From: a virus | Virus genome (UHGV): UHGV-0172637 | Length of the DNA: 43,019 nt | Direction: 5' to 3' (one strand) | Shown here: one piece after another, positions 1 through 43,019 of the stretch | Position numbering within the stretch: position 1 is the stretch's first letter | Layout of the letters: each line of letters starts with the position of its first letter | Position numbers and translations under genes: made by a program | Notes under the pieces: generated by a model | What the model saw: the letters and a program-made list of their open reading frames with translations, nothing else | Databases searched by the model: none | What the model was told of the DNA's origin: nothing

Positions 1-171
1 CATACTATTCTCCTGAGTTTTTATTAGTATCATTATTGTTTTCAGCGCATCACTCGTCTAGTTTCATCGCGCTGATGAGAGGGTAAATTTTACCCCAATT
101 TGTGCATGGGTAAGTAGTAAAACCTGTGCTAAAGGCCGGGGTAATAATAAGGAACGTGGAATCGCGGGCAT

Positions 172-200
172 AAAAAAACCAACCATGAAGGTTGGTTTTT
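172..200 (-). terminator. Rho-independent terminator just 3' of the tRNA-Pro fragment (likely the host tRNA terminator)
   Basis: Inverted repeat AACCAACC (178-185) / GGTTGGTT (191-198) with 5-nt loop, flanked by A-run on plus strand (T-run on minus strand). Confidence 0.5.
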
Positions 201-210
201 CTGGGATTTT

Positions 211-258
211 TGGTCGGCACGAGAGGATTTGAACCTCCGACCCCCGACACCCCATGAC
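211..258 (-). tRNA. Partial tRNA-Pro gene, 3' ~48 nt only (anticodon-arm to CCA end); prophage att core
   Basis: Minus-strand reads ...GTCATGGGGTGTCGGGGGTCGGAGGTTCAAATCCTCTCGTGCCGACCA, matching T-arm/acceptor 3' half of enterobacterial tRNA-Pro as I recall it; sequence 5' of this does not continue as a tRNA (no complementary acceptor-stem 5' strand). Confidence 0.7.
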
Positions 259-451
259 ACCGCTTATAAAACGCTGAGAGCCGCGCAATTGCTGGTATTA
301 GGTACTATTCGCATGTATAAACAAACAGTGCTTTTTTAGCAAAATCTGCTCTATATACATCAATGACTTAGGTGGTGGTTTCTCCCCATGTTTGAATAGT
401 TTCGAAAAGTTGTGTGACATAATGCCAGAACAAACTACTAGAGGCTGGATA

Positions 452-1303
452 ATGAAAAAAAGAACTAAAAAAGGCAGTAACATCCGTTTTCGAGAACACA
501 CTGAGGTCGAGAGGTCTTACATTAGTCTTTATAAGATATTCTGCCGCGCTTGTGAAATTTCTGCAGTCATATCACTGAATCAAAGCGGAATTAAGACCGA
601 CGGCAGGGGGATACGGGCTGCAAATATTTTCACTCGTCAAGTGTTGACTGCGCATAGTCTTAAGAAACTACTGCCAGTACTGCGAAACGGAGATAATCCC
701 GATGATACAGTTTGGGATGTAACCACTATCGCACTTGTGTCCAGAAGTGTGATGGAAAATTTTCAGGCGCTTTTTTATTACGGCACGGAAACGGTCTCGG
801 AAGCGGAGGCTGACTTTCGTTTTCGAATTTTCCAAAAAGACAGAAATGTTAAATGGCGTGATATCAGACTGAAGGCTGGTGAATCTGAAGAATCACTGGA
901 GGAGTTTTTCACTGGCATACCAAAGCAGCAGGAGGAGATAGTGAACCATGAATTCTATAGTTCACTGTCTAAAGAACAAAAGAATAGTCTCAAAAACAGG
1001 GCCGAAATGTATTATACCAAAGCTGAGTTTGAAGCTCGCTGCCCGCGGTTAGCTGATATTGCACTACATCACCAATTACTATCAAATCTAGCCCATCCAT
1101 TGCCACTGGCTATCCATAGGATTGATGAATTTAGCGGTCATGGTTCACCCAGTGAAGCAGACATCTGCTTAGTCATAATATCCCTGAAGGTTGCTACAGA
1201 CTGCCTAATTGCGTCAGTTGAGGGAATGGGCGAAAAATTTGCCGATAGTATCGGTATACTTTATCGGTCAATGATTGAAGAACTCTCCAATTACTCACTT
1301 TGA
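452..1303 (+). CDS. Hypothetical protein, att-proximal accessory gene (283 aa from the RBS-supported ATG)
   Basis: ORF 392-1303 in track; internal ATG at 452 preceded by AGAGG RBS; no motif I recognise; lies between att core and the convergent integrase gene. Confidence 0.5.
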   Translation: MKKRTKKGSNIRFREHTEVERSYISLYKIFCRACEISAVISLNQSGIKTDGRGIRAANIFTRQVLTAHSLKKLLPVLRNGDNPDDTVWDVTTIALVSRSVMENFQALFYYGTETVSEAEADFRFRIFQKDRNVKWRDIRLKAGESEESLEEFFTGIPKQQEEIVNHEFYSSLSKEQKNSLKNRAEMYYTKAEFEARCPRLADIALHHQLLSNLAHPLPLAIHRIDEFSGHGSPSEADICLVIISLKVATDCLIASVEGMGEKFADSIGILYRSMIEELSNYSL

Positions 1304-1396
1304 AATATATACTTTCCTCAACTTCCGACACAGAGCAACCCGTCCAATTTGGTTTGCTCTGCTTTATACTATAGCAATAAAGGGAGTAACTTATTA

Positions 1397-2575
1397 TTAG
1401 CTGGCTTTTATTTCTCCATGTGGAACGACAACCCAGTCGATATGGTTTTGCGTGTAAATTTTAGTTGATTTCGCATCGCTATGTGCCATTCGCCCTTGTG
1501 GATCGATACCCTGCTGATCGAAAAGATGCGCAGCCAGCGCTCTGATTTCGTGAAAGGTTGGTCTTTCGTCCATCGGTAGATTGTCGCATAAACCTAGCTT
1601 GTCACGCGTAGCTGAAAACGACCGACTCAAATAATCCGGCGCAACTTGAGTGGGATGTGAAACCTCTTTGCTGCGTTTAACCTGCCGTTCCGGGAGCCTG
1701 TGAACTATAAATGGACTGGCCACATTATCTCGGCTATCGTCAATTATTCGTTTCAACTCTTCCCCAATAGGTATTGCAACATGTGATGCCTCTTTTTTTT
1801 GCACCTTCTGCCTGTGGATATAGAGAGTCCCATATATGCCATTTTCTGGATGTTCTAACCAAACGCATCCGCATACTCCGTCTTTGGGTTCTTTGATGGA
1901 GTAGCGGATCCTTGATACCTCCAGTCGCGCGTGTGTTGTCTGCAATGCCAAATCCATCGCGCTCCGTAACCATGGTTCAGCTGCACGCCTGATAGCTTTA
2001 AAGTTATCAAGTGAGAGGCGCTGGCGTTTCTTCTCTTCTGTCCTACGCATTTTTTTACGGGTTGCCGGGTTATCGAACATTAGCGATTCATCGACCGCAT
2101 ACGAGAATAGTTTTTTAAGAAAGCTGACTTTCCTGTTTTGTACGTTTGCTGAAGCTTCGGCATGGTAGTGGTTTATATAGGCATTCACATGCTCCAGCTC
2201 AATATCGCAAGCTGGTGTGCTGATGAAGAATTCTTTCACTCTCAGAGCATCGTTGTTCCAATCGTCGAGTGTATTCTGTGAGGGGCGCTCATTCTCAATC
2301 GCCCGCTCCATAATATGATCTACGTGTTCAGCAAATGGTTTTGCTTCCCCCGTTACACCGCCAGATTCACGGACAAGTATTTCTACTGATGGTACATTTG
2401 CAGGCCTCATTCTGAGGTTGTATTCACGGGCTATAGCGATCGCTACAGCCCTGTCTTTACCGATATTCTTTTTTTTCCCAGTTATAAGCGTAAATTTATA
2501 AACGCCGCGATCTTTATCGAATATTAGATATTCGGGTAGATGGCGGTATTCTCTTTTTCTTGGCCTGGCTGCCAT
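1397..2575 (-). CDS. int: Tyrosine recombinase, lambda-type integrase
   Basis: 392 aa; C-terminal catalytic signature HEIRALAAHL...GRMAHSDAKSTKIY (His-x-x-Arg ... His ... Tyr), N-terminal arm-binding-like region; adjacent to att and xis. Confidence 0.92.
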   Translation of the reverse strand: MAARPRKREYRHLPEYLIFDKDRGVYKFTLITGKKKNIGKDRAVAIAIAREYNLRMRPANVPSVEILVRESGGVTGEAKPFAEHVDHIMERAIENERPSQNTLDDWNNDALRVKEFFISTPACDIELEHVNAYINHYHAEASANVQNRKVSFLKKLFSYAVDESLMFDNPATRKKMRRTEEKKRQRLSLDNFKAIRRAAEPWLRSAMDLALQTTHARLEVSRIRYSIKEPKDGVCGCVWLEHPENGIYGTLYIHRQKVQKKEASHVAIPIGEELKRIIDDSRDNVASPFIVHRLPERQVKRSKEVSHPTQVAPDYLSRSFSATRDKLGLCDNLPMDERPTFHEIRALAAHLFDQQGIDPQGRMAHSDAKSTKIYTQNHIDWVVVPHGEIKAS

Positions 2576-2577
2576 GG

Positions 2578-2787
2578 TTAACCCTCACTGATAAGCTGGC
2601 GAACCGTATGATTAACCATTGAGTCGACCCCCCATTTTTCAGACTCGCAGACCCAAACAGATCCGTCTACGATTTTGCCTGTGAGAAGTCCGTTTTCAAC
2701 CCAACGTTTAATGGTTCGATTATCCGGGATCGAGTCTTTGGTAAATTCGCGTTTACCCCACTGACTCGCCTTCATAAGTTTTGCCAT
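2578..2787 (-). CDS. xis: Excisionase (Xis-like DNA-binding protein)
   Basis: 69 aa, immediately upstream of and co-oriented with int; winged-helix-like RTIKRWVENGLL motif typical of excisionases. Confidence 0.75.
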   Translation of the reverse strand: MAKLMKASQWGKREFTKDSIPDNRTIKRWVENGLLTGKIVDGSVWVCESEKWGVDSMVNHTVRQLISEG

Positions 2788-2876
2788 GACAGACTCTCCA
2801 TACAGCCCGGCTGCACCCGGGCTTTAATATAAAACGATTGTGCTTTTAATATATAAAGACTTGCCTAATTGTTTAA

Positions 2877-4115
2877 TTACTTTTTCATCACCTTTTCAGC
2901 AACACCAGCAATTGCCTCAAGTCCATCAAACATTGCTGGTATATTATTTTCATTGTTTTGTATTGGACTAAAAATAAGAGCATCAAAAGAGTCTAAAACT
3001 TTCTCAATAGCAATGTTATTTTTTCTTCTATATTCAACATACCCATCAATGAAAGCACATAAGCTGAGCCTTAGATCAATCTGCATAAGTTGAGTTCTTA
3101 AAGCCTTCGCTTCTAAATATGAAAGTCTGAAAAAATAAATAATTGCCATCTCAATAGTAATAAATGGGAATAGAATGAAGATCGCTGAATAATCTTTAGG
3201 ATATAAATCAGGGAAAGAAAAATGGATTATTACAGCAATCACAGGAGCAATGAATACAGTCCCAAATAAATTTTTATAATTCATTTCAGTTGTAGAAAGC
3301 TCTTTCTCTTTTTTTTCTTTTATTATGTTAAAACCAGAGCTTAACCCAACAAAATTATACTCTGATTTTAAATTTCTCACACGCTCCTCTAGTGCCTTAA
3401 TTTCATCCCTTGATTCATCCACGTATTTTAAATTAGCATCTGCTTCTAGTTTTCCATCTACAATAGCTTTTTTAATGTCATTATAATTATCAGATATTAA
3501 TGATATGGATGCTTTAGTGTCTTTGTTAATTTTATCAATAGCCAAATCTAAGTTGCTAGAAATTTCATCGAGAAACTTCCGTTTGTTTTCGTCGAGGTCT
3601 GATATAAAGTTTCTAGCATCAGTTAGTTTGTTACTGTTTAGTAACCACTTCATAAGTGAAATAGGTAGTTTGTCTCGAATCCATGAAAATTGGTATTTAC
3701 CTTCATTATCCTTGAAAGTGTTTTCTAATAATGTCAATTTGCTGTCTGTGATAAAGTTAGGCGTGATAATGGAACGAGTGCCTGTCCAATAATAGTACTC
3801 GTACAATACTCTTAACAAGGTTGACAAAAAATCAATCTTGTCTTTCTTGTAATCGTCAACTTGAAATTCCATGTGCAACAATATATTGTCTTGATTAAAA
3901 CCTGTATTCTCATCTAAATGTTGTGGGTTGTTATTTATTATTGATATAAAAGTCGACCATGCTGAGTCCAATGTAGTATAGAATAAAGATATGCTATTAT
4001 CTTTCTTTTTGGCGGATTTCTTGGACATTTCTTCAAACCTAATAAGATCTCTACTAATTATAGTATTTGTTTCCTTTATTGAATTAAGTATTTTATTATC
4101 GCTATATAGTCCCAT
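2877..4115 (-). CDS. Hypothetical membrane-anchored protein (coiled-coil region, two C-terminal TM helices), AT-rich accessory gene
   Basis: 412 aa; Lys/Asn/Ile-rich, visibly AT-rich DNA; hydrophobic segments LFGTVFIAPVIAVIIHF and YSAIFILFPFITIEMAIIYFF; heptad-like segment DESRDEIKALEERVRNLKSE. Confidence 0.6.
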   Translation of the reverse strand: MGLYSDNKILNSIKETNTIISRDLIRFEEMSKKSAKKKDNSISLFYTTLDSAWSTFISIINNNPQHLDENTGFNQDNILLHMEFQVDDYKKDKIDFLSTLLRVLYEYYYWTGTRSIITPNFITDSKLTLLENTFKDNEGKYQFSWIRDKLPISLMKWLLNSNKLTDARNFISDLDENKRKFLDEISSNLDLAIDKINKDTKASISLISDNYNDIKKAIVDGKLEADANLKYVDESRDEIKALEERVRNLKSEYNFVGLSSGFNIIKEKKEKELSTTEMNYKNLFGTVFIAPVIAVIIHFSFPDLYPKDYSAIFILFPFITIEMAIIYFFRLSYLEAKALRTQLMQIDLRLSLCAFIDGYVEYRRKNNIAIEKVLDSFDALIFSPIQNNENNIPAMFDGLEAIAGVAEKVMKK

Positions 4116-4193
4116 TTCTATACCTTTTTAAATATTATTATGTTTCATTGAGTGATGAGATATTTTACGATCAATTTTCCGGTTTTGCTTCAT

Positions 4194-4225
4194 AAAATCC
4201 CCACCCTTTCTAAGGAAGGGGATCT
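4194..4225 (-). terminator. Possible terminator separating the early-left operon from the AT-rich accessory gene
   Basis: Minus strand ATCCCC...GGGGAT stem followed by TTTT; long loop, so weak. Confidence 0.3.
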
Positions 4226-4232
4226 AAATCTC

Positions 4233-5060
4233 TTATGGTTTAAATATTCCGATGAAAGTGTCCACTGATTCACACTCGAACTTGCTGATCAGCAAATTGC
4301 GGAATTCATTGGCGATCTCTTCTTCCTGGGCTTCAAGTTGGACGATGCGCAGAACAAAGCAGGGTTCATCGCTGGTCAGCAGGCTGTTACGCAAGCTAAA
4401 ACGGCGTTCGCCCAGACCTTCATACGGTACACATTTGAATTCAAACGCCACAGGCATTACGTCTTTGCTGCTTGCTTCAACGCTTTGCATCAGCGATTTT
4501 TTACCAGCGAAATCACCAGTTTCATGGTCCTGCTGGGTTGCTTGTTGAATGGTGATACGACGCACAGCCTGAGCCGCCTGGGAAATCTGCATCGTATTAC
4601 CATCGGCATCAAACGCGAGCAGGTAGTCACTCCAGTCTTCCAGCCATTCAGCGATTTGCTTTTGCTTCAGACGTTGACCATCGATCTGCAGTAACGCGCG
4701 GAACGGGGCGGTTTTCTTCAGGGTGATTGAAGCAACATTATCGGCGTGACCGGGATTATCCAGGGTGCCGATGTTGAACACTGAACGAGCGGTCATGTTG
4801 TCAGCGTCAATGAAGCAACGGGCTGGCTCGCTGGCGCTGGCGTAACCTTTAGAATAACGTGCGAAGTCGTCAATACTGGTTGTGGTCATTGCGCCACGGA
4901 AGCGGAAACGCTCCAGAGAAAAGCGCTCAAGGCTTTCAACGCCAGTACCTTCTGGCAATAATGCGGTCGGGCAAGCCAGGTCCTGAATATCATTCAGGTG
5001 ATAACCGGAAAGAACCAGGTCTTTGACCTGCTTGAAGGTACCGCTGTCTAACTGAGACAT
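4233..5060 (-). CDS. Phage early protein, possibly YfdQ-like (DUF2303-type)
   Basis: 275 aa ORF in the early-left operon; length and position resemble the yfdP-yfdQ pair of E. coli cryptic prophage CPS-53 (recall only, not verified). Confidence 0.4.
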   Translation of the reverse strand: MSQLDSGTFKQVKDLVLSGYHLNDIQDLACPTALLPEGTGVESLERFSLERFRFRGAMTTTSIDDFARYSKGYASASEPARCFIDADNMTARSVFNIGTLDNPGHADNVASITLKKTAPFRALLQIDGQRLKQKQIAEWLEDWSDYLLAFDADGNTMQISQAAQAVRRITIQQATQQDHETGDFAGKKSLMQSVEASSKDVMPVAFEFKCVPYEGLGERRFSLRNSLLTSDEPCFVLRIVQLEAQEEEIANEFRNLLISKFECESVDTFIGIFKP

Positions 5061-5116
5061 AAAAATTCCTTATTAACTGATGATCAAAGTGGTATCAGTG
5101 AGTTTGTTGTTGCGGA

Positions 5117-5491
5117 TCACTGAGCCGCTTTAAGCTTTCCATCCACCGCGCCAGTGATCCCGAACAGCTGACCCTGATCTTCCTGCAGGATGGTGAGCTT
5201 CCCGCCTTTGTTGACCCACATCGGGGTTTCGGTTGTGTCCTCTTCGGATGCTTTACCACGCGGTGTTGGGGTGCTGTAGTTCAGCTTGTGCTTGATCTTG
5301 ACGCGCTTCTCTTCAACGGAATTACCCATGCGCTCAAAATCAAATGTGAGGACTACTTTGCCTTTGTTGCCGTTGTTCAGAACGCCAAGTGCGGTGGTAT
5401 TAAGTGCTGCCGCGATTTTGTTCATGAACACGCCGGCATCCAGTTCGCCAAGAAAATCTGGCACTACGGTCATGCGGTCATTACTCATGGT
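5117..5491 (-). CDS. Hypothetical early-left protein (124 aa from the RBS-supported start)
   Basis: ORF track gives 5117-5575; internal ATG at 5491 preceded by GAGGG RBS; first gene after a ~500-nt ORF-free leader. Confidence 0.5.
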   Translation of the reverse strand, partial: TMSNDRMTVVPDFLGELDAGVFMNKIAAALNTTALGVLNNGNKGKVVLTFDFERMGNSVEEKRVKIKHKLNYSTPTPRGKASEEDTTETPMWVNKGGKLTILQEDQGQLFGITGAVDGKLKAAQ

Positions 5492-5998
5492 TTTACCCTC
5501 GTTATGGCGGCTGCCACCGCCGAACTTTCTCCATACACAACAGAGAAGGGCACCTGCATTTGTCGGCGACTGCAATCGCCATCCTCTTGCCCTGGTGGAT
5601 TGGGTTATGAGCCCGTCGCCCGGTGATGCCCTTTTCTGTTGTGCCCTGAAAAAGGCTGGCGGTTACCGGACAAATGGGAAAACACCGGGCCGCCAGAACA
5701 GGGAGTTACTTGTTATTGCTTTGGCCTGCTTTTAACCACATCAGGCGCGGTGGTAGGTATCTTCGGGCGGGGTGCTAAGGGGGTGATTAGCCCTTGCCCT
5801 TAACACTCCTGCTGGTTTTGGTATTCCTGGCTTGGGTATCGCCACCAGCTATAGGAATTTGACTACGAGTTGCGGTTAATCAGGCCGCGCCTCTGTTACC
5901 CCTCCCGAAGACACCTGTCAGCTAATCATCCGGTTATTCATATGCCACCGGCGGCTACTTCGTGGGCGTCCTGCCTGTTCGCTGTTTGTTTATTTAAT

Positions 5999-6048
5999 GT
6001 AGGATAACTTACAAAGAAAGGTCAAGAGGAAATGTTGGATAACTTACA
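5999..6048 (-). promoter_or_regulatory. Leftward early promoter/operator region (OL/pL-like): two operator copies flanking a TTGACC -35
   Basis: 16-bp sites TGTAAGTTATCCTACA (6014-5999, minus) and TGTAAGTTATCCAACA (6048-6033, minus); minus-strand TTGACC-18nt-TACATT mirrors the rightward promoter at 6768-6797. Confidence 0.55.
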
Positions 6049-6054
6049 TTGAGG

Positions 6055-6085
6055 GGTGAAAAAAAACCGGGATAACCCGGTTTCC
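6055..6085 (-). terminator. Rho-independent terminator immediately downstream of the repressor gene
   Basis: Stem CCGGG-ATAA-CCCGG followed on the minus strand by a run of 8 T. Confidence 0.7.
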
Positions 6086-6732
6086 TTATAAATCCATTAT
6101 CACTTGTCTTACTAATCCGACCAAACGGCAGTTGCCGTTTACCTCGAGCATCCTGTAGTTGGGATTGAGAGGTACAAGGTATTTAAGCGGACCATCAATG
6201 ACGAATTTTTTTATAGTGGCTTCGTCACTTCCCATTAGCTGAGCAATGACAATTTTACCATTTGCTTGGCTGGCATCTCCAAAGTCAGGTTCTACGACGA
6301 CGAGAGAGCCCTCCGGGATGCTTGGTGCGCCATTTGGGTTAGTCATTGAGTCACCGCGGACTATTAGTGCAAAAGCGCTCTCTGAAACAGCTGCTGAAGT
6401 GTAAACCCAGTCTTGAATGTCTCGTTCCGTTATCGCACCACTATTGGCAGTCCATTCCCCGGCTTGCACCCACGTTAAAACGGGAACTGATCTAATTCCG
6501 AATCTCTGCTCTGGGTTCATTGTTGGCGGTTGTTGTTTCCCGTCATCCTTACCCTCCAGCAACCACTGCGGTGTCTTTTCAAGAGCAGCAGCAAGCGCCT
6601 GAAGGTTCTCACCGCCAGGTTTATAGTCACCAGATTCCCAGCCGGTGATCGTGACGCGGTTTACCCCGACAAGCTTTGCCAGGACAGATTGCGTCATCTT
6701 CAGCTCTTTTCGTCTGCTTCGGATTCGATCAT
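6086..6732 (-). CDS. Prophage repressor, cI/LexA-like (HTH + S24 peptidase domain)
   Basis: N-terminal XRE-type HTH (MTQSVLAKLVGVNRVTITGWESG), C-terminal S24 autopeptidase signature (RGDSM ... K); start taken at ATG 6732 rather than track start 6820. Confidence 0.9.
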
Positions 6733-6797
6733 TCATTTTCATGTAGGCAATCCTACCATTTTCTAATGTAGGAGTGCTTGACCATTTTATGTAAGAT
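6732..6797 (+). promoter_or_regulatory. Rightward early promoter/operator region (OR/pR-like) with three operator-like sites
   Basis: Sites TGTAGGCAATCCTACC (6732-6747), TGTAGGAGTGCTTGAC (6757-6772), TGTAAGATATCCTACT (6780-6795); TTGACC (6768-6773) - 18 nt - TACTAT (6792-6797) upstream of cro-like gene. Confidence 0.6.
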
Positions 6798-6841
6798 ATC
6801 CTACTATTTATGCACTGCATGACCTAACTCCAGAGGGAAAA

Positions 6842-7039
6842 ATGAAAAAGAATGACGTTATCTCTTACTTCGGTGGCGTAGGGAAAACCGCCAAGGCGCT
6901 GAATATCTCCCACGCATCTGTATCGGGCTGGGATGAAGTTATCCCAAAGGGGAGGGCATTTGAGATCCAGGCGCTGACGAAAGGTGATTTGAAAGTTAAC
7001 CAATCCCTTTATGAAAAGCGTAGTCATTCGGCTGCGTGA
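6842..7039 (+). CDS. Cro/YdaS-like HTH regulator
   Basis: 65 aa, divergent from repressor across the operator region; HTH GKTAKALNISHASVSGW; AGAGGG RBS. Confidence 0.8.
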   Translation: MKKNDVISYFGGVGKTAKALNISHASVSGWDEVIPKGRAFEIQALTKGDLKVNQSLYEKRSHSAA

Positions 7040-7067
7040 TTAAAACCACAGAAATTAGGGGACAACC

Positions 7068-7634
7068 GTGGATAAACAACACTGGAAAGTAGAGCGACAA
7101 CCAGCTTGGCTGGTGGCTGCAATCAAAAGAACGATCGCCGAAATGTCGGGTGGGTATGCCGAAGCAGCTGAATGGCTTGGTCTGTACCGCGCTGGAAAAC
7201 TCTCAACGGATGCACTCTATAACCGACTACGTAACGAAGGTGATCAAATTTTCCCGCTTGAGTGGGCGATGGTGCTTCAGGATGCGAGCGGTACTAAGTA
7301 TGTCACCGATGCGATAGCCCGCCGTAGTGGTGGTGTATTCGTTCCGCTGGTGGAAGTAGATGATCTTGATAACGGCGATATCAACCAGCGTCTGATGGAG
7401 TCAATCGAATGGATTGGCAAACACTCGCAGTACCTGCGTAAGGCAACCGCCGACGGGGTTATTGATCCGGCAGAACGTGAGCAGATTGAAGAGAACAGTT
7501 ATCAGGTAATGGCTAAGTGGCAGGAGCATTTGACGCTGCTATTCCGTGTTTTCTGCGCGCCAGAAAAGAGTGACGCCCGCGAGTGTGCAGCTCCGGGCGC
7601 CTTGGCGAACAACTCTTCGAGTATGGAGAAATAA
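7068..7634 (+). CDS. CII-like/YdaT-like early regulatory protein
   Basis: 188 aa, GTG start with RBS, immediately after cro-like gene; family assignment from memory of Rac ydaS-ydaT arrangement. Confidence 0.45.
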   Translation: MDKQHWKVERQPAWLVAAIKRTIAEMSGGYAEAAEWLGLYRAGKLSTDALYNRLRNEGDQIFPLEWAMVLQDASGTKYVTDAIARRSGGVFVPLVEVDDLDNGDINQRLMESIEWIGKHSQYLRKATADGVIDPAEREQIEENSYQVMAKWQEHLTLLFRVFCAPEKSDARECAAPGALANNSSSMEK

Positions 7635-7806
7635 TCCGCATGAGCAGTTTAACGGCTTTTAACCGTCTACCGCAACTCAGGATGATCCCGGTTTCGGGTA
7701 CTCCGTTGTTTCGGTATGAACGCAGATTATCAAACCGCTGGGTTCCGTGTAACCACAGTAGGGCGGTTTCAATTGTGGGGGTCTATAACCGGAGGGCAAA
7801 ACGCCT

Positions 7807-7986
7807 GTGCGCGAACTTAACCGAAGGTTCAAAGACCACCGCGGAGTGTCTGTCCGTGTTATCCGCTGGGAACCAGAAACACAACGCGTTATCTACCTGC
7901 GTGATGGCTACCCGCACGAATGCTTCAGCCCACTTGAGCATTTCAGGCAAAAGTTCAGGGAGATAACGGACGATCATGAGCACTAA
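7807..7986 (+). CDS. Small hypothetical protein (59 aa, GTG start)
   Basis: Not in ORF track (below its size cutoff); GGAGGG 10 nt upstream of GTG; fills gap before replication gene and overlaps its start by 11 nt. Confidence 0.3.
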   Translation: MRELNRRFKDHRGVSVRVIRWEPETQRVIYLRDGYPHECFSPLEHFRQKFREITDDHEH

Positions 7987-8833
7987 ATTAACCGGCTACG
8001 TATGGGATGGTTGCGCGGCGTCGGGCATGAAGTTGTCTAGTGTCGCGATCATGGCTCGCCTCGCTGATTTCAGCAGCGATGAGGGAGTGTGCTGGCCGTC
8101 CATTGAAACTATTGCTCGCCAGCTTGGCGCAGGGCCGAGCACTATCAGAACGGCAATCGCAAAGCTTGAAAAAGATGGCTGGCTCACGCGTACACAGCGC
8201 CGTAATGGTAACCGTAATGCGTCGAACGTGTACCGCCTGAATGTGGCGAAACTTCAGGCTGCCGCATTTTCTCAACTGTCAGATTCTGACACGTCAAAAT
8301 CTGACGCATCAAATTTTGACGCCTCAAAAACTGACCCGTCGAAATCTGGCAAAAACGGCGGTTTTGACCCGTCAGAATCTGGCGGGGATCCGTCAGTAAA
8401 ATCAAAACAAGATCCACAAGTAACTTCAAAACCCTCTTGTCCGGTTGCGGCGCAACCAGACCCTGAAGTCGTGATTACTGATCAGGCAATTTTGGTTCTG
8501 ACCCATTTGAACCAGATCAGCGGATCCCGGTATCAGAAATCAAAAACATCCCTGGAGAACATCCGTGCCCGACTGCGTGAGGGATACAGCGTTGCAGACC
8601 TGCAACTTGTTATCGACCTGAAGCATGAGCACTGGCACGAGAACGACGAGCAGTACCAGTACATGCGCCCGGAAACGCTGTTCGGCCCGAAGAAATTCGA
8701 GAGCTATCTGCAAAGCGCTACCCGCTGGGAGCAGAAGGGACGGCCTAAACGTGCTGACTGGGGAGCGAAAAAGCGCGATGTGATGGCTTTTGGTCCGGTT
8801 GAAACAACGATTCCAGAGGGGTTCAGAGGATGA
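7976..8833 (+). CDS. Replication initiation protein (lambda O-like) with internal origin iterons
   Basis: N-terminal winged-helix region, low-complexity middle encoded by the iterons, conserved phage C-terminal domain. Confidence 0.75.
   Translation: MSTKLTGYVWDGCAASGMKLSSVAIMARLADFSSDEGVCWPSIETIARQLGAGPSTIRTAIAKLEKDGWLTRTQRRNGNRNASNVYRLNVAKLQAAAFSQLSDSDTSKSDASNFDASKTDPSKSGKNGGFDPSESGGDPSVKSKQDPQVTSKPSCPVAAQPDPEVVITDQAILVLTHLNQISGSRYQKSKTSLENIRARLREGYSVADLQLVIDLKHEHWHENDEQYQYMRPETLFGPKKFESYLQSATRWEQKGRPKRADWGAKKRDVMAFGPVETTIPEGFRG
8285..8402 (+). repeat. Origin iterons: about six direct repeats of ~15-18 bp (consensus TGACNCNTCAAAAWC) followed by an AT-rich stretch
   Basis: tctgacacgtcaaaatc / tgacgcatcaaatttt / tgacgcctcaaaaac / tgacccgtcgaaatc / ttgacccgtcagaatc / ccgtcagtaaaatc read directly in sequence. 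Confidence 0.75.
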
Positions 8834-9711
8834 CGTTAAACAAATATTGCCAGGCGCTGGTGGCACTACGTAGCCAACCAGCCCACGAATTGAAAGAAGT
8901 TGGCGATCAGTGGCGGACACCGGATCTGCTTTTTTGGGGTATCAACGCGCTATTTGGTCCATTAGTTCTGGACTTGTTTGCTGACGACGACAACGCGAAG
9001 TGCCCGGCATGGTACACCGCCGAAGATAACGCGCTGACACAGAACTGGTCTGAACGTCTGGATGAACTGGGCGGCGCGGCTTTTGCCAATCCTCCATATA
9101 GCCGCTCCCAGTATCACGACAAGCAGGCGATCACGGGTATGACACACATCATGAATCACACCATGGACATGCGTGAAAGAGGTGGTCGCTATATTTACCT
9201 GGTGAAGTCTGCCACAAGTGAAACATGGTGGCCGGAAGATGCCGATCACATCATGTTTATTCGTGGTCGTATTGGGTTCGATCTGCCTGTGTGGTTTGTA
9301 CCTGCTGACGAAAAACAGAAACCCACCAGCGCGTTTTTTGCCGGTGCCATAGCTGTATTCGATAAGTCGTGGCGGGGTGAGCGGTTCAGCTATATCAACC
9401 GCACAGAACTGGAGGAAAAAGGGCGGGCATTTATGGCTTTGGCTCAATTCGCCGTTGGTAAAGAGCAAACAATTGCAATGCAGGCAGCCAGGGAACCAGC
9501 AGCAACACCGGAAACTGAGTCACGAATCTGGCCTCTCGAGGTTGGTCTGGTGTTTAACCAGGTGGAAGGCGTTGATGTATTGAGCGAGGCCCAGCAGAAC
9601 AAACTGAAAGCCAACATCAATCAACTCTGGCTGGAACGAACGGCCACCAGCGAAATTATCACAATTGCGCGTGGTCTTGTTGGCAGCATGCAGGGGGTAA
9701 CCCATGCGTGA
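8830..9711 (+). CDS. Phage DNA N6-adenine methyltransferase (Dam-like) with C-terminal extension
   Basis: NPPY catalytic motif (FANPPYSRS); position in replication/nin region typical of phage orphan MTases. Confidence 0.75.
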   Translation: MTLNKYCQALVALRSQPAHELKEVGDQWRTPDLLFWGINALFGPLVLDLFADDDNAKCPAWYTAEDNALTQNWSERLDELGGAAFANPPYSRSQYHDKQAITGMTHIMNHTMDMRERGGRYIYLVKSATSETWWPEDADHIMFIRGRIGFDLPVWFVPADEKQKPTSAFFAGAIAVFDKSWRGERFSYINRTELEEKGRAFMALAQFAVGKEQTIAMQAAREPAATPETESRIWPLEVGLVFNQVEGVDVLSEAQQNKLKANINQLWLERTATSEIITIARGLVGSMQGVTHA

Positions 9712-11638
9712 GATTATCGTTGATAACTTTGCTGGTGGCGGTGGTGCATCAACGGGTATTGAACTGGCGATCGGACGCAGCGTGGATATTGCGATCAACC
9801 ACGACGAAAACGCCATTGCGATGCACAAGACGAACCACCCTGACACACTGCATTACTGTGAATCCGTATTTGACGTGGATCCGGTAGCCGCCACCGGCGG
9901 CAATCCTGTTGGCCTGGCATGGTTTAGCCCAGACTGCCGACACTTCTCAAAGGCCAAAGGCGCAAAGCCTGTGAAAAAAGAGATACGCGGTCTGGCCTGG
10001 ATCGTTCTGCGTTGGGCACTGGCGAAGCGACCGCGCGTGATGATGCTGGAGAACGTGGAAGAGTTTAAAACGTGGGGACCGCTGCTGGCCGATGAAATGC
10101 GTCCAGACCCTGCCCGCACTGGCGAAACATTCAATGCTTTTGTCGGCATGCTTTCCACTGGCATTCCTGCCGATCACCCGGCACTGGCGGAGGTCTGCGA
10201 ATTTCTTGCTATTGATCCTGGCAGCACGCAGGCCAAACAGCTGGTGGAAGGGCTTGGATATGATGTTGATTATCGCGAACTGCGCGCGTGTGATTACGGC
10301 GCGCCGACGATCCGCAAACGCTTCTTCATGGTTATGCGCTGCGATGGTTGCCCTATTCAGTGGCCTGTTGTAACCCATGGGGATCCCAAGTCACTGGAGG
10401 TGCAGAGCGGCAGGCTGATGCCATGGCGTACCGCTGCGGAATGTATCGACTGGAATGTTCCGGCTCTGTCCATCTTCGACCGCAAAAAACCGCTGGCGGA
10501 GAACACTCTGAAGCGGATCGCACGCGGCATACAGCGCTTTGTTATCGAAAGTGCGTCGCCGTTTATCGTGAAGTGCAACCACACGAGCTCAAAAAATGCG
10601 TATGACGCTTTTCGCGGACAGTCACTGAATGAGCCATTACAGACCATTACTAAAAAACTCGGCTACGCGTTAGCCGTTCCACACCTTACAAAATTCCGCA
10701 CTGGCGCAACCGGGCAGCCCGTTACCGAACCTGTTCCGACAGTAACCGCTGGCACGTCAAAACGCCCGGGCGGGAACGGGCATGCTCTCGGGATTGTTGA
10801 GGCTGCATTGACACCATTCCTGGCGGGTAATGGTGGTAGTGAATACCAGGCTAAACCGCGCCCGCTGAATAAACCTGCTCATACCATTCTGAAGCAATCC
10901 CGAGCCTGTCTTGTTGCGCCAGTGATAGCCCGCCAGTTTGGGGCCAGCGTCGGCCACCGTGCAGACGAACCGAGCGCAACCATCACCGCTGGTGGTGGAG
11001 GTAAATCTCAACTGGTAACGCCTACGCTGATTCAGATGGGTTATGGCGAACGACCTGGACAAGAACCGCGTGTGCTGCGACTGGATAACCCGCTGGGGAC
11101 CGTTACTGCAGGCGGAAATAAATTTGCGACGGTGAGCGCGTTCCTGGCGAAACACTACGGCGGTAACTATACGGGGCCGGGTGTCAGTATGGATGAACCC
11201 GCGCATTCAGTGACCACTGTCGACCATCATGCGGTAGTTGCCTCTCATCTGGTGAAACTGCGTGGAACATGCCGCGATGGGCAACGCCTTGATGTGCCAA
11301 TGCCAACAATCACTGCTGGTGGCCAACACGTGGGTGAGGTACGCACATTTCTCGAGACGTATTGCGGGGAAAGTGACGATGAATGGCTGGTAACGATCGA
11401 TGGGGTTAAATACCAGATCGTTGATATCGGAATGCGCATGTTGCAGCCGCATGAACTCTACAAAGCGCAGGGCTTCCCGGATGGTTACGTTATTGATCAG
11501 GACTACCGTGGAAATCGCTATGCAAAAGATAAGCAGGTAGCCCGCTGCGGTAATGCGGTACCACCACCATTCGCCAGGGCGCTGGTTGAGGCAAATCTTC
11601 CGGAACTGTGTGCAGTGCAACAGCAGGAGGTGGCATGA
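9704..11638 (+). CDS. DNA cytosine-5 methyltransferase, large form with repeated target-recognition-like segments
   Basis: Motif I FAGGGGAS, Cys motif SPDCRHFS, ENV motif MLENVEEF, RKRFFMV, C-terminal RCGNAV; five repeats of a P-x-P-T-[VI]-T-A-G-G-like segment in the variable region. Confidence 0.75.
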   Translation: MREIIVDNFAGGGGASTGIELAIGRSVDIAINHDENAIAMHKTNHPDTLHYCESVFDVDPVAATGGNPVGLAWFSPDCRHFSKAKGAKPVKKEIRGLAWIVLRWALAKRPRVMMLENVEEFKTWGPLLADEMRPDPARTGETFNAFVGMLSTGIPADHPALAEVCEFLAIDPGSTQAKQLVEGLGYDVDYRELRACDYGAPTIRKRFFMVMRCDGCPIQWPVVTHGDPKSLEVQSGRLMPWRTAAECIDWNVPALSIFDRKKPLAENTLKRIARGIQRFVIESASPFIVKCNHTSSKNAYDAFRGQSLNEPLQTITKKLGYALAVPHLTKFRTGATGQPVTEPVPTVTAGTSKRPGGNGHALGIVEAALTPFLAGNGGSEYQAKPRPLNKPAHTILKQSRACLVAPVIARQFGASVGHRADEPSATITAGGGGKSQLVTPTLIQMGYGERPGQEPRVLRLDNPLGTVTAGGNKFATVSAFLAKHYGGNYTGPGVSMDEPAHSVTTVDHHAVVASHLVKLRGTCRDGQRLDVPMPTITAGGQHVGEVRTFLETYCGESDDEWLVTIDGVKYQIVDIGMRMLQPHELYKAQGFPDGYVIDQDYRGNRYAKDKQVARCGNAVPPPFARALVEANLPELCAVQQQEVA

Positions 11639-12021
11639 AACTTGTGCTCCCGTTCCCTCCGAGCGTGAACACTTACTGGCGCGCCCCTAACAAGGGGCCG
11701 CTGGCCGGTCGTCACCTCATTAGCGCTGATGGTCGTAAATACCAGAGCGCTGCCTGCGTGGCGATCATTGAGCAATTACGACGTCTCCCGAAGCCATCGA
11801 CTGAACTGGCAGCGGTAGAAATCACTCTGTACCCGCCGGATGCGCGCCGTCGGGATATCGATAATTACAACAAAGCCCTGTTTGACGCGCTGACGCATGC
11901 GGGTGTCTGGGAAGACGACAGCCAGATTAAGCGCATGCTGGTGGAATGGGGACCCGTTGTGCCGAAAGGGCGGGTAGAGATAACGATCAGCAGATATGAA
12001 CCGGCGGGTGCAGCCGCCTGA
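11635..12021 (+). CDS. rusA: Holliday junction resolvase RusA
   Basis: 128 aa from ATG 11635 (AGGAGG RBS); MKLVLPFPPSVNTYWR N-terminus and DxD-containing core typical of RusA. Confidence 0.8.
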   Translation: MKLVLPFPPSVNTYWRAPNKGPLAGRHLISADGRKYQSAACVAIIEQLRRLPKPSTELAAVEITLYPPDARRRDIDNYNKALFDALTHAGVWEDDSQIKRMLVEWGPVVPKGRVEITISRYEPAGAAA

Positions 12022-12034
12022 TATGGAGAAAAGT

Positions 12035-12721
12035 ATGAGCCAGTTAATCGTGAATGGTGTAGTAACAATGTCCAGCCGTGATATTGCGGATCTGGTTCAG
12101 AGTAAACACAGTGACGTGAAACGCTCGGCTGAGCGTCTTGTTGCTGCGGGAATTTTAACCGCGCCGTTGGCGCAGTTCGATTTTGAGCATAACGGTAATG
12201 TGTACCAGGAGTATCGTTTTAACAAACGCGACTCTCTGGTGATTGTTGCCAGATTGTCACCTGAATTTACCGCCGCGGTCGTCGATCGCTGGCAGGAACT
12301 GGAAGAAGGGCTGAGTGTCAGTGTTCCACGCTCATTGCCGGAAGCGCTTCGTCTGGCTGCTGATTTAGCCGAGCAGAAAGAGCAACTGACCATCCAGCTG
12401 GAAGCTGCGGCGCCAAAAGTGGAGTTTGTTGATCGTTATTGCTCTGCAAAAGGCTCCATGTCATTCCGGCAGGTAGCCAAATTGCTTAACGCCAAAGAAA
12501 CCGAGTTCCGCCTGTTCCTCATTGAACGCAATATCCTGTATCGCCTCGGCGGCACACTTACCCCCATGGCGCAGCATATTTCCGCGGGAAGATTTGAAGT
12601 TAAGACGGGAACATCGAGTACATCTAACCACGCATTCAGCCAGACGCGTTTCACTGCCAAGGGAGTACGCTGGATTGGTGGTTTGTGGGCTGAATATATT
12701 GCAGGGGGACAGGCGGCGTGA
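12035..12721 (+). CDS. Phage antirepressor / regulatory protein (Rha N-terminal domain + KilA-C-like domain)
   Basis: N-terminal QLIVNGVVTMSSRDIADLV... Rha-type signature; GGAG RBS before ATG 12035. Confidence 0.6.
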   Translation: MSQLIVNGVVTMSSRDIADLVQSKHSDVKRSAERLVAAGILTAPLAQFDFEHNGNVYQEYRFNKRDSLVIVARLSPEFTAAVVDRWQELEEGLSVSVPRSLPEALRLAADLAEQKEQLTIQLEAAAPKVEFVDRYCSAKGSMSFRQVAKLLNAKETEFRLFLIERNILYRLGGTLTPMAQHISAGRFEVKTGTSSTSNHAFSQTRFTAKGVRWIGGLWAEYIAGGQAA

Positions 12722-13713
12722 GGGCTTTGTTAACTCCTGAAGTAGCCCATCGTATGGGGATTGTGTTGCTTCGGCCCGGTGCGGAACTGATGCACCTCTT
12801 CATGCGTGGTCGCGTTCTTCTCGAACCTGAACCAGAAGAAATGGCGTCATTCAGTACAGGGGCTGTTCCCGCCGCCATTCAGCCGCTGGCTGATGATCCG
12901 GTAATGCGGCAGGTCTTCGGGAATGAGCGGGTTATTCAGCGTGCCGGCGGGCTTCCTTCCCTTGAGCAGTGGCTGAGTTTACGGTTTGAATGCCAGTGGC
13001 CACATTCATCGTGGCACGATAAGAACTTCACAACAATGCGGCACCAACCAGGAAGCATTCGACTGTGCTGGCATTGCGATCACACTTTGTCCGGGCAGCA
13101 TACAGAACAGCTTGCAGGTATAGCGGCAGGAAACCTGGTATCCTGGATTCTGGAAGTTATTCGTCGCGATTCTGGTTTTCCCGAGTCGCATGTTCTGACG
13201 TTGCCGGAATTGTGCTGGTGGCTGGTCAGGAACGACCTGGCTGATGTTATACCGGAAAGCGTTGCGCACAAGGGGTTACGCCTTCCGGATGAGAAGATCC
13301 GCTCTGTTATGAGGGAAAGCGACATTGTGCCTTCCGTGTCAGCAGCCAGCCTCGTGCAGGAGAAGGCGAAGAAGATCCTCACGCTCTCTGTTGATCCGGA
13401 ATCGCCAGAGTCTTTCATGCTCAGGCCCAAACGTCGCCGCTGGGTAAATGAGACGTACACCCGCTGGGTTAAAACACAACCCTGTGAGTGTTGCCGACGG
13501 CCAGCAGATGATCCGCACCATATCGTAGGGCACGGTATGGGTGGTACAGCAACAAAAGCCCATGACCTCTTCGTGATCCCTCTGTGCAGAGAGTGCCACG
13601 ACGAGTTACACGCCGATGTACCGGCATTCGAACAGAAGCATGGTACGCAGCTTGAGCTGCTACTGCGTTTTATGGATCGGGCGCTGGCGATTGGTGTAAT
13701 TGCGAAAGCTTAA
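12718..13713 (+). CDS. Phage protein with C-terminal HNH-like zinc-binding motif (DUF968-like)
   Basis: C-terminal CECCRRPADDPHHIVGHGMGG...IPLCRECHDELH. Confidence 0.45.
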   Translation: MRALLTPEVAHRMGIVLLRPGAELMHLFMRGRVLLEPEPEEMASFSTGAVPAAIQPLADDPVMRQVFGNERVIQRAGGLPSLEQWLSLRFECQWPHSSWHDKNFTTMRHQPGSIRLCWHCDHTLSGQHTEQLAGIAAGNLVSWILEVIRRDSGFPESHVLTLPELCWWLVRNDLADVIPESVAHKGLRLPDEKIRSVMRESDIVPSVSAASLVQEKAKKILTLSVDPESPESFMLRPKRRRWVNETYTRWVKTQPCECCRRPADDPHHIVGHGMGGTATKAHDLFVIPLCRECHDELHADVPAFEQKHGTQLELLLRFMDRALAIGVIAKA

Positions 13714-13730
13714 GTGTATGGAGAAAAATC

Positions 13731-14147
13731 GTGCGTGATATGCAGAAAGTTTTAGATTTATGGGGGGCGTGGGCCGCGAGCGATTCATGCCATGTTGATT
13801 ACTCTCCGATTGCTGCGGGCTTCAAAGGGTTACTGCCGCAAACAAGTAAAACTCGGATTCAATGCACTGATGATGATGGGCTGGTAATAGAGGGGTGTAT
13901 GTCGCGCCTTAGCAGAAAGAGGCCATACGATTATCAACTATTGGTCGTGCACTATATCTACCGGGTGTCCAAGCGCCAAATGGCAAAGCACCGAAAGAAA
14001 AGTGAAAAGCAGATCCGAATCGAAATGCAACTGGCGGAAGGGTTTATTGAAGGGTGTCTGTCTATGCTGGATATCCCCCTTGAGATGGATCTGGTTGTAT
14101 ATGTGGAAAATCATCAAAAAAGCACTAGTGCGGTCCGCACTTTTTGA
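13731..14147 (+). CDS. Late-gene antiterminator Q
   Basis: 138 aa; N-terminal VLDLWGAWAA... and Cys cluster resemble lambdoid Q-family antiterminators; located just upstream of late region. Confidence 0.7.
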   Translation: MRDMQKVLDLWGAWAASDSCHVDYSPIAAGFKGLLPQTSKTRIQCTDDDGLVIEGCMSRLSRKRPYDYQLLVVHYIYRVSKRQMAKHRKKSEKQIRIEMQLAEGFIEGCLSMLDIPLEMDLVVYVENHQKSTSAVRTF

Positions 14148-14254
14148 TATAAGGTGTTAAGAGTGGTCACTAAGACACGGACTTAAAACGCTTTCTAACC
14201 TCGCTGCGGCGGGGTTTTCTGTTATGATAGCTTTCTTTCTATAGGTGAGTTGTC

Positions 14255-14917
14255 ATGGATATAATTCATTTACTGGAAGTGCTTAATCCTCTCGAAAACG
14301 TTGTAACTGTCAAAATCGACAACGACAAAAACTTGTTTACGATGTTTGGCGATTTATTAATTACATTAGCCCCTGCAGTGATAGCGGGTATTGCGATGGT
14401 GGTTTCTTATAAGCAATTCAAAACGAGCTTACACAGGCAAAGTGAGCAATTTGAACTGGGAATAAAGCAACAAATTAATACATTAAAAATTAATACACAA
14501 CTTGCTACTGAAGTTGAATTGATGAAAGAGGATTGCAAGGCATTAAGAGAAACTTATGTTAGCTATTTAGATGTCACTTCATTACTTTATAGAAGCCAAT
14601 GCGATTTTAAAAATTATAGTGGTCAATTTGATGATAATGCAATTAAGAGTCGCAATATAGCACATGAAAATATAATGACCTACAGTAGTAAGTTTTTGCA
14701 AACTAGAATTTTATTATTCTCTTATCTTAATCTTGAAATTCCCGAAGAGAAAAAACTACAAGAATGTATTATTGCTATTGGTGACTGTGCATTTAATGGA
14801 GACGGAACTGGGAAAGATATTGGAAAGTTACAAGGTGATGGTGCGACTCTCTGCTTTGAGTTAATAAAGAGGAAACGCCAGGCAATCTTCAGTTTGGTAG
14901 AAACCATTACCGAATAA
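14255..14917 (+). CDS. Hypothetical single-pass membrane protein, AT-rich accessory gene
   Basis: 220 aa; TM helix LLITLAPAVIAGIAMVVSY; visibly AT-rich; RBS TAGGTGAG; sits between Q and the lysis genes. Confidence 0.6.
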   Translation: MDIIHLLEVLNPLENVVTVKIDNDKNLFTMFGDLLITLAPAVIAGIAMVVSYKQFKTSLHRQSEQFELGIKQQINTLKINTQLATEVELMKEDCKALRETYVSYLDVTSLLYRSQCDFKNYSGQFDDNAIKSRNIAHENIMTYSSKFLQTRILLFSYLNLEIPEEKKLQECIIAIGDCAFNGDGTGKDIGKLQGDGATLCFELIKRKRQAIFSLVETITE

Positions 14918-15093
14918 ATACTGAAATTTCTTGCCTCTGTTGATAGAGGTATCCCGCTGTGAAAATGGGCGGCTGGTGGGTGTTAGCGCACCCGGCCAGC
15001 CATCAGCTCATGCTTTCAGGTCACAAGCTAACCAAGGCCCACTGCTTTAGCGCAAAAGCAACGTGAGCCTATCAGAGTTACGCTTACTAATCT

Positions 15094-16146
15094 ATGAAAA
15101 ATACTGTAAAAATAAACAGTGTTGAGTTAATCAACGCTGACAGCCTGCATTACGTCGCCACCCTCCCGGATAACTCTATTGATCTGATAGTTACGGATCC
15201 GCCTTACTTCAAAGTGAAGCCCAACGGCTGGGACAACCAATGGAAGGGGGACGAGGACTACTTACGCTGGCTTGATAGCTGTCTGGCTGAGTATGCTCGC
15301 GTTCTTAAACCTGCTGACAGCATTTACCTGTTTTGTGGTCACCGACTGGCCTCAAATATAGAGATTATGATGCGTGCCCGGTTCAACGTTTTGAATCACA
15401 TCATTTGGGCAAAACCATCGGGTCGCTGGAATGGATGTAACAAAGAAAGCCTGCGTGCGTACTTTCCATCTACGGAACGGATTTTGTTTGCTGAGCTCTA
15501 TCTTGGGCCGTACACAGGTAAAGAGGATGTTTACGAAAGGAAAAGCACAGAGCTAAAGCAGCACATTATGACGCCGCTGATTGATTACTTCCGTAATGCC
15601 CGTGAATCACTGGGTGTCAGCTCGAAAGAAATAGCTGAGGCAACCGGAAAGAAAAACATGGCGTCACACTGGTTCGGTGCAAGCCAATGGCAACTACCAA
15701 ATGAAGTGGACTATAGAAAATTGCAGGAACTGTTCACTCGGATCGCTATCGATAAGCACATTCAGCAGAAGCTTGAACATCCTCACCACCAGCTGATAGC
15801 TACCTATCAGTCATTAAACCGCAAGTATTCAGAATTGCTGGAGGAATACAAAACCCTCCGGCGCTGCTTTTCTGTTTCCGCTCTTGTTCCGTATACCGAC
15901 GTATGGACGCATAAACCTGTTCAGTTTTATCCAGGCAAACATCCATGCGAAAAACCTGCCGACATGCTGAAGCAGATCATTAGCGCCAGCAGCAGGCCGG
16001 GGGATATTGTTGCCGATTTCTTTATGGGCTCTGGTTCAACTGTGAAAGCAGCAATAGAACTTGGCCGTCGGGCGATCGGCGTAGAACTGGAGGAAGACAG
16101 GTTTATACAGACCACCGAAGAGGTGGAAAAACTGAAAAAATCATAA
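15094..16146 (+). CDS. DNA methyltransferase, beta-class (N6-adenine or N4-cytosine)
   Basis: DPPY motif near N-terminus (LIVTDPPYF) and SAM-binding FFMGSGST near C-terminus (beta-class motif order); third MTase in the prophage. Confidence 0.7.
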   Translation: MKNTVKINSVELINADSLHYVATLPDNSIDLIVTDPPYFKVKPNGWDNQWKGDEDYLRWLDSCLAEYARVLKPADSIYLFCGHRLASNIEIMMRARFNVLNHIIWAKPSGRWNGCNKESLRAYFPSTERILFAELYLGPYTGKEDVYERKSTELKQHIMTPLIDYFRNARESLGVSSKEIAEATGKKNMASHWFGASQWQLPNEVDYRKLQELFTRIAIDKHIQQKLEHPHHQLIATYQSLNRKYSELLEEYKTLRRCFSVSALVPYTDVWTHKPVQFYPGKHPCEKPADMLKQIISASSRPGDIVADFFMGSGSTVKAAIELGRRAIGVELEEDRFIQTTEEVEKLKKS

Positions 16147-16291
16147 CGATCACCACGCTTCCCCGTTGCTGTGGTGATCACCATCTTCAGGCACCGGGAA
16201 TCATCCTTAATTTTTACTTGAACATAAGAGCCAGGTTGCCTGATCCCCTTCAATCACACACAGCGCCATCCGAAAAATCGGAGGTGAGGCT

Positions 16292-16570
16292 ATGACCAGA
16301 ATGAGCACCATTTACAGCAGACTTTCATATGGAACAGGAACCACGCTGACCGGCTGCGGTGTATCAGCGAAGGCATATGCCGAAACAGCTAAAACAGCAA
16401 AAGAGGTGTCCTGGATGTTAGCCGACAGAATTGCAGGGTTAAGCCTGAGCGACTGGGCAATTATCGTCGGTATCGCATGCACCGTTATCACCTGTGCAGT
16501 GAACTGGTATTACAGGAAAAAGGAAAGGGAGGATCGGCTTAATGGCAATGTCACCAAAGCTGAAGAATAA
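16292..16570 (+). CDS. Holin with dual-start motif
   Basis: 92 aa; Met1-Thr-Arg-Met4 dual start, hydrophobic segment LSDWAIIVGIACTVITCAVNWYY, charged C-terminus; first gene of lysis cassette. Confidence 0.7.
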   Translation: MTRMSTIYSRLSYGTGTTLTGCGVSAKAYAETAKTAKEVSWMLADRIAGLSLSDWAIIVGIACTVITCAVNWYYRKKEREDRLNGNVTKAEE

Positions 16571-17090
16571 ACTGAGCGCAGCGGTCGTTGGTTTGATTCT
16601 TGCGGGGGCTTCTGCACCTGTGATTCTCGATCAGTTTCTTAATGAGAAAGAGGGTAATAGCCTTACGGCATACCGCGACGGTGGCGGACTCTGGACCATT
16701 TGCCGTGGCGCCACGATGGTTGATGGTAAGCCAGTAGTTCAGGGCATGAAGCTGTCTTCTGAGAAATGCGCCCAGGTAAACGCCATAGAACGCGACAAAG
16801 CGCTGGCGTGGGTTGAGCGAAGTATTAAGGTACCACTGACCGAACCACAGAAAGCCGGGATCGCGTCTTTCTGCCCATATAACATTGGCCCCGGAAAATG
16901 TTTCCCATCTACGTTCTATAAGCGGATCAATGCGGGCGACCGTAAAGGAGCCTGTGAAGCGATCCGCTGGTGGATTAAAGACGGTGGCCGCGATTGTCGC
17001 CTGACCAAAGGCCAGAAAAATGGGTGCTATGGTCAGGTAGAGCGGCGAGATCAGGAAAGCGCGCTGGCGTGCTGGGGGATAGACCAGTGA
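16542..17090 (+). CDS. Endolysin, phage lysozyme with N-terminal signal-arrest-release (SAR) domain
   Basis: N-terminal weakly hydrophobic Gly/Ala-rich segment LSAAVVGLILAGASAPVIL followed by lysozyme-like catalytic region (E...D...T motif: EGNSLTAYRDGGGLWTICRG). Confidence 0.8.
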   Translation: MAMSPKLKNKLSAAVVGLILAGASAPVILDQFLNEKEGNSLTAYRDGGGLWTICRGATMVDGKPVVQGMKLSSEKCAQVNAIERDKALAWVERSIKVPLTEPQKAGIASFCPYNIGPGKCFPSTFYKRINAGDRKGACEAIRWWIKDGGRDCRLTKGQKNGCYGQVERRDQESALACWGIDQ

Positions 17091-17650
17091 ACAGAAGTCT
17101 CGTTTTTGTTGGGATGGCAGCTATCATCTTCATCGCGGTGCTCTGTGTGCTGCTGGCCCGCAGTAATGCCGCGTTGGCCACGTCAGAGAGCGACAACCGG
17201 GTACTGCGTAGCGACAACGCGCTACAGACGGCGGTGATAACTACTCAGGCCTTCAACTTCAACCGGTTTAACCAGATAGCAGAGAATACCAACCACCTTA
17301 ATTCGCTAATAGATGCTGGAACAGAGAAAACCATCATTGAATACCGGGAGATTTTACGACGTGAAAAAACCTGTGATTTGCCTGTTCCTGCTGATGTCGC
17401 TGGTGGGCTGCTCAACTACACGAACCGTTTACGTGCCAGTGCAATGTACTCAGATTCCGGGGACGCTGACACAGCCGGTGATAGTCCCATTGCCTCCCGC
17501 GCGCTGACGTACTGCCAAGCCGTTATGTGGATCAATCCTTTATTGTCGGCTATTGAAAAGGCGAATAATCAGTTGAGTAGCATACGGGATCTTGAACGAA
17601 ACAGAGGATTAGAGCTAAGAAAAAACGTGAGACCTAACGTGCGGTTTTAA
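17087..17650 (+). CDS. Spanin inner-membrane subunit (Rz-like)
   Basis: GTG start overlapping endolysin stop; N-terminal TM FVGMAAIIFIAVLCVLL; contains nested Rz1 in +1 frame. Confidence 0.7.
   Translation: MNRSLVFVGMAAIIFIAVLCVLLARSNAALATSESDNRVLRSDNALQTAVITTQAFNFNRFNQIAENTNHLNSLIDAGTEKTIIEYREILRREKTCDLPVPADVAGGLLNYTNRLRASAMYSDSGDADTAGDSPIASRALTYCQAVMWINPLLSAIEKANNQLSSIRDLERNRGLELRKNVRPNVRF
17361..17507 (+). CDS. Spanin outer-membrane lipoprotein subunit (Rz1-like), embedded in Rz
   Basis: 48 aa from GTG 17361; lipobox LVGC, proline-rich mature part; entirely nested in Rz reading frame +1. Confidence 0.7.
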   Translation: MKKPVICLFLLMSLVGCSTTRTVYVPVQCTQIPGTLTQPVIVPLPPAR

Positions 17651-17660
17651 CACTTTAAGA

Positions 17661-17688
17661 TTCACATTTTGTAAACTTTTGCTATATT
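17661..17688 (+). promoter_or_regulatory. Candidate sigma70 promoter for the two-gene accessory cassette
   Basis: TTCACA (17661-17666) - 16 nt - TATATT (17683-17688), about 65 nt upstream of ATG 17752. Confidence 0.4.
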
Positions 17689-17751
17689 GCAACTGATGCC
17701 AACGGTCGTTTCCCTATTAAAATAAATTGTTATCGTGTTGGCAGTTTTTTT

Positions 17752-18195
17752 ATGACTACACGGAATGATGTTATGTCAGAAGTTGCAGCGGAGCTAGCCG
17801 AGCAGACTTGGCCTGATTTTTATCCAAAAGGTGTTCCCCCAAAAACGGCTGTGGATGCCGAGGGTGAGTTTTATCGTTTGGTTAGAGCTAACCCCCCGAC
17901 TCCAAATTGTTTCCTTTCTACCCATGAAGAGTATCCGAATAGACATAAAAAATGTCGTGGAGAAGCTCTTCAGTGCGTATATGGCACATCTTTTTTTTCA
18001 GAAGAAAGAGGTGCTACAGATGCAAAGGCTAAGTTTCCAGCGGCGTTAGGTGATCGTACCGTCGCTAAAGGTAACGTAATGCCATTCATGGGGGTCATGA
18101 AAAAGACTTTTGCGGATCCTGCTCACTATACAATATGGCTTACGGTAAATTGTTCTATCCATGAGCATTTTGCTTGTTTAGGAGAAGGCGAATGA
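17752..18195 (+). CDS. Hypothetical protein A of two-gene cassette (Cys/His-rich, possible metal-binding)
   Basis: 147 aa; C68-x6-C75 and C134-x2-H-x-H-x2-C142 patterns; no recognisable enzymatic motif; stop overlaps start of next gene (ATGA). Confidence 0.55.
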   Translation: MTTRNDVMSEVAAELAEQTWPDFYPKGVPPKTAVDAEGEFYRLVRANPPTPNCFLSTHEEYPNRHKKCRGEALQCVYGTSFFSEERGATDAKAKFPAALGDRTVAKGNVMPFMGVMKKTFADPAHYTIWLTVNCSIHEHFACLGEGE

Positions 18196-19484
18196 GTAAC
18201 GTTTTTCTGCCTAATACAATGATGGGGACTCTGCGCTATAAAAGGGTGTATGAGTTTTTCGAAGAGCCTCGTTTCTTTTCAGCAGAGAATGAAGTTAGTT
18301 CATTATTTGTTGTTTATTGGATTGGTGAGGATGAGGACGCCGATAGCTGGTATGTTATCCCTGTATCGCCGACACGATTGGAGTTAATTGAAAGAAAAAG
18401 AATTGATTTGCGTTCAGTTTTAATTGATCAGGAACAGTCTTTTTTCTACGAAGTACGCGCTCCTTATGATCGGGAGGTTGCACCTACATGGAATGTTAAA
18501 GGCGTAGATGCCGTCTATGAAAATGCTTTACCAGCTCAGGGACTGTTTATTAGCTCTGTGGTTCCTGTTTTAGAAAATGGTCGAATCGGTGAAGCAATTA
18601 AGTATTCAACACATGAGATTCATTTAGAAAAAAGCTCAAAGAAAAGTGCTGGAAATTTGGTGCTAAGTCACGTTTCGAATGTGTGTGATAGCTTTAGTGC
18701 GTTATATGACAGTTTGCTGGAGTTTAGCGGTCTCAAAGACAAGCTACGTCCAGTTGATGCTCGTCCTGGTTCGTTCATCCTTTCATTCCAAGCTGAAAAG
18801 CTGAACGCCTATGAAGAGATTTTACGTGATTTGAGCGCTCTGATTGAGCGTCGTGCTGATATAGTCGATTTCATACAAAACAATGGGATAGATATCCAAG
18901 CCTTTTCTGATTTGCTTCAGTCTATTGTATCGACTGGAACAAATATGGAATTAAAAAGCAATCAGACTGGTGAGGTTATATTTCTGCTGACTAAAGCAGG
19001 AGCTGAGTTCTATCTTAGGGTAATCAGTAGGATGTCTGCACTTGCAGTTAGTGGTCATCAAATTCCGCAGGCAGATACTTTAGAAAAAGTTTTTAAAGTA
19101 GTTGAAGTCAAATGGAGTGGGGAGCCTTGTACTGTAGAGAATACAGGTTTGCAAGAAAGACACGTTTATTATTACCTACATGCTGCAAAGGTATTAGGGT
19201 TTCTGAATGCTAATGGCAATGTAACTGCGATGGGGCAAAAGTTAATTCAGTCTGGACAAGAGAACCAATATAAAATTGCTGCAAGATGCTTTGAGGTGAG
19301 CCATATTGGTTGGGCTTGGATTAACTGGTCAGAAGTTGAGAATTTATCTCAAATAGATCCAGATACAGCTGAGAAATTTTTACTTGAACAGTGCAATTCA
19401 TTAAGTAAAGACACTATAGCCAGAAGGTCGCGAACTCTTAGACATTGGGGCAAAGAGCTTAAGGAAAAATATACTCCGCTCTAA
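18192..19484 (+). CDS. Hypothetical protein B of two-gene cassette (430 aa)
   Basis: ATG 18192 preceded by GGAGAAGG RBS; visibly AT-rich; no P-loop or nuclease motif recognised. Confidence 0.6.
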   Translation: MSNVFLPNTMMGTLRYKRVYEFFEEPRFFSAENEVSSLFVVYWIGEDEDADSWYVIPVSPTRLELIERKRIDLRSVLIDQEQSFFYEVRAPYDREVAPTWNVKGVDAVYENALPAQGLFISSVVPVLENGRIGEAIKYSTHEIHLEKSSKKSAGNLVLSHVSNVCDSFSALYDSLLEFSGLKDKLRPVDARPGSFILSFQAEKLNAYEEILRDLSALIERRADIVDFIQNNGIDIQAFSDLLQSIVSTGTNMELKSNQTGEVIFLLTKAGAEFYLRVISRMSALAVSGHQIPQADTLEKVFKVVEVKWSGEPCTVENTGLQERHVYYYLHAAKVLGFLNANGNVTAMGQKLIQSGQENQYKIAARCFEVSHIGWAWINWSEVENLSQIDPDTAEKFLLEQCNSLSKDTIARRSRTLRHWGKELKEKYTPL

Positions 19485-19511
19485 TTCCAAATATACAGTA
19501 TCGCAATTCCA

Positions 19512-19536
19512 CACCCCGCTAATGCGGGGTTTTTTG
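19512..19536 (+). terminator. Rho-independent terminator ending the two-gene cassette
   Basis: CCCCGC-TAAT-GCGGGG stem-loop (19514-19529) followed by TTTTTT. Confidence 0.8.
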
Positions 19537-19559
19537 TTGATAATTACTATCATTTGTGC

Positions 19560-19640
19560 GGGTCCTCCCGGCGAGGTGGCCTGCCACGGGGCGGGAGCGG
19601 CGCGGAAAACGGCTAGTTTTTCGGATCTAAGGTCATCATC
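19560..19640 (+). other. Candidate cos site (cohesive-end region) upstream of terminase small subunit
   Basis: GC-rich ACGGGGCGGGAGCGGCGCGGAAAACGGC (19586-19613) resembles lambda cosN region ACGGGGCGGCGACCTCGCGGGTTTTCGC from memory. Confidence 0.4.
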
Positions 19641-19705
19641 ATCATTTGCGCAGGTTATTGATCTAATTAGAGGCTATTTCGCGCAGATGTCGAATCGTTT
19701 AAAAA

Positions 19706-20206
19706 GTGTTCACCATCATGGACCAGGAAATTGCCGCTTTAAAACTGAACATCAACCAACTGGCTGGGATTACTGGCGTACACCGTCAGACGGTCGCCGC
19801 CAGGCTGAAAAATATTGAACCGGCCCCAGGTAGCAACAGCAAATTAAAGCTTTACCTGATAACCGATATTCTGACCGAACTGATGATCCCCACTGTGTCA
19901 GCCAATATCGATGATATGCCGCCATCGGACAGGCTTTCCCACTGGAAAGCAGAGAATGAGAGACTCAAGTTCGAGCAGGATACGGGGCAGCTCATTCCCG
20001 CCGATGAAGTTGCGCGCGAATTCTCATTGATGGCGAAAGCCGTCGTCATGGTACTTGAAACCCTCCCTGATGTACTTGAGCGTGACTGTGCATTAACGCC
20101 TGTTGCGGTTTCTCGCGTGCAGAGCGTTATTGATGACCTACGCGATCAGATGGCGGAGAGGGTGCAGGACGTTGAAGCAGAGGAGGAAGAGCCAGAGGAG
20201 GACTGA
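19706..20206 (+). CDS. Terminase small subunit (Nu1-like)
   Basis: N-terminal HTH LNINQLAGITGVHRQTVAARLKNIEP similar to lambda Nu1 N-terminus; acidic C-terminus; start ambiguous (GTG 19706 or ATG 19718). Confidence 0.7.
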   Translation: MFTIMDQEIAALKLNINQLAGITGVHRQTVAARLKNIEPAPGSNSKLKLYLITDILTELMIPTVSANIDDMPPSDRLSHWKAENERLKFEQDTGQLIPADEVAREFSLMAKAVVMVLETLPDVLERDCALTPVAVSRVQSVIDDLRDQMAERVQDVEAEEEEPEED

Positions 20207-22308
20207 TGGCAAAGCGGGCATCCGCCAGAGGCATCCGCCGCGATGTTTCCGGTATCTTACGTGCCCCGCGTCGAATGCAGGTGGCCGATGCGGTCAGTAC
20301 TTATATGCGCGTGCCAATGGGGGCGGGTAACTCCGTTCCATGGGATCCGGATCTGGCACCTTACGTGATTGAACCGATGAACTGCCTGGCATCGCGTGAA
20401 TATGACGCGGTAGTGTTTGTTGGTCCGGCGCGAACGGGTAAAACCATTGGTCTGATTGACGGCTGGATTGTTTACAACGTTGTCTGTGATCCGGCTGATA
20501 TGCTCTTGATTCAGATGACTGAGGAAAAGGCGCGCGAGCATTCCAAAAAGCGTCTTGATCGTACATTCCGTTGCAGCCCTGAAGTGAAATCCCGACTGAG
20601 TCCGCGACGTAATGATAACAACGTATATGACCGCACGTTTCGTGCCGGTAACTATCTGAAAATAGGCTGGCCATCGGTCAATATCATGTCCTCATCGGAC
20701 TATAAGTGCGTCGCACTGACCGACTATGACCGTTTCCCGGAAGATATTGACGGGGAAGGTGACGCATTTTCCCTGGCATCAAAGCGAACAACAACGTTCA
20801 TGTCGTCAGGTATGACACTGGTTGAGAGTTCGCCGGGCCGCGATATACGTGACACAAAATGGCGCCGTAGCTCACCGCATGAAGCACCTCCCTCAACGGG
20901 GATTCTGGCGCTGTACAACCGCGGTGATCGCCGTCGCCTTTACTGGCCGTGCCCACATTGCGGTGAATATTTCCAGCCTGAAATGGACAACATGACAGGT
21001 TACCGCGATATCGCAGACCCTGTTCAGGCCAGCGAGAAAGCGAGTCTTCAATGCCCTGCCTGTAAAGATCACATCACGCCGGATATGAAGCGTTCGCTGA
21101 ATATGAAAGGCGTGTGGCTGCGCGATGGGCAAACCATCGACAGCGATGGTGTTATCACTGGAGAAGGGCGCCGCTCGCGCATTGCCTCCTTCTGGATGGA
21201 AGGACCCGCCGCCGCGTACCAGACCTGGGCGCAGCTCATCTATAAATTTCTTACTGCCGAGCAGGACTATCAGGCCACCGGCAGCGAGGAAGCACTGAAG
21301 ACGGTAATCAACACCGACTTTGGGCGTCCGTACCTTCCCCGATCCAGCATGGAGCAGCGTAAAAGTGAATTGCTTGAGCAGCGTGCGGAGGATATACCAA
21401 AGCGCTCTGTTCCGGACGGGGTTTGTTTTCTTATGGCGACCGTCGACGTTCAGGCGGGGCGCAACCGGCGTTTTGTTGTTCAGATTACTGGTTACGGCAG
21501 CATGGGAGAGCGCTGGCTGGTGGACCGCTACAACATCCGGCAGTCGATGCGCCATGACGCCAATGGTGAGAGCCAGCAGATTGACCCGGCAAGCTATCCG
21601 GAAGACTGGGATTTATTGCTGACCGATGCGTTTAACAAAGCCTGGCCATTGGCATCGGATCCGACCCGGTGTATGCGGCTGATGGCGATGGCCGTTGACT
21701 CCGGCGGTGAGGATGGTGTGACCGACAACGCTTATAAATTCTGGCGTAAGTGCCGTCGGGAGGGACTAGGAAAACAGGTTTATCTGTTCAAAGGCGACAG
21801 TGTCCGCCGATCAAAACTCATCTCCAGAACCTTTCCTGATAATACCGGACGCTCAAGCCGACGAGCACAGGCTTCTGGTGATGTCCCGCTTTACCTGCTC
21901 CAGACCGATGCTCTGAAAGACAGGGTGAACAACGCTTTGTGGCGTGATTCACCTGGCCCTGGCTATGTGCATTTCCCTGACTGGCTCGGCAGCTGGTTTT
22001 ACGATGAACTGACCTATGAGGAGCGTTCGACCGATGGTAAATGGAGTAAGCCGGGACGTGGTGCAAATGAAGCATTTGACCTGCTGGTCTACGCTGATGC
22101 GCTCGCCATCCTCCACGGCTACGAGAAAATCAAATGGCCCGCTGCTCCTGAGTGGGCGAGGCGGGAAACCTGGCTGGAGAACGCGCCGCCGGAAGCTGGC
22201 GAAGCATCATCCCAGGCACCAGAACCAGTACCCGCCAAAAAACGGAAGCGGAAAAAGCCCGTAACCGATGATGCTAACCCTTGGAGTACTTCAGGAGGAT
22301 GGTTGTGA
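20206..22308 (+). CDS. Terminase large subunit (lambda gpA-like)
   Basis: 700 aa; start overlaps TerS stop; zinc-finger-like CPHCGEYF segment and overall architecture like lambda A. Confidence 0.85.
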   Translation: MAKRASARGIRRDVSGILRAPRRMQVADAVSTYMRVPMGAGNSVPWDPDLAPYVIEPMNCLASREYDAVVFVGPARTGKTIGLIDGWIVYNVVCDPADMLLIQMTEEKAREHSKKRLDRTFRCSPEVKSRLSPRRNDNNVYDRTFRAGNYLKIGWPSVNIMSSSDYKCVALTDYDRFPEDIDGEGDAFSLASKRTTTFMSSGMTLVESSPGRDIRDTKWRRSSPHEAPPSTGILALYNRGDRRRLYWPCPHCGEYFQPEMDNMTGYRDIADPVQASEKASLQCPACKDHITPDMKRSLNMKGVWLRDGQTIDSDGVITGEGRRSRIASFWMEGPAAAYQTWAQLIYKFLTAEQDYQATGSEEALKTVINTDFGRPYLPRSSMEQRKSELLEQRAEDIPKRSVPDGVCFLMATVDVQAGRNRRFVVQITGYGSMGERWLVDRYNIRQSMRHDANGESQQIDPASYPEDWDLLLTDAFNKAWPLASDPTRCMRLMAMAVDSGGEDGVTDNAYKFWRKCRREGLGKQVYLFKGDSVRRSKLISRTFPDNTGRSSRRAQASGDVPLYLLQTDALKDRVNNALWRDSPGPGYVHFPDWLGSWFYDELTYEERSTDGKWSKPGRGANEAFDLLVYADALAILHGYEKIKWPAAPEWARRETWLENAPPEAGEASSQAPEPVPAKKRKRKKPVTDDANPWSTSGGWL

Positions 22309-22520
22309 ACCGTGTTGATATTGAAGCCATGATCCAGCGTTATACCGAAGCCGAAATGGCGGTGTTGGATGGCAAAACTATCCGTTTCAATGGGCAGGAA
22401 ATGACGATGGAGAACCTGTCGGAAATCCGTAAAGGGCGGCAGGAGTGGGAGCGTCGTCTCTCATCTCTTATTTCTCATCGCCGAGGGCGACCCGGTTACC
22501 GACTGGCGAGGTTTAAATGA
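22299..22520 (+). CDS. Head-tail joining protein (lambda gpW-like)
   Basis: ~73 aa, between terminase and portal; C-terminal RRGRPGY like lambda W; start ATG 22299 or GTG 22305. Confidence 0.6.
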   Translation: MVVNRVDIEAMIQRYTEAEMAVLDGKTIRFNGQEMTMENLSEIRKGRQEWERRLSSLISHRRGRPGYRLARFK

Positions 22521-24025
22521 GCCTTTTAGATGATGCGATTGGTGTCTTTTCGCCTGGCTGGAAAGCTGCCCGTCTGCAGGCGCGCGCGAAAATCAGGGCA
22601 TATGAAGCCGTTACCCCGACCAGAACGCACAAAGGGCGCCGTGAAAACCGTTCGGCAGATCAGCTCAGCAAAATGGGGGCTGTATCACTGCGGGAGCAGG
22701 CCCGGTGGCTCGATAACAACCATGATCTGGTGATTGGGGTGTTCGATAAGCTTGAAGAACGGGTGGTGGGTAAAGCCGGAATTATTGTTGAACCCCATCC
22801 CAAACTGATGAACGGTCAAATCGCCAAAAAGCTGGCCGATCAGATCCGTAATAAATGGGCAGAATGGTCTGTCAGGCCAGATGTCACAAACCAGTTTACC
22901 CGTCCGATGCTTGAGCGCCTGATGTTGCGTACCTGGCTGCGGGATGGCGAAGTGTTTGCCCAGCTTGTCAGTGGAACCGGGAATGGTCTTACGCCAGCAG
23001 CCGGTATTCCTTTCTGGCTTGAAGCGCTTGAACCCGATTTTATTCCCATGAACAGCGATGCTGCCAGCCAGCTTAATCAGGGAGTATTCGTCGACAACTG
23101 GGGCAGACCAAGGAAATATCAGGTTTATAAAAGCCTGCCCGTTTCGGGCCGTCAGCTTGATACCAAAGAAGTGGATGCGGAAAACATGCTGCATCTTAAA
23201 TTTGTCCGCCGTCTGCACCAGACCCGGGGCGTATCGATGCTGTCCGGCGTACTGATGCGCCTCAGCGCACTCAAAGAATATGAAGACGCCGAGCTCACCG
23301 CCGCACGTATTGCTGCTGCGCTTGGCATGTATATCAAAAAGGGGGACGGGCAAAGCTTCGAAGAGAGTAACAGTTCTTCCGATGATGATGATCGGGAAGT
23401 GATGATTCAGCCAGGCATCATTTATGACGATCTTAAGCCAGGTGAAGATATCGGCATGGTGAAATCTGACCGGCCCAATCCTAACCTTGAAACCTTCCGT
23501 AATGGGCAACTTCGCGCTGTCGCAGCAGGCAGCCGACTCAGCTTTTCAAGCACAGCCAGAAACTACAACGGCACCTACAGCGCTCAGCGGCAGGAACTGG
23601 TGGAATCAACAGACGGCTATCTCATTTTGCAGGACTGGTTTATTGGTGCGGTGACCCGGCCAATGTACCGCGCCTGGCTGAAAATGGCGGTGGCCGCTGG
23701 CGAGATTAATTTACCCCGCGGTCTGGATATGGAATCGCTGTACTCGGCAGTGTATTCCGGCCCTGTTATGCCGTGGATCGATCCGGTTAAAGAGGCCAAT
23801 GCCTGGAAGTTACAGATCCGGGGCGGAGCGGCAACGGAATCCGACTGGGTCCGCGCCAGCGGACGTAACCCGAACGATGTGAAGGCGCGCCGGAAGGCAG
23901 AGATCGACGAAAACAAAGAGATGGGGCTGGTGTTTGACACTGACCCTGCCAATGACAAAGGAGGCACAAGTGCCGAAGCCAAAGAACCGGGCGCACCACC
24001 GTCCGAAAGCCAGCGCAAAAAGTAA
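22517..24025 (+). CDS. Portal protein (lambda gpB-like)
   Basis: 502 aa, position after terminase/W; start overlaps W stop. Confidence 0.85.
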   Translation: MSLLDDAIGVFSPGWKAARLQARAKIRAYEAVTPTRTHKGRRENRSADQLSKMGAVSLREQARWLDNNHDLVIGVFDKLEERVVGKAGIIVEPHPKLMNGQIAKKLADQIRNKWAEWSVRPDVTNQFTRPMLERLMLRTWLRDGEVFAQLVSGTGNGLTPAAGIPFWLEALEPDFIPMNSDAASQLNQGVFVDNWGRPRKYQVYKSLPVSGRQLDTKEVDAENMLHLKFVRRLHQTRGVSMLSGVLMRLSALKEYEDAELTAARIAAALGMYIKKGDGQSFEESNSSSDDDDREVMIQPGIIYDDLKPGEDIGMVKSDRPNPNLETFRNGQLRAVAAGSRLSFSSTARNYNGTYSAQRQELVESTDGYLILQDWFIGAVTRPMYRAWLKMAVAAGEINLPRGLDMESLYSAVYSGPVMPWIDPVKEANAWKLQIRGGAATESDWVRASGRNPNDVKARRKAEIDENKEMGLVFDTDPANDKGGTSAEAKEPGAPPSESQRKK

Positions 24026-25994
24026 TTCCTGGTTCCGTATGCAGGCCAGCTCCGACAACGAAGCGGATATTTATATCTACGATGAGATCGGCTACTGGGG
24101 GGTGACGGCGCGCCAGTTTGTGAATGACCTGAAGGCGCTGGGCGACATTACCCATATCAACCTTCATATCAATTCGCCCGGTGGCGATGTCTTTGATGGC
24201 ATCGCCATTTTTAATGCCCTGAAGCATCACGGCGCGGCGATCACCGTTCACATTGATGGTCTGGCAGCTTCAATGGCTTCGGTGATTGCGATGGTTGGTA
24301 ACCCGGTCATTATGCCGGAAAACACGATGATGATGATCCACAAACCATGGGGGTTCGCAGGTGGTGATGCCAACGACATGCGGGATTATGCCGATCTGCT
24401 GGATAAGGTCGAGTCAGTCCTGATCCCGGCATATGCGGAGAAAACCGGGAAAACGACCGAGGAAGTGGCCGCCATGCTGGAGGATGAAACCTGGATGGAT
24501 GGTAAAGAATGCCTGGTGCATGGCTTTGCTGATCAGGTCACAACATCCCTGCAGGCGATGGCCTGTATTCAATCAAAACGTATCGAGGACTTTGAAAAGA
24601 TGCCAAACAGCATTCGTAACATGATCACCCCGCCGCGCAATACTACCCAGCGCGAACCGCAGCAACCACAACCACAGGTGGCGGCAACGACGACCCCAGC
24701 GCCAGCGTCAACTTCTGATGAAGCCACTATCCGTGCACAGGTGCTTGCCGAGCAAAAGAACCGTGTTACCGCGATTAACGATCTCTTTGCGATGTTCGGC
24801 GGCAAGCATCATGAGCTGCAGAATAAATGCATCGCGGATCCAGAATGCACCGTTGCACAGGCTAAAGATGAACTGCTGGCGGCGCTGGGCAAAAATGCAA
24901 CCCCGTCGAATAAAACCACGGATGCGCATATTTACGCCGGGAACGGTAACTTTGTTGGCGACGGAGTTCGCCAGGCACTGATGGCGCGCGCGGGCTTCGA
25001 GAGCCTGGAGCGGGACAACGTCTATAACGGCATGACGCTGCGCGAATATGCCCGTATGGCACTGACCGAACGCGGCATCGGCGTTTCCAGCTATAACCCG
25101 ATGCAAATGGTCGGCATGGCACTGACGCACAGCACGTCTGACTTCGGTAATATCCTGCTCGACGTTGCTAATAAAGCGTTGCTGCAGGGCTGGGAGGAGG
25201 CGGCAGAAACTTTTGAGCAGTGGACCAAGAAAGGCCAGTTGTCTGACTTTAAAACGGCGCATCGTGTCGGTCTGGGCGGCTTCTCATCCCTGCGTCAGGT
25301 ACGCGAAGGTGCTGAATATAAGTATGTGACCACCAAAGATAAAGGTGAAAGCATCGCGCTGGCCACCTACGGTGAAATCTTCTCTATTACCCGTCAGGCG
25401 ATCATCAACGACGATCTGAATCAGTTAACCGATGTACCTATGAAGATGGGGCGCGCGGCAAAAGGGACAATTGGCGATCTGGTGTATGCCGTTCTGACCG
25501 AAAACGCGAAATTGTCGGATGGCAAGCCGCTGTTCCATGCTGATCACGGCAATATTTCCGCAGGCGCGATTTCTGTAGCCAGCCTTGATGAAGCGCGCAA
25601 AATGATGCGCCTTCAGAAAGAGGGAGAGCGTCCCCTGAATATTCGCCCGGCATTCATGCTGGTGCCAGTCGCCCTCGAAACCCTGGCAAACCAGACGATC
25701 AAGTCAGCCAGTGTGAAAGGGGCGGATATCAACGCCGGTATCATGAACCCAATTCAGAACTTTGCTGAAGTTATCTCGGAGCCGCGTCTTGACGCCAAAG
25801 ACACCAGCGCCTGGTATCTGGCCGCCGCTAAGGGCACGGACACCATCGAAGTGGCTTACCTGAACGGCGTTGATACTCCGTATATCGACCAGCAGGAAGG
25901 CTTCACGACCGACGGCATTGCGACCAAGGTGCGCATCGATGCTGGTGTTTCCCCTCTGGATTATCGTGGCCTGGCGAAATCTACCGGGAAATAA
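23970..25994 (+). CDS. Prohead protease (ClpP-like) fused to major capsid protein
   Basis: N-terminal ClpP-family region (IYIYDEIGYW...INSPGGDVFDGIAIFNAL...ASMASVIAMVG), Pro/Gln/Thr-rich linker, C-terminal ~350 aa capsid-like region; GTG 23970 has AAGGAGG RBS (track start 23934). Confidence 0.7.
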   Translation: MPKPKNRAHHRPKASAKSNSWFRMQASSDNEADIYIYDEIGYWGVTARQFVNDLKALGDITHINLHINSPGGDVFDGIAIFNALKHHGAAITVHIDGLAASMASVIAMVGNPVIMPENTMMMIHKPWGFAGGDANDMRDYADLLDKVESVLIPAYAEKTGKTTEEVAAMLEDETWMDGKECLVHGFADQVTTSLQAMACIQSKRIEDFEKMPNSIRNMITPPRNTTQREPQQPQPQVAATTTPAPASTSDEATIRAQVLAEQKNRVTAINDLFAMFGGKHHELQNKCIADPECTVAQAKDELLAALGKNATPSNKTTDAHIYAGNGNFVGDGVRQALMARAGFESLERDNVYNGMTLREYARMALTERGIGVSSYNPMQMVGMALTHSTSDFGNILLDVANKALLQGWEEAAETFEQWTKKGQLSDFKTAHRVGLGGFSSLRQVREGAEYKYVTTKDKGESIALATYGEIFSITRQAIINDDLNQLTDVPMKMGRAAKGTIGDLVYAVLTENAKLSDGKPLFHADHGNISAGAISVASLDEARKMMRLQKEGERPLNIRPAFMLVPVALETLANQTIKSASVKGADINAGIMNPIQNFAEVISEPRLDAKDTSAWYLAAAKGTDTIEVAYLNGVDTPYIDQQEGFTTDGIATKVRIDAGVSPLDYRGLAKSTGK

Positions 25995-26020
25995 TTCCTT
26001 CCACTCAAGCAGCACATCAC

Positions 26021-26041
26021 AGCCCATCAGGGCTTTTTTTG
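26021..26041 (+). terminator. Short terminator/attenuator after capsid gene
   Basis: AGCCC-ATCA-GGGCT stem followed by TTTTTTT. Confidence 0.5.
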
Positions 26042-26085
26042 TATCTGAATTCGGCCCCAACAGGGGCTGGATGGAGACTGAATCT

Positions 26086-26412
26086 ATGGCGAAGAATTTT
26101 GTACAGCATGGCAAAACTATTGAGATTGCCAACACGGGCAGCGTTGCGATCCTGAGTGGTTCGCCGGTGATGGTGGGGAAAGTCGTGGCGATTGCCATTA
26201 CTGATATTGCGGCAGGCCAGACAGGGGACGGTTTTGCCGAAGGTGTTTTCCTGCTGCCTAAGCTGACTACCGATGCGATCACCATCGGTGAGCAGGTTTA
26301 TATCAAAGCTGGCAAAGTGCAGAACGACGCGACAGGTGCCGATTTGGCCGGGGTAGCCTGGGAAGATGCTGCTGTCAGTTCCTCAATTGTAGCCGTGAAA
26401 ATCAATGCTTAA
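26086..26412 (+). CDS. Putative head decoration / capsid cement protein
   Basis: 108 aa Gly/Ala-rich small protein directly after capsid gene; GGAG RBS. Confidence 0.4.
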   Translation: MAKNFVQHGKTIEIANTGSVAILSGSPVMVGKVVAIAITDIAAGQTGDGFAEGVFLLPKLTTDAITIGEQVYIKAGKVQNDATGADLAGVAWEDAAVSSSIVAVKINA

Positions 26413-26680
26413 TCCCTTTGACAGACTTGTCAGCCGCATGGATGCGGTCACGGTAAACAAAATGGGCAAGCCAGCGACCATCAACGGGGAGCCCATGATT
26501 GTTATTCCGGCTGAGTTTCTGGAAGAAATGGGGCCTTTAAGCGGAACAGGACGGTCGCTGGTGGTGTTTACCGCTGGCTACCAGCCACGCCGTAATGATG
26601 TGGTGATTTTTGAGGGGGAGGAATTCCATCTTACCCGTCACGAACGCTTTAACGGCAAACCGCGCATCTTTATCGAGTAA
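26405..26680 (+). CDS. Putative head-tail joining / head completion protein
   Basis: 91 aa; position between head and tail modules. Confidence 0.4.
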   Translation: MLNPFDRLVSRMDAVTVNKMGKPATINGEPMIVIPAEFLEEMGPLSGTGRSLVVFTAGYQPRRNDVVIFEGEEFHLTRHERFNGKPRIFIE

Positions 26681-26692
26681 ACAGGGGGGGAT

Positions 26693-27247
26693 ATGTCGAT
26701 TAAGGGGCTGGAGCAGGCCATTGCTAATCTGAACAGCATCAGTAAAAGAGCTGTACCGCGCGCTTCCGCCCAGACGGTGAATCGTATCGCCACACAGGCG
26801 GTCAATCGCAGTGTGTCCACTGTCGCGAAATCAACCCGAGTTCCCCGAAAACTGGTCAGGCAGCGTGCACGGATACGTCGGGCGACGGTGGCGAAGCCAC
26901 GCGCTCTGATTCGCATAAACCGCGGTAATCTTCCCGCTATCAAACTGGGACCATCCAGTATGCGTCTGTCCCGGCGTAAACGGGATAAGTCTGGTACGAA
27001 CAGTGAGCTACGTGTAGGGCGTTTCCGTTTCCCCGGGGCCTTTATTCAGCAACTGGCAAACGGCCGCTGGCATGTTTTGCGGCGTACCACGAAGAGCAGG
27101 TATCCCATTGAAGTGATCAGTATTCCCCTTGCCGTTCCGCTCACCGAGACATTCCGGGCTGAAGTACCAAAACTAATGGACGAACGTATGCCGCAAATTA
27201 TGCGACAGAACCTGTCTAACCAACTGAGGCTGATCCTTAAACGATGA
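26693..27247 (+). CDS. Minor tail protein Z-like (head-tail connector)
   Basis: 184 aa, basic; directly precedes gpU homolog as in lambda Z-U order. Confidence 0.5.
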   Translation: MSIKGLEQAIANLNSISKRAVPRASAQTVNRIATQAVNRSVSTVAKSTRVPRKLVRQRARIRRATVAKPRALIRINRGNLPAIKLGPSSMRLSRRKRDKSGTNSELRVGRFRFPGAFIQQLANGRWHVLRRTTKSRYPIEVISIPLAVPLTETFRAEVPKLMDERMPQIMRQNLSNQLRLILKR

Positions 27248-27642
27248 AAAACAGTGATATCCGCAAAGCCGTACTAACCGCGCTCCGGCGCAATATCTCA
27301 GATGCGGTGACATGGTTCGATGGTCGCCCGGGGTTTCTGGATGAGCAGGATCTTCCGGCGGTTGCTGTTTACCTTTCTGACGCCCGAGCCTCGGATGAAA
27401 GTGTTGATGAAGATATGTGGACAGCCGTGCTGCATGTTGAGGTGTTTCTAAAAGCCACGGCTACAGACAGTGCTCTGGATTCCTGGATGGAGGACCGCAT
27501 CTATCCGGCAATGGCTGATGTTCCCGAACTGGCAAATCTTCTCGAATTGATGGCGGCTCAGGGGTATGACTATCAACGCGATGAAGAGGCCATGACGTGG
27601 GGATCTGCCGACCTCAGTTATTCCATCAGCTACATTATGTGA
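27244..27642 (+). CDS. U: Tail terminator protein U
   Basis: Near-collinear similarity to lambda gpU as recalled (FDGRPGFLDEQDLPAVAVYL ... SADLSYSISYIM). Confidence 0.9.
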   Translation: MKNSDIRKAVLTALRRNISDAVTWFDGRPGFLDEQDLPAVAVYLSDARASDESVDEDMWTAVLHVEVFLKATATDSALDSWMEDRIYPAMADVPELANLLELMAAQGYDYQRDEEAMTWGSADLSYSISYIM

Positions 27643-27649
27643 GGACGTA

Positions 27650-28387
27650 ATGACTACACCAAACCCACTGGCGCCGGTAAAGGGTGCCACCACAACGCTC
27701 TGGATTTATTCCGGATCGGGCAACCCGTTCGCTAACCCATTATCGGATGTTGACTGGACGCGCCTGGCAAAGATTAAAGATCTGCAGCCCGGTGAACTGA
27801 CTGCCGAATCAAACGATGATACCTATCTGGATGACGATGATGCCGACTGGACTGCTACCGCGCAGGGGCAGAAATCGGCGGGTGAGGCCAGTTTTACGCT
27901 GGCCTGGAAACCTGCTGAGAGCGGGCAGCAGGATCTGGTTCGCTGGTTTGATGACGGTACCGTGCTGGCGTACAAAATCAAATACCCGAATGGCGCCATC
28001 GATGTGTTCCGTGGCTGGGTAAGTAGCCTGGGCAAAACGGTGACGGCAAAAGACACCATTACCCGTTCTGTCAAAATCAGCAATAACGGTAAGCCAGGCC
28101 TTGCTGAAGACAGTGCTGCTGCAGCGATTGCCGTAGCCGGCGTCAGCCTGGATAAATCGACCACCACCGTTGCGGTTGCTGCCACCACCACGCTGAATGT
28201 CACCGTGGCACCAGCCAGCGCGAGTGATCAATCTTTCCGGGCCACCACCACGGATGCAGGTAAAGCCACGGTGACTGTCGTCGGTACGGTGCTGACGGTC
28301 ACCGGTATTGCCGCCGGAACCGCTGACATTATCGTGATGACCAACGACGGGCTGTTTGTTGCGACCTGTAAAGTCACCGTTTCCTGA
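27650..28387 (+). CDS. V: Major tail protein V with C-terminal Ig-like domain
   Basis: Strong similarity to lambda gpV (PVKGATTTLWIYSGSGNPFANPLSDVDWTRLAKIKDL...FRGWVSS). Confidence 0.9.
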   Translation: MTTPNPLAPVKGATTTLWIYSGSGNPFANPLSDVDWTRLAKIKDLQPGELTAESNDDTYLDDDDADWTATAQGQKSAGEASFTLAWKPAESGQQDLVRWFDDGTVLAYKIKYPNGAIDVFRGWVSSLGKTVTAKDTITRSVKISNNGKPGLAEDSAAAAIAVAGVSLDKSTTTVAVAATTTLNVTVAPASASDQSFRATTTDAGKATVTVVGTVLTVTGIAAGTADIIVMTNDGLFVATCKVTVS

Positions 28388-28423
28388 CCTCCGGGGCTGT
28401 GGCCCCGCTTTCTGGAGTAACCC

Positions 28424-28831
28424 ATGTTTTTAAAAAGTGAACCGTTCGAACGTAACGGTAATACAGTCACGCTCTACGAACTGTCGGCACTGCAGCGTAT
28501 TGAGCATCTTGAACACCTGAAGGCGCTGGAAAGTATCACTGATGCCGACATGCAGGCGGCGATGGATATGACGATAAAATCCGGCGCACTGCTGGTGGCC
28601 ATGTCGTTATGGCATGGCCACCCCCTGAAAGGGACGCACAAAACGCCGAAAGAAGACGTAGAGCAGATCCAGAATGAAGTGCTGATGACCTGGCCGCTGG
28701 AGATTGTTTCCGCAGCAGAGCACAGCGTGAAGCTGCTGTCAGGCATGGTGCCTTTGCAGGAAGCGAATGATCCGGAGGATGTCACTGTGACTGAGCCAGT
28801 CAGTCTGGAAAAGTCCTCGCCAGTGAGCTGA
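28424..28831 (+). CDS. G: Tail assembly chaperone G
   Basis: MFLKSEPFERNGNTVTLYELSALQRIEHLEHLK closely resembles lambda gpG N-terminus. Confidence 0.9.
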   Translation: MFLKSEPFERNGNTVTLYELSALQRIEHLEHLKALESITDADMQAAMDMTIKSGALLVAMSLWHGHPLKGTHKTPKEDVEQIQNEVLMTWPLEIVSAAEHSVKLLSGMVPLQEANDPEDVTVTEPVSLEKSSPVS

Positions 28832-29160
28832 CATTCGTCCTGAAACTGGCGCGTGAATTTCGTCGCCCGGACTGGCGCGCCATGCTTGCTGGTATGTCGT
28901 CAACGGAATACGCCGACTGGCGAACGTTCTACCAGGACAATTTTTTTAATGATGTGCAACTGGATGCGCATTTTTCCTCGCTGATGCATATCGTCATTAC
29001 CGCGCTTGACCCCAAAACCACATCAACCCCTGCCAGCTTCAGCCTGCTTTCACCTTCTGCGGAGGATATTGCCGATGATGAACCCGGTGACGCAGTGCTG
29101 ATGGCAAAGGCCGAGGGCATTTCAGGAGGCGTTCGCTATGGCCCAGACGGCAGTGGGTGA
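28424..29160 (+). CDS. T: Tail assembly chaperone G-T fusion made by programmed -1 ribosomal frameshift near 28807-28813
   Basis: -1 frame is open from 28795 and encodes LKLAREFRRPDWRAMLAGMSSTEYADW, matching lambda gpT; A-rich slip site G-GAA-AAG just before G stop. Confidence 0.75.
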
Positions 29161-31654
29161 CCTGGTCGTTAACCTTGACGTTAATTCGTCAAAGTTCAAC
29201 GAGCAGATGGAGTATGTAAAACGGCAGTTTAAGCAGACGGGTGACGCAGCGAATGACCCAGCGCTGAAGGTCCAGCAGTCATTTACCCGTCAGGAGAGCG
29301 CCGCGAAGAAGGCCGGTATTTCTGTAGGCCAGTACAACGCGGCGATGCGTATGTTGCCTGCGCAATTTACGGATATCGCCACCCAGTTGGCTGGTGGGCA
29401 GAGTCCGTGGCTTATCCTGCTGCAGCAGGGCGGTCAGGTGAAAGACTCCTTCGGCGGTATTATACCGACCTTTCGGGCGCTGCTGGGCACCATATCGCCA
29501 GTGATGGTGGGGGTTGGCGCGCTGGCTGCCGCCACTGGCGCGGTGGTTTACGCCTGGTATCAGGGCTCGTCCACGCTGTCTGATTTCAATAAAACGCTGG
29601 TTCTGTCCGGTAATACTGCCGGGCTGACCTCAAACCGCATGCTGGTGCTGGCGAAATCCGGCGAGCAGGCGGGACTCACGTTTAGCCAGACCAGCAGTGC
29701 GCTGACGGAGCTGGTTAACGCCGGAGTGCGTGCCGGTGCCCGGTTCGATGAGATGAGTCAGGCGGTAGCGAAATTCACCGATGCGTCGGGTGTGCCGGTC
29801 GATAAGGTGGCAGCGGCATTCGGCAAACTGACGAACGATCCGACCTCAGGCCTTATTGCCATGGCGCAGCAGTTCCATAACGTCACAGCGGAACAGATTG
29901 CTTATGTGGCGCAACTGCAGCGTGCTGGTGATGAAGCGGGGGCGCTACAGGCAGCTAATGATGCGGCGACGAACGGTTTTCGTGAGCAGACAAAGAGCCT
30001 GCGCGACAATATGGGGTCGATTGAGTCGGCCGCCGACAGCCTTAAGCGTGCCTTTAAATCGATGTGGGATGCGGCGCTCGATATCGGGCGGCCTGACACC
30101 ACGCAGGAGATGGTTGCCAAAGCGGAAGCGGCCTTTAAGCGGGCGGATGAAATCTGGAATCTGCGCAAAGGTGATGGTTATGTCAATGATGATGCGCGCG
30201 CCAGCTACTGGAACGATCGGGAATCTGCACGCCTTGCACTGGAAATGGCGCAGCAGCAGGCCAGTGTGGCAAAGGCAACTGAAGATAACGCTGCCCGCGA
30301 GGCGGTGATTGAATCTGATCGCCAGAAGTATGCCGCGCAGGCGCAGTCGAATTATGCAAAGACGCAGACTGCGCTGGAGAAGTACACGGCCCGTCAGAAT
30401 GAACTGAACAAGGCGCTGAAAGACGGACGGATCCTGCAGGCTGACTACAACATCAATCTGGAAGCTGCGAAAAAAGAATACGACGACTCGCTGAAGAAAC
30501 CCAAAGCCCCTTCAGCGGTAAAAACTCCTGCAGGTGTAAAAAGTGTCGATACTGCCAGCGCGCAGACGCTGGAGCTGGAGGCGCAGTTACGCACTCTGCA
30601 GGAGCATAAGAGCATCACGGATACCATCAGCCAGCAGCGGCAGGAATTGTGGAAACAACAATCCCGCTTTTCAGTGCTGGAAGAGGCCGCCAAAAAGCGC
30701 GCGCTGACCGCCGATGAAAAATCGGTGCTGGCGAACAAAGACGAGGTACTGGCGCGGGCCGAAGTGAATGCCCGGCTGGGCGATCAGATTGTTGCCCAGG
30801 GGCGGTTAAACCGCCTGCAGGACAGCTCGCAGAAGTACGTTACCCAGATTGGGGAGAAAACCCGAGCGCTTGTGGCCGGGGGCAGCATGAGCAGTCGCGG
30901 CGCGCAGCGGCAAAACGAAGAGGCACAGCTGCGGCAGGGCTGGATGAATGCCGGCGGTACGGACACCGATCAGGGTTATCAGAACGAACTGGATGCACTG
31001 AAGAAATATTATGCCGCGCAGGACGAGCTACGTGGCAACTGGCAGGCCGGGGCGAAATCAGCGTGGGCTGACTATGCCGATTCAGCAGCTGATGCCTATG
31101 GTTCGATGAAGTCCGCTGCTTCAGCCACATTCGATGGTATTAGCCAGAATATGGCCGATATGCTGACGACAGGGAAAGCAAACTGGGCAGATTTCACCCG
31201 TTCCACGTTGTCGATGCTGACGCAGATCCTGATGAAGCAGGCTATGGCAGGCCTGGTCAGTTCTGCCACGTCAGCGCTGGGTTTTGCTGGCGGTGGTTAT
31301 ACCGGGTCCGGCGGCAAGTATGAGCCTGCGGGTGTGGTGCACCGTGGAGAGTTTGTCTTTACGCAGGAAGCCACCAACCGAATCGGTGTCGGCAACCTTT
31401 ATCGCATGATGCGCGGCTATGCGACTGGTGGTCTGGTCGGGGGGAGTGGCGATGGCGTTGCTTCTCCTTTTGGTGTCAGCGTGTATGCACCGGTTTCGGT
31501 TACAACAGGCCAGGGGGATTCCGGTCAGCAGAAAGGAAACGGCGATGCGCTGGGGAAAGCCTATCAGCAGGTGATCAACAGTTCCATCAGGGAAGGTATC
31601 ACCCGAGAGGTCCGACCCGGAGGCATCATCTGGAATGCAACAAAACAGAGGTAA
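29138..31654 (+). CDS. H: Tail tape measure protein H
   Basis: 838 aa; long stretches nearly identical to lambda gpH as recalled (ISVGQYNAAMRMLPAQFTDIATQLAGGQSPWLILLQQGGQVKDSFGG...). Confidence 0.92.
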   Translation: MAQTAVGDLVVNLDVNSSKFNEQMEYVKRQFKQTGDAANDPALKVQQSFTRQESAAKKAGISVGQYNAAMRMLPAQFTDIATQLAGGQSPWLILLQQGGQVKDSFGGIIPTFRALLGTISPVMVGVGALAAATGAVVYAWYQGSSTLSDFNKTLVLSGNTAGLTSNRMLVLAKSGEQAGLTFSQTSSALTELVNAGVRAGARFDEMSQAVAKFTDASGVPVDKVAAAFGKLTNDPTSGLIAMAQQFHNVTAEQIAYVAQLQRAGDEAGALQAANDAATNGFREQTKSLRDNMGSIESAADSLKRAFKSMWDAALDIGRPDTTQEMVAKAEAAFKRADEIWNLRKGDGYVNDDARASYWNDRESARLALEMAQQQASVAKATEDNAAREAVIESDRQKYAAQAQSNYAKTQTALEKYTARQNELNKALKDGRILQADYNINLEAAKKEYDDSLKKPKAPSAVKTPAGVKSVDTASAQTLELEAQLRTLQEHKSITDTISQQRQELWKQQSRFSVLEEAAKKRALTADEKSVLANKDEVLARAEVNARLGDQIVAQGRLNRLQDSSQKYVTQIGEKTRALVAGGSMSSRGAQRQNEEAQLRQGWMNAGGTDTDQGYQNELDALKKYYAAQDELRGNWQAGAKSAWADYADSAADAYGSMKSAASATFDGISQNMADMLTTGKANWADFTRSTLSMLTQILMKQAMAGLVSSATSALGFAGGGYTGSGGKYEPAGVVHRGEFVFTQEATNRIGVGNLYRMMRGYATGGLVGGSGDGVASPFGVSVYAPVSVTTGQGDSGQQKGNGDALGKAYQQVINSSIREGITREVRPGGIIWNATKQR

Positions 31655-31657
31655 GCA

Positions 31658-32005
31658 ATGGCGATCGAGCATTTTGCGTGGCGGATTAAAGCATCCAGCC
31701 AGCCGACCCTGAAAAGTAAGGATAACATCCGTACGGCGCAGTTTGGTGATGGCTATAAGCAGGTGTCAGGTGCCGGGCTGAATGATGAAACACTCAGCTA
31801 TGAGTTCTCGTTTACCGGCGAACCGGGAACCGTCAAGGATATCTATGTTTTCCTGCGGCGCCATAAGACGAAATCATTTTCGTTTACCCCGCCTGGCGGT
31901 GATCTTGCGCTGTGGCGCGTTGAGGCAGACAGCCTGCAGCGCGTCACCAAAAGTAAAACGGTGGAAACCGTATCAGCCACCTTTGAACAGGCGTTTGCAC
32001 CATGA
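31658..32005 (+). CDS. M: Minor tail protein M
   Basis: 115 aa; FGDGY motif and position as lambda gpM. Confidence 0.85.
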   Translation: MAIEHFAWRIKASSQPTLKSKDNIRTAQFGDGYKQVSGAGLNDETLSYEFSFTGEPGTVKDIYVFLRRHKTKSFSFTPPGGDLALWRVEADSLQRVTKSKTVETVSATFEQAFAP

Positions 32006-32757
32006 GCTTAAACAGTGATTATCAGAAACTTGAGCCGGGCAATGTTGTCCGGCTTTTTGATGTCGATGGCACCGCATTTGGTGTTTCCGACGTTCTCCGC
32101 TTCCACGCCCACAATATTGCCCACACTGCCGATGAAATCGTCGCTGCTGGTGGAGATGAAAATAAGCTACCGGCGAAATCGATCTGGTGGCAGGGACAGG
32201 AATATAAAGCCTGGCCCTGCCAGATAGAGGGTATTGAGACGGCGACCGACGGGACTAGCGCGCAGCCAACGCTCTCGGTCGCTAACCTGGATAGTTCCAT
32301 TACGGCGCTGTGTCTTGTTTATGATGACCTGCTGCAGGCGAAGGTCACCATTCATGACACGCTGGCGCAGTATCTGGATGCGGAAAACTATCCGGAGGGT
32401 AACCCGTCGGCGGATCCTCAGCAGGAAAAGCTGAAGGTGTTTTACATAGACGCCAAGAGCACTGAAACCAACGAAGTGGTGGCGTTTACGTTGTCCAGCC
32501 CGATGGACCTGCAGGGGCTGATGATTCCGACACGCCAGCTACATTCGCTTTGTACCTGGTGTATCCGTAACAAATACCGCTCCGGAGATGGATGCGACTA
32601 TGCCGGGACGCGCTATTTCGACAAGCACAACAACCCGGTTAACGATCCGTCGCTCGATAAATGCCCCGGTACGCTCACTGCGTGCAAGTTGCGACATGGC
32701 GAGGGGAACGAGTTGCCGTTCGGTGGTTTTCCGGGCACATCCCTGATCAGGAGCTGA
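32002..32757 (+). CDS. L: Minor tail protein L
   Basis: 251 aa; C-terminal Cys cluster (CTWC...C...C) as in lambda gpL. Confidence 0.85.
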   Translation: MSLNSDYQKLEPGNVVRLFDVDGTAFGVSDVLRFHAHNIAHTADEIVAAGGDENKLPAKSIWWQGQEYKAWPCQIEGIETATDGTSAQPTLSVANLDSSITALCLVYDDLLQAKVTIHDTLAQYLDAENYPEGNPSADPQQEKLKVFYIDAKSTETNEVVAFTLSSPMDLQGLMIPTRQLHSLCTWCIRNKYRSGDGCDYAGTRYFDKHNNPVNDPSLDKCPGTLTACKLRHGEGNELPFGGFPGTSLIRS

Positions 32758-32758
32758 T

Positions 32759-33469
32759 ATGCGTCAGAAAATTATCGACGCCATTATGGCGCATGCTGCC
32801 GCTGAATATCCGCGGGAGAGCTGCGGTGTGGTGGTACAAAAAAGCAGGGTGCAGCGATACATACCCTGCCGCAATCTGGCAACCGATCCGACAGAGCATT
32901 TCCACCTGTCACCGGAGGATTACGCCGCTGCTGAAGACTGGGGTACGGTGATTGCCATTGTCCACAGTCACCCGGATGCCACGACGCAGCCAAGCGAACT
33001 GGATAAAGCGCAATGCGATGCAACGCTCTTACCCTGGCACATCGTGAGTTGGCCGGAGGGTGATCTGCGTACCATCCAGCCGCGGGGAGAGCTGCCGCTA
33101 CTGGAGCGCCCGTTTGTGCTCGGTCACTTCGATTGCTGGGGGCTGGTGATGAGTTACTTCAGGCAGACGCATGGTATTGAACTGAAGGATTACCGCGTCG
33201 ATTATCCCTGGTGGGAAGACAGTTACCCCGAAAACTTCTACCACGATTGCTGGTATGAATGCGGCTTCCGTGAATTCAGCGGCGCACCGCAGCCAGGTGA
33301 TATGGTTATCATGCAGGTCCAGTCCAACAAGTGGAACCATGCCGGTATCCTGTTAGAAGGTAACATGCTACTGCATCACCTTTACGGGCATCTTAGCCAG
33401 CGCGTTCCTTATGGTGGCTACTGGCAGGAACGAACAATGAAGGTTCTACGGCATGAGGCTCTGTGTTAA
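32759..33469 (+). CDS. K: Tail assembly protein K (JAB/MPN + NlpC/P60-like)
   Basis: HSHP JAB-type motif (IAIVHSHPDA) and Cys/His peptidase-like C-terminal half; lambda K position. Confidence 0.85.
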   Translation: MRQKIIDAIMAHAAAEYPRESCGVVVQKSRVQRYIPCRNLATDPTEHFHLSPEDYAAAEDWGTVIAIVHSHPDATTQPSELDKAQCDATLLPWHIVSWPEGDLRTIQPRGELPLLERPFVLGHFDCWGLVMSYFRQTHGIELKDYRVDYPWWEDSYPENFYHDCWYECGFREFSGAPQPGDMVIMQVQSNKWNHAGILLEGNMLLHHLYGHLSQRVPYGGYWQERTMKVLRHEALC

Positions 33470-33500
33470 CCTTTTACAATATCAAAAAGGGGATAGGGAC

Positions 33501-33836
33501 ATGAAAAGAGCCATATTATTTATTTCTTTATTGGGTTTATTTGGTTGTAGTGCATCTTCCTTGCAGGAAGAATCTCCAATTTATTCAGGGCATTCATTAA
33601 AGAGTGCTTCACAAATTAATAAGTGCTTATCGCCTAAATGGCAGGATCTACATCCACAGGCAACAAGTATAGAAACCGAAGCTGGTTATAGAATATCAGC
33701 ATCTGATGATTTATTTGGTGTTTTATCGATGGCTATAATAGAGGGGAACCCAAATGGTGGGGCTGATGTGAAAGTCTATGCCGCAAGTAAAGGTATTGGT
33801 GATCCATGGGGTAAAGCTGCGCGTTCCTGTATTTAA
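33501..33836 (+). CDS. Small lipoprotein, accessory gene inserted between tail genes K and I
   Basis: 111 aa; signal peptide with lipobox LFGC (MKRAILFISLLGLFGCSAS); visibly AT-rich; own terminator downstream. Confidence 0.65.
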   Translation: MKRAILFISLLGLFGCSASSLQEESPIYSGHSLKSASQINKCLSPKWQDLHPQATSIETEAGYRISASDDLFGVLSMAIIEGNPNGGADVKVYAASKGIGDPWGKAARSCI

Positions 33837-33854
33837 GTCGATTCTAATCTTCAA

Positions 33855-33877
33855 AGCCACTTTATGTGGCTTTTTTA
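33855..33877 (+). terminator. Rho-independent terminator after lipoprotein gene
   Basis: AGCCAC-TTTAT-GTGGCT stem-loop followed by TTTTTT. Confidence 0.7.
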
Positions 33878-33888
33878 TTGGAGTTAAC

Positions 33889-34491
33889 ATGCAAGAAGTA
33901 ATGACCAGGATTGAACTTGGTGGGGTTTTAGGTAAATCATTTGGCCGCTCTCATAACAGATTAATAAGAACAACGGCCGAAGCCATTAACGCTTTATCAA
34001 AAACAATAAATGGATTTGAACAGTATTTAAATACCAGCAAAATGCGAGGGCTTACGTATGCAGTATTTAAAGGTAAAAAAAATCTTGGGAAAGATGATTT
34101 AGGTTTTCCCGTTACAGGTGAAGTGATACGAATCGTTCCTATCGTGATTGGGAGTAAAAAAGCAGGTTTACTTCAAACAATCTTAGGGGGCGTACTGGTG
34201 GTAATTGGTGCGTTGGGGGCAACAATAGGCCAGGCATGGGGTGGTGCCGCATGGGGGCCAGCTGCAATGAAAATTGGTGCGGCAATGGCGCTTGGCGGTG
34301 TTATACAAATGCTCTCACCGCAACCATCCGGCATAGCCAGCAAGCAAAGTGCAGATAACCGGGCTTCGTATGCGTTCGGAGGCGTAACTAATACAGCTGC
34401 GCAGGGGTATCCAGTTCCTCTTTTATACGGTCAGCGACGTATTGGTGGCGCTATCATATCGGCAGGTATTTATGTTGAAGATCAGCAATAA
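33889..34491 (+). CDS. I: Tail assembly protein I
   Basis: Start at ATG 33889 after the terminator (track start 33778 runs through the hairpin); Gly/Ala-rich hydrophobic C-terminal half as in lambda gpI. Confidence 0.8.
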   Translation: MQEVMTRIELGGVLGKSFGRSHNRLIRTTAEAINALSKTINGFEQYLNTSKMRGLTYAVFKGKKNLGKDDLGFPVTGEVIRIVPIVIGSKKAGLLQTILGGVLVVIGALGATIGQAWGGAAWGPAAMKIGAAMALGGVIQMLSPQPSGIASKQSADNRASYAFGGVTNTAAQGYPVPLLYGQRRIGGAIISAGIYVEDQQ

Positions 34492-34545
34492 CCATGTTGT
34501 AATTACGCTATAGGTAATAAGCCTAATATCAAGGTGATAGGGTAT

Positions 34546-35262
34546 ATGAAGAAATTATATGTTTTGTTACTCAGTACAGTTTTGATTTCTGGGATGAGTC
34601 ACGCCGAAAATGGTTATATTCCTGTATTATATAATCTATCAACTATGTTCGATTTTAATCCTGTTAAAGGACCAGTGAAATCACTTAGTACTATAGTGGA
34701 GAGTAATGGCAAGGTTACTTATAAAGTATTATTAAAGCTAAATAAAAAAGGTTGTATTGAAAGCCTGAGCTTGGATAATATTTCAAATGGCTTTAAAACA
34801 GAACTTAATAATGATGGGGTAAATCTTGTAGGCAAGAGAGGTGAAAACCCGTACTTTGTTGGTCTAACGGAAGATTGTAATATTCTTTCTCAGAATGATA
34901 ATGGTGAGAAAAATACATTCTCTCTCACAGCAAGTGGAATGATTAAAGATACTTATTATTTAGGCCAAAAAATAGCAACGCATTTTTATGATGATAATGA
35001 TAATTTAATACGCTCTGAGTTTTATGGCTCAGATAAAATTTTGTCCAGTAATGAAGTTATTTATTTAGATAAAAATACTAAACCTCTTGACTACAAGATT
35101 ATAAACGAAAGTAGCTATGCACAAGGATATACTGCTACAACAACTTGTAAATACAACGCGAAACTTGTTCCAGAGTTATGTAATCTGATAATACAGAATG
35201 CAGGGAATCCGCTTCCTAAACCGACAGTAATTACAGCACATACAAGCGTGGAATTTTATTAA
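34546..35262 (+). CDS. Secreted hypothetical protein, AT-rich accessory gene between tail genes I and J
   Basis: 238 aa; Sec signal peptide MKKLYVLLLSTVLISGMSHA; Asn/Lys/Tyr-rich; ends in aromatic residue; own terminator. Confidence 0.65.
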   Translation: MKKLYVLLLSTVLISGMSHAENGYIPVLYNLSTMFDFNPVKGPVKSLSTIVESNGKVTYKVLLKLNKKGCIESLSLDNISNGFKTELNNDGVNLVGKRGENPYFVGLTEDCNILSQNDNGEKNTFSLTASGMIKDTYYLGQKIATHFYDDNDNLIRSEFYGSDKILSSNEVIYLDKNTKPLDYKIINESSYAQGYTATTTCKYNAKLVPELCNLIIQNAGNPLPKPTVITAHTSVEFY

Positions 35263-35281
35263 ATATCCACCTTCATATATA

Positions 35282-35304
35282 CCGCCTACGGGCGGTTTTT
35301 TTAT
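35282..35304 (+). terminator. Rho-independent terminator after secreted accessory gene
   Basis: CCGCC-TAC-GGGCGG stem-loop followed by TTTTTTT. Confidence 0.75.
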
Positions 35305-35313
35305 GGGCGCGAA

Positions 35314-38300
35314 ATGGCTAAAGCAACCCTTATCAAAGGCCGCAAGGGCGGCAGTTCCAGTTCCCGAACCCCAACCGAACAGCCAGATGATCTGCAATCT
35401 GTAGCGAAGGCTAAAATTCTCGTTGCGCTTGGTGAAGGGGAGTTTGCAGGGAAATTAACCGGAAAAAATATCTATCTGGACGGCACGGCGTTGGAAAACC
35501 CCGACGGCTCCCAAAACTTTAGCGGCGTGACGTGGGAGTTTCGCGCGGGAACGCAGGCACAAAATTACATTCAGGGCATTCCCGGTACCGAAAACGAAAT
35601 CAATGTTGGAACTGAAGTATCAAGCGCTACTGCCTGGACGCGCACCTTCACCAACACCCAACTATCAGCCGTTCGCCTGCGACTGAAATGGCCTTCACTG
35701 TTTAAGCAAGAGGACAACGGCGATCTGGTAGGGTATTCCATCAATTATGCGATAGACCTGCAGACTGATGGTGGGACCTGGCAAACCGTTCTTAATACCA
35801 GCGTAACCGGCAAAACGACGTCTGGTTATGAGCGCAGCCACCGTATTGATTTACCGCAGGCTGGCAGCACCTGGACAATCCGACTGCGTAAGATTACCGC
35901 TGACGCAAACAGCGCCAAGATCGGCGACACGATGACGCTGCAAAGCTTCACGGAAGTGATTGATGCCAAGCTGCGCTATCCGAACACCGCGCTGCTGTAC
36001 ATCGAATTCGACTCGAGTCAGTTTAATGGTTCAATACCCCAGATCTCCTGTGAGCCTCGCGGGCGCGTGATCCGTGTTCCTGATAATTACGACCCTGAAA
36101 CGAGGGCTTACAGCGGTACATGGCAGGGCGCGTTTAAGTGGGCCTGGACTGATAACCCGGCGTGGATATTTTACGATCTGGTGATTACCGATCGCTTTGG
36201 TCTGGGTAATCGCCTGACTGCAGCCAACATTGATAAATGGACGTTGTACCAGGTTGCCCAGTATTGCGATCAGCCGGTACCGGATGGAAAAGGTGGAAGC
36301 GGGACAGAACCACGCTATACCTGTAACGTCTATGTTCAGGAGAGGAATGACGCTTACACTGTGCTGCGTGACTTTGCGGCTATATTCCGGGGTATGACGT
36401 ACTGGGGCGGCGATCAGATTGTGGCCCTGGCTGACATGCCGAGAGATGTGGATTACGCTTACACTCGCGCTAACGTTATCGACGGACGCTTTACCTATTC
36501 CAGCAGTACAACAAAAACGCGCTATACAACAGCGCTGGTTTCCTGGTCTGATCCGGGTAACGCCTATGCGGATGCGATGGAGCCAGTGTTTGAGCAGCCT
36601 CTGGTGGCGCGGTACGGATTTAATCAGCTGGAAATGACAGCCATCGGCTGTACCAGGCAGTCAGAAGCTAACCGAAAGGGGCGCTGGGGCATTCTCACCA
36701 ACAACAAGGATCGCGTTGTTTCTTTTGATGTCGGGCTGGACGGAAACATTCCGCAGCCGGGCTACATCATCGCCGTGGCAGACGAGCTGCTTTCCGGAAA
36801 GGTTATGGGTGGCCGCATCAGCGCCGTTAACGGTCGCGTGATTAAACTTGACCGAGTGGCGGATGCAGTAGCAGGTGATCGCCTTATTCTCAACCTTCCC
36901 TCCGGTGCGTCACAGAGCAGGACCATTCAGGCCGTGAACGGGGAATCAGTCACAGTCACCACTGCGTACAGTGAGACGCCGCAGGCCGAAGCTGTTTGGG
37001 TGGTTGAATCGGACGAGCTTTACGCGCAGCAGTATCGTGTTGTCAGCGTCTCCGATAATAATGATGGTACTTTCTCTATTACCGGGGCATGGCACGATCC
37101 GGATAAATATGCCCGTATCGATACCGGAGCCATCATTGACCAGCGGCCAGTGAGTGTGATCCCGCCGGGTAACCAGTCGCCGCCAGCCAACATTGTGATC
37201 AGTTCATTTTCAGTGGTTCAGCAAAATATCAGCGTTGAGACTATGCGGGTGAGCTGGGACCAGGCGCAGAACTCCATCGCCTACGAGGCACAGTGGCGCC
37301 GCAATGATGGTAACTGGGTAAACGTGCCGCGCAGCTCCACCAACTCATTTGATGTATCGGGTATTTATGCAGGGCGCTACCTCGTGCGTGTGCGTGCCAT
37401 TAATGCCGCTGAAATATCCTCTGGCTGGGGCTACTCCGAAGAGAAAACGCTGACGGGTAAGGTGGGAAATCCGCCGAAACCTGTCGGCTTTGCGACAACA
37501 CCGATTAACTGGGGCATTCGTCTGAACTGGGGATTCCCGGCTAACACCGGGGATACACTGAAAACGGAAATTCAGTACACCGCGAACAGTGATTTCTCAA
37601 ATCCTCTTTTGCTGTCGGATGTGCCTTATCCTTCTGCTGAATACACTCAACTGGGATTAAAAGCGGGGCAGGAATTCTGGTACCGTGCGCAGCTGGTAGA
37701 CAGAACGGGTAATGAGTCAGGCTGGACTGACTGGGTTCGTGGTGAATCTAATGCGAATGCTGACGACTACCTGGGCGATATTGCTGATGACTTCCTGACT
37801 TCTGCCGACGGTAACCGCCTGACAAGCGATATTGATACCAACCTCGAAGCCGCATTGCAGAATGCGCTGGCAAACCATGCAACCGCGGAACACCAGTGGG
37901 CGCAGTACGGCGAAGTACGCGCGGATATTCTGGTAATTAAAACGACGGTCGCCAGTGTGGATAAGGCGATGGCTGAGCTGTCTACGCAGGTACAGGCACA
38001 GATTGAAGATGTGACAGCTTCACTCGAGGACAAACTGACCGCTACTGTCGATGCTTCGGGGGCTACAGCCATTCATACCCTGAAAGCCGGAGTGCGCATC
38101 AACGGTATTTTTTACAATGCCGGGATGTCGATTGCGGTGCTGGCCGAATCAGGTAAGCCGGTAGTAACCCGTGTCGGGTTTAACGCCAACCAGTTCGTCC
38201 TGATGAGTGGCAGCGGTGATACGCAGTATTCTCCTTTTGCTGTTATCAATGGTCAGGTATTTATTAGCGATGCGTTTATTCAGGATGGCAGCATTACCAA

Positions 38301-38517
38301 TGCCAAAATTGGTAATTTTATCCAGTCGAATAACTTCGTTGCGGGTTCAGCAGGCTGGCGCATTGATAAAGATGGAAACGCTGAATTACATGGCAAACTT
38401 TACGCTGACAGTGGCCAGTTTGCATTTAATGGCACCAATAACACTGTCGTCATCAACGGGAATGGGCTGACGGTCAATTTGTCCGGTGGTGGTAGGGTTG
38501 TAGTCGGGAGGTGGTGA
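35314..38517 (+). CDS. J: Central tail fiber / host specificity protein J
   Basis: 1067 aa; size, position after I and fibronectin-III-like central region consistent with lambda gpJ family. Confidence 0.85.
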   Translation: MAKATLIKGRKGGSSSSRTPTEQPDDLQSVAKAKILVALGEGEFAGKLTGKNIYLDGTALENPDGSQNFSGVTWEFRAGTQAQNYIQGIPGTENEINVGTEVSSATAWTRTFTNTQLSAVRLRLKWPSLFKQEDNGDLVGYSINYAIDLQTDGGTWQTVLNTSVTGKTTSGYERSHRIDLPQAGSTWTIRLRKITADANSAKIGDTMTLQSFTEVIDAKLRYPNTALLYIEFDSSQFNGSIPQISCEPRGRVIRVPDNYDPETRAYSGTWQGAFKWAWTDNPAWIFYDLVITDRFGLGNRLTAANIDKWTLYQVAQYCDQPVPDGKGGSGTEPRYTCNVYVQERNDAYTVLRDFAAIFRGMTYWGGDQIVALADMPRDVDYAYTRANVIDGRFTYSSSTTKTRYTTALVSWSDPGNAYADAMEPVFEQPLVARYGFNQLEMTAIGCTRQSEANRKGRWGILTNNKDRVVSFDVGLDGNIPQPGYIIAVADELLSGKVMGGRISAVNGRVIKLDRVADAVAGDRLILNLPSGASQSRTIQAVNGESVTVTTAYSETPQAEAVWVVESDELYAQQYRVVSVSDNNDGTFSITGAWHDPDKYARIDTGAIIDQRPVSVIPPGNQSPPANIVISSFSVVQQNISVETMRVSWDQAQNSIAYEAQWRRNDGNWVNVPRSSTNSFDVSGIYAGRYLVRVRAINAAEISSGWGYSEEKTLTGKVGNPPKPVGFATTPINWGIRLNWGFPANTGDTLKTEIQYTANSDFSNPLLLSDVPYPSAEYTQLGLKAGQEFWYRAQLVDRTGNESGWTDWVRGESNANADDYLGDIADDFLTSADGNRLTSDIDTNLEAALQNALANHATAEHQWAQYGEVRADILVIKTTVASVDKAMAELSTQVQAQIEDVTASLEDKLTATVDASGATAIHTLKAGVRINGIFYNAGMSIAVLAESGKPVVTRVGFNANQFVLMSGSGDTQYSPFAVINGQVFISDAFIQDGSITNAKIGNFIQSNNFVAGSAGWRIDKDGNAELHGKLYADSGQFAFNGTNNTVVINGNGLTVNLSGGGRVVVGRW

Positions 38518-38518
38518 T

Positions 38519-39463
38519 ATGCCGGAGGGGATATTAATCGACTATAACGATGGCCGTCCGGTGATGGCAATTACTGCGGGGTTGCGAGCGCCGAGTTTTT
38601 GTACATCGTTCTCGGGCTGGTCATCCCAGTTCATGCAGTACCCGGTCAATACGCCACTTGTTCCAGGTTCACAGGTTATCGTGGTGCCAACCAATCCCAT
38701 TTACATCTATTCCTTTGCTGAATTCGACGTGGCCATTATGACAGGAGTCACCCGCAACGGTAATTCCGGGATAATTATCGGGGCTGAGACAATCGGGGGT
38801 AAATCCCTCACTCCGGACTGGTCAGGCTACGTTATGGAGCTGCTGCCAGCGGCGACCTATAACGAAGGATTACTGGTTTCAAACTCGACTGACTTCACCG
38901 CCATATCCAATCAGGCCGCGCTGATGACCTGCGCTTACTCCGGACGTATTACGGTTAGCGGCAGCGCGCCGCTTCCGGTGAGCGGTATTCCTTTCGGCAA
39001 ATGGGATAACCCGAATGTGTCGGTGGGGTTTGATGGCACCAGTATCATCGTTCGCGATATTTCCTACACAGGGCGGGACGACGTGGCCGGAACGGCAACG
39101 ATAGACCTGGTGATATTCAATCAGACCGCACCAGTTGGCGGTGACGGTATCACGATGACCAACGCCGCAGGCCAGGTAACATTCTCCACGCTGAAACGCC
39201 CCTTTGTGTATGACCGACAAATCCAGATCACCGATGCCTTTCAGGATATTGGCGGTGGGTTCTGCCAGATAGTCTATACCGGCGTTCAGGTACGAATGAT
39301 TGGTGGATGGGGAAATATCAGAACCAAAGGTGTGGTCATGTCAGGCGGTAGCGTCAGGTCAGCCTACAACAAAGTATTTGCGGACCGCAATTCTGGCGCA
39401 TGGGATATGACCCGAAACAGAAATATCGCCATGCCCATTCTTATTCTTCCGAACATGTACTGA
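38519..39463 (+). CDS. Hypothetical tail-associated protein downstream of J
   Basis: 314 aa, start overlaps J stop (translational coupling); no motif recognised. Confidence 0.5.
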   Translation: MPEGILIDYNDGRPVMAITAGLRAPSFCTSFSGWSSQFMQYPVNTPLVPGSQVIVVPTNPIYIYSFAEFDVAIMTGVTRNGNSGIIIGAETIGGKSLTPDWSGYVMELLPAATYNEGLLVSNSTDFTAISNQAALMTCAYSGRITVSGSAPLPVSGIPFGKWDNPNVSVGFDGTSIIVRDISYTGRDDVAGTATIDLVIFNQTAPVGGDGITMTNAAGQVTFSTLKRPFVYDRQIQITDAFQDIGGGFCQIVYTGVQVRMIGGWGNIRTKGVVMSGGSVRSAYNKVFADRNSGAWDMTRNRNIAMPILILPNMY

Positions 39464-39472
39464 GGAAAGCCC

Positions 39473-40717
39473 ATGTCAGCAGGAACGTTAACCCTTAACA
39501 ATAACTCAGCCTCGGTTGCCGGAACTGACACCACTTTCACCACTGAGTTAGCTGCAGGTGATTTTATTGTGGTTGTCGTGGGTGGTGTGCCTTACACACT
39601 TCCCGTACTGGAAGTTAACAGCAATACACGGCTGACGCTGGTCAGTAATTACACCGGACCGCGAGCGACCGGGGCTGCCTGGTCTGCCGTTCCCCGCGTG
39701 GCGCTGAATATGGTTACCGCGGCGCTGGTGGCCCAGAGTGCTGAGGCGCTTCGGGGTCTGAACTACGACAAACAGAACTGGCAGCGGGTATTCAGTGGTA
39801 CCGGAACTATCACCGTCAGGTTGCCTGACGGGACAACATTCAGCGGCCCTGCGTGGAACAGTATTGTTCAGACGCTTGCAGGCAAGGCTGACCTGGTCAG
39901 CGGCGTGGTGTCAAAAATGCAGGGTGGGACAGGGTTATCCAGTCCCTTTGGCGCCGGGGCCGGTTCTTTCTGTGAGGGGAATGATGTCCGCCTTAACACT
40001 ATCGGCGGCAAATCCGGAGGCCAGATAACCAGCCCGTTTGGCAAGGTCAACGCATTGCCGGGGAGCTTTGACTCCCTCTATGCCGGAAACCGCAACTACG
40101 GTCTCTACCAGGAACAGATGAATGTACTCGGTGCAGGTTATCTGTATCCGCACATGAGTTTCAAGATGTACTGGCCAGGTCATTACGGCGGGGTGTTTAC
40201 ATGGTCTGCATGGGCAAATGACATGAATCCGGAGTATGTTCTCTCCTGGACAACGGAGGTGGGAACCACGCCGCACATGTGGCGGTTTAATGGCACTAAT
40301 GGTAACGCCACAGCTACCGGAAACTGGGTTAACGGCGGCTCGACTGTCAAAATTAAGGAAAAAGTCGAAGACATCCAGAATCCGCGCGAAACGATGCGGA
40401 TAATCCGCGCATGCACCTGGCGACTGAAAACGAAAAATGCTGACGGACGTTTCGGCATCGGTGTTCTGGCTGAAGGGCTATATGAAGCGTACCCGGAGGC
40501 GAAAGTCACAGCCGGTGATATCGAACTACGGGACGGGACTGTTGTTAAGGATGCCTTATCTGTACAGGCTGGCGATTCCGGCGTACTGGCCGCTGTTCAC
40601 CACGCAACCATTATTTCTCTGATGGATGAAAACGAAGCACAGCAGAAAGAAATCAATCAACTGAAAGCAGACATGGAGGCGCTGAAGAAAATTGTTGAAC
40701 AACTCGCCGCCAGATAA
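39473..40717 (+). CDS. Side tail fiber protein with C-terminal intramolecular chaperone-like domain
   Basis: N-terminus MSAGTLTLNNNSASVAGTDTTFTTELAAGDF typical of enterobacterial prophage tail fibers; C-terminal segment ending in coiled coil QQKEINQLKADMEALKKIVEQLAAR. Confidence 0.7.
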   Translation: MSAGTLTLNNNSASVAGTDTTFTTELAAGDFIVVVVGGVPYTLPVLEVNSNTRLTLVSNYTGPRATGAAWSAVPRVALNMVTAALVAQSAEALRGLNYDKQNWQRVFSGTGTITVRLPDGTTFSGPAWNSIVQTLAGKADLVSGVVSKMQGGTGLSSPFGAGAGSFCEGNDVRLNTIGGKSGGQITSPFGKVNALPGSFDSLYAGNRNYGLYQEQMNVLGAGYLYPHMSFKMYWPGHYGGVFTWSAWANDMNPEYVLSWTTEVGTTPHMWRFNGTNGNATATGNWVNGGSTVKIKEKVEDIQNPRETMRIIRACTWRLKTKNADGRFGIGVLAEGLYEAYPEAKVTAGDIELRDGTVVKDALSVQAGDSGVLAAVHHATIISLMDENEAQQKEINQLKADMEALKKIVEQLAAR

Positions 40718-40897
40718 TTCTGCTCTGGACCATCAAAGTGCAATGTCATAAAGCGAAATAACAGGGTGGGATCTGCCGCAACCATACCGTATGCAAGAGT
40801 ATGGCTGCGGCCGACTGGCGAACGTTCGATAGTGCGAGTACTGAATGATTGCCAGTCGCAGCGGATTGTACTTAAGCAATATGACGGTTCAAGGCGT

Positions 40898-41140
40898 TTA
40901 ATCTGAAACCAGCCACATATCAGCCTCTTCAAACATTTCCTGAACAGTACGGCTTATCTGTTCCTTCTCATGCTTGCTGGCGTCAGTGTTGATCGCCGGC
41001 AGTGTCATCATCGGTTTTACCCGGACATCAGCATCAGGGAAGACCCGGTGAACCCTCTTAGTCAATTCGCCCAGAATGATATCTTTTGCACCGGGCAGAC
41101 CATCAAAATTCCTTTTGCCATAAACGAGTTCTATGAACTT
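40898..41140 (-). pseudogene. dinI: DinI-family gene lacking a canonical start codon
   Basis: Minus-strand frame encodes KFIELVYGKRNFDGLPGAKDIILGELTKRVHRVFPDADVRVKPMMTLPAINTDASKHEKEQISRTVQEMFEEADMWLVSD, collinear with E. coli DinI as recalled; AAG (41138-41140) or ATA (41132-41134) occupies the expected ATG position; no SD. Confidence 0.6.
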
Positions 41141-41165
41141 ATAAGTGATGTGAGAATGGCAGAGT

Positions 41166-41894
41166 CTAATGTTTGTCCGATGATGTGAGTTGCTGCAAAC
41201 ATATATGTTCAGGATGCGGCCTGGATGCTATTTTTTTCCCTGAAGCGGAAAACATTACTACTGTACCTTTAACCCTGGTTTTAACATTCTCGAAATGCTC
41301 TGAAAGTATTTGTTTTAACCCTTCTTTGGAATCTTCGGTGTTTGAAAAGATGCCTTTCTGATTGTATATGCTCATCAGTTTTTTACCGAAGGTATTATGC
41401 ACAACGCCATCACCAACAATTGTGGCGCCATACAGAGTACCATCGTCAGTTAAGGCCTGCGCCGCATTGCGTATTACACAGGTTTTTGTCGATATATTTC
41501 CAGGCAGGCAGTGAAGAAGGTAAAACATTGAAATGGAATCAAATTGACCATGCAATGCTGCGGGATAAGGTTCAAAAACATCATGGCAAATTTTATGTTG
41601 AATTTTTGACTTTCCAGCCCTTGTTGATGCAGCGTTCAGGCTAGCTTCGTTCAAATCCATTAGAGATTTCAAACCACTTTCAGGTACGTGAGTAAGGTAA
41701 AACCCAGTTCCAACACCAATATCCAGATGGTTGTTACCTAAATGTTCCAGAAAGTGTGGAAGAAGGTATTCCTTTGTAGGGCATCCCCATGCAAGTCGAT
41801 TTGATACACCCAAAACCCACCAGTCATAAAGTTTTAGTGTGAATGGTGTGTAAACTTTAGCCCCATCATCTGTGTTTTTTTTCATTAATTTCAC
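41166..41894 (-). CDS. Class I SAM-dependent methyltransferase (small-molecule/protein type, not an obvious DNA MTase)
   Basis: Motif I LDIGVGTGFY; 242 aa; AT-rich 5' half. Confidence 0.6.
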   Translation of the reverse strand: MKLMKKNTDDGAKVYTPFTLKLYDWWVLGVSNRLAWGCPTKEYLLPHFLEHLGNNHLDIGVGTGFYLTHVPESGLKSLMDLNEASLNAASTRAGKSKIQHKICHDVFEPYPAALHGQFDSISMFYLLHCLPGNISTKTCVIRNAAQALTDDGTLYGATIVGDGVVHNTFGKKLMSIYNQKGIFSNTEDSKEGLKQILSEHFENVKTRVKGTVVMFSASGKKIASRPHPEHICLQQLTSSDKH

Positions 41895-41985
41895 CGTGTT
41901 ATAGTTTTGGTCATGAATTAAATCAATAATGGCGATGAATTACAAGGGGTTAAATGATGCCACGACGTAGCGATATTGAAATGGC

Positions 41986-42300
41986 TTGGCATGCTTCGAC
42001 ATGCGGGCATCGCGTTCACATTTCGGGGAAGGGATACTCCAGGGTGCGCTGCTTGTGGTAGATGCATCACTTTCTGCCTGCGATGGCTCACTGCTGATAT
42101 GTGCAATCGACGGGGAGTTCAGGATCAAACGATATCGAACACATCCTCAACCCCACCTGATTAATCTGGAGAGCGGGAGAAGGGAGGTGCTACCAGTAGA
42201 TGATGACGGTTACGGTTCTGCACCCGCTATATTCGGGGTGATTACTTACATCATTAATGATGCCAGGAACGCGGAGTTTGATGATTGTCCGGTGATGTAA
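41986..42300 (+). CDS. UmuD-prime-like S24 peptidase-fold protein lacking the N-terminal arm
   Basis: 104 aa; aligns to UmuD C-terminal domain (LLVVDASLSACDGSLLICAIDGEFRIKRY...IFGVITYII); upstream frame does not encode a UmuD N-terminus. Confidence 0.55.
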   Translation: MACFDMRASRSHFGEGILQGALLVVDASLSACDGSLLICAIDGEFRIKRYRTHPQPHLINLESGRREVLPVDDDGYGSAPAIFGVITYIINDARNAEFDDCPVM

Positions 42301-42969
42301 TCATATTGGCGTTATTAGTTCGGCCCCCTGATTTTTCACATTCCCAACGGCACGCGTTACGGCGTGCCATATAAATTTATCAGCCGGCACAACACCGTCG
42401 GCTGCAATTTCCGCTGCTTCTTTCCCTCCAACATCCTGCCTCATCCATTCGCGCGCGGCTTCCGGTAGCAGTATCAGCGGTCGTCTGTCGTGAATATCAA
42501 CCAGTCCTTTGTCAGCTGCAGCTGTAACTATCAGGAAACCTTCTGCTTCATCTCCACGTTCAAATGGTGTGCTGCCAATCGCCGCCATAAATATCGGCTG
42601 ACCATCGGCCCGATGAATGAAGTAAGGCTGCTTCGTGTCACCTTCCTTTTTCCATTCGTACCATCCATCAGCAAAGCAAATTGCACGACCGTGCTGCCAG
42701 AGTGGTTTAAACATTCTGCTGGTGGCCGCAGTTTCAGATCGAGCATTAATTAGCGGTGGCTTATCCCACCATCCAGGGGCATATCCCCAAATGACAGGGT
42801 CAAGGTGCAGTTGTTCATCACGTTCGCTCAGAAGCAAAACTTTTGTTCCTGGCGCTACGTTGAATCTTCCGATGGGTTCTGGATCGTATGGAATGTCGCG
42901 TTCTGATTCATCAGCGAGCAGGGCAAGATAATCTTCACGCGTCATTGACTGTGCAAAGCGTCCACACAT
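42301..42969 (-). CDS. SOS response-associated peptidase (SRAP/YedK family)
   Basis: 222 aa beginning MCGRF (catalytic Cys2), conserved SRAP signature throughout. Confidence 0.85.
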   Translation of the reverse strand: MCGRFAQSMTREDYLALLADESERDIPYDPEPIGRFNVAPGTKVLLLSERDEQLHLDPVIWGYAPGWWDKPPLINARSETAATSRMFKPLWQHGRAICFADGWYEWKKEGDTKQPYFIHRADGQPIFMAAIGSTPFERGDEAEGFLIVTAAADKGLVDIHDRRPLILLPEAAREWMRQDVGGKEAAEIAADGVVPADKFIWHAVTRAVGNVKNQGAELITPI

Positions 42970-43019
42970 AGAAACCTCCAGCCGTATGTCAGACTGAAAG
43001 TATAGGGCAGTAAGAAAAA

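Follow-up and report, generated by a model that had tools for sequence, protein, structure and literature searches.

Does a truncated tRNA gene next to a phage integrase mark the chromosomal end of a prophage and, if so, where is the other end? This question is raised by a stretch of 43,019 nucleotides from virus genome UHGV-0172637 (the window, hereafter). The initial annotation of this DNA, made from the letters alone, had proposed that the left junction of a prophage lies inside a tRNA-Pro gene, and that the right junction is either located beyond the window or has been lost. We conclude, with a probability of about 96%, that a 43-kb lambda-like prophage is inserted site-specifically into the proL gene of Citrobacter braakii, between narP and yejM. 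The proposed left junction is borne out by a fragment matching proL at 48/48 positions, an intact proL at the other end of the element, and an empty site in C. braakii ATCC 51113.

A displaced 3' part of proL at the left end

The (+) strand of the window reads TGGTCGGCACGAGAGGATTTGAACCTCCGACCCCCGACACCCCATGAC at 211-258, and the reverse complement of this stretch is G29 to A76 of a 77-nt tRNA-Pro(GGG), i.e. the last 48 nt of the molecule including the anticodon GGG and the CCA end. On the (-) strand, the displaced proL fragment consists of the third base of the 5' anticodon-stem strand, the anticodon, the variable loop, the T arm, the 3' acceptor strand, and CCA. It is identical at all 48 positions to proL in the lysogen scaffold described below, in C. 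braakii ATCC 51113, and in E. coli K-12; shuffled controls gave no chance match (n=100). The estimate that only the 3' ~48 nt of the gene are present was accurate, given that the tRNA part measures exactly 48 nt. The interval originally assigned, 211-263, holds for 211-258 and has to be shortened at its right end, where 259-263 (ACCGC) lie outside the tRNA and form the start of the phage arm. In line with the absence of an intact gene at 211-258, no complete tRNA was called in the window by ARAGORN, or by Rfam at the gathering score, and an Rfam search of positions 100-420 at E<=10 returned no tRNA match; low-threshold hits in this region were sub-threshold chance matches only, arising from the terminator hairpin or the T arm. 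No further copy of the 48-nt core was detected within the window with up to 3 mismatches allowed, which agrees with the earlier inspection by eye of the right end. Lacking its 5' half and a promoter, the fragment at 211-258 is non-functional. Expression of the fragment as a small RNA was considered and rejected, as a simple scan shows no promoter able to transcribe it.

The start codon of narP, which encodes a response regulator, occupies positions 1..3 on the (-) strand, and the gene runs leftward out of the window; on the scaffold (locus L006, 12573-13220) its product carries Response_reg and GerE domains, and the ccm operon lies further leftward. Given that narP starts at 3..1, positions 1-203 are host chromosome. 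The adjoining att identity block, 204-258, is a 55-bp exact direct repeat common to the other prophage end. It comprises the 48 tRNA bases and 7 nt downstream of CCA, and the identity does not extend by a single base to the right of 258. Strand exchange must fall within this block, which is the integrase-proximal junction, or attL in the lambda convention.

The right junction and the unoccupied site

A scaffold with both prophage ends was found via exact-protein matches to the integrase and to the SRAP peptidase, which is encoded by the last gene of the window (42301-42969). This 230-kb metagenome scaffold is 100% identical to window positions 1-12575 and 99.98% identical (2 mismatches) to 32301-43019, and a contig of a second sample matches the window at 100% over 40877-43019. 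Given that two bases in 10.7 kb differ, we infer, rather than observe, that scaffold and window belong to one genome. When the numbering of the window is extended along the scaffold, the second core copy is found at extended 43240-43294, 220 nt past the window end, and intact proL at extended 43247-43323, 228 nt past the window's last base (both read from near-identical metagenome sequence). This gene, located between the SRAP gene and yejM, is the one tRNA-Pro(GGG) that ARAGORN calls in this interval of the scaffold, and its tRNA is 77/77 identical to that of the empty site and to K-12 proL. The two core copies are 55/55 identical and in direct orientation, and their spacing of 43,036 bp is the length of the prophage unit. 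To the right of proL, the scaffold continues with yejM, followed by yejL, yejK, and rplY.

Given that a second core and an intact proL are located just past the window end, the prophage runs out of the window and its junction has not been lost; of the two possibilities initially envisaged, extension beyond the window was correct and loss of the right junction was not. Likewise, the direct repeat and the intact tRNA-Pro gene anticipated elsewhere in the genome were both located, 43,036 bp to the right and on a near-identical scaffold, with the difference that the repeat spans 55 bp, not 48.

Among species representatives, only Citrobacter braakii ATCC 51113 matches a 24-mer from the left flank, and window positions 1-170 are not covered in any E. 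coli genome. In ATCC 51113, narP, the terminator, proL, and yejM follow each other uninterrupted, thus providing the unoccupied site in a related strain with which the annotation had suggested comparing this locus. Window 1-258 is exact in this strain, and the bases that follow there are those of extended 43295 onward. The flanks of window and scaffold are 99.1% (6,021 nt) and 99.5% (1,979 nt) identical to ATCC 51113, which is same-species divergence, and the host locus is narP-proL-yejM of the Citrobacter braakii chromosome. Joining the left part of attL to the right part of attR, with the core counted once, yields exactly the empty site, attB. Conservative site-specific integration leaves just this signature, which confirms the reading of 211-258 as a partial duplicate created by such an event. 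The locus shows that proL is still functional after integration of the prophage.

Two short metagenome contigs (L007 and L008) also carry the prophage and begin inside the 55-bp core, at window positions 205 and 229. Assemblies that break off at the att repeat would produce such ends, and they are therefore evidence neither for nor against excision.

Host-type and phage-type terminators

The terminator initially noted at 172-200 is confirmed by RNA folding on the tRNA strand, which yields a hairpin of 12-13 bp, and by its presence in the empty site. This intrinsic terminator of proL on the (-) strand has the structure A7-CCAACC-ATGAA-GGTTGG-T5, and its hairpin is bidirectional. A simple consensus terminator scan did not call it, apparently for want of a free T-run, as the T tract is paired with the A tract. 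The C. braakii empty site has exactly this sequence, and E. coli K-12 has a nearly identical one downstream of proL; the structure at 172-200 is the host's own proL terminator, now apart from the functional tRNA gene. The regenerated tRNA gene is followed by CCAGCC-GTAACA-GGCTGG, and comparison with the empty site shows this second terminator to be phage-borne. Past CCA and through the terminator, the phage-borne and host sequences are 90% alike over 91 nt.

Arms of the attachment site and a variable gene beside it

The integrase-proximal att arm occupies 259-451, and its part from 259 to ~390 is conserved with the integrase: it is 92-93% identical in E. coli prophages and 78% in phage Eeyore, despite differing adjacent cargo. 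A candidate IHF site is located at 358-370 (+), where CATCAATGACTTA agrees at 12/13 positions with WATCAANNNNTTR. It is the single match to the IHF consensus and is weak alone, given a background of ~1 per kb; the sequence is conserved in Eeyore and in the E. coli prophages, and we keep it only as a conserved candidate because the match is statistically weak. It precedes a candidate arm-type integrase site at 382-388 (+), CTCCCCA (TTCCCCA in Eeyore), which corresponds in motif and orientation to three sites in the far arm. There, TTCCCC(A/G) is repeated three times with an exact 11-bp period at extended 43162, 43173, and 43184, i.e. 50-78 nt from the core; the background of the TTCCCC motif is 0.6 sites per kb. 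The CCCC cores are kept in 8/8 aligned arms from different phages, and the spacers vary. By analogy with lambda, we regard the TTCCCC triplet and CTCCCCA as putative arm-type Int sites, and 358-370 as a putative IHF site; given that one attP-type contig from IMG/VR (L019) has no clear CCCC triplet, the assignment of arm sites is not universal.

Between the arm and int, a gene of 283 codons (452-1303, (+)) is inserted, whose product has no match in Pfam, PHROG, NCBIfam, or PADLOC. The gene is present at the same position in E. coli EC20-4B-2; E. coli 3CM carries a different, 1.75-kb gene there and Eeyore none. As the gene is kept, replaced, or absent among relatives, we regard this position as a variable cargo slot.

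Integrase and gene content of the prophage

The lambda-type integrase noted 1.1 kb from the fragment is encoded by an open reading frame of 392 codons at 1397-2575 (-), which is transcribed towards the junction and separated from the tRNA fragment by 1,139 nt. An arm-binding domain is present (Arm-DNA-bind_1, PF09003; 25.5 bits against a cut-off of 22), and Phage_int_SAM_1 also scores above its cut-off; the catalytic Phage_integrase domain scores 21.8, below the curated cut-off of 27.1. In comparison with lambda Int structures, residues 4-360 align, which is near full length (E=1.5e-12), and the N-terminus of lambda Int has its counterpart in residues 1-56. In a multiple alignment that includes lambda Int, the catalytic-site residues K257, H342, R345, and H365 are invariant; Y374 is found at H365+9, the spacing of lambda Int, and R217 aligns one column off lambda R212. 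Directly upstream of int, at 2578-2787 (-), a 69-aa open reading frame weakly matches the PHROG excisionase family phrog_629 (E=6e-4). Its position is that of xis in lambda and of a small open reading frame in Eeyore, and it is a candidate for the excisionase gene.

The lambdoid prophage body spans 259-43019 and continues for 220 nt past the window to the second core copy. It encodes a CI-type repressor (HTH and S24 domains), Cro, RusA, and three DNA methyltransferases, as well as lysozyme, a gpA-type large terminase, a lambda-family portal, and a ClpP-capsid fusion. The tail genes specify a lambda tail tube, a tape measure, tail proteins L and I, and gpJ. The element is a complete-looking lambdoid prophage.

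Several details of the gene content deserve mention in their own right. ClpP-type protease and major capsid domains (PF00574 and PF25209) are combined in one 686-aa open reading frame at 23934-25994 (+). The methyltransferases are encoded within 8830-11638 and 15094-16146 (+), and comprise a Dam-like protein of 293 aa, a C5 DNA_methylase of 644 aa encoded directly downstream, and an N6_N4_Mtase of 350 aa near the lysis genes. A 412-aa open reading frame at 2877-4115 (-), flanked by the xis candidate and a DUF2303 gene, lies in an island of 31% GC, compared to ~45-58% in the rest of the prophage; its only match is phrog_9373 (unknown function), PADLOC returned no match for it, and it is possibly a moron or defence gene. 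Inserts of low GC content (38-41%) break up the late operon at 14001-15000, 18001-19000, and 34001-35000. The insert that separates tail gene I from gpJ carries a gene for a UPF0257 (PF06788) protein at 34534-35262 (+), and is probably another moron. At the right end, a truncated S24/UmuD-like open frame of 104 aa (41986-42300, (+)) adjoins the SRAP peptidase and neighbours a class I methyltransferase (41166-41894) and a DinI-like region; this cargo cluster is SOS-related and mosaic with e14-like E. coli prophages.

Relatives at proL and relic modules at other sites

Prophages at proL are also found in E. coli. At one end, the order is yejO, a native CCAACC-type terminator, the fragment, the arm, variable cargo, and int, and at the other, a phage-type terminator, intact proL, and yejM; in E. 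coli LP50-1, both prophage ends are present, ~42 kb apart. The integrase is 89% identical to that of the E. coli 3CM prophage, 77% to that of Eeyore, and 92% to that of the IMG/VR contig L020. In the isolated phages Eeyore (PP925821) and Flotzy (PP925827), the far arm, the core, and the near arm are contiguous beside the integrase, and L020 has the same attP layout with phage ORFs on either side. The attP layout predicted for the present phage is thus found in free relatives (Eeyore, Flotzy, and the IMG/VR contigs L018 and L020). For the phage itself, an attP of 655 nt was reconstructed, and IMG/VR contains no match to the 66-nt joint expected in it. Common to the present prophage, Eeyore, Flotzy, and the E. 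coli proL prophages are the CCCC triplet, the CCAGCC/GGCTGG terminator, the tRNA-Pro 3' part, and the proximal arm. The Eeyore and E. coli relatives differ from the prophage studied here in their host species, and Eeyore differs further by having no cargo between attP and int, a tRNA identity that is 2 nt shorter, and other tail and accessory genes.

A degenerate attP pattern, which is not strictly attP-specific, retrieved 6 contigs from IMG/VR, and only L018, L019, and L020 among them are attP-type. L022 begins at the joint and is uninformative. In L021 and L023, a gene for an MFS-type transporter runs into a CCAGCC/GGCTGG terminator, followed by a tRNA-Pro fragment; the integrase beside this fragment is ~78% identical to ours in L021 (1-1736) and fragmented in L023 (1-509). 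We regard the two contigs as probable attL junctions from a different genus of enterobacteria, in which the native proL terminator resembles the phage-borne one.

The module consisting of the SRAP gene, the CCCC-triplet arm, the phage-type terminator, and the tRNA-Pro 3' part is also present as a relic inside prophages integrated at other sites: in the icd-integrated prophage of E. coli AH01 (L003, 8813-9081), in a decayed prophage array at thrW of E. coli AR_0128 (L014, 1501-1807, and L017, 8209-8290), and in Gifsy-2 at pncB-pepN (L012, 2501-2827, corresponding to NC_010393 44008-44334). The tRNA part of the Gifsy-2 relic has an internal deletion. The AR_0128 relic is annotated by PGAP as an 82-nt tRNA-Pro and is not called by ARAGORN; its 5' half is a diverged proL copy with a 5-nt insertion. 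We considered this 82-nt "tRNA-Pro" as a secondary integration target and rejected it, as it lies within the decayed thrW array and lacks an ARAGORN call.

Discussion

The organization of the locus indicates how it most likely arose. The attP of the phage carries its own version of the 48 nt with which the tRNA ends, together with 7 further bases and a terminator, and the tyrosine integrase exchanged strands somewhere within the 55-bp identity, most likely in the 7-nt anticodon loop (the "anticodon-centred" sublocation). The 5' part of the host tRNA gene and its promoter were thereby joined to the phage-borne 3' part and the phage-borne terminator. In this way, a proL identical at 77/77 positions was regenerated at the far end, 228 nt beyond the window, and the host's original 3' part with its native terminator was left behind as the dead fragment at 211-258. 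To the right of the window end, this scheme predicts GGATTTTTGGTCGGC...CATGAC, then GGTGCGCTACCAGGCTGCGCTACGTGCCG, and then yejM. Within the block, the phage and host sequences do not differ, which leaves no polymorphism to mark the exact exchange point. The limits of the identity offer some guidance: the tRNA identity ends with ...CATG in Eeyore, with ...CATGAC in the present prophage, and with ...CATGACG in the E. coli prophages, so that the block starts at C31, G29, and C28, respectively, and all three endpoints lie on the 5' border of the anticodon stem or loop. In class A sites, the identity by definition starts in the anticodon stem or loop and continues up to the tDNA 3' end (PMC4383910), and in anticodon-centred sites, a 7-nt overlap lies enclosed by the symmetric anticodon stem and the remaining identity only rebuilds the gene (PMC4383910; bioRxiv 10.1101/2020.11.02.365908). 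As the identity begins at the anticodon stem/loop, the present site belongs to this known class, and we infer that exchange took place in the anticodon loop.

A tRNA fragment near an integrase could also be a relic half-att module within a mosaic prophage, with no chromosomal junction at this place. Such relics do occur, as exemplified by AH01 (icd), AR_0128 (thrW), and Gifsy-2, and given that the same tRNA-Pro fragment is found in them, the combination of fragment and nearby integrase proves no junction without an empty-site comparison. Here, this comparison tells against a relic: window 1-258 corresponds base for base to the unoccupied C. braakii site and has host narP at its left, and the relics carry the CCAGCC/GGCTGG terminator, whereas 172-200 is of the host type CCAACC/GGTTGG. 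A relic origin of the fragment is refuted by the empty-site comparison, and we consider its probability to be close to nil. It is likewise highly improbable that the 43 kb between the repeats represent two elements in tandem at proL. Arrays at tRNA genes are known (Islander statistics, PMC4383910), and some E. coli genomes have three proL-like places; however, the window contains no internal core copy (<=3 mismatches), one integrase was identified, at the junction, and the genes follow a single colinear lambdoid order of typical size.

A different question is whether the junction, though real, belongs to a locked-in and defective prophage with a non-working att or Int/Xis, in which case the fragment would be the fossil of an old insertion. 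This could account for the failure to find the exact attP in IMG/VR as an excised or circular form, and would agree with the weak Xis candidate and with the truncated S24/UmuD-like frame at the right end. We nevertheless judge it unlikely, as the core copies are identical at 55/55 positions, Int is full length with all catalytic residues, and every main lambdoid module is present in long open frames. In addition, near relatives are viable phages, and the prophage is 99.98-100% identical across several independent samples, which suggests recent spread.

Site-specific integration into proL places the element among well-described systems. Similar to lambda, the integrase has N-terminal arm-binding, core-binding, and catalytic domains with the catalytic residues present, a small open reading frame occupies the position of xis, int is transcribed towards att, and three tandem repeats located 50-78 nt from the core, which resemble P'1-P'3, are accompanied by an IHF-like site. 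There are also differences: the integrase is only 29% identical to lambda Int, the target is a tRNA gene and not the gal-bio intergenic attB, and the identity block measures 55 bp compared to 15 bp in lambda. Moreover, the triple repeat lies on the int-distal arm, whereas it overlaps the int end in lambda, and the present attP contains a terminator hairpin between the triple repeat and the core, as well as a cargo gene between arm and int. A further close counterpart is provided by Islander-type class A elements (Williams 2002; Hudson et al. 2015), which have a regenerated tDNA at one end, a displaced direct 3' fragment at the other, a tyrosine integrase inside, and identity from the anticodon region to the 3' end. 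We see no essential difference from these elements; in our case, the identity runs 7 nt past CCA. The displaced tDNA fragment, the regenerated tDNA with its direct repeat, the empty site, and the integrase expected under the Campbell/Islander model are all present, and the contiguous attP is found in relatives; the element is a standard tDNA-integrated lambdoid prophage, i.e. textbook biology.

The choice of target has precedents. In Salmonella, proL has been reported as an island site occupied by the phage remnant SPI-12 (a review statement, PMC10373206), and in Klebsiella, the tRNA-Pro gene pro2A serves as an integration site (bioRxiv 10.1101/2020.11.02.365908). SPI-12 shares its target gene proL with the present prophage (PMC10373206), and differs in being a degraded island of 6-16 kb; the two are set side by side by description only. 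Our literature search found no report of a prophage at proL with yejO.

How a phage may acquire such an attachment site is a further point that the relatives bring up. We tentatively propose that the far arm, consisting of the terminator and the tRNA-Pro 3' part, might be a piece of an enterobacterial proL locus picked up by imprecise excision and kept as a portable module, an origin that we consider possible and less than probable. Several observations would fit: the phage-borne terminator is 90% like that of the host over 91 nt, the CCAGCC/GGCTGG type appears native beside proL in other hosts (L021 and L023), and the icd and thrW relics still carry diverged, full-length tRNA-Pro-like sequence. 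Each integration, moreover, exchanges the native terminator of the tRNA for that of the phage. If this proposal were true, the phage family would preserve recognizable stages in the emergence of a tRNA-type attP.

These results do not challenge current understanding, and their value lies mainly in annotation. The boundaries of the prophage are now fixed exactly by the core copies at 204-258 and extended 43240-43294, and the relic modules indicate that genome scans in which a tRNA fragment is found beside an integrase need an empty-site comparison. For the phages themselves, proL emerges as an integration site common to one integrase family in Citrobacter and E. coli, and probably in other enterobacteria.

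What the first reader, a model, noticed from the sequence alone, without database searches (positions are those of the whole stretch)
264..1303. Unassigned cargo gene between the att core and integrase
A 283-aa ORF (452-1303, RBS-supported) lies between the tRNA-derived att core and the convergent int gene. This att-int slot is a classic insertion point for lysogenic-conversion or defense genes, and the protein has no motif I recognise.
Basis: partly seen in the sequence, partly recalled or inferred. Interest (0 to 1): 0.55.

Follow-up and report, generated by a model that had tools for sequence, protein, structure and literature searches.

The report
Swappable prophage cargo gene, DUF5677-like
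A 283-residue gene wedged between a prophage's attachment site and its integrase is a real, selected, horizontally swapped accessory gene from the uncharacterised DUF5677 protein family; it is a plausible but untested single-gene anti-phage defence.

Summary
ORF 452-1303 (+) is real: it has a GAGG ribosome-binding site, RefSeq annotates the same frame in a relative, and dN/dS is 0.04-0.12. It lies between a 3' tRNA-Pro fragment (about 203-258) and a convergent tyrosine integrase (1397-2575).

It sits in a roughly 1-kb replaceable cassette (about 390-1396). Related E. coli prophages keep both flanks but carry five other, unrelated gene sets there, one of them a CBASS cyclase plus 2TM effector. 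The cassette is 96.7% identical to its only E. coli counterpart, while the adjacent int is 80.8% identical.

The protein has no direct Pfam, NCBIfam, PADLOC or PHROG hit. Profile searches tie it to DUF5677 (PF18928): 820 relatives, and 49 of 56 sampled members hit that model. It is a soluble all-alpha bundle with no significant structural match and no conserved HEPN Rx4-6H motif.

Close homologues sit alone in other accessory slots:
- the edge of a P4-like satellite;
- lambdoid nin regions;
- a mobilisable element;
- next to type I R-M, HerA and AriA-like ATPase genes.

The best reading is a stand-alone moron, probably a defence or exclusion factor. That function is inferred, not shown, and one Enterococcus DUF5677 gene tested negative in a preprint. 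Interest is moderate.

The parts
170..202 (-). Host flank: hairpin/terminator downstream of the tRNA-Pro gene (narP side)
   Evidence: Stem-loop AAAAAAACCAACC...GGTTGGTTTTT read. The region matches E. coli tRNA-Pro surroundings. Weak sub-threshold Rfam terminator-like hit.
203..258 (-). att core: 3' part of tRNA-Pro (anticodon arm to CCA end), the partial copy left at this prophage end
   Evidence: Matches annotated tRNA-Pro in E. coli genomes up to window position 258. No complete tRNA in the window. Single copy in the window.
259..390 (.). Conserved phage arm next to the core (presumed attP arm with Int arm-type sites; that function is inferred)
   Evidence: 87-94% identical in every slot variant, after which homology stops at about 387-394.
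391..451 (+). Cassette leader: candidate promoter (TTGAAT 392-397; extended -10 TGaCATAAT 414-422) and RBS GAGG 441-444
   Evidence: Read from the sequence and conserved in the E. coli EC20-4B-2 copy. The consensus scan did not call it because the spacer is 19 nt. Inferred, not shown.
452..1303 (+). Cargo gene: 283-aa soluble all-alpha protein, divergent DUF5677 (PF18928) superfamily member
1331..1361 (+). Hairpin between the convergent genes, followed by CUUUAUAC; candidate terminator closing the cassette
   Evidence: RNA fold of 1300-1400: -19.2 kcal/mol, z = -2.15 against shuffles. Not called by the strict terminator scan.
1397..2575 (-). Tyrosine integrase (lambda-type, arm-binding N-terminus); right border of the variable slot
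   Evidence: Pfam and PHROG hits. RefSeq annotation of relatives. Homology among slot variants resumes at 1397-1410.
2578..2787 (-). 69-aa xis-like gene directly upstream of int (the likely directionality factor; not part of the cargo)
   Evidence: Position and size, plus a weak HTH hit (DUF4817, E = 0.0078). Conserved next to int in all relatives.

Best explanation
The gene is a self-contained accessory cassette ('moron') of about 1 kb (roughly 390-1396). It comprises a probable own promoter, an RBS, one ORF and a terminator-like hairpin, and it occupies a recombinationally replaceable slot between the attP arm and the 3' end of int in a lambdoid prophage integrated in tRNA-Pro (proL). Its product is a cytoplasmic 32-kDa all-alpha protein of the DUF5677 superfamily that works without a dedicated partner gene.

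The most likely role is a prophage-encoded single-protein anti-phage or superinfection-exclusion factor, expressed in the lysogen. In that model it stays inert until a component of an infecting phage engages it. It then acts through the family's conserved polar residues (D89, R98, E119, R123, S211-x3-H215-x2-P218), possibly on a nucleic acid or nucleotide.

Shown: the gene is real and under purifying selection. The slot is variable and holds CBASS in one relative. The cassette has been exchanged between diverged prophages. The protein belongs to DUF5677. It is a stand-alone cargo gene of several kinds of mobile element.

Inferred: expression in the lysogen, the defence function, any trigger-sensing, and any catalytic activity.
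For: Cassette and slot:
- The flanks are conserved, while the stretch between about 390 and 1397 is replaced by five other gene sets in related E. coli prophages.
- One of those sets is a CBASS oligonucleotide cyclase plus 2TM effector (PADLOC E = 7e-144 and 1e-84).
- Identity to E. coli EC20-4B-2 is 96.7% in the ORF, against 80.8% in int and 75.7% in xis.
- GC is 42-43%, against about 50% further into the prophage.

Real gene: dN/dS is 0.04-0.12.

Family:
- 25 close homologues and 820 representatives at E <= 1e-3.
- P0024 (41% identical to the query) passes the PF18928 gathering score.
- 49 of 56 sampled members hit PF18928.

Stand-alone mobile cargo. Homologues at 63-76% identity lie:
- at the edge of a P4-like satellite;
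- between RusA and the Rha/ANT antirepressor of a lambdoid prophage, which is the slot where the solo Abi protein HepS sits in Gifsy-1 (PMC13043305);
- in another prophage's replication-to-DinI region.

Homologues at about 40% identity lie:
- next to type I R-M plus AAA_13;
- next to a HerA gene;
- 23 bp downstream of an AriA/AbiLi/GajA-like ATPase;
- in an integrative mobilisable element with a PemK toxin.

No neighbour is shared between these contexts.

Independent literature: DUF5677 is strongly enriched (P = 2e-92, n = 25) next to serine recombinases that mark defence islands in Bacillota (bioRxiv 10.1101/2025.10.07.681051).
Against: - There is no direct evidence of any phenotype.
- No PADLOC model matches the protein or its family.
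- The one DUF5677 gene tested experimentally (Enterococcus, six phages) was not among the five ORFs that gave protection.
- Several distant homologues sit between ordinary housekeeping genes.
- Several conserved charged residues are spaced i/i+4 on helices (R98/E102, E119/R123), so they could be structural salt bridges rather than catalytic residues.
- The promoter and terminator are consensus-level guesses only.
Confidence: 0.5

Rival explanations
1. It is a phage-benefit gene that acts during lytic growth or on entry. Examples would be a counter-defence protein, or an inhibitor or modifier of a host or competitor function, rather than a host-protecting defence.
For: In two lambdoid prophages the homologue lies in the nin-type region, on the same strand as the early-right genes, so it could be read through from pR. 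The protein is an all-alpha bundle with no recognisable catalytic motif, which would suit a binding or inhibitor protein. Known defence models do not match it.
Against: In the window it points against int and xis, has its own leader, and lies outside any lytic operon. Homologues also occur in non-phage settings: chromosomal islets, beside R-M, and in a mobilisable element. No match was found in 50,697 sequenced phage genomes, whereas counter-defence genes are usually common in virulent and temperate phage genomes.
Confidence: 0.15
2. It is a lysogenic-conversion or host-physiology gene unrelated to phage conflict, for example a stress, regulatory or metabolic accessory protein.
For: Some distant homologues are embedded among housekeeping or metabolic genes. 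A machine-learning study lists DUF5677 among accessory Pfam markers in Salmonella isolates (PMC12440251). Function is unknown for the whole family.
Against: The protein has no signal peptide or membrane segment. The highest hydropathy window is the buried core helix, and GRAVY is -0.33, so a surface-conversion role is unlikely. The distribution is patchy and tied to mobile elements across phyla. Slot-mates include CBASS. The family is enriched in recombinase-marked defence islands.
Confidence: 0.15
3. It is a toxin or addiction module that stabilises the mobile element, either a solo toxin or one with an unrecognised small antitoxin or RNA.
For: Neighbourhoods often contain TA genes: three PIN genes, PemK and MazE. 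Its position at the edge of mobile elements fits a stabilisation role.
Against: No conserved adjacent ORF exists in any pair of contexts. In the window the gene is flanked directly by the att arm and int, with no room for a partner ORF. Homology between contexts begins 4 nt before the ATG and ends inside the ORF, so no flanking RNA travels with it.
Confidence: 0.07
4. It is an accessory component of the integration/excision machinery, such as a directionality or host-factor-like protein.
For: Only its position next to att and int.
Against: Prophages with the same att arm and int family lack it and carry unrelated genes in its place. Homologues occur far from any integrase. A separate xis-like gene is present at 2578-2787. 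At 283 aa, near-neutral pI 6.7 and all-alpha, it is unlike known RDFs.
Confidence: 0.02

Closest known systems
Pfam DUF5677 (PF18928 / IPR043733), a family of unknown function
   Same: Profile searches link the protein to this family. A 41%-identical homologue passes the gathering score and 49 of 56 sampled relatives hit the model. Shared conserved positions are D89, R98, R123 and S211-x3-H215-x2-P218. Size (about 270-290 aa) and all-alpha architecture are the same.
   Different: The window protein and its enterobacterial clade (63-98% identical to each other) do not hit PF18928 themselves, even at E <= 1. They carry a Lys/Arg-rich N-terminal tail and a clade-specific GI-x-TDGRG loop. No member of the family has a demonstrated function.
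HepS, the solo HEPN abortive-infection protein of the Salmonella prophage Gifsy-1 (PMC13043305)
   Same: It is a single prophage-encoded gene with no partner and no inhibitor gene, located in an accessory slot. [quoted passage not shown] It offers a working model for how a stand-alone prophage protein can both sense infection and act on it.
Defence hotspots of prophages and satellites (variable cargo slots between conserved flanks, as described for P2/P4-like elements; from my own knowledge of Rousset et al. 2022)
   Same: Conserved flanks (the att arm and the int 3' end) bracket mutually exclusive cargo: six occupants were seen, one of them CBASS. A homologue also sits at the edge of a P4-like satellite.
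   Different: This slot lies between attP and int of a lambdoid, proL-integrating prophage rather than at the P2 or P4 loci. Only one of the six occupants is a recognised defence system; the other five, including this gene, are uncharacterised.
HEPN-domain Abi proteins (AbiV, AbiD/F, RnlA and others)

Membership tests
DUF5677 (Pfam PF18928) | The protein itself matches the PF18928 HMM at or above the gathering score (27.1 bits) | tested here: not met
   There is no PF18928 hit for the window protein at E <= 1. The close homologues P0007 and P0021 also have none.
DUF5677 (Pfam PF18928) | Transitive homology: significant relatives of the protein are bona fide PF18928 members | tested here: met
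   P0024 (E = 1.5e-53 to the query, 41% identity) scores 28.3 bits against the 27.1 cut-off. A profile of the clade finds 820 representatives. Hits such as P0113 and P0051 score 46-47 bits. 49 of 56 sampled members match PF18928, best E = 6.9e-14.
DUF5677 (Pfam PF18928) | Shares the family's conserved residue pattern | tested here: met
   In the 56-sequence alignment D89, R98, R123 and S211 are invariant, and Y23, S41, P75, E119, H215 and P218 are at least 90% conserved. All are present in the window protein.
HEPN superfamily | Conserved Rx4-6H catalytic motif | tested here: not met
   The only conserved His (H215) lies in S211-x3-H215. The R-x5/6-H strings in the window protein (R62..H68, R199..H206) are not conserved across the family.
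HEPN superfamily | HEPN four-helix up-down bundle fold, recovered specifically by structure comparison | tested here: inconclusive
Phage moron / replaceable cargo cassette in a prophage hotspot | Conserved flanks with alternative, unrelated occupants in related elements; dispensable for the phage | tested here: met
   Flanks 170-390 and 1397 onward are conserved. Six different occupants were found among related prophages.
Phage moron / replaceable cargo cassette in a prophage hotspot | Own promoter and terminator, allowing expression from the repressed prophage | tested here: inconclusive
   There is an extended -10 TGaCATAAT at 414-422 and a hairpin at 1331-1361 (z = -2.15). Neither was called by the strict consensus scans, and there are no expression data.
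Phage moron / replaceable cargo cassette in a prophage hotspot | Evolutionary history and composition differ from the neighbouring phage genes | tested here: met
   Identity is 96.7% for the cassette against 80.8% (int) and 75.7% (xis) to the same E. coli prophage. GC is 42-43% against about 50% in the prophage body.
Known or candidate anti-phage defence systems (PADLOC-DB v2.0.0) | Match to a defence-protein HMM | tested here: not met
   There are no hits for the protein. Only six sporadic single-member hits occur among the 56 family members.
Anti-phage defence gene (functional class) | Reduces plaquing or infection when expressed | not testable with these tools
   This needs a phage-challenge assay. 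The only published test of a DUF5677 gene (Enterococcus) was not among the positives.
Recombination directionality factor (Xis/Vis/AlpA type) | Small DNA-binding protein conserved with its integrase | tested here: not met
   The protein is 283 aa and all-alpha. It is absent from most prophages with this int and present away from integrases.
Type II toxin-antitoxin module | Conserved adjacent partner gene | tested here: not met
   No neighbour is shared among the contexts. There is no room for a partner ORF in the window cassette.

The most novel reading that the evidence does not exclude
The enterobacterial clade of DUF5677 proteins is a previously unrecognised single-protein abortive-infection or exclusion system. 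In this reading it is a solo sensor-effector with a non-HEPN all-alpha catalytic core built around the invariant S-x3-H-x2-P, D89, R98 and R123 positions, and it moves as a 1-kb cassette between prophage att-int slots, nin regions and P4-like satellites. That would assign a first function to a DUF family with at least 820 representative clusters at 50% identity across many bacterial phyla.
Probability: 0.3. Interest if true: 0.7.

Novelty: new member of a known kind. Interest (0 to 1): 0.42.

Why it matters
If the gene protects its lysogen, it would give the first function to DUF5677, a family of at least 820 representative clusters (50% identity) spread across Proteobacteria, Bacteroidota, Acidobacteriota and others. 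It would also add a compact single-gene system to the defence repertoire carried by prophages and satellites. In addition, the att-int slot of this proL-integrating prophage lineage is a small, well-bounded hotspot. Six alternative cargoes were seen and five of them are uncharacterised, so the slot could be mined for further candidates. If the gene has no phage-related phenotype, the finding is simply one more well-delimited moron of unknown function.

Tried and rejected
**Direct and profile searches**
- Direct family searches of the protein (Pfam, NCBIfam, PADLOC, PHROGs) returned nothing usable.
- Sequence and profile searches of PDB returned nothing.
- A second profile search of the word-indexed protein database added few new, unnamed hits.
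- The search for related loci with the wide alignment failed because no stretch was conserved enough. The narrower alignment was used instead.

**Structure comparison**
- Foldseek against PDB and BFVD gave nothing significant.
- The AFDB library was unavailable.
- Model coordinates are not exposed, so I could not test whether the conserved residues cluster in space.

**Hypotheses considered and rejected**
- HEPN: rejected as a membership claim because the Arg of Rx4-6H is an invariant Ser.
- A conserved partner gene: the 222-aa, 224-aa, 211-aa and 210-aa downstream neighbours in different contexts are unrelated to each other, and no family recurs among 77 neighbours of 11 distant loci.
- RDF or integration accessory role: rejected by synteny.
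- Membrane protein: rejected. The only hydrophobic window (238-256) is the high-confidence buried helix of the bundle and contains Lys and Asp.

**RNA checks**
- The Rfam scan of 120-460 found only sub-threshold terminator-like hits. The tRNA fragment was confirmed by similarity to annotated tRNA-Pro genes instead.

Full report
**1. The observation**

- The window begins in host DNA, with the start of a leftward gene at position 1. In the metagenome scaffold that carries an identical copy, the ccm operon and narP lie upstream.
- Positions 170-258 match the tRNA-Pro gene and its terminator in essentially all E. coli genomes.
- ARAGORN finds no complete tRNA anywhere in the 43-kb window, and the core occurs only once.
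- So 203-258 is the 3' tRNA fragment left at one prophage end, and the intact tRNA must lie beyond the other end.
- ORF 452-1303 (+) encodes 283 aa. A GAGG sits 7 nt upstream of the ATG.
- All homologues start at this Met, and RefSeq annotates the same CDS in E. coli EC20-4B-2.
- Nei-Gojobori estimates against homologues give dN/dS of 0.04 (24 synonymous and 4 non-synonymous differences to the E. coli copy) and 0.10-0.12 to the Klebsiella, Citrobacter and Atlantibacter copies. It is therefore a selected protein-coding gene.
- The convergent gene 1397-2575 (-) is a lambda-type tyrosine integrase, followed by a 69-aa xis-like gene at 2578-2787.

**2. The slot is a replaceable cassette**

Megablast of window 1-3000 against 5426 complete E. 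coli genomes found related prophages at the yejO/proL site. Pairwise blastn shows that homology to every one of them runs from about 170 to about 387-394. It then stops and resumes at 1397-1410, the int stop codon. Between these borders the relatives carry:

| Relative | Occupant of the slot |
|---|---|
| H1 | The same 283-aa gene |
| H2-6 | A 289-aa protein, unrelated to ours |
| H7-13 | A 239-aa protein on the other strand |
| H12 | Two genes, 256 and 118 aa |
| H14 | A 583-aa protein |
| H18-20 | SMODS cyclase plus SLATT/2TM effector, recognised by PADLOC as CBASS (E = 7e-144 and 1e-84) |

- The cassette is 96.7% identical to its E. coli counterpart, while int is 80.8% and xis 75.7% identical in the same alignment. 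The cassette was therefore exchanged recently between diverged prophages.
- GC is 42-43% in the cassette, against about 50% deeper in the prophage.
- The cassette has a candidate extended -10 promoter (TGaCATAAT, 414-422) and a hairpin at 1331-1361 (z = -2.15). Both are consensus-level evidence, and the strict scans did not call them.
- The gene is rare. It occurs in 1 of 5426 complete E. coli genomes, 0 of 50,697 phage records, one Pseudomonas megaplasmid and seven IMG/VR contigs. Five of those seven have it in this same att-int slot.

**3. What the protein is**

- Direct scans of Pfam, NCBIfam, PADLOC, PHROGs and PDB sequences give nothing.
- A homology search finds 23 enterobacterial homologues at 63-98% identity, plus two at about 40% that carry PF18928 (DUF5677).
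- A profile of these sequences, searched against 1.84 billion representative proteins, returns 820 hits at E <= 1e-3 and 367 at E <= 1e-10. Many pass the Pfam gathering score, and 49 of 56 sampled members match PF18928.
- The protein is thus a divergent DUF5677 member whose own clade falls below the Pfam model's sensitivity.
- Across the 56-sequence alignment D89, R98, R123 and S211 are invariant. Y23, S41, P75, E119, H215 and P218 are at least 90% conserved, which gives the motif L-S-x3-H-x2-P.
- Occasional fusions add an N-terminal P-loop region, a DUF1353 domain or a C-terminal SEC-C motif.
- AlphaFold2 gives an all-alpha bundle (mean pLDDT 79.5, pTM 0.73).
- There is no signal peptide or membrane segment, and GRAVY is -0.33.

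**4. Fold comparison**

- Foldseek against PDB and BFVD finds nothing at E <= 1e-3. The AFDB library was not available.
- The family's only conserved His follows an invariant Ser, not Arg, so the defining HEPN Rx4-6H motif is not met.
- I therefore do not file the protein under HEPN. A distant relationship cannot be excluded, but it is unsupported.

**5. Genomic company**

Close homologues occupy different accessory positions in different mobile elements:
- Klebsiella P0007 sits at the att-proximal edge of a P4-like satellite, next to the primase, Ash and AlpA genes.
- P0021 sits between RusA and the Rha/ANT antirepressor of a lambdoid prophage.
- P0013 sits between the replication genes and DinI/RusA of another prophage.
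- P0006 and P0015 sit in small chromosomal islets.

Homologues at about 40% identity are scattered over Bacteroidota, Deltaproteobacteria, Acidobacteriota, Pseudomonas and a gamma-proteobacterial symbiont. They lie:
- beside type I R-M plus an AAA_13 ATPase;
- next to a defence-type HerA;
- 23 bp downstream of an AriA/AbiLi/GajA-like ABC ATPase;
- next to transposases;
- near PIN and MazE genes;
- in an integrative mobilisable element with Mob_Pre, PriCT and PemK.

Others lie among housekeeping genes. No neighbour is shared between contexts, and between the window and Klebsiella the homology is confined to the ORF (448-1275). The gene therefore travels and works alone.

**6. Literature**

- Only two works in the library mention DUF5677.
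- A 2025 preprint finds it strongly enriched (P = 2e-92, 25 instances) in contigs marked by defence-associated serine recombinases in Bacillota. It tested one Enterococcus member against six phages, and that member was not among the five ORFs that protected.
- A Salmonella machine-learning paper lists it only as an accessory marker.
- The closest functional analogue is HepS of Gifsy-1 (PMC13043305). [quoted passage not shown]

**7. Interpretation**

- Firmly supported (about 0.9): this is a stand-alone, horizontally exchanged prophage cargo cassette that encodes a divergent DUF5677 protein. It is neither part of the integration machinery nor an RDF.
- Most likely function (about 0.5): a single-protein anti-phage or exclusion factor expressed from the lysogen. 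This rests on the hotspot context (CBASS as a slot-mate), recurrent placement in accessory slots of prophages and satellites, neighbourhoods rich in R-M, ATPase and TA genes, and the published enrichment.
- The mechanism is speculative (0.2 or less): action through the conserved D/R/E/R/S-H residues on a nucleic acid or nucleotide, after sensing a phage component.
- Rivals are a lytic-phase or counter-defence function (0.15), a non-conflict conversion function (0.15), an addiction toxin (0.07) and an integration accessory (0.02).

**8. Verdict**

This is a new, divergent member of a known but uncharacterised family, sitting in a known kind of hotspot. Interest is moderate (0.42): it is a clean, cheap candidate for a phage-challenge experiment, but nothing here is mechanistically surprising yet.

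Noticed in passing
window 2877-4115 (-): A second cargo-like gene of 412 aa has very low GC (about 30%, against about 50% for the prophage). It lies between the xis-like gene and a DUF2303 gene. It matches phrog_9373 (unknown function, E = 1.7e-101) but no Pfam or PADLOC model. The N-terminal two-thirds look coiled-coil-like and the C-terminus has two hydrophobic segments, which suggests a membrane-anchored exclusion or Abi-type protein. E. coli relatives carry different small genes plus yfdR here, so this position is variable too.
   Followed up: partly
window 259-390: A 130-bp stretch next to the tRNA core is conserved (87-94%) in all slot variants, whatever the cargo. It is presumably the attP arm with Int arm-type sites. 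TATAAAC-like repeats are visible by eye but were not analysed.
   Followed up: partly
window 1397-1800 compared with 1800-2834: Identity to the E. coli EC20-4B-2 prophage is about 90% across the 3' third of int and falls to 67-81% further upstream (100-nt windows). This places a recombination breakpoint inside int, so the cargo swap carried the int C-terminus with it.
   Followed up: partly
L005:6979-7647 (-) (Klebsiella P4-like satellite, next to homologue P0007): The 222-aa neighbour has no Pfam or PADLOC hit but contains ...YEARNAIHIHAE..., an R-N-x-x-H string of the HEPN Rx4-6H type. It may be a separate solo HEPN defence gene in the same satellite slot.
   Followed up: no
L027:8245-9894 (+) and 9917-10789 (+) (Flavipsychrobacter MAG): An AriA/AbiLi/GajA-like ABC ATPase (AAA_15/AAA_21; PADLOC AriA E = 2.8e-26) lies 23 bp upstream of a DUF5677 homologue on the same strand. 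Together with a P-loop-DUF5677 fusion (P0059), this hints that some branches of the family serve as the effector partner of an NTPase.
   Followed up: partly
window 1-170 and L013:4000-7990: The host is not E. coli. The ccmF-ccmH-narP flank is only about 79% identical to E. coli, and narP abuts the tRNA-Pro site with no yejO autotransporter gene, which separates the two in E. coli. The prophage lineage therefore spans genera, while the cargo stays 96.7% identical.
   Followed up: partly
L030:70-1305 and 1504-1691 (E. coli 50EVA): A second integrase gene lies immediately outside the conserved att arm of the related prophage. This suggests tandem elements at the same tRNA-Pro site.
   Followed up: no

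What the first reader, a model, noticed from the sequence alone, without database searches (positions are those of the whole stretch)
2788..4232. Insulated AT-rich gene for a coiled-coil, double-TM protein beside int-xis
The 412-aa ORF (2877-4115, minus) is visibly AT-rich, encodes a ~300-aa soluble region with a heptad-like segment plus two C-terminal TM helices, and is separated from the early-left operon by a hairpin + T-run (4194-4225). The slot between xis and the early-left genes commonly holds lysogen-expressed exclusion or abortive-infection genes. I recognise no family.
Basis: partly seen in the sequence, partly recalled or inferred. Interest (0 to 1): 0.7.

Follow-up and report, generated by a model that had tools for sequence, protein, structure and literature searches.

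The report
Uncharacterised membrane-anchored prophage cargo gene
A real, AT-rich, stand-alone gene in a Citrobacter prophage encodes a cytoplasm-facing inner-membrane protein from a large uncharacterised family that evolves like a gene in a phage-bacterium arms race, which makes it a good but untested candidate for a new phage-exclusion or abortive-infection protein.

Summary
ORF 2877-4115(-) encodes 412 aa at GC 0.31 in a 0.50 window, with two hydrophobic helices, a long amphipathic helix and an upstream hairpin plus U-run. Three corrections apply. The TM pair is followed by 83 conserved residues. Both flanking hairpins are backbone elements also found in relatives that lack the gene. In 23 related prophages the DUF2303-xis interval holds ordinary early-left genes, not exclusion genes. 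The protein matches phrog_9373 (unknown function) and a family of 862 clusters at 50% identity, with no Pfam, PADLOC, NCBIfam, PDB or fold relative. It always stands alone and is always AT-rich. It sits in cargo positions of lambdoid prophages, P2-like phages and Klebsiella phage-plasmids, in prophage remnants, and in small chromosomal insertions. Topology is N-in/C-in. dN/dS is 0.48 in the N-domain and 0.012 in the C-module. In Klebsiella phage-plasmids, alleles with saturated dS sit in backbones with dS 0.03-0.10. Best reading, at about 0.45 confidence: a single-protein abortive-infection or exclusion factor with a variable N-terminal sensor and a conserved membrane effector. Function is untested.

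The parts
2831..4232 (-). Cargo cassette: the 1.4-kb AT-rich segment that replaces 4.3 kb of ordinary early-left genes found in a near-identical prophage backbone
   Evidence: Homology to L026 (C. murliniae; DUF2303 97%, xis 99%, int 95% identical) stops at window 4233 and resumes at 2830. GC is about 0.30.
2877..4115 (-). ORF for the 412-aa protein (member of phrog_9373)
   Evidence: dN/dS is 0.17 against L013. A 99%-identical protein exists in C. freundii.
3636..4115 (-). Residues 1-160: globular all-helical N-terminal domain, fast-evolving, with no fold relative; proposed sensor or specificity domain
3369..3632 (-). Residues 162-249: a single long amphipathic or coiled-coil helix linking the N-domain to the membrane module
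   Evidence: The model shows helix H162-249. Hydrophobic periodicity is 3.55-3.6. The only PDB sequence hits are generic helical proteins such as apolipoprotein and HA2.
2880..3368 (-). Residues 250-412: the conserved C-terminal module that defines the family, made of a juxtamembrane helix, a 2-TM hairpin, a post-TM helix and a C-terminal motif; proposed effector
   Evidence: Invariant or near-invariant residues: N254, F255, F262, K269, E272, Y327, R330, Q342, Q345, C353, F377, F382, P393, G398. dN/dS is 0.012.
3213..3269 (-). TM helix 1 (residues 283-301)
   Evidence: Kyte-Doolittle 19-mer peak of 2.24. Only the hydrophobicity is conserved across the family.
3129..3185 (-). TM helix 2 (residues 311-329), with a membrane-embedded Glu (E322) in most family members
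   Evidence: Kyte-Doolittle peak of 2.27. A 9-residue loop with few K/R, and K/R-rich flanks, give an N-in/C-in topology across the family.
4123..4126 (-). Shine-Dalgarno AAGG, 7 nt before the ATG; AAGGTA or a close variant recurs upstream of the homologs compared
   Evidence: Read and compared across loci.
4137..4142 (-). A -10-like CATAAT hexamer 21 nt before the ATG, with no recognisable -35; a possible weak promoter, unproven
   Evidence: It sits at the same distance (20-21 nt) in the 71%-identical L073 lineage, whose intergenic sequence is otherwise different. The consensus scan did not call it.
4197..4224 (-). Stem-loop plus UUUU directly after the DUF2303 stop codon: an element of the early-left operon backbone, not specific to this gene
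   Evidence: Folding. An equivalent stem-loop with covarying stems is present in all 25 related loci examined that lack the target.
2805..2822 (-). Hairpin GCCCGG-GUGCAG-CCGGGC, 4-6 nt before the xis ribosome-binding site: a boundary element of the xis module and a crossover point between modules
   Evidence: Present in 39 of 101 loci, in front of several unrelated xis genes, with or without the target. Homology to L013 breaks at window 2795.
2578..2787 (-). xis-like gene (69 aa), downstream neighbour
   Evidence: 99% identical in L026.
1397..2575 (-). Tyrosine integrase
   Evidence: Pfam Arm-DNA-bind_1, Phage_int_SAM_1 and Phage_integrase.
4233..5060 (-). DUF2303 (YfdQ-like, phrog_210) gene, upstream neighbour and the last gene of the shared backbone
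   Evidence: Pfam E = 3e-65 and phrog_210.

Best explanation
The gene is a horizontally exchanged prophage cargo gene (a 'moron'). It encodes a single-protein phage-conflict factor anchored in the inner membrane by a helical hairpin, with both soluble parts in the cytoplasm.

Proposed mechanism: the fast-evolving N-terminal helical domain (residues 1-160) recognises a cue from an invading or competing phage. The long helix (162-249) couples that event to the strongly conserved juxtamembrane and 2-TM module (250-412). That module then acts at the membrane, most likely by oligomerising and permeabilising or depolarising it. The infection aborts, or the incoming phage is excluded.

Shown here: the gene is real and under selection; it is cargo; it stands alone; the predicted topology is N-in/C-in; the two halves are under very different constraint; and its alleles turn over in the pattern expected of an arms-race gene.

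Inferred, not shown: that the conflict is with phages, that the N-domain is a sensor, that the C-module damages the membrane, and that the gene is expressed in the lysogen.
For: (1) It is cargo. It replaces 4.3 kb of ordinary genes in an otherwise near-identical prophage. It has the lowest GC in the window. Homologs keep GC 0.31-0.39 in every host background sampled, 0.41-0.57.

(2) Homologs sit in recognised cargo positions of three unrelated kinds of temperate element. In lambdoid prophages they lie next to xis (about 12 of 30 viral contigs) or in the nin region. In two Yersinia P2-like phages they lie on the opposite strand between gpS and gpV, one of three known moron regions of P2-like phages (PMC6823313). 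In 225 Klebsiella phage-plasmids they lie on the opposite strand beside the primase gene, where E. coli and Citrobacter relatives carry a Sel1/TPR gene instead.

(3) The gene persists where the rest of the phage has gone or was never present. Examples are a rearranged Citrobacter locus (L011/L012), a Pectobacterium locus holding only YbcO plus this gene, a lone copy next to yebY in Dickeya, and a Psychrobacter insertion between nrdA and nrdB beside a Phd/ParE pair.

(4) No partner gene is conserved on either side.

(5) Topology: K+R averages 3.5 before TM1, 0.75 in the 9-residue loop and 3.0 after TM2, with no signal peptide. Both soluble parts are therefore predicted to be cytoplasmic.

(6) Modular evolution: dN/dS is 0.48 in the N-domain and 0.012 in the C-module. 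At least three major sequence types of the region upstream of the module are fused to one C-module.

(7) Arms-race signature: in Klebsiella phage-plasmids the five flanking genes are 96-100% identical (dS 0.03-0.10). The target is only 57-77% identical, with dS from 0.84 to saturated. The upstream intergenic region is 97.6% identical right up to the ATG. In lambdoid prophages the target also diverges faster than its DUF2303 neighbour.

(8) It is established knowledge that transmembrane effectors in known defence systems act by triggering cell suicide (discussed in PMC9122126).
Against: There is no functional evidence of any kind. No member matches PADLOC or any Pfam defence or effector family. 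No fold relative was found for the whole protein, the N-domain or the C-module. None of the sampled loci is a classical defence island with restriction-modification or other known systems nearby. No convincing promoter was found upstream, and the gene is co-oriented with the early-left operon, so it could be a lytic-phase gene. The TM helices themselves are poorly conserved while the cytoplasmic juxtamembrane segments are nearly invariant. That pattern fits a membrane-tethered cytoplasmic function as well as it fits a pore. Allele turnover also occurs at loci that are not defence genes.
Confidence: 0.45

Rival explanations
1. It is a non-lethal superinfection-exclusion protein. The membrane-anchored protein blocks genome entry of incoming phages at the inner membrane, by interfering with ejection or tape-measure proteins or with an inner-membrane entry factor, as P22 SieA and HK97 gp15 do. 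The cell is not killed.
For: It shares the cargo and arms-race evidence of the best explanation. It is predicted to be an inner-membrane protein. P22 SieA is likewise a prophage-expressed inner-membrane protein whose most conserved motif is predicted to lie on the cytoplasmic side (PMC10883804). Allelic classes in Klebsiella phage-plasmids would suit exclusion specificity between related elements.
Against: Only about 9 residues are predicted to face the periplasm. About 365 of 412 residues are cytoplasmic, far more than the known small exclusion proteins carry; SieA is 162-164 aa with 3 TM segments. The near-invariance of the C-module from Psychrobacter to Citrobacter argues against it contacting variable phage ejection proteins. 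No sequence relationship to any Sie family was detected.
Confidence: 0.2
2. It is a phage-serving early or induction-phase gene. It would be transcribed with the early-left operon under antitermination and would act for the phage itself, for example as a membrane-tethered modulator of host physiology, of lysis timing or of host defences, rather than protecting the lysogen.
For: It has the same orientation as the early-left operon and lies between that operon and xis. The stem-loop upstream is a backbone element that relatives have in front of ordinary early-left genes. No canonical promoter was detected upstream. It takes the place of early-left accessory genes, several of which are anti-restriction or DNA-metabolism functions.
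Against: In P2-like phages and Klebsiella phage-plasmids it is on the opposite strand to all its neighbours, so there it must be its own transcription unit. It survives in prophage remnants and in chromosomal insertions with no phage genes at all. A function useful only during lytic growth would not be retained there.
Confidence: 0.15
3. It is an addiction or toxin-like element, or a lysogenic-conversion factor acting on host physiology, with no direct role in phage-phage conflict. Examples would be a membrane toxin kept silent that stabilises the element, or a stress or membrane-homeostasis protein.
Confidence: 0.12
4. It is a chance or decaying ORF with no function.
For: It is AT-rich and annotated only as 'hypothetical protein'.
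Against: dN/dS is 0.17 overall and 0.012 in the C-module. Full-length homologs occur in many genera, 862 family clusters exist, and residues are invariant across them. The N-domain gives a confident structural model.
Confidence: 0.01

Closest known systems
phrog_9373 (PHROGs v4, function unknown)
   Same: Full-length profile match: E = 1.7e-101, residues 1-412 on profile positions 1-387 of 388. This is the only library family the protein belongs to.
   Different: The family carries no functional annotation. The wider family found here (862 clusters, several N-terminal types, chromosomal and phage-plasmid members) is much broader than a single phage protein cluster.
SLATT-type 2-TM effector domains (predicted pore-forming suicide effectors of CBASS, reverse-transcriptase and SLOG systems)
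   Same: A helical 2-TM hairpin with conserved flanking helices, the soluble parts facing the cytoplasm, a conflict-type genomic context, and a proposed membrane-disrupting role. Three weak Foldseek hits (E about 2) to viral SLATT proteins are a lead only.
   Different: No SLATT Pfam model matches the protein, 42 diverse family members, or 24 isolated C-modules, even at E up to 1. SLATT proteins work with a partner enzyme or sensor gene, whereas this gene stands alone and carries its own large N-terminal domain.
Lambda RexAB (prophage-expressed abortive infection by membrane depolarisation)
   Same: Carried by a lambdoid prophage. Sensor-plus-membrane-effector logic, which is the mechanism proposed here.
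   Different: Rex is two proteins, a cytoplasmic RexA and a 4-TM RexB, transcribed with the repressor gene (established knowledge). Here there is one polypeptide with 2 TM segments, located next to xis, and no sequence similarity was found.
P22 SieA and SieB, HK97 gp15 (prophage-encoded inner-membrane exclusion or abortive-infection proteins)
   Same: Single prophage cargo genes encoding inner-membrane proteins that act on superinfecting phages. SieA also has a conserved cytoplasmic motif (PMC10883804).
   Different: SieA is 162-164 aa with 3 predicted TM segments. This protein is 412 aa with 2 TM segments and about 365 cytoplasmic residues. No homology was detected in Pfam or PHROGs.
Morons as defined for lambdoid and P2-like phages (independent transcription units added between conserved genes)
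   Same: Foreign composition, presence or absence between conserved flanks, occupation of a known P2 moron region, and exchange between phage types.
   Different: A dedicated promoter and terminator, which are part of the classical definition, were not demonstrated. Both flanking hairpins belong to the backbone.

Membership tests
phrog_9373 | Significant full-length match to the family profile | tested here: met
   E = 1.7e-101, 341 bits, residues 1-412 on profile positions 1-387 of 388.
SLATT 2-TM effector domains (Pfam SLATT_1 to SLATT_6 and SLATT_fungal) | Match to a SLATT profile HMM | tested here: not met
   No SLATT hit for the protein at E up to 1, for 42 diverse members at E up to 0.01, or for 24 isolated C-modules at E up to 1.
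SLATT 2-TM effector domains | Two TM helices forming a hairpin with conserved flanking helices | tested here: met
   TM segments at 283-301 and 311-329 with a 9-residue loop, and conserved juxtamembrane helices. This feature is generic and is shared with many unrelated proteins.
SLATT 2-TM effector domains | Genomic association with a SMODS, SLOG, reverse-transcriptase or other signal-generating partner | tested here: not met
   No conserved neighbour in any sampled context.
SLATT 2-TM effector domains | Structural similarity to SLATT models | tested here: inconclusive
   Three BFVD hits at E 1.6-2.2 with TM-score (query-normalised) 0.14-0.21, which is not significant. The afdb50 library was unavailable.
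RexAB-type abortive infection | Two-gene system: a cytoplasmic sensor (RexA) plus a 4-TM channel protein (RexB) | tested here: not met
   A single gene with 2 TM segments and no partner. No PADLOC hit.
P22 SieA-type superinfection exclusion | Small (about 160-200 aa) inner-membrane protein with 3-4 TM segments and the cytoplasmic motif FxRYPxEAxxFNK | tested here: not met
   412 aa with 2 TM segments. The motif is absent from the sequence. The SieA features come from PMC10883804.
Moron (classical definition) | A gene present between genes that are adjacent or differently filled in related phages, with deviant base composition | tested here: met
   Replacement junctions at 4233 and 2830 against L026. 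GC is 0.31 against 0.50.
Moron (classical definition) | Own promoter upstream and own terminator downstream | tested here: inconclusive
   No canonical sigma-70 promoter in 4116-4232; only a conserved -10-like CATAAT. The hairpin on the xis side has no U-run and belongs to the xis module. The opposite-strand placement of homologs in P2-like phages and phage-plasmids implies autonomous transcription there.
Known anti-phage defence systems (PADLOC-DB v2.0.0) | Match to any defence-protein profile | tested here: not met
   No hit for the protein. Across 42 diverse members there were only isolated weak hits, each in a single member.
Holins and lysis proteins | Small TM protein encoded in the lysis cassette beside an endolysin | tested here: not met
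   412 aa, located next to xis-int. The homologs sampled are likewise not adjacent to a lysozyme gene: the lysis genes are separate in L001, L005 and L070.

The most novel reading that the evidence does not exclude
This is the founding example of a previously unrecognised, widespread family of single-polypeptide immune or exclusion proteins, at least 860 clusters at 50% identity and spanning Enterobacterales to Psychrobacter. An N-terminal recognition domain with a new helical fold is fused through a long helix to a unique, near-invariant juxtamembrane and 2-TM effector module unrelated to SLATT or any catalogued effector. Divergent alleles are kept or exchanged by frequency-dependent selection in temperate phages and in clinically common Klebsiella phage-plasmids.
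Probability: 0.4. Interest if true: 0.65.

Novelty: new variant of a known kind. Interest (0 to 1): 0.5.

Why it matters
If the family is a defence or exclusion system, it adds a compact single-gene sensor-plus-membrane-effector design that current defence catalogues (PADLOC, Pfam) miss. It is carried by lambdoid prophages, P2-like phages and about two-thirds of the Klebsiella phage-plasmids of one common type. It could therefore affect phage host range, including the outcome of phage therapy against Klebsiella, Citrobacter, Enterobacter and Serratia. The natural allele series in near-identical Klebsiella backbones offers a ready-made experiment for mapping specificity to the N-terminal domain. 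The invariant residues of the C-module give clear targets for mutagenesis. If it turns out not to be a defence gene, the contrast between allele age and backbone age still marks a locus under unusual selection that needs explaining.

Tried and rejected
- Pfam, NCBIfam and PADLOC scans of the protein, of 42 diverse relatives and of 24 isolated C-modules gave no consistent family. The only hits were coiled-coil or TM noise such as Rad50, DUF2207_C and LmuB.
- PDB sequence-profile searches with the full family and with the C-module gave only apolipoprotein, HA2 and GCN4 helices and the COX2 TM hairpin.
- Foldseek against viral models gave nothing at E of 1e-3 or better. The afdb50 library was not available.
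- Nucleotide searches of the locus in the phage and E. coli genome collections found no match.
- Rfam and tRNA scans of the region found nothing.
- A search for a conserved small partner ORF downstream found none.
- A search for att-like direct repeats between the two window ends found none of 13 nt or more.
- Literature searches by accession number and by architecture keywords found no report on this family.
- The idea that the two flanking hairpins insulate this particular gene was rejected, because both occur in relatives that lack it.
- The idea that DUF2303 is an obligate partner was rejected. None of 45 DUF2303 loci from other species has the target, and many target loci lack DUF2303.
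Full report
**1. The observation**

The ORF at 2877-4115 on the minus strand is real: 412 aa, ATG start. An AAGG Shine-Dalgarno lies 7 nt upstream (read). Its GC is 0.307 against 0.501 for the window, and it occupies the lowest-GC kilobase of the 43 kb.

Hydropathy shows two TM-grade segments at residues 283-301 and 311-329. A strict heptad score flags only 230-257. The AlphaFold model (36-sequence alignment, mean pLDDT 78) shows one 88-residue helix at 162-249, and its hydrophobic periodicity is 3.55-3.6 throughout.

It folds at about -16 kcal/mol (z = -2.3) and is followed by UUUU. The U-run was too short for the consensus terminator scan to call it.

One correction: the TM pair is not C-terminal. 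Another 83 residues follow, and they are among the best conserved in the family.

**2. What the window is, and where the gene sits**

The window is a lambdoid prophage of a Citrobacter. The closest proteins are from C. freundii at 99% identity. The backbone resembles phages Eeyore, phiNP and ST64B.

The gene order on the minus strand is: cI-like repressor, phrog_204 gene, DUF2303/YfdQ-like gene, target, xis, int.

A C. murliniae prophage (L026) has nearly the same backbone, with DUF2303 97%, xis 99% and int 95% identical. Its homology to the window stops exactly at the DUF2303 stop codon (4233) and resumes at 2830. So window 2831-4232 (1.4 kb, GC 0.30) stands in for 4.3 kb of ordinary-GC genes.

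**3. The flanking hairpins are not specific to this gene**

A stem-loop directly after DUF2303 exists in all 25 related loci examined that lack the target. The stem sequences differ and covary, for example AAATCCCCGG/CCGGGGATTT, AATTGCCC/GGGCAATT and AAATACCCC/GGGGTATTT.

The hairpin before xis is GCCCGG-GUGCAG-CCGGGC at window 2805-2822. Its 14-nt core is identical in 39 of the 101 loci fetched. These include ST64B and many prophages without the target. It stands in front of several unrelated xis genes. Homology between the window and the 93%-identical locus L013 breaks just past this hairpin, at window 2795. It therefore behaves as a module boundary.

No canonical sigma-70 promoter lies in 4116-4232. 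The only recurrent feature is a -10-like CATAAT, 20-21 nt before the ATG, in two diverged lineages. xis lies downstream on the same strand. Unless the weak promoter-like site at 2875-2848 is active, early-left transcripts would have to cross the gene to reach xis (inference from phage lambda).

**4. The 'slot' claim**

I fetched 45 loci from other species that encode a DUF2303 relative. None carries the target.

In the 23 loci where xis could be located, the DUF2303-xis interval is 0.7-4.6 kb with GC 0.45-0.53, and most genes are co-oriented. The contents are an Rv2179c-like exonuclease in 9 loci, methyltransferases, DndB, PAPS reductase, a dNTP pyrophosphohydrolase, Lar and Ead/Ea22.

The interval is variable, but in this phage group it is not typically filled with exclusion or abortive-infection genes.

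**5. The family**

The protein matches phrog_9373 (unknown function) over its full length, E = 1.7e-101. It matches nothing in Pfam, NCBIfam or PADLOC.

Full-length homologs down to about 35-45% identity occur in Citrobacter, Cronobacter, Kosakonia, Enterobacter, Pectobacterium, Serratia and Dickeya. Proteins of about 380 aa from Psychrobacter and from metagenomes share only the C-terminal 40%.

An exhaustive profile search found 862 representatives of 50%-identity clusters, 618 of them with E below 1e-30. All public annotations read 'hypothetical protein'. I found no paper that mentions the family.

Alignments show that the first ~235 residues, the N-domain plus the long helix, are variable. 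They fall into at least three major sequence types. The C-terminal module, by contrast, is conserved:
- EYNFVGLS.GF..IK.KK..EL, then TM1, a loop of about 9 residues, and TM2.
- YFFR.SY.E.K..R.Q..QI.LR..LC.FI.
- F..IFSPI....IP..FDG.

 Within this module the TM helices keep only their hydrophobicity. The near-invariant residues lie in the cytoplasmic juxtamembrane segments.

**6. Structure and topology**

Across the family K+R averages 3.5 before TM1, 0.75 in the loop and 3.0 after TM2. That predicts an N-in/C-in topology, with about 365 of 412 residues in the cytoplasm.

**7. Context of homologs**

The gene always stands alone; no upstream or downstream partner is conserved. It is always AT-rich, with GC 0.31-0.39 in loci of 0.41-0.57. 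It occurs in these settings:

- (a) Next to xis in lambdoid prophages, after a ~275-aa DUF2303-like gene in most of them: about 12 of 30 viral contigs, plus Citrobacter prophages at icd that have a different xis/int.
- (b) In the nin region of Serratia and Enterobacter prophages.
- (c) On the opposite strand between gpS and gpV in two Yersinia P2-like phages. This is one of the three recognised moron regions of P2-like phages (PMC6823313).
- (d) On the opposite strand beside the primase gene in 225 Klebsiella phage-plasmid-like plasmids.
- (e) In remnants and small chromosomal insertions: with YbcO only in Pectobacterium, alone beside yebY in Dickeya, after uvrA in a metagenomic genome, and between nrdA and nrdB in Psychrobacter, with or without a Phd/ParE pair.

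**8. How it evolves**

Against the 93%-identical Citrobacter homolog, dN/dS is 0.17 overall. It is 0.48 in residues 1-160, 0.18 in 161-249 and 0.012 in 250-412.

In Klebsiella phage-plasmids the five flanking genes are 96-100% identical between plasmids, with dS 0.03-0.10. The target at the same position is 57-77% identical, with dS from 0.84 to saturated. Its dN/dS within alleles is mostly about 0.1-0.3. The 288-bp upstream intergenic region is 97.6% identical right up to the ATG.

So old alleles sit in young backbones, and the divergence is confined to the ORF.

The neighbouring primase gene occurs in 927 plasmids, of which 345 are Klebsiella, 222 Escherichia and 91 Enterobacter. The target occurs in 225 Klebsiella plasmids and, among the other hosts of this plasmid group, in none. 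E. coli and Citrobacter relatives carry a Sel1/TPR gene at that position.

In lambdoid prophages the target also diverges faster than DUF2303: 93% against 97%, and 71% against 93%.

**9. Interpretation**

The data establish the following:
- It is a real, selected, mobile, stand-alone cargo gene.
- It encodes a cytoplasm-facing, membrane-anchored protein.
- Its N-terminal part evolves fast and its C-terminal part is almost frozen.
- Its alleles turn over in the way specificity determinants in genetic conflicts do.

The most economical reading is a single-protein abortive-infection or exclusion factor, with an N-terminal sensor and a C-terminal membrane effector. I put about 0.45 on the lethal, membrane-effector version and about 0.2 on a non-lethal entry block.

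A phage-serving early gene (0.15) is made less likely by the opposite-strand and phage-free contexts. An addiction or host-physiology role (0.12) is made less likely by the lack of a partner and by the allele turnover.

Nothing here demonstrates function, expression in the lysogen, or pore formation.

**10. Novelty and score**

The inferred role, a prophage-encoded membrane-acting exclusion or abortive-infection protein, is a known kind of system. The protein family, its N-domain fold and its juxtamembrane module are uncatalogued. I rate it a new variant of a known kind.

Interest is 0.5. It is a well-supported experimental lead, with clinical reach through Klebsiella phage-plasmids. It is also one of many uncharacterised candidate families, and it has no functional evidence yet.

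Noticed in passing
window 2805-2822 (minus strand); also L009 2475-2488, L026 14147-14160 and 36 other loci: An almost invariant 14-nt element, CCGGGTGCAGCCGG (RNA hairpin GCCCGG-GUGCAG-CCGGGC), lies 4-6 nt upstream of the xis ribosome-binding site in 39 of 101 fetched loci. It precedes several unrelated xis genes and two integrase families, and homology between prophages breaks at it. There is no consistent U-run on either strand. It may control xis translation or RNA processing, bind a protein, or serve as a recombination boundary sequence.
   Followed up: partly
window 4197-4224 (minus strand); equivalent positions in L025-L067: The stem-loop directly after the DUF2303 stop codon is conserved as a structure with covarying stems in all 25 related prophages examined. 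It is followed by ATTTAKTGAAGCG. It is probably an internal terminator or processing site of the early-left operon.
   Followed up: partly
window 391-1402 (ORF 392-1303, plus strand, 303 aa): This is a second insertion relative to the near-identical prophage L026. It lies between int and the flank shared with L026. Its GC is 0.42, and the encoded protein has no significant Pfam, PHROGs, NCBIfam or PADLOC match. One E. coli genome carries the same ORF next to the same integrase type. It may be a second cargo gene.
   Followed up: partly
window 18174-19484 (plus strand, 436 aa): A low-GC (about 0.41) ORF lying just upstream of the terminase-homologous region. It encodes DUF6575 (E = 3e-40) and has a weak DUF7226 match. 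It is another likely cargo gene of unknown function.
   Followed up: no
window 14255-14917 (plus strand, 220 aa) and 34534-35262 (plus strand, 242 aa): Two further low-GC patches (0.38-0.39). The first ORF has no Pfam match. The second is a UPF0257 family protein placed just downstream of an ORF with a lambda tail-assembly-protein-I match.
   Followed up: no
window 41166-41894 (minus strand) and 42301-42969 (minus strand): A class-I methyltransferase (GC about 0.41) and an SRAP (SOS-response-associated peptidase) gene lie at the right end of the window, on the opposite strand to the tail genes. They are either prophage-end cargo or host flank.
   Followed up: no
window 1-390: Part of window 1-1400 matches every one of 5,426 complete E. 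coli genomes. The listed hits cover window ~170-390 at about 92-94% identity, mostly with no annotated feature, so this is a conserved host locus at the attachment side. ARAGORN and Rfam found no tRNA or tmRNA here, although translations of the region look tRNA-like.
   Followed up: partly
L106-L109 and L010 (Klebsiella phage-plasmids); L110 and L111 (E. coli and Citrobacter relatives): The opposite-strand position between the 262-aa hypothetical gene and the primase gene is an exchangeable cargo site. Klebsiella elements carry hypervariable alleles of the target family there. E. coli and Citrobacter elements carry a 381-417-aa Sel1/TPR-repeat protein instead.
   Followed up: partly
protein clusters of P0017, P0054 and P0015: Some genomes carry the gene split into two adjacent fragments, for example 269 + 135 aa in C. 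amalonaticus and 147 + 167 aa in P. brasiliense. This suggests occasional inactivation, as would be expected for a costly accessory gene.
   Followed up: no
L076, L077, L080, L081, L085, L088: The adjacency of DUF2303 and the target persists even where both proteins have diverged to about 50-57% identity with the window's copies. So the arrangement is old in one lambdoid lineage, although neither gene needs the other elsewhere.
   Followed up: partly

Follow-up and report, generated by a model that had tools for sequence, protein, structure and literature searches.

An untranslated, modular and highly structured pL leader in an N-less prophage of the SfV/ST64B/LLS type

Organization of the locus

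The window analysed here is the whole 43,019-nucleotide stretch of the virus genome UHGV-0172637, and all positions refer to it (Table 1). A gene for a cI-like repressor, followed by its own intrinsic terminator (hairpin of -16.8 kcal/mol, folding z = -3.0), lies just upstream of a sigma-70-like promoter. The operator motif was matched three times in the window, against 0.2 matches expected by chance. The initial annotation had placed an OL/pL-like region upstream of the leader, and the pL promoter with its two operator copies bears this out; transcription from it would start at about 5988-5990. The early-left operon is as minimal as had been described: it consists only of the yfdP-like gene, YfdQ/DUF2303, a gene for a 412-aa protein, a small HTH xis-like ORF, and the integrase gene.

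The lack of an N gene was likewise confirmed. No N-like arginine-rich protein was found in the pL operon, either among the leader ORFs, which have at most 34 codons, or among the early-left genes in the profiled interval from int to Dam (1397-9711). N is also missing from the phages SfII, SfV, and SfIV (PMC3851460). Phage LLS, whose early-left operon resembles that of ST64B, has neither N nor a Rec module (PMC12315714).

On neither strand does an ORF between the predicted transcription start (about 5989) and the first gene exceed 34 codons. The gene-free stretch of about 500 nt reported in the initial annotation is real. Two details of that report needed correction: the longest minus-strand ORFs have 24-34 codons, not about 7 and 11, and the first early-left gene does not start at 5491 but at the ATG listed in Table 1. 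Differences in leader length among relatives, located in two elements designated B (87-130 nt) and E (148-165 nt), are not multiples of three; as there is also no long ORF, the stretch is non-coding. Long ORF-poor pL leaders also occur in ST64B (about 815 nt), SfV, Stx2a_1447, mEp460, and LLS. RNA structure prediction, which had been suggested as a check, showed that the entire leader is folded more than expected by chance (folding z = -4.0). We conclude that 5489-5989 (minus strand) is an untranslated, modular, and highly structured pL early-left leader of an N-less prophage of the SfV/ST64B/LLS type.

A search of the whole window with Rfam 15 at gathering thresholds gave no match, and a search of 5000-6900 at E values up to 10 gave chance-level matches only. 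In 15 relatives, the Rfam matches were C4, isrK, and tRNAs, all of them outside elements A, E, and B, and a literature search with core sequence strings of these three elements returned only irrelevant matches. The folded RNA modules, which are conserved around a terminator candidate, thus appear to be previously undescribed.

Table 1. Features of the pL region and the leader in the window
Feature	Position	Strand	Basis	Description
Third operator copy, by pR	6790-6805		motif match	
cI-like S24/HTH repressor gene	6086-6742	-	protein profile (gene identity)	
Intrinsic terminator of the cI-like gene	~6058..6087	-		hairpin AAACCGGG-UUAU-CCCGGUUU, then U8; just upstream of OL/pL
Operator, pL-distal copy	6033-6048	.	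motif match	TGTTGGATAACTTACA
pL-like sigma-70 promoter	5996..6025	-		-35 TTGACC (6025-6020), 18-nt spacer, -10 TACATT (6001-5996)
Operator, copy overlapping pL	5998-6013		motif match	TGTAGGATAACTTACA
Element A	5919..5984	-	covariation	promoter-proximal three-way-junction RNA
A, helix P1	5978-5984 with 5919-5925	-		one G.A mismatch at 5980/5923
A, helix P2	5965-5975	-		GGC-AGGAC-GCC, only 3 bp
A, helix P3	5947-5951 with 5930-5934	-		conserved loop GGCAUAUGAAUA
Element E	5755..5916	-		~160-nt domain; 18-bp closing helix, several internal hairpins
Block C hairpin	5724..5754	-		AACCAC-CGCGCCUGAU-GUGGUU, then AAAAG; common to many lambdoid phages
Leader terminator candidate	5648..5696	-		hairpin CUGGCGG...CCGCCAG (5656-5696), then CC-UUUUU; U-tract 5648-5652
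Element B	5535..5644	-	covariation	5'-UTR RNA domain; 19-bp closing helix, CACAACAGAAAAGGGCAUC with GGUGCCCUUCUCUGUUGUG
Hairpin inside the inner helix of B	5602-5614	-		GGG-CUCAUAA-CCC
Hairpin D	5506..5521	-		GGCGG-UGGCAG-CCGCC; 5 nt upstream of the Shine-Dalgarno sequence
Shine-Dalgarno sequence	5496-5500	-	sequence	GAGGG
yfdP-like first gene	5117-5488	-	phrog_204	ATG 5488-5486; homologous ECONIH4 CDS is 372 nt

Element A

Element A is a real RNA structure. In an alignment of 107 distinct copies, the junction CACGAAGUAGC is invariant, and 22 unpaired nucleotides in all are invariant in the alignment of A copies. RNAalifold detected compensatory changes at 10 of the 13 pairs; the share of paired alignment cells is 96.6%, compared with 42% or less after sliding of the pairing partner, and the covariation score is 0.627, against at most 0.13 in the slid controls. 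Our model of A (R1) matched the window only once (89 bits, E 4e-31); the pR side contains no further copy. The G.U pairs of A would be A.C mismatches on the opposite strand, which shows that A is transcribed in the pL direction. Inspection by eye indicated that a GGA motif in the P2 loop is kept across the sequence variants.

More than 180 distinct copies of A were collected from phages and prophages, and a pattern search of IMG/VR gave at least 120 matches. Of 165 copies, 120 start about 14-17 nt downstream of a -10 element. In 85 of 88 loci, A is preceded by a same-strand gene for an S24-type repressor; no other protein family common to the A loci was found. The element is also present in T5-like Providencia phages, where it lies in the terminal-repeat region between divergent genes, just after a promoter-like sequence. 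Judging from T5, this location probably corresponds to the pre-early region. As the T5-like phages share no lambdoid regulators and yet carry A, the partner of A is more likely to be encoded by the host.

The sequence 3' of A varies widely and may be element E, a hairpin with boxA, or other sequences. Strict boxA sites numbered 54 in about 3 Mb of loci, and 33 of these are within 220 nt downstream of A. With a looser pattern, boxA was found at most 80 nt from A in 23 of 165 copies (0.33 expected). In about 32 of 187 relatives, mostly without an N-like ORF nearby, an rrn-type boxA follows A at 26-28 nt, and in a subset of relatives without such an ORF this boxA is identical to that of rrn (GCUCUUUAACAA) and lies just after a hairpin. 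The adjacency may partly reflect the shared promoter-proximal placement of A and boxA, and both boxA and an N-like ORF were missing from 154 of the 187 A leaders in a crude regular-expression search. In some Xenorhabdus and Photorhabdus prophages, A occurs alongside N-like antiterminator genes (PHROG 271, E 3e-6), and the order in the Xenorhabdus prophages is pL, A, boxA, and the N-like gene. Since both coexist in these prophages, A is not simply a replacement for N; where A and nut-like sequences occur together, A is upstream, which makes it an additional module.

In many loci, several hundred nt separate A from the first terminator-like site. No enrichment of terminators downstream of A was found with two scanners, which erred on the permissive and on the strict side, respectively; the antisense strand scored at least as high as the sense strand.

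These features raise the question of whether A is riboswitch-like, that is, a three-way-junction aptamer that binds a ligand or ion and couples host physiology to the read-through of early genes. A junction of about 66 nt closed by P1 is a compatible architecture, invariant junction and loop nucleotides are combined with covarying stems, and the element is placed in a 5' leader with a terminator downstream. However, no conserved expression platform was seen, as the sequence after P1 differs between subtypes, alternative pairing of P1 with the terminator was not found, there is no association with metabolic genes, and P2 is short. We therefore regard a riboswitch as quite improbable.

Element E and block C

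The closing helix of E pairs AGGUGUCUUCGGG.AGGGG with CCCC.CCCGAAGAUACCU, and the fold of the domain (-74.2 kcal/mol) is much more stable than expected by chance (z = -5.7). We found 21 distinct versions of E, 148-165 nt in length, with the same closing helix and at least three unrelated interiors; their folding z values range from -3.3 to -9.1. In E. coli ECONIH4, an ORF for a ClpX-type zinc finger is at the place of E.

Block C is about 94% identical over 31 nt to sequences in lambda (between sieB and ral), HK620 (upstream of tL2A), and other phages. In phage LLS, block C comes first in the pL transcript.

The mosaic nature of the leader could suggest that it is a decayed coding sequence or a recombination scar without function, since some relatives carry an ORF at the place of E (the zinc-finger ORF, and orf33 in SfV) and block C resembles a module-boundary sequence. 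Such an origin does not account for the compensatory covariation in A and B, for the stability of E and the conservation of its clamp helix across all versions, or for the recurrence of the elements in hundreds of viral contigs, and is very improbable.

The terminator candidate, element B and hairpin D

A G+C-rich hairpin with an adjoining U-tract, as in intrinsic terminators, precedes B (-24.5 kcal/mol, z = -2.4), and we take it as a putative terminator from its sequence. The built-in terminator scan missed this hairpin because its loop is large. In the alignment, judged by eye, the U-tract is kept among relatives and the stems differ. Of 138 distinct B copies, 135 have a U-tract directly 5' of them, and the median folding energy of the preceding 62 nt is -21 kcal/mol (z about -3). 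Furthermore, the depositors of SfV independently annotated a rho-independent terminator within the equivalent leader. In 73 of the 138 cases, the terminator and B are present without A within 1.3 kb upstream, and phage LLS, too, carries both but not A; thus, A is not universally needed to pass this site.

The inner helix of B pairs CCGGG with CC(A)GG around the invariant GACGGGCUCAUAACCCAAUCC, and B also contains a variable hairpin with the loop UUGCAG. In 36 representative sequences, the share of paired cells is 93.9%, compared with 55% or less after sliding; compensatory changes occur at 16 of 32 pairs, and the observed value was reached in none of 500 shuffles. The core pattern of B was found at no fewer than 120 IMG/VR loci and no fewer than 120 metagenome loci, some of the latter being chance matches in coding DNA. 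In E. coli K-12 CPS-53, the region upstream of yfdP is truncated and has neither A nor B.

B and the E. coli initiator tRNA gene metZ have in common an exact 14-nt word, CGGGCUCAUAACCC, and their alignment score was reached in none of 2000 shuffles. The hairpin inside the inner helix equals the anticodon stem and loop of the initiator tRNA, including the three G-C pairs and CAU, and is about 115 nt upstream of the start codon. Only the anticodon arm is copied: ARAGORN found no tRNA gene in the window, and neither did the Rfam tRNA model. Mimics of tRNA anticodon arms in mRNA leaders are known from the E. coli thrS operator, and the dicistrovirus IGR IRES contains a tRNA/mRNA mimic. B differs from the known anticodon-arm mimics in that it copies the initiator tRNA and in that the genes downstream of it vary and are unrelated to tRNA biology. 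Candidate partners of B are the 30S P site or IF3, MetRS, and a toxin that cleaves initiator tRNA, such as VapC.

Two other ideas about B were rejected. Pairing of its CUCAU loop with the start-codon region was not conserved among relatives when inspected by eye. The small RNAs AgvB, AsxR, and Pas, to which CACAACA in the 5' strand of B had pointed, are 'moron' sRNAs of the late region and are unrelated.

Hairpin D has a predicted fold of -13.6 kcal/mol. Its loop motif (U/G)GCAG is kept among relatives and its stems vary, as judged by eye; the same motif is found in the variable hairpin of B.

The leader could serve RNA processing and stability instead of acting on RNA polymerase. An untranslated RNA of 500 nt is an obvious target for Rho unless it is structured, and in lambda the N-leader has an RNase III hairpin upstream of N; early mRNAs of T7 are a further parallel. 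By this explanation, the helices of E and B would be RNase III substrates, A would be a 5' structure that shields the RNA from 5'-end-dependent decay, D would modulate access to the ribosome-binding site, and the structure would mainly keep Rho off the RNA, with no element that modifies RNA polymerase. The long, near-perfect helices of E and B (18-19 bp), the position of D 5 nt from the Shine-Dalgarno sequence, the lambda precedent, and the rrn-type boxA of some relatives, a known means of protecting untranslated RNA from Rho (PMC7665894), are in favour of it. Protection from decay, however, requires neither the invariant unpaired nucleotides of A nor the exact anticodon arm in B, and the conserved U-tract directly 5' of B is left unexplained. 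On balance, we consider this explanation unlikely.

Relation to put, nut and rrn-type antitermination

The put RNA suppresses terminators in cis via the zinc-binding domain of the RNA polymerase beta' subunit, without a phage protein. The initial annotation saw room in the leader for RNA-mediated antitermination by an HK022 put-like RNA or for a regulatory small RNA. The general idea of an N-less phage with regulatory RNA in its long pL leader is supported by at least three covarying or conserved domains (A, E, and B) and by the conserved hairpin with its U-tract; the put-like identity is not. We built a covariance model of put (R2) from the putL sequences of HK022, UPF_BP1, phiEt88, CobraSix, S9-5, PdC23, and HK639 (n = 7). 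As a positive control, this model recovered putR of HK022 (32.4 bits, E 6.6e-6). It found nothing in our leader, the best match in the window (9.7 bits, E 2.1) being elsewhere, and nothing in the leaders of ST64B, SfV, LLS, and mEp460. An apparent 'ACGGCG...CAUGCGUCG' similarity in the leader of Stx2a_1447/mEp460 received no support from the put model either.

A resembles putL of HK022 and HK639 in its size (about 70 nt) and in its position directly downstream of pL in an N-less lambdoid phage: it begins about 5-10 nt after the predicted transcription start, where putL would be expected. As in the put phages, a cI gene is upstream of A on the same strand and terminators are downstream, and as in HK639, only a left-operon copy is present. 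These resemblances would be explained if the leader contained a diverged member of the put family. Such membership is extremely improbable, because the put model detects the divergent putR and nothing here, the A model found nothing in HK022 and HK639, BLAST of putL against the window gave nothing, and the pR side has no second copy. The architectures also differ: put consists of two adjacent stem-loops separated by a single nucleotide without an enclosing helix, whereas A is a three-way junction closed by the covarying P1. Unlike put, A is commoner in phage records (51 with A, 24 with put), often accompanied by boxA, and sometimes by N-like genes.

The lambda nutL site with the N-leader is similar in that it is a promoter-proximal regulatory RNA with a long helix upstream of the ribosome-binding site of the first gene. 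In contrast to it, our leader lacks boxA and a pentaloop hairpin of the boxB type, and an N gene is missing. The boxA (YGCUCUUUA) and boxB hairpin that define a lambda-type nut site were not found in the leader; no boxA-like match occurs in 5489-5989, and the sole match in the window is inside a gene at 9466.

Antitermination of the rrn type, in which boxA and Nus factors act on untranslated RNA, is also used by CRISPR arrays (PMC7665894). The long untranslated transcript, and the boxA after A in a subset of relatives, are similar to this system; the lack of boxA in our leader is not, and no boxC was identified. That A takes part in an rrn-type boxA/Nus complex is a conjecture.

Proposed function of the leader

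Our tentative preference is for a leader whose RNA acts as a gate in an N-less phage and controls both read-through of the terminator and translation; this reading is plausible but falls somewhat short of being probable. Once the operators are free of the cI-like repressor, transcription by host RNA polymerase would start at about 5989, and the first 70 nt or so would fold into A, for which the covariation and the adjacency to promoters speak. The polymerase would then transcribe E and block C and meet the putative terminator at 5648-5696. The leader RNA would decide whether this gate is passed. A is the prime candidate for this role and would act on the elongation complex either by itself or together with Nus factors. 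The read-through RNA would carry B and D by the ribosome-binding site, and these may set the translation of the first gene, RNase III processing, or both. The system would then work like HK022 put or lambda nutL with the N-leader, but outside the put family. The G.A mismatch in P1 of this copy of A and the missing boxA count against the gate. Moreover, no strong minus-strand terminators were detected by the terminator scan further down the operon; thus, processive antitermination may not be needed.

The same arrangement could instead produce a trans-acting early non-coding RNA. If the terminator is efficient, the main pL transcript would be a discrete RNA of about 340 nt (A-E-C), and the downstream genes would depend on leak-through alone; this RNA, or A processed from it, would bind or decoy a host factor in the first minutes after induction and serve host takeover or anti-defence. 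A is transcribed first from the early promoters of unrelated phage types (lambdoid pL and the T5-like terminal-repeat region), its invariant loops and junctions are typical of a specific binding surface, the GGA of the P2 loop (by eye) is kept, and no conserved phage protein partner is near. E is also cassette-like, with a constant clamp helix and swappable interiors, and the leader terminator is conserved. On the other hand, A is strictly promoter-proximal and linked in cis to early operons, and an independent gene for A that ends in a terminator of its own was never seen; the sequence after A varies widely, and the often long distance to the first terminator would not give a uniform small RNA. 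We judge a trans-acting RNA to be rather unlikely.

Conclusions

A joint reading in which A is a new class of promoter-proximal, polymerase-reprogramming RNA and B is a mimic of the initiator-tRNA anticodon arm is a genuine possibility, if a doubtful one. If it is correct, A would need no phage protein, would act either by itself or together with boxA and Nus factors, and would be functionally a second counterpart of put, with a wider distribution that includes both lambdoid and T5-like phages. B would capture the 30S P site for translation of the first gene or would decoy a toxin or nuclease that targets initiator tRNA.

Many temperate phages of the SfV, ST64B, LLS, and Stx types lack N, and a put-like mechanism has been guessed for the passage of terminators and Rho in early operons of this kind (PMC12315714). 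The leader described here provides testable candidates for such a mechanism. The first is the covarying A motif at the start of the pL transcript, which is present in hundreds of phage and prophage sequences of Enterobacterales and absent from Rfam; the others are the conserved terminator gate and B, a 5'-UTR domain that is widespread and reproduces the anticodon arm of the initiator tRNA. ST64B, SfV, LLS, and the related prophage of Nissle 1917 are experimentally tractable, and any of the three candidates could reveal a new form of control of transcription or translation by nascent RNA.

Results

Genome organization and the pL leader

The genome in the window is that of a temperate phage of the SfV/ST64B/CPS-53 type (see the table for coordinates). 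Genes for a CII-like protein, replication and Dam lie beyond the Cro gene on the plus strand. The cI gene ends at its 3' side in a hairpin and U8 terminator, and two copies of a 16-bp operator follow; a third copy is found at pR (chance expectation in the window, 0.2 matches). Transcription from the promoter between the first two would start at about 5989. From there to the ATG at 5488, no ORF exceeds 34 codons on either strand, which bears out the initial annotation of an ORF-free leader. Two details of that annotation need correction: the longest minus-strand ORFs have 24-34 codons, not 7 and 11, and the first gene starts at the ATG at 5488-5486, with GAGGG 8 nt upstream, three bases from the proposed start at 5491.

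Features of the window and of related loci (L numbers denote locus sequences of relatives, in their own coordinates)
Feature	Position	Strand	Description
Integrase	1397-2575	minus	
xis-like ORF	2578-2787	minus	small, HTH
phrog_9373	2877-4115	minus	412-aa protein, function unknown
YfdQ/DUF2303	4233-5060	minus	
yfdP-like gene	5117-5488	minus	phrog_204
Element B	5535-5644	minus	19-bp closing helix, inner helix, invariant core GACGGGCUCAUAACCCAAUCC, variable hairpin
Block C	5724-5754	minus	31-nt hairpin, ACCACCG(C/A)GCCUGAUGUGGUUAAAAG
Element E	5755-5916	minus	
Element A	5919-5984	minus	block directly after pL
A, P1			closing helix, 5-7 bp
A, P2			invariant GGC/GCC helix, GGA-containing loop
A, junction			invariant CACGAAGUAGC
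A, P3			5-bp helix, loop GGCRUAYGAA
Promoter	between operators	minus	sigma-70 type, TTGACC, 18-nt spacer, TACATT
Operator, two copies	6033-6048; 5998-6013		16 bp, directly downstream of cI terminator
cI-type repressor	6086-6742	minus	S24/HTH; leader region lies between it and the yfdP-like gene
Cro	6842-7039	plus	P22 type
Block C copies	L131 (lambda) 1475-1506; L132 (HK620) 1501-1532; L133 (LLS) ~2500-2530		
isrK + C4 pair	L003 (ST64B) 245-433; L128 (Stx2a_1447) 219-407; L044 7840-8000		

In similarity searches, the order of repressor, pL, long ORF-poor leader and yfdP-yfdQ recurred in many phages and prophages, including ST64B (815-nt gap), SfV, SfII, SfIV, mEp460, Stx2-converting phages and LLS, as well as many E. 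coli prophages, one of them in Nissle 1917. The N gene is absent from SfII, SfV and SfIV (PMC3851460). LLS likewise has neither N nor a Rec module, and its authors conjectured a put-like mechanism (PMC12315714). No relative matched the whole leader in these searches; the similarity was blockwise instead: this type of leader is conserved, but its details are mosaic. We designated the RNA elements along it A, E, C, B and D, from the promoter-proximal to the gene-proximal end.

Element A

Element A is common to 51 phage records, where it is almost always unannotated, from phages of Escherichia, Salmonella, Shigella, Yersinia, Pantoea, Pectobacterium, Klebsiella, Citrobacter and Aeromonas and from T5-like Providencia phages, which carry it in their terminal repeat. 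When one genome of each bacterial species was scanned, 118 loci were obtained; the true copies, about 105, are all from Enterobacterales. In IMG/VR, the pattern of A occurs at no fewer than 120 loci. The alignment of 107 distinct copies folds as a three-way junction. Compensatory changes were found in 10 of the 13 pairs, 96.6% of cells were paired (at most 42% with slid partners), and the covariation of 0.627 (at most 0.13 when slid) was reached by none of 500 shuffles; the G.U pairs assign the RNA to the pL strand. We regard it as essentially excluded that the leader is junk sequence. The covariance model of A (R1) detected a single copy in the window, at 89 bits, and none on the pR side. In this copy, UUAGC replaces the UUCGC of nearly all relatives; the resulting G.A mismatch (5923/5980) lies at the centre of P1 and may weaken A in this prophage.

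Of 165 distinct copies of A, 120 have a promoter-like site upstream whose -10 element is separated from P1 by 14-17 nt, which puts the beginning of A at about +8 to +11. Only one protein family is common to the A loci, the S24 repressor, encoded on the same strand some 0.8 kb upstream in 85 of 88 loci; the genes downstream vary. In Providencia phage PR1 (L008, ~2985-3075), A is found in the terminal repeat, after a strong promoter-like sequence and between divergent genes. By analogy with T5, this repeat would be a pre-early region, and any partner of A is therefore probably host-encoded. A boxA-like sequence, CGCUCUUUAAAAA, follows A in this virulent T5-like phage and in PSTCR5.

An exact rrn-type boxA (GCUCUUUAACAA) is located downstream of A in a subset of copies, usually at a spacing of 26-28 nt with a small hairpin between; about 3 Mb of loci contained 54 strict boxA sites, of which 33 are no more than 220 nt downstream of A. 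The window leader contains no boxA. In Xenorhabdus/Photorhabdus prophages, A and boxA are followed by N-like ORFs with lambda-N-like arginine-rich motifs, such as ARRYERRAAFLAKK, and one of these ORFs matches PHROG 271 ('anti-termination protein N-like'; E 3e-6); thus, A can coexist with N. These N-like proteins comprise 75-120 aa (L087, L104, L089, L009, L028 and L088). By a crude regex count, boxA and the N-like ORF are both absent from 154 of 187 A leaders, and the N-like ORF is absent from 30 of 32 boxA-bearing ones.

Comparison with put RNA

The initial annotation had suggested, as one possibility, a put-like RNA. HK022 putL was placed via the residues named in a cryo-EM paper (PMC9378689), and the GenBank record of HK639 carries the annotation of a putL-like RNA. 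R1 gave no match in HK022 or HK639, and the HK639 RNA is not A but clearly homologous to put. Conversely, a model built from seven putL sequences, which recovered the divergent HK022 putR from outside its training set (32 bits), gave no match in the window leader or in ST64B, SfV, ECONIH4, LLS, Stx2a_1447 or mEp460. Although A and put are alike in address and size, they differ in architecture and in covariance-model match. As the models were negative in both directions and the architecture differs, A is not a member of the put family, and homology to put can practically be discarded.

Element E and block C

The folding energy of E is -74 kcal/mol (z = -5.7). In its 21 distinct versions (148-165 nt), the 18-bp clamp helix is constant, and the sequences that it encloses are of at least three unrelated kinds; all versions fold (z between -3.3 and -9.1). 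In E. coli ECONIH4, window 5756-5914 is replaced by 458 nt with a ClpX-type zinc-finger ORF. At L001 2598-2963 and in SfV (orf33; L002 2595-2891), the place of E between A and C is taken by such a ClpX-C4-zinc-finger-type ORF (phrog_20296, unknown function).

Block C recurs at about 94% identity in other pL operons, namely those of lambda (between sieB and ral), HK620 (before tL2A), VT1-Sakai, HK446, HK630 and others, and in LLS transcription from pL begins with it. It could mark a module boundary or be a hairpin with a function of its own.

Terminator-like hairpin, element B and hairpin D

In an alignment of 25 relatives inspected by eye, the stems of a leader hairpin differ while its U-tract (UUUUUA; CCUUUUUC in the window) is kept. 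The U-tract precedes B in 135 of 138 distinct copies, the long helix of B beginning directly after it, and the 62 nt upstream have a median folding energy of -21 kcal/mol (z about -3). The depositors of SfV annotated a rho-independent terminator inside the equivalent leader.

In B, 93.9% of cells were paired (at most 55% with slid partners), with compensatory changes in 16 of 32 pairs; the observed value was reached by none of 500 shuffles. The core hairpin GGG-CUCAUAA-CCC (5602-5614, minus strand) exactly reproduces the anticodon stem-loop of initiator tRNA from E. coli (metZ); the core and metZ have the 14-nt word CGGGCUCAUAACCC in common, without a mismatch, at an alignment score reached by none of 2000 shuffles. 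This word consists of the anticodon loop and three G-C pairs, the latter marking initiator tRNA. Nearly all relatives retain these three pairs and the CAU. The core pattern occurs at 120 or more IMG/VR loci and at 120 or more metagenome loci, part of the metagenome matches being chance occurrences in coding DNA.

Hairpin D follows B and lies 5 nt before the Shine-Dalgarno sequence; its stems vary, whereas its loop, (U/G)GCAG, is conserved. The loop motif UGGCAG/UUGCAG is common to D (5506-5521) and the variable hairpin of B (5565-5580), and in relatives the stems change and the motif stays; two binding sites for one factor would fit this. The first gene after the B-D module differs from phage to phage. 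A lies upstream of 65 of 138 B copies, and B downstream of 65 of 187 A copies; the two are thus linked but separable.

Other leaders among relatives

Stx2a_1447 (L128, 2460-2990) and mEp460 (L129) have the terminator and B without A. Their leader of about 550 nt, which differs in sequence, carries a canonical T-loop-like hairpin (CUGG-UUCAAUU-CCAG) and could represent a further structured RNA; opposite-strand ORFs are annotated in the leader of mEp460. In the LLS leader (L133, 2440-3030), also without A, a unit made up of a hairpin, a U-tract and a long helix starting CACAAC occurs twice in succession, the second unit being a canonical B. Relatives also carry the isrK and C4 antisense-RNA pair (Rfam RF01394, RF01695), which in ST64B and Stx2a_1447 lies in the right-hand operon, in or beside an annotated regulator/antirepressor gene (sb41; Stx2ac_1447_13). 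The window gave no isrK or C4 match at the Rfam gathering threshold.

Discussion

Regulatory leaders in lambdoid pL operons are already known, namely nutL with the N leader, and put. The modules described here matched no Rfam family, and their core sequences were not found in searchable papers.

We tentatively rank first, at somewhat less than even probability, an RNA-controlled gate for read-through with A as the prime candidate effector, because A has a fixed early-operon address in mostly N-less phages and is associated with rrn-type boxA, and because the terminator is conserved. Transcription would end at the candidate U-tract site unless something in the leader decides for read-through, and B and D would act on translation or processing. 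A trans-acting early RNA, which we rank second, is unlikely; a leader serving processing, stability or anti-Rho action comes third and is slightly less probable still, and a riboswitch-like sensor, fourth, is rather improbable.

The leader brings early antitermination in lambdoid phages that lack N within reach of direct tests. The exact copy of the initiator-tRNA anticodon arm in a widespread phage 5' UTR is notable in itself.

Follow-up and report, generated by a model that had tools for sequence, protein, structure and literature searches.

The window, i.e., the whole 43,019-nucleotide stretch of UHGV virus genome UHGV-0172637 that was analysed, carries at positions 6086-6742 (minus strand) a gene for a 218-aa immunity repressor, in which an N-terminal helix-turn-helix (HTH) domain with recognition helix NRVTITGW (Pfam HTH_3, 3.5e-15, residues 7-61) is followed by a C-terminal S24 self-cleaving domain (Peptidase_S24, 1.7e-19). 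The closest PDB structure is P22 C2 for the N-terminal domain (7.5e-15; 1ADR/2R1J) and lambda cI for the C-terminal domain (3e-21); over its full length, the protein is 44% identical to P22 C2, with no gaps through the HTH. In an alignment of the repressor family, VQA94-G95EW, GDS132M, and K178/K179 are invariant. The protein and its surroundings display the features of a LexA-like repressor of the lambda cI/P22 C2 type, namely (i) a Cro/C1-type HTH, (ii) an Ala-Gly site with a Ser nucleophile and a Lys general base, and (iii) a divergent cro gene, intergenic operators, and a second operator set at the leftward promoter. Its closest homologue (99%) is from Kluyvera cryocrescens.

Facing the repressor gene is a plus-strand gene for a 65-aa Cro protein of the P22 Cro family (6842-7039), with recognition helix SHASVSGW; it matches Pfam P22_Cro (PF14549) at 2.4e-21 (75.7 bits against a cut-off of 30.2) and the P22 Cro structure (PDB 1RZS) at 1.1e-10 over residues 1-59. 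Following cro in the pR operon, a plus-strand gene (7068-7634) encodes a CII-like regulator of the YmfL/Phage_CP76 family (Pfam PF06892, 2.7e-8), the copies of which are annotated as YmfL in relatives, and a Rha/KilAC gene is located at 11996-12721. PADLOC, applied to an AT-rich open reading frame at 2877-4115 and to other orphan open reading frames, reported nothing except a methyltransferase. The immunity region as a whole has no full-length match in E. coli genomes or sequenced phages, in which mosaic partial matches were the only ones obtained.

Around these genes lie four strong sites, each a 16-bp palindrome of the form TGTARG-N4-CYTACA. Two are found on the leftward side, i.e., OL1 at 5998-6013 (TGTAGGATAACTTACA; 12/12 to the motif, 24.2 bits), within the spacer and -10 of the pL promoter, and OL2 at 6033-6048 (TGTTGGATAACTTACA; 11/12, 21.4 bits), immediately upstream of the pL -35. 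The other two are found between the repressor and cro genes: OR3 at 6742-6757 (TGTAGGCAATCCTACC; 11/12, 18.2 bits) abuts and overlaps the repressor ATG and contains the -10 of a putative pRM promoter, while OR1 at 6790-6805 (TGTAAGATATCCTACT; 11/12, 23.8 bits) lies within the spacer and -10 of the pR promoter. The 4-bp centres of the four sites are ATAA, ATAA, CAAT, and ATAT. Between OR3 and OR1, at 6767-6782, is the weak OR2 (TGTAGGAGTGCTTGAC; 9/12, -2.4 bits), with a good left half and a right half that coincides with the pR -35; its distances from OR3 and OR1 are 25 and 23 bp, and OL1 and OL2 are 35 bp apart.

A first-pass annotation of the same DNA had proposed a family of five such sites, of which the family itself and the four strong members stand, the fifth (OR2) being weak. 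It had also placed OL2 exactly and OL1 one position too high (5999-6014), and its three OR sites (6732-6747, 6757-6772, and 6780-6795) each need to be moved 10 positions upward to the coordinates above. Its statement that one site overlaps the repressor start codon holds, with the first base of OR3 (6742) being the complement of the A of the ATG (6742-6740, minus strand), and a promoter scan bears out its description of two promoters with TTGACC -35 boxes, 18-nt spacers, and one operator per spacer. In that scan, pR (6778-6807, plus strand) has its -35 TTGACC at 6778-6783 and its -10 TACTAT at 6802-6807, while pL (5996-6025, minus strand; 9/12) has its -35 TTGACC at 6025-6020 and its -10 TACATT at 6001-5996. 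The sequence CTTGACC at pR is fully conserved in the footprint of the OR regions of relatives. Operators and promoters are thereby interlocked, with OR1 in the pR spacer and -10, OR2 over the pR -35, and OL1 in the pL spacer and -10.

For the repressor gene itself, we infer an extended -10 (TGgTAGGAT) for pRM at 6750-6758 on the minus strand; this was read from the sequence, as pRM has a poor -35 and is absent from the output of the promoter scan. A TAnnAT hexamer is present at this position in all three specificity classes described below (TAGGAT here, TAACAT, and TAAGAT in P22). With 7 nt between this element and the downstream repressor ATG, the repressor mRNA would be leaderless or nearly so. 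The gene ends at an intrinsic terminator (6060-6087, minus strand) made up of a GC hairpin followed by eight U residues (-15.6 kcal/mol, z = -3.3), which sits between the repressor stop codon and OL2 and which was detected by folding, being missing from the list of the terminator scan.

Two further observations concern the leaders of the early transcripts. A conserved structured RNA is located at the start of the pL transcript (5914-5987). Antiterminator RNAs of the HK022 put type are about 70 nt long, form two stem-loops, and lie directly downstream of pL in a phage that lacks N; the RNA at 5914-5987 fits these in position and size, with one hairpin displaying four covarying pairs and its other helices being invariant. 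No homology to HK022 putL/putR was detected: a covariance model built from 19 copies had no match in the HK022 pL-pR region at E <=10 with filters off. BLAST with the leader RNA does not reach HK022, and Rfam returned nothing meaningful, either over the whole window at gathering thresholds or over 5450-6100 at E <=1, where a single eukaryotic lncRNA matched (E = 0.27). We attribute to chance a partial match of the covariance model to a stretch of cro (6871-6890, E = 0.69), because this stretch encodes the conserved Cro motif FGGVGK. In the pR leader of many relatives there is also a possible fourth half-site (CYTACA), which is degenerate in the window.

The strong sites stand out sharply from the remainder of the window. 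The pattern TGTWRGN4CYTRC is matched five times (at four sites, OL1 being counted on both strands) against an expectation of 0.32, and none of 100 shuffles reaches five matches. With a weight matrix built exclusively from the sites of relatives, the four operators score 18.2-24.2 bits; in shuffled windows, the mean maximum under this matrix is 11.1 bits and the highest is 18.5 bits, slightly above OR3, the weakest of the four. A whole-window scan found no site at >=10/12 beyond the four, and the search for additional copies suggested along with the first-pass annotation yielded none elsewhere, the best other site in the 43-kb window scoring 5.8 bits. An unbiased repeat finder also recovered the OL1/OL2 pair (35 bp apart) and the OR3/OR1 pair (48 bp apart), matched the left half of OR2 to the flank of OL1, and found the pL and pR modules to be inverted copies of each other (86% over 28 nt). 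By sequence alone, OR2 is indistinguishable from background because of its score of -2.4 bits, and it is by position and by conservation in relatives that it is, weakly, suggested to be an operator.

No intergenic columns are more conserved in relatives than those of the operators. Over 30 distinct orthologous OR regions, column information was 1.96 bits for half-sites, 1.90 for operator centres, 1.69 for OR2, 1.39 for adjacent coding DNA, and 0.81 for spacers and leader. Half-sites hardly vary among 39 distinct relatives, in contrast to the drifting spacers; OR3 is invariant save for one central base, and OR1 is kept in all. On the leftward side, exactly two OL sites at 35-bp spacing are present in 52 of 57 distinct loci of the class to which the window belongs.

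This class is defined by a repressor recognition helix ending in TGW (hereafter the G class), for which position 6 of OR3 and OR1 is G and position 11 is C in all 39 distinct OR regions. In a sister clade (the K class), Lys replaces Gly in the repressor recognition helix and the operators read TGTAAC-N4-GTTACA at equal positions; with repressors ending in TKW, C at position 6 and G at position 11 are found in 24/24 distinct OR regions, with identical offsets. The Cro helix changes in parallel with operator class, the residue being G or E in the G class, R in the K class, and Q in P22, although, as the loci are related, this covariation represents few independent events, i.e., approximately two switches among three classes.

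These comparisons bear directly on whether OR has three sites or two. In a bipartite OR, OR1 and OR3 would be the real operators and the middle site would be the pR -35 next to a fortuitous or vestigial half-site, leaving four operators in all instead of five. The low score of OR2 is what such a reading would predict, as are the 24 sites in the window that equal its 9/12 and the identity of its right half with the -35 sequence TTGAC; moreover, in one subgroup of relatives, the OR2-OR1 distance is 1 bp shorter, with the -35 in register with OR1 and not with the left half of OR2. Nonetheless, the left half TGTARG lies exactly at +25 from OR3 in 39/39 relatives, position 6 being G in every case; in the K class, OR2 changes in the direction of the true operators, at position 11 (G in 23/24) and partly at position 6 (C in 12/24). 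The OR2 columns are also well above the spacers in information, and the site occupies the position of P22 OR2, itself the most degenerate P22 site (10/14). We therefore treat OR2 as a putative third OR site and regard the bipartite arrangement as unlikely, while taking it as a serious contender.

The near-identity of the inverted pL and pR modules could in principle mean that the sites resemble one another through common descent of duplicated promoter modules, with no protein-binding function. The motif, however, also occurs in OR3 and OL2, outside the shared promoter module, and is internally palindromic; in addition, half-sites are better conserved than adjacent coding DNA and switch with the recognition helices of two proteins, leaving this explanation very improbable. 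Equally, another regulator could bind the sites in place of the repressor and Cro, be it host LexA, the CII-like protein, or the Rha/KilAC protein, given that genes for the latter two are present and that the motif shares TGT...ACA with SOS boxes. Its spacing is nonetheless TGT-N10-ACA, whereas LexA needs CTGT-N8-ACAG; against the CII-like protein stands the fact that activators of the CII type recognize direct repeats at pRE-type promoters; and the operators covary with the repressor and Cro helices. We thus give binding by another regulator next to no credence. A search for LexA SOS boxes found none with <=1 mismatch in 5900-6900, and the 17 found window-wide, against 12.7 expected, are at chance level.

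With these alternatives weighed, the sites are very probably the operators of a P22-type (immC-like) lysis-lysogeny switch, and thus predicted binding sites for the repressor and Cro. The OL/OR architecture of a lambdoid prophage proposed in the first-pass annotation is upheld, as the sites flank an HTH-S24 repressor gene, face a P22-type Cro, have spacing identical to that of P22, and make up the most conserved intergenic columns. Its further proposal, that the operators define immunity specificity, gains support from the way half-sites change together with the repressor and Cro recognition helices across sister clades. Judged from the sequence comparisons, this is a new and apparently unstudied immunity specificity within a well-known type of switch.

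In the mechanism we propose, repressor dimers and Cro dimers would each read the 16-18-bp palindrome (A)TGTARG-N4-CYTACA(T), the 4-bp A/T-rich centre of which is probably read indirectly, as in P22. By analogy with P22 and lambda, in a lysogen the repressor would fill OR1, together with the weak OR2 through cooperativity of its lambda-cI-like C-terminal domain, and would also occupy OL1 and OL2, such that both pR and pL would be occluded. OR3, which lies over the -10 and start of the probably leaderless repressor transcript, would serve for negative autoregulation by the repressor and shut-off by Cro. On SOS induction, the repressor would be cleaved at Ala94-Gly95 using Ser132 and Lys179.

How these proteins might tell their operators apart can be considered against two published systems. 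In the published Cro code, H3 Ser/Thr pairs with G5 and H6 Lys with C6 (PMC6649833); the code fits the window Cro (H3 Ser) and repressor (H3 Thr) with TGTAGG, as well as the K-class proteins with TGTAAC, but it is only partly obeyed because K-class repressors have Ser at H3 and yet A or C at position 5. In the P22 operator consensus, ATTTAAGATATCTTAAAT, the ATAT centre is not contacted, and Gln37 in the C2 crystal structure contacts T7' and T14 (PMC5175364), which by our own mapping of that numbering would correspond to half-site base pair 5, adjoining the switching position. We tentatively raise the possibility, which we consider somewhat less probable than its opposite, that G-class operators are recognized in a mode outside the published Cro/CI "evolutionary code", with the H6 side chain lost (Gly) in both repressor and Cro while G6 is kept, and with Arg at H1 perhaps reading the new G2; there, the displacement of pR described below and an OR2 that is nearly a half-site could alter switch logic relative to P22 and lambda. 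Cooperativity might be the sole means by which OR2 is filled, and pRM might be activated in another way or not at all.

The switch is of an ordinary type, and our understanding of such switches is unchanged by this finding. What it provides is an assignment of candidate immunity determinants for widespread enterobacterial prophages (Kluyvera, Atlantibacter, Kosakonia, Pseudescherichia, Yersinia, Sodalis, and E. coli phage mEp390), along with a prediction of which members of the TGTARG-class prophage group are homoimmune. It also outlines a natural three-state series comprising P22 (Gln, TTTAAG), the window class (Gly, TGTARG), and the class of ZF40 (Lys/Arg, TGTAAC). Across these states, a single operator position changes in step with a single helix position of both repressor and Cro while spacing and layout remain fixed; such a series would be useful for testing rules of protein-DNA recognition and for specificity swaps.

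Among known systems, the closest model is P22 specifically and not lambda in general. With lambda, the locus shares divergent cI/cro genes, a tripartite OR, a terminator and then pL/OL downstream of the repressor gene, and a repressor C-terminal domain homologous to that of cI, which mediates cooperativity and RecA-stimulated cleavage. The putative pRM start also coincides with or adjoins the repressor ATG, as in lambda, the cI mRNA of which is leaderless. The lambda operators, in contrast, are 17 bp long with a symmetry axis on a base pair, the lambda Cro fold is different, lambda OL has three sites, and lambda OR3 is centred approximately 10 bp further from the cI ATG.

The layout of P22, on the other hand, is equalled in four respects: OR3-OR2-OR1 are spaced by 25 and 23 bp, OL1 and OL2 are 35 bp apart, the interval between these two holds the pL -35 (GGTCAA, as in P22), and the repressor ATG abuts OR3. 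Site starts in a P22-type locus are 2122, 2147, and 2170 for OR and 1351 and 1386 for OL, compared to 6742, 6767, and 6790 and 5998 and 6033 in the window. In both, the operator is an 18-bp palindrome with its symmetry axis between base pairs and a 4-bp A/T-rich centre, reading ATGTAAG-ATAT-CTTACAT here versus ATTTAAG-ATAT-CTTAAAT in P22, such that half-site position 2 is G instead of T and position 5 is often G instead of A; the P22 half-site ATTTAAG is absent here, with ATGTARG in its stead. The recognition helices differ as well (NRVTITGW versus SNVAISQW in P22), with Arg for Asn at H1, Thr for Ala at H3, and Gly for Gln at H6. Since the half-site is TGTARG and not the TTTAAG of P22, immunity is expected to be distinct, and the two phages are predicted to be heteroimmune. 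P22 also has three OL sites, whereas OL here has two, no OL3 being found near OL at >=10/12 or above 5.8 bits and the terminator following OL2, and the N-like antiterminator (gene 24) that P22 has beside pL is absent. Finally, in P22 the left edge of OR2 holds the pR -35 and the -10 comes just before OR1, while pR here is displaced rightward by ~16 bp with respect to the operators, with its -35 in the right half of OR2 and its -10 at the right end of OR1; how activation and repression work in detail may thus differ from P22.

Coliphage mEp390 and the Yersinia phages YeP1-3 share with the window all four strong sites and their spacings, together with a repressor helix of (N/S)RVT(V/I)TGW and repressor identity of 67% overall and 78-85% in the N-terminal domain; they differ in spacer sequences, Cro leader, and flanking genes. 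A literature search found no description of the mEp390/YeP1-3 operators or of these exact operator sequences. Given their shared operators and recognition helix, mEp390 and YeP1-3 are predicted to be homoimmune with the window prophage. Pectobacterium phage ZF40 and the K-class prophages have the same architecture, with OR3 abutting the ATG, OR offsets of 25 and 48 bp, and a repressor approximately 50% identical to that of the window; they differ in their repressor helix, SRV(S/T)(V/I)TKW, in their Cro helix, ...(C/S)RW, and in their TGTAAC-N4-GTTACA operators, from which ZF40 and the K class are predicted to be of a different immunity.

Reading of the sequence at 5400-7400, together with motif matching, located all five of the 16-bp operator sites proposed in the first-pass annotation: OL1 (5998-6013, TGTAGGATAACTTACA) and OL2 (6033-6048, TGTTGGATAACTTACA) at the leftward promoter pL, as well as OR3 (6742-6757, TGTAGGCAATCCTACC), OR2 (6767-6782, TGTAGGAGTGCTTGAC), and OR1 (6790-6805, TGTAAGATATCCTACT) between the repressor and cro genes. 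The coordinates in that annotation were exact for OL2, but were shifted by 1 for OL1 and by 10 for the three OR sites. Four of the sites are strong; i.e., OL1, OL2, OR3, and OR1 each match 11-12 of the 12 specified positions of TGTARG-N4-CYTACA, and under a weight matrix built from the sites of related loci only, they score 18.2-24.2 bits versus 5.8 bits for the next-best site in the 43-kb window, in line with the annotation's linking of the motif to the immunity region. Shuffled windows gave a mean of 11.1 and a top score of 18.5 bits with this matrix, the latter slightly above OR3 (18.2 bits). OR2, however, matches at only 9/12 positions, a level reached by 24 sites in the window, and scores -2.4 bits. 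The relaxed pattern TGTWRGN4CYTRC returned 5 matches against 0.32 expected, with at least 5 matches in 0/100 shuffles. A repeat search without any prior motif paired OL1 with OL2 (at 35 bp), OR3 with OR1 (at 48 bp), and the left half of OR2 plus its flank with OL1; it also detected the pL module as an inverted copy of the pR module (28 nt, 86%). With one flanking base per side included, the consensus in the window is ATGTARG-WWWW-CYTACAT.

These sites flank a minus-strand repressor ORF of 218 aa (6086-6742), with an N-terminal HTH_3 domain and a C-terminal S24 peptidase domain in which the self-cleavage residues (Ala94-Gly95, Ser132, Lys178/179) are intact; the ORF is followed by a strong terminator hairpin with U8 (6060-6087). 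On the opposite side of the OR sites lie cro (6842-7039; 65 aa, P22_Cro family) and, beyond it, a CII-like gene (7068-7634). The promoter scan yielded exactly the two promoters described from the sequence alone, with their shared TTGACC -35 box and operator-containing 18-nt spacer: pR (TTGACC-18-TACTAT, 6778-6807) and, on the minus strand, pL (TTGACC-18-TACATT, 6025-5996). OR1 and OL1 occupy the two spacers in the same register, while OR2 overlaps the pR -35 box and OL2 lies directly upstream of that of pL. The reported overlap of one site with the repressor start codon was likewise confirmed, as OR3 begins at the base that pairs with the A of the repressor ATG.

The remainder of the window is that of a lambdoid phage, with a replication gene, RusA, a Q antiterminator, lysozyme, and a gpA-type terminase, along with a Rha/KilAC gene and Dam, C5, and N6/N4 DNA methyltransferases. 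Of the latter, the Dam-type N6-adenine and 644-aa C5-cytosine enzymes are encoded in the early-right operon and the N6/N4 type II-like enzyme downstream of the Q gene (8830-9711, 9704-11638, and 15094-16146). The Rha + KilAC (ANT) domain protein (11996-12721), also in the early-right operon, is a possible antirepressor or second lysogeny-control layer; the weight-matrix scan of the window found no copy of the operator motif near its gene. At the far end of the leftward operon, a minus-strand ORF of 412 aa (2877-4115) with a hydrophobic C-terminal part sits in a 30% GC island (versus 47-54% to the right and 41-47% to the left) and has no Pfam or PADLOC match; it resembles acquired cargo, perhaps an exclusion or defence gene. 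The left end of the window showed no recognisable integrase. Past the tail genes at the right end, a SRAP (SOS-response-associated peptidase, YedK-like) gene (42301-42969, minus strand) and a class I methyltransferase-like ORF (41166-41885) could be either cargo or adjoining host DNA.

Using the repressor as query, relatives were collected from a genome scan (6 loci) and a viral-contig scan (80 loci), to which the phage records YeP1, mEp390, and ZF40 were added; the nearest lies in Kluyvera cryocrescens (99%). Where repressors are 67-69% identical (Atlantibacter, Kosakonia, Pseudescherichia, Sodalis, Acerihabitans, Yersinia phage YeP1, and coliphage mEp390), the four strong sites are kept with unchanged spacings. 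Across 30 distinct, gap-free OR regions, the half-sites of OR3 and OR1 carry 1.96 bits per column, their 4-bp centres 1.90, OR2 1.69, the coding DNA adjacent to OR 1.39, and the spacers plus cro leader 0.81; exactly two OL sites, 35 bp apart, are present in 52/57 distinct loci. This column conservation provides comparative evidence that the predicted sites are functional. An isolated CYTACA-like half-site also occurs in the cro leader of many relatives (L002, L005-L007, and many of L024-L049 among the compared loci), directly before the Shine-Dalgarno sequence and ~25-35 nt past OR1 (e.g., CCCTTACAT and AACTACAT); the equivalent stretch of the window (6815-6830) is degenerate.

We then sorted the loci by repressor recognition helix. 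In all 39 distinct OR regions with a (N/S)RVT(V/I)TGW helix (the Gly class of the window), positions 6 and 11 of OR3 and OR1 are G and C, and in all 24 with SRVSVTKW (the Lys, or K, class) they are C and G (TGTAAC-N4-GTTACA) at identical OR offsets of 25 and 48 bp; ZF40, with helix SRVTITKW, has the K-class pattern. The Cro residue preceding the invariant Trp varies in parallel, with ...SVSGW or ...SVSEW in the Gly class, ...AVCRW or ...AVSRW in the K class, and ...AVSQW in P22. It is conceivable, albeit unlikely, that OR is bipartite and OR2 no real site, the case for OR2 being one of position and comparison; in that comparison, OR2 shifts with class in the same direction as OR3 and OR1, having G at position 6 in 39/39 Gly-class loci versus C (12/24) or A (12/24) in the K class, and C (26/39) or T (12/39) at position 11 versus G (23/24).

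In the P22 crystal structure, Gln37 at this helix position (H6) contacts T7' and T14 (PMC5175364); by our own mapping of that numbering, these bases are part of half-site base pair 5, beside position 6. In a published Cro "evolutionary code" (PMC6649833), Lys and Gln at H6 go with C6 and G6, and Ala and Ser/Thr at H3 with A5 and G5, respectively. The code is obeyed in the window (Cro H3 Ser, repressor H3 Thr, TGTAGG), by K-class Cro (H3 Ala and H6 Arg, TGTAAC), and by P22 (Ala and Gln, TTTAAG), is broken at position 5 by K-class repressors (H3 Ser), and does not cover H6 Gly. The change from T (P22) to G (window) at position 2 accompanies a repressor H1 change of Asn to Arg and a Cro change of Asp to His, a link that is purely correlative. 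As the loci are related, there are only about two independent switches, in each of which both proteins changed together with four or five sites. This covariation is evidence that repressor and Cro would read the predicted operators. It contradicts binding by LexA or another regulator, as does the absence of SOS boxes, with no match at up to 1 mismatch in 5900-6900. Similarly contradicted is a duplication of the pL/pR module without protein binding, against which the palindromic sites and their spacing also speak.

The sequence suffices to establish that the predicted operators overlap the promoters in a design homologous to that of P22. By analogy with P22 and lambda, repressor dimers would occupy OR1 and OR2 cooperatively, as well as OL1 and OL2, blocking pR and pL, with the repressor's own promoter under OR3 control; Cro would shut that promoter off via the same sites, and RecA-stimulated repressor cleavage would induce the prophage. 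Read on the repressor strand, OR3 (TGgTAGGAT-TGCCTAC-ATG) contains an extended -10-like element 7 nt upstream of the repressor ATG, which was not among the promoter-scan matches. TAnnAT is kept at this place across classes (TAACAT in the K class, TAAGAT in P22). Such an element suggests that the repressor mRNA may be leaderless or nearly so, like that of lambda cI.

The pL transcript starts with a conserved, structured 74-nt element (5914-5987, minus strand). Its consensus fold combines a closing helix with two hairpins, one small and the other with four covarying pairs (variants CCGGU/ACCGG, CCCGA/UCGGG, CCCCA/UGGGG, and CUACC/GGUAG). The element occurs, without annotation, immediately after pL in phages and many prophages of several immunity types, including ST64B, SfV, SfII, SfIV, phiNP, mEp237, mEp460, ZF40, and YeP1. 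In position and size it recalls the HK022 putL antiterminator RNA (PMC9378689), and this phage lacks an N-type gene; however, the covariance model derived from the element did not detect HK022 put, and there is no Rfam match. The leader that holds the element (~420 nt; 5576-5997, minus strand) has no notable ORFs on the transcribed strand before the YfdP-like gene (ATG at 5491), the first of the leftward genes. This leader is modular, with a block at ~5724-5755 also matching a P22-type locus, a most widespread block at ~5589-5643, and a ClpX-zinc-finger ORF inserted in some E. coli prophages. A plus-strand hairpin inside cro (CGGUGGC-GUAGGGAAA-ACCG, 6871-6890) resembles the covarying hairpin, forming an inverted repeat with 5931-5950 (covariance-model E-value 0.69); this is probably chance, as the conserved Cro residues FGGVGK are encoded there.

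The textbook switch design is already known and the helix/half-site pairing approach published; the literature searched reports no operator sequences for this window or for mEp390. What is well supported from sequence comparison is a new immunity specificity within an ordinary P22/lambda-type switch, upholding the proposed OL/OR architecture through its P22-like layout, conservation, and helix covariation. The closest solved structures are P22 C2 for the repressor N-terminal domain (1ADR/2R1J, E ~1e-14), lambda cI for its C-terminal domain (E ~1e-21), and P22 Cro for Cro (1RZS, 1e-10); the full-length repressor is 44% identical to C2, with the HTH aligned without gaps. For P22 immunity we used the UAB_Phi20 locus, in which the c2 and cro products start with P22 sequences. 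There, OR3 abuts the c2 ATG, the OR3, OR2, and OR1 starts (2122, 2147, 2170) are 25 and 23 bp apart, and OL1 and OL2 (1351, 1386) are 35 bp apart with GGTCAA in between. The window has the same spacings (6742, 6767, 6790; 5998, 6033) and GGTCAA at 6020-6025, and because these are identical, its five sites correspond one-to-one to P22 OR3, OR2, OR1, OL1, and OL2. The P22 operators have the consensus ATTTAAG-ATAT-CTTAAAT, in which the central ATAT is uncontacted (PMC5175364). The window differs in that it has no OL3, its pR hexamers lie ~16 bp farther right relative to the operators, and no N-type gene adjoins pL; by sequence, P22 is the closest model for the predicted switch.

Follow-up and report, generated by a model that had tools for sequence, protein, structure and literature searches.

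A Salmonella-type prophage encodes a C5-cytosine DNA methyltransferase with seven target-recognition-like units, a candidate multispecific anti-restriction enzyme

The target-recognition domains (TRDs) of C5-cytosine DNA methyltransferases (MTases) are marked by a P..T(I/V/L) core. In M.HaeIII (1DCT) and M.HhaI, monospecific Type II enzymes with solved DNA complexes, one recognition loop with a T-L or T-V motif lies before motif IX, in a variable region of ~100 aa and a chain of 324–327 aa. The multispecific enzymes of Bacillus phages have 2–5 targets each and, to our knowledge, the multi-module design was previously known only from a few of these phages. In the published concept, each domain of the Bacillus phage enzymes gives its own target (PMC12707154; PMC8936443), and it was reviewed that Bacillus temperate phages resist many RM systems via multiple TRDs arrayed in one polypeptide (PMC12707154). 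Here, the window (UHGV virus genome UHGV-0172637; 43,019 nucleotides) is a Salmonella-type prophage in which a C5 enzyme with a similar array layout is encoded directly behind an adenine MTase:

8830..9711, plus strand: phage Dam-family N6-adenine DNA methyltransferase, 293 aa (PF05869, TIGR01712)
9704..11638, plus strand: C5-cytosine DNA methyltransferase, 644 aa (PF00145)
9704..10339, plus strand: catalytic core of the C5 enzyme, aa 1–212, from motif positions and residue invariance in homologues
9728–9745, plus strand: motif I of the core, FAGGGG
9926–9937, plus strand: motif IV of the core, SPDC
10049–10057, plus strand: motif VI of the core, ENV
10307–10321, plus strand: motif VIII of the core, TIRKR
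11393..11638, plus strand: beta-hairpin with motifs IX and X (PF00145 profile positions 269–321)
11435–11488, plus strand: motif IX in the C-terminal part, RMLQPHELYKAQGFPDGY
11549–11569, plus strand: motif X in the C-terminal part, GNAVPPP

Both open reading frames lie exactly where the original prediction had placed them, and its 644-aa C5 MTase directly after the Dam-like gene was confirmed: the genes overlap by 8 nt (ATGcgTGA), and ORF 9704–11638 reached PF00145 with 73.4 bits (Pfam gathering cut-off 22); the superfamily cut-off of TIGR00675 was missed (54.8 vs 100.65). Motifs I, IV, VI, VIII, IX and X were all found, in the canonical order, and P76, C78, E116, N117, V118, R204 and R206 showed no variation in 134 homologues. 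An AF2 model had a pLDDT mostly above 90 at aa 1–280 (except for a dip at aa ~81–90) and 580–630, the large domain adopts the class I SAM-MTase fold in the AF2 and Foldseek analyses, and Foldseek returned a probability of 1.00 to 3g7u, DNMT1, MET1, M.HaeIII and M.HhaI. The 644-aa protein is predicted to be an active C5-cytosine DNA methyltransferase. Motif IV has the form P-D-C, not P-C; in the 134 homologues neither the Cys nor the Pro close to it varies, and conservation of the Asp reaches at least 90%. This form of motif IV was counted against the reading as an active multispecific enzyme.

The fold and the order of motifs I–X are the same as in M.HaeIII and M.HhaI, and here, too, the T-L/T-V type of loop motif precedes motif IX, but there are seven such loops in a variable region of ~365 aa (aa 213–577, between motifs VIII and IX). 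The nearest solved relative by sequence and fold is 3g7u, a putative DNA modification MTase of prophage CP-933R (best PDB match, E 5e-7), which is likewise encoded by an Enterobacteriaceae prophage but has 376 aa, lacks a repeat array and shows the canonical PPC in motif IV. The Bacillus phage MTases used for comparison (M.SPRI, M.Phi3TI / SPbeta MtbP, M.Rho11sI and M.H2I) are alike in that they are phage-borne, lack a partner nuclease and have a single catalytic core. The variable region between their motifs VIII and IX is likewise enlarged and holds, in each enzyme, 2–4 tandem (S)PT(L/I)T-type motifs; a P/S-x-T-(L/I/V)-T type core is common to their units and to the array described here. Unlike the C5 enzyme, which has no sequence match to M.HhaI, they match M.HhaI with an E value of 4e-44 (SPR), and their motif IV is PCQ instead of PDC. 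Their 2–4 motif-bearing units are also longer than those of the prophage enzyme, which are regularly repeated and number seven, or up to 12 in relatives. By this comparison, the enzyme is best read as a putative functional analogue of the Bacillus phage enzymes that belongs to a different C5 subfamily outside the SPR/phi3T lineage.

The variable region starts with a conserved part, in which the AF2 pLDDT was 96–98 at aa 211–240, 83–90 at 241–280 and 51–73 at 281–300, and continues with seven repeat units (aa 304–563) of ~37 aa apiece (range about 33–47):

10340..10612, plus strand: conserved first part (small-domain scaffold), aa 213–303, from family-wide conservation
10613..10708, plus strand: u1, aa 304–335, type A, LNEPLQTITKK (aa 308–318); 21.5 bits, 0/4000 shuffles
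10709..10849, plus strand: u2, aa 336–382, type B, VTEPVPTVTAGT; 13.3 bits, 0/4000 shuffles
10850..10948, plus strand: u3, aa 383–415, type C, LNKPAHTILKQSRACLVAP; 6.6 bits, 7/4000 shuffles
10949..11068, plus strand: u4, aa 416–455, type D, ADEPSATITAGGGG; 15.7 bits, 0/4000 shuffles
11069..11176, plus strand: u5, aa 456–491, type E, LDNPLGTVTAGG...AFLAKHYGG; 25.3 bits, 0/4000 shuffles
11177..11275, plus strand: u6, aa 492–524, type F, MDEPAHSVTTVDHHAVVA; 0/4000 shuffles, match to Bacillus phage unit
11276..11392, plus strand: u7, aa 525–563, type G, LDVPMPTITAGG; 20.8 bits, 0/4000 shuffles

Each unit bears the P..T(I/V/L) core within the consensus G..(L)(D/N)EPxxT(I/V)TAGG...hV.P.L...G; u2 holds a 13-aa loop insertion. 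Five repeats had been described beforehand and all five strings are present (aa 343, 423, 464, 499 and 532), but two copies, LNEPLQTITKK of u1 and LNKPAHTILKQ of u3 (aa 388–398), had been overlooked, and the number had to be corrected to seven. When the units were aligned to each other and scored with leave-one-out HMM profiles against 4000 shuffles per unit, the real score was equalled by no shuffle for six units and by seven for u3, so that the repeat is beyond chance. Searched singly against Pfam, no unit gave a match.

Among known recognition domains, u6 resembled the final recognition unit (DEPAFTVNTIDRHGVAI) of the Bacillus phage MTases SPR/rho11s, whose multispecificity has been established by experiment (BLOSUM62 score 51/45 over 17 aa, 0/20000 shuffles), and u3 resembled the recognition core of M.HaeIII (residues 228–249; BLOSUM62 score 39, 3/20000 shuffles). 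Taken individually, the other five units matched none of the known recognition domains significantly, and the similarity of the units to the M.HhaI recognition loops was not significant. A significant alignment to Bacillus phage MTases was found for u6 and not for the unit profile, which scored only 1–5 bits against these enzymes (hhalign P 0.014–0.04, not significant). No methylation data were found for any member of the array-bearing C5 family in a literature and database search.

In two AlphaFold runs the array had a pLDDT of 20–58, and in neither did units emerge as recognition domains that fold or dock on their own. These models do not contradict a near-monospecific enzyme with a repeat-built small domain, whose units pack as one beta-rich scaffold and read a single target. 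In such an enzyme, reading would fall to one unit, probably the last, or to a composite surface, and the remaining units would contribute to stability, processivity, the clamping of DNA or the binding of a partner. We consider this unlikely; the units that resemble known recognition cores, u3 and u6, are internal and not terminal, and further evidence on both sides comes from the turnover of the array described below.

Compared with an E. coli phage orthologue, the array had a dN/dS of 0.022, the lowest within the protein (catalytic core, 0.054; aa 213–303, 0.087), and the five computable units had values of ≤0.024, with synonymous sites saturated. Array identity to phage Flotzy was 94.6% at the amino acid level at 80% nucleotide identity, and u4 was 100% identical in amino acids at 81% nucleotide identity. 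The unit types are kept across phages of Pseudomonas, Vibrio, Myxococcus, Nostoc and other hosts. Low AlphaFold confidence at aa 300–560 and a Gly/Pro/Thr-rich composition would suit a flexible linker or a decaying duplication without a function of its own, but this reading is refuted by the conservation data and we give it hardly any credence: being under stronger constraint than the rest of the protein, the array is not the structural linker that had been named as the alternative to recognition domains.

The same data bear on a relaxed (‘semi-specific’) cytosine methylase, in which the array would collectively give a very short or degenerate recognition, e.g. a 2–3 base context, and which would be the cytosine counterpart of non-specific phage and prophage adenine methylases such as M.EcoGII. 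Degenerate-site orphan methylases of mobile elements that are expressed only on cell exit are an established strategy (PMC12707154), and Gly-rich loops (TAGGGG) could contact few bases specifically. However, such an enzyme would neither need nor explain many sharply differing, strongly conserved loop types, and the low dN/dS of the five computable units, the conservation of loop positions inside types and the likeness of u3 and u6 to enzymes with a defined specificity of 4 bp or longer make it quite improbable.

Whole-unit indels separate homologues that are 96–99% identical over aligned residues, and nine architectures were found in 121 close homologues. u2 is missing from homologue P0072, u3 from P0062 and P0077, and the u5 loop is deleted in 605-aa homologues, e.g. 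P0025; the reading frame is preserved in these natural unit-deletion and -insertion variants. Junctions were in register, 9–14 residues past the anchor Thr, in three of four deletion types and all three insertions; the deletion in P0102 is out of register. A structurally equivalent repeat, as in the near-monospecific enzyme, would also tolerate most in-register indels, but the differing unit content of near-identical enzymes argues for selection on content and not on a fixed fold. The repeats lie in the variable region, as proposed, and the P..T(I/V/L) core, the low dN/dS, this turnover of whole units and the likeness of u3 and u6 to known cores support in part the proposal that they are TRD-like.

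The full-length query, catalytic core included, matched 2567 50%-identity clusters at E<1e-30, from hosts of many phyla (Enterobacteriaceae, Pseudomonas, Vibrio, Burkholderia, Rhizobium, Myxococcus and Nostoc, also Firmicute phages), and units were surveyed in 150 diverse representatives (the best 150 of 2567 clusters). In these best 150 of 2567 clusters, proteins had 1–12 units, the length of the variable region followed 32.5 x units + 162 (r = 0.83), and the units fell into 255 types at 50% identity, one type recurring at differing positions with many neighbour combinations; type E, the commonest at interior (non-terminal) positions, occurred 78 times with 40 left and 43 right neighbours. 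Across the family, the Pro and Thr of the unit core are near-invariant, and the residues directly after the Thr are the most variable between types and are conserved inside a type; anchoring on T250-L251 of M.HhaI, we infer that these positions correspond to recognition loop II. So many distinct, individually conserved and reshuffled types, with type-specific residues gathered in the loop past the invariant Thr, would be abnormal for the structural repeats of a near-monospecific enzyme. In favour of the latter, types G and H hardly occur away from the terminal positions and type E is abundant in the same best 150 of 2567 clusters, of which 147, including most of the shortest representatives, hold at least three units. 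Therefore, part of the array may be framework: some units may be constant and not independent recognition modules, and the specificities may number well below seven. Type G is usually penultimate in the family but is the final unit (u7) of the 644-aa enzyme.

The serial duplication of recognition units suggested by the original prediction is misleading. The seven units are old and diverge from one another, each in a separate 50%-identity type, and the sole DNA repeat left is 19 nt; the wider family looks like the product of cassette shuffling and not of local duplication.

Based on the observed enzyme family, motifs, repeat, conservation, modular turnover and genomic context, we favour, with some confidence, a multispecific anti-restriction MTase in which one core and seven TRD-like modules serve several cytosine motifs. 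The catalytic core (motifs I–VIII, IX–X) would be shared by the tandem array of ~37-aa modules, each comprising the conserved P-x-x-T-(I/V/L) loop and the next beta-strand, as in the TRD core of C5 MTases. Singly or in small groups, the modules would dock on the core and read different short DNA sequences, so that several unrelated cytosine motifs could be methylated by one polypeptide, and this one enzyme would probably shield the phage DNA from several restriction systems. In-register recombination would add, remove or hybridise modules and keep the repertoire changing.

The C5 gene lies in the early rightward (PR-type) operon, in translational coupling with the replication gene, the Dam-family MTase and RusA: besides the Dam/C5 overlap, the stop codon of the replication gene and the Dam start share ATGA (8830–8833), as do the C5 stop and the RusA start (11635–11638). 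It is therefore expected to stay off in the lysogen and to be expressed in lytic replication; progeny DNA would be pre-methylated at exit and guarded against several Type II systems of the next host. Like multispecificity, this timing and the protective role are what we infer, and the setting fits an anti-restriction enzyme made in lytic growth. Because every neighbour in the operon is a standard lambdoid early gene, the Dam/C5 pair is an orphan, as had been claimed, and no nuclease gene or cognate restriction enzyme was found near it in the window or in the conserved loci. All four loci displayed have this setting; 24 contigs were read, out of 501 blocks in which the protein is indexed.

It is conceivable, though we put this forward tentatively, that the enzyme represents a very large temperate-phage family, undescribed in searchable papers, with at most ~12 exchangeable cassettes per enzyme drawn from hundreds of types, which would be hyper-multispecific, with targets far exceeding the 2–5 of Bacillus enzymes, and whose members, in an arms race with restriction, would rework their repertoire by in-register recombination. 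Should the modules act as independent recognition domains, multispecific methylation would be common among temperate phages as a means of anti-restriction, also in prophages of Salmonella, E. coli, Klebsiella and Pseudomonas, and not a Bacillus curiosity, with a bearing on the restriction limits to phage spread, transduction and phage therapy. Hundreds of natural recognition cassettes with defined boundaries, plus natural deletion and hybrid variants, would allow a direct test of the long-standing question of how the specificity of C5 MTases is set by a short peptide module, and the cassettes would be useful in engineering targeted methylation. Common multispecific methylation would also account for 5mC signals, which PacBio-based methylome surveys largely miss (PMC8936443).

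A third MTase brings the total to three, as predicted:

15094..16146, plus strand: third DNA methyltransferase, 350 aa, beta-class N6/N4 type (PF01555, PADLOC)

It matched PF01555 (E 4.5e-44) and PADLOC MTase_II (7.3e-141) and has DPPY at aa 35–38 (nt 15196–15207). The gene sits in a low-GC island (GC 0.38–0.47) flanked by the genes of the Q antiterminator and the holin; this island is missing from sibling prophages L006-L008. The orphan status of the third MTase is less certain than that of the Dam/C5 pair, since the ORF immediately upstream, of 220 aa, could not be annotated. The Dam-like assignment of ORF 8830–9711 was substantiated by PF05869 (E 2.3e-45), TIGR01712 (204.9 bits, equivalog cut-off 97) and NPPY at aa 87–90 (nt 9088–9099); its specificity is presumably GATC. 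The match to the phage Dam family is full-length, with a C-terminal extension of ~95 aa past the Pfam domain, and sibling prophages encode a 440-aa version with an additional N-terminal domain.

The window is a complete lambdoid prophage in which the following genes are relevant here; lysis, head and tail genes lie downstream of the Q antiterminator.

1397-2575, minus strand: integrase
6086-6820, minus strand: cI-like repressor
8830-9711: Dam-family methyltransferase (MTase), 293 aa
9704-11638: cytosine-5 (C5) MTase, 644 aa
13731-14147: Q antiterminator
15094-16146: third MTase

The coordinates of the Dam-family and C5 reading frames in the original prediction were exact, and the third MTase it had placed at 15094 is real, with a match to PF01555 and DPPY at aa 35-38. 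The Dam-family protein matches PF05869 (E 2.3e-45), carries NPPY at aa 87-90 and scores 204.9 bits with the equivalog model TIGR01712 (phage N-6-adenine-methyltransferase), above its cut-off of 97. Its aa ~200-293 (9430-9711) form a ~95-aa C-terminal extension past the Pfam Dam domain which matches a separate PHROG, phrog_16025. In the sibling prophages L006 and L008 (4686-6008 in both) and in Escherichia phage Flotzy (L009, 349-1683) the Dam gene encodes ~440 aa versus 293 in the window and sits upstream of an identical or orthologous C5 MTase. Its N-terminal addition carries the annotation phosphoadenosine phosphosulfate (PAPS) reductase (phrog_33262, a 495-aa profile), so the sibling protein is a DNA adenine methylase with a fused PAPS-reductase-like domain.

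The C5 MTase matches PF00145 and contains the full set of C5 motifs in canonical order:

aa 9-14: motif I, FAGGGG
aa 75-78 (nt 9926-9937): motif IV, SPDC
aa 116-118: motif VI, ENV
aa 202-206: motif VIII, TIRKR
aa 578-595: motif IX, RMLQPHELYKAQGFPDGY
aa 616-622: motif X, GNAVPPP

In motif IV an Asp separates the Pro from the catalytic Cys, where the canonical motif has a P-C dipeptide. The P-D-C variant is used throughout the subfamily: across 134 homologues P76 and C78 never change, and conservation of D77 is at least 90%. Length also varies independently at a second site, in the catalytic domain: between motifs VI and VII, past aa 128 of the C5 enzyme (alignment columns ~129-175), some close homologues (P0013, P0031 and P0035) have an insertion of 21-24 aa, e.g. 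PSKPDLSEALMGDFIGPVY.

All five repeat motifs quoted in the original prediction were found in the C5 MTase, but the count of five was too low: LNEPLQTITKK and LNKPAHTILKQ had been missed. When the variable region is read in register these two further copies appear, giving seven units that fill aa 304-563 without gaps:

u1: aa 304-335
u2: aa 336-382
u3: aa 383-415
u4: aa 416-455
u5: aa 456-491
u6: aa 492-524
u7: aa 525-563

The unit consensus is G..(L)(D/N)EPxxT(I/V)TAGG...hV.P.L...G. In a leave-one-out test, in which each unit was scored with an HMM built from the other six and compared with 4000 shuffles, the real score was matched by none of the shuffles for six units and by 7 of 4000 for u3. 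Pfam has no model for the repeat unit, and a Pfam scan with each unit alone gave zero matches. The sole repeat in the array at the DNA level is 19 nt long and 89% identical (10977-10995 and 11304-11322); it encodes the TITAGG cores of u4 and u7, and its spacing of 327 nt (109 codons) is in frame. The two copies are a possible substrate for deleting u4-u6 without a frameshift. That a single 19-nt DNA repeat survives indicates that the duplications are old.

Constraint was estimated as dN/dS between the C5 gene of the window and its orthologue in Flotzy, which are ~80% identical in nucleotide sequence, with saturated synonymous sites:

catalytic core: 0.054
scaffold, aa 213-303: 0.087
seven-unit array: 0.022
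motif IX-X region: 0.036

For single units dN/dS did not exceed 0.024 in the five that were computable, synonymous sites of u1 and u7 being too saturated. The array is thus the most strongly constrained region of the enzyme. This rules out a linker or pseudo-domain and removes the structural linker that the original prediction had named as its refutation; that the array is a functionless linker is excluded by its conservation and has practically no probability left.

The units were then compared with known recognition domains. SPR, rho11s, H2 and phi3T are the four classical multispecific C5 enzymes of Bacillus phages. Their variable regions contain 2-4 (S)PT(L/I)T-type motifs and a common C-terminal unit, (D/G)EPAFTVNTIDRHGVA. 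The proposed comparison with these enzymes bore fruit for u6, where DEPAHSVTTVDHHAVVA matches the shared C-terminal unit with an ungapped BLOSUM62 score of 45-51 over 17 residues, to which none of 20000 shuffles came up. u3 matched the recognition core of M.HaeIII (aa 228-249, PDB 1DCT) with a score of 39 (3/20000 shuffles), and none of the five other units was individually significant against known recognition domains. A unit HMM and hhalign found the PT(L/I)T / EPAFTV sites of the four Bacillus enzymes with 1-5 bits or P 0.014-0.04, too little to claim homology of the whole repeat. The M.HaeIII core matched rho11s with weak significance (304/20000 shuffles), and its top window in SPR and phi3T lay at motif IV and not at EPAFTV; given this weak match, GGCC is a lead for the target of u3 and u6, not a prediction. 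A resemblance of the u4-u5 linker (GQEPRV...TVTAGG) to loops I/II of M.HhaI (GQGERI...TLSAYGG), striking to the eye, was rejected as not significant (6103/20000 and 17906/20000 shuffles). When SPR fragments were searched against the PDB with phmmer, catalytic motifs alone aligned and recognition domains never did. Whereas SPR matches M.HhaI with E 4e-44, the best solved relative of the window enzyme, with its P-D-C motif IV, is the CP-933R prophage enzyme 3g7u (E 5e-7); the catalytic core is of another C5 subfamily than that of the Bacillus enzymes.

AlphaFold2 with 134 diverse sequences modelled most of aa 1-280 and 580-630 at pLDDT >90, and this core has the C5 MTase fold, with Foldseek matches to 3g7u, DNMT1/MET1, M.HaeIII and M.HhaI. 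The array (aa 300-560) reached pLDDT 30-58 in the same run; a clean but shallow alignment of 73 close homologues gave a worse result, with a pLDDT of about 20.

Public assemblies contain the identical C5 protein in 501 indexed blocks; of the clusters formed at 90% identity, the nearest comes from Salmonella enterica, is 97% identical and has 1124 members. Homologues of at least 78% identity are 570, 605, 626, 644, 659, 679 or 691-700 aa long, and alignment showed these differences to be insertions or deletions of whole units. Proteins that are 96-99% identical in aligned residues lack u3, the u5 loop or both; in others u2 is missing or u6 is followed by one additional unit. All three insertions and three of the four types of deletion have in-register junctions, which fall 9-14 residues past the anchor Thr, in the strand after the loop, so that hybrids form, e.g. 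the loop of u4 with the strand of u5. The fourth deletion type, in P0102, is out of register and has lost u1 and the u2 loop. Altogether, 121 close homologues display nine architectures.

The same modularity extends across the family. When 1.84 billion cluster representatives were scanned with HMMER, the query being the full-length C5 protein, catalytic core included, 2567 clusters matched at E<1e-30. Among the best 150 of the 2567 representatives a unit HMM detected 1-12 units per protein, and variable-region length fits 32.5 aa x units + 162 (r = 0.83). At 50% identity, 1866 units fall into 255 types, which recur at varied positions beside many different neighbours: type E, to which u5 belongs, occurs 78 times, with 40 distinct neighbours on the left and 43 on the right. 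The seven units of the query are seven different types and, with the single 19-nt repeat left, serial duplication as proposed in the original prediction is rejected if it is meant as a recent event. Two positions of the unit alignment hardly vary, Pro (column 8) and Thr (column 11). Types differ most from one another in columns 13-19, immediately behind the Thr, and these columns are conserved within a type; this comparison is partly circular because the types are defined by sequence.

Types G and H are the last two units in nearly all cases. Most family members have type H, of the form EPxHTVxxKDRFGLVTV, as an extra terminal unit immediately before motif IX (94 occurrences in 150 representatives). 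In the window (11393-11434, aa 564-577) the type H loop is replaced by ...CGESDDEWLVTIDG..., and the array therefore ends in the usually penultimate type G, without H. Since G/H and E are near-constant and members with fewer than three units are scarce, some units of the array may be framework. With the array alone (aa 304-563) as query, homologues were found in 95 sequenced phages, whose hosts include Pseudomonas, Vibrio, Aeromonas, Rhizobium, Burkholderia, Ralstonia, Myxococcus, Nostoc and Roseburia. The C5 family with module arrays is very large and of broad host range.

The genes are arranged in the order cI / cro / cII-like, replication protein (Phg_2220_C), Dam, C5 MTase, RusA, Ant, DUF968, Q and lysis, which is kept in the four places listed for the identical C5 protein. 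Neighbouring reading frames overlap:

8830-8833: replication gene / Dam, ATGA
9704-9711: Dam / C5 MTase, ATGcgTGA
11635-11638: C5 MTase / RusA, ATGA

No nuclease gene is found among the neighbours of the Dam/C5 pair in the window and the four listed places. The pair would be repressed in the lysogen and co-produced with the replication proteins upon induction, and lytic production would methylate progeny DNA ahead of packaging. Because one catalytic core is combined with seven constrained, cassette-like units resembling target-recognition domains, the best-supported mechanism, and probably the true one, is multispecific cytosine methylation for anti-restriction, as described for Bacillus phage enzymes (PMC12707154; PMC8936443). 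A monospecific enzyme whose small domain is built from repeats is unlikely, and a methylase of relaxed specificity quite improbable. Homologues of this presumably multispecific enzyme are labelled plainly as DNA cytosine methyltransferase in databases, and full-text literature searches turned up no description of arrays of this kind outside Bacillus phages, including multi-unit C5 MTases of Gram-negative prophages. Compared with the known multispecific architecture, a different C5 subfamily, more numerous and more regular modules, and the size and host range of the family would be new.

The third MTase lies in a low-GC (0.38-0.47) two-gene island (14255-16146) between the Q antiterminator and the holin gene that is absent from the sibling prophages L006-L008. 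The other gene of the island is a 220-aa ORF with an apparent hydrophobic, possibly transmembrane segment (judged by eye) and no match in Pfam, PHROG or PADLOC; since it lies directly upstream of the MTase, the latter may have a partner, which makes its status as an orphan insecure. Further loci of the window are:

2877-4115, minus strand: 412-aa ORF in a 31% GC stretch adjoining the integrase
34534-35262, plus strand: UPF0257-family ORF in a low-GC stretch (0.39) amid tail genes
41166-41894, minus strand, right end: class I SAM-dependent methyltransferase (Methyltransf_12, not a DNA MTase family)
42301-42969, minus strand, right end: SRAP (SOS response associated peptidase) gene

The 412-aa ORF, with phrog_9373 (unknown function) as its sole match and none in Pfam or PADLOC, is a candidate cargo or defence gene. 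The Methyltransf_12 and SRAP genes are either phage cargo or flanking host genes, and the UPF0257-family ORF has the look of a moron within the tail module.
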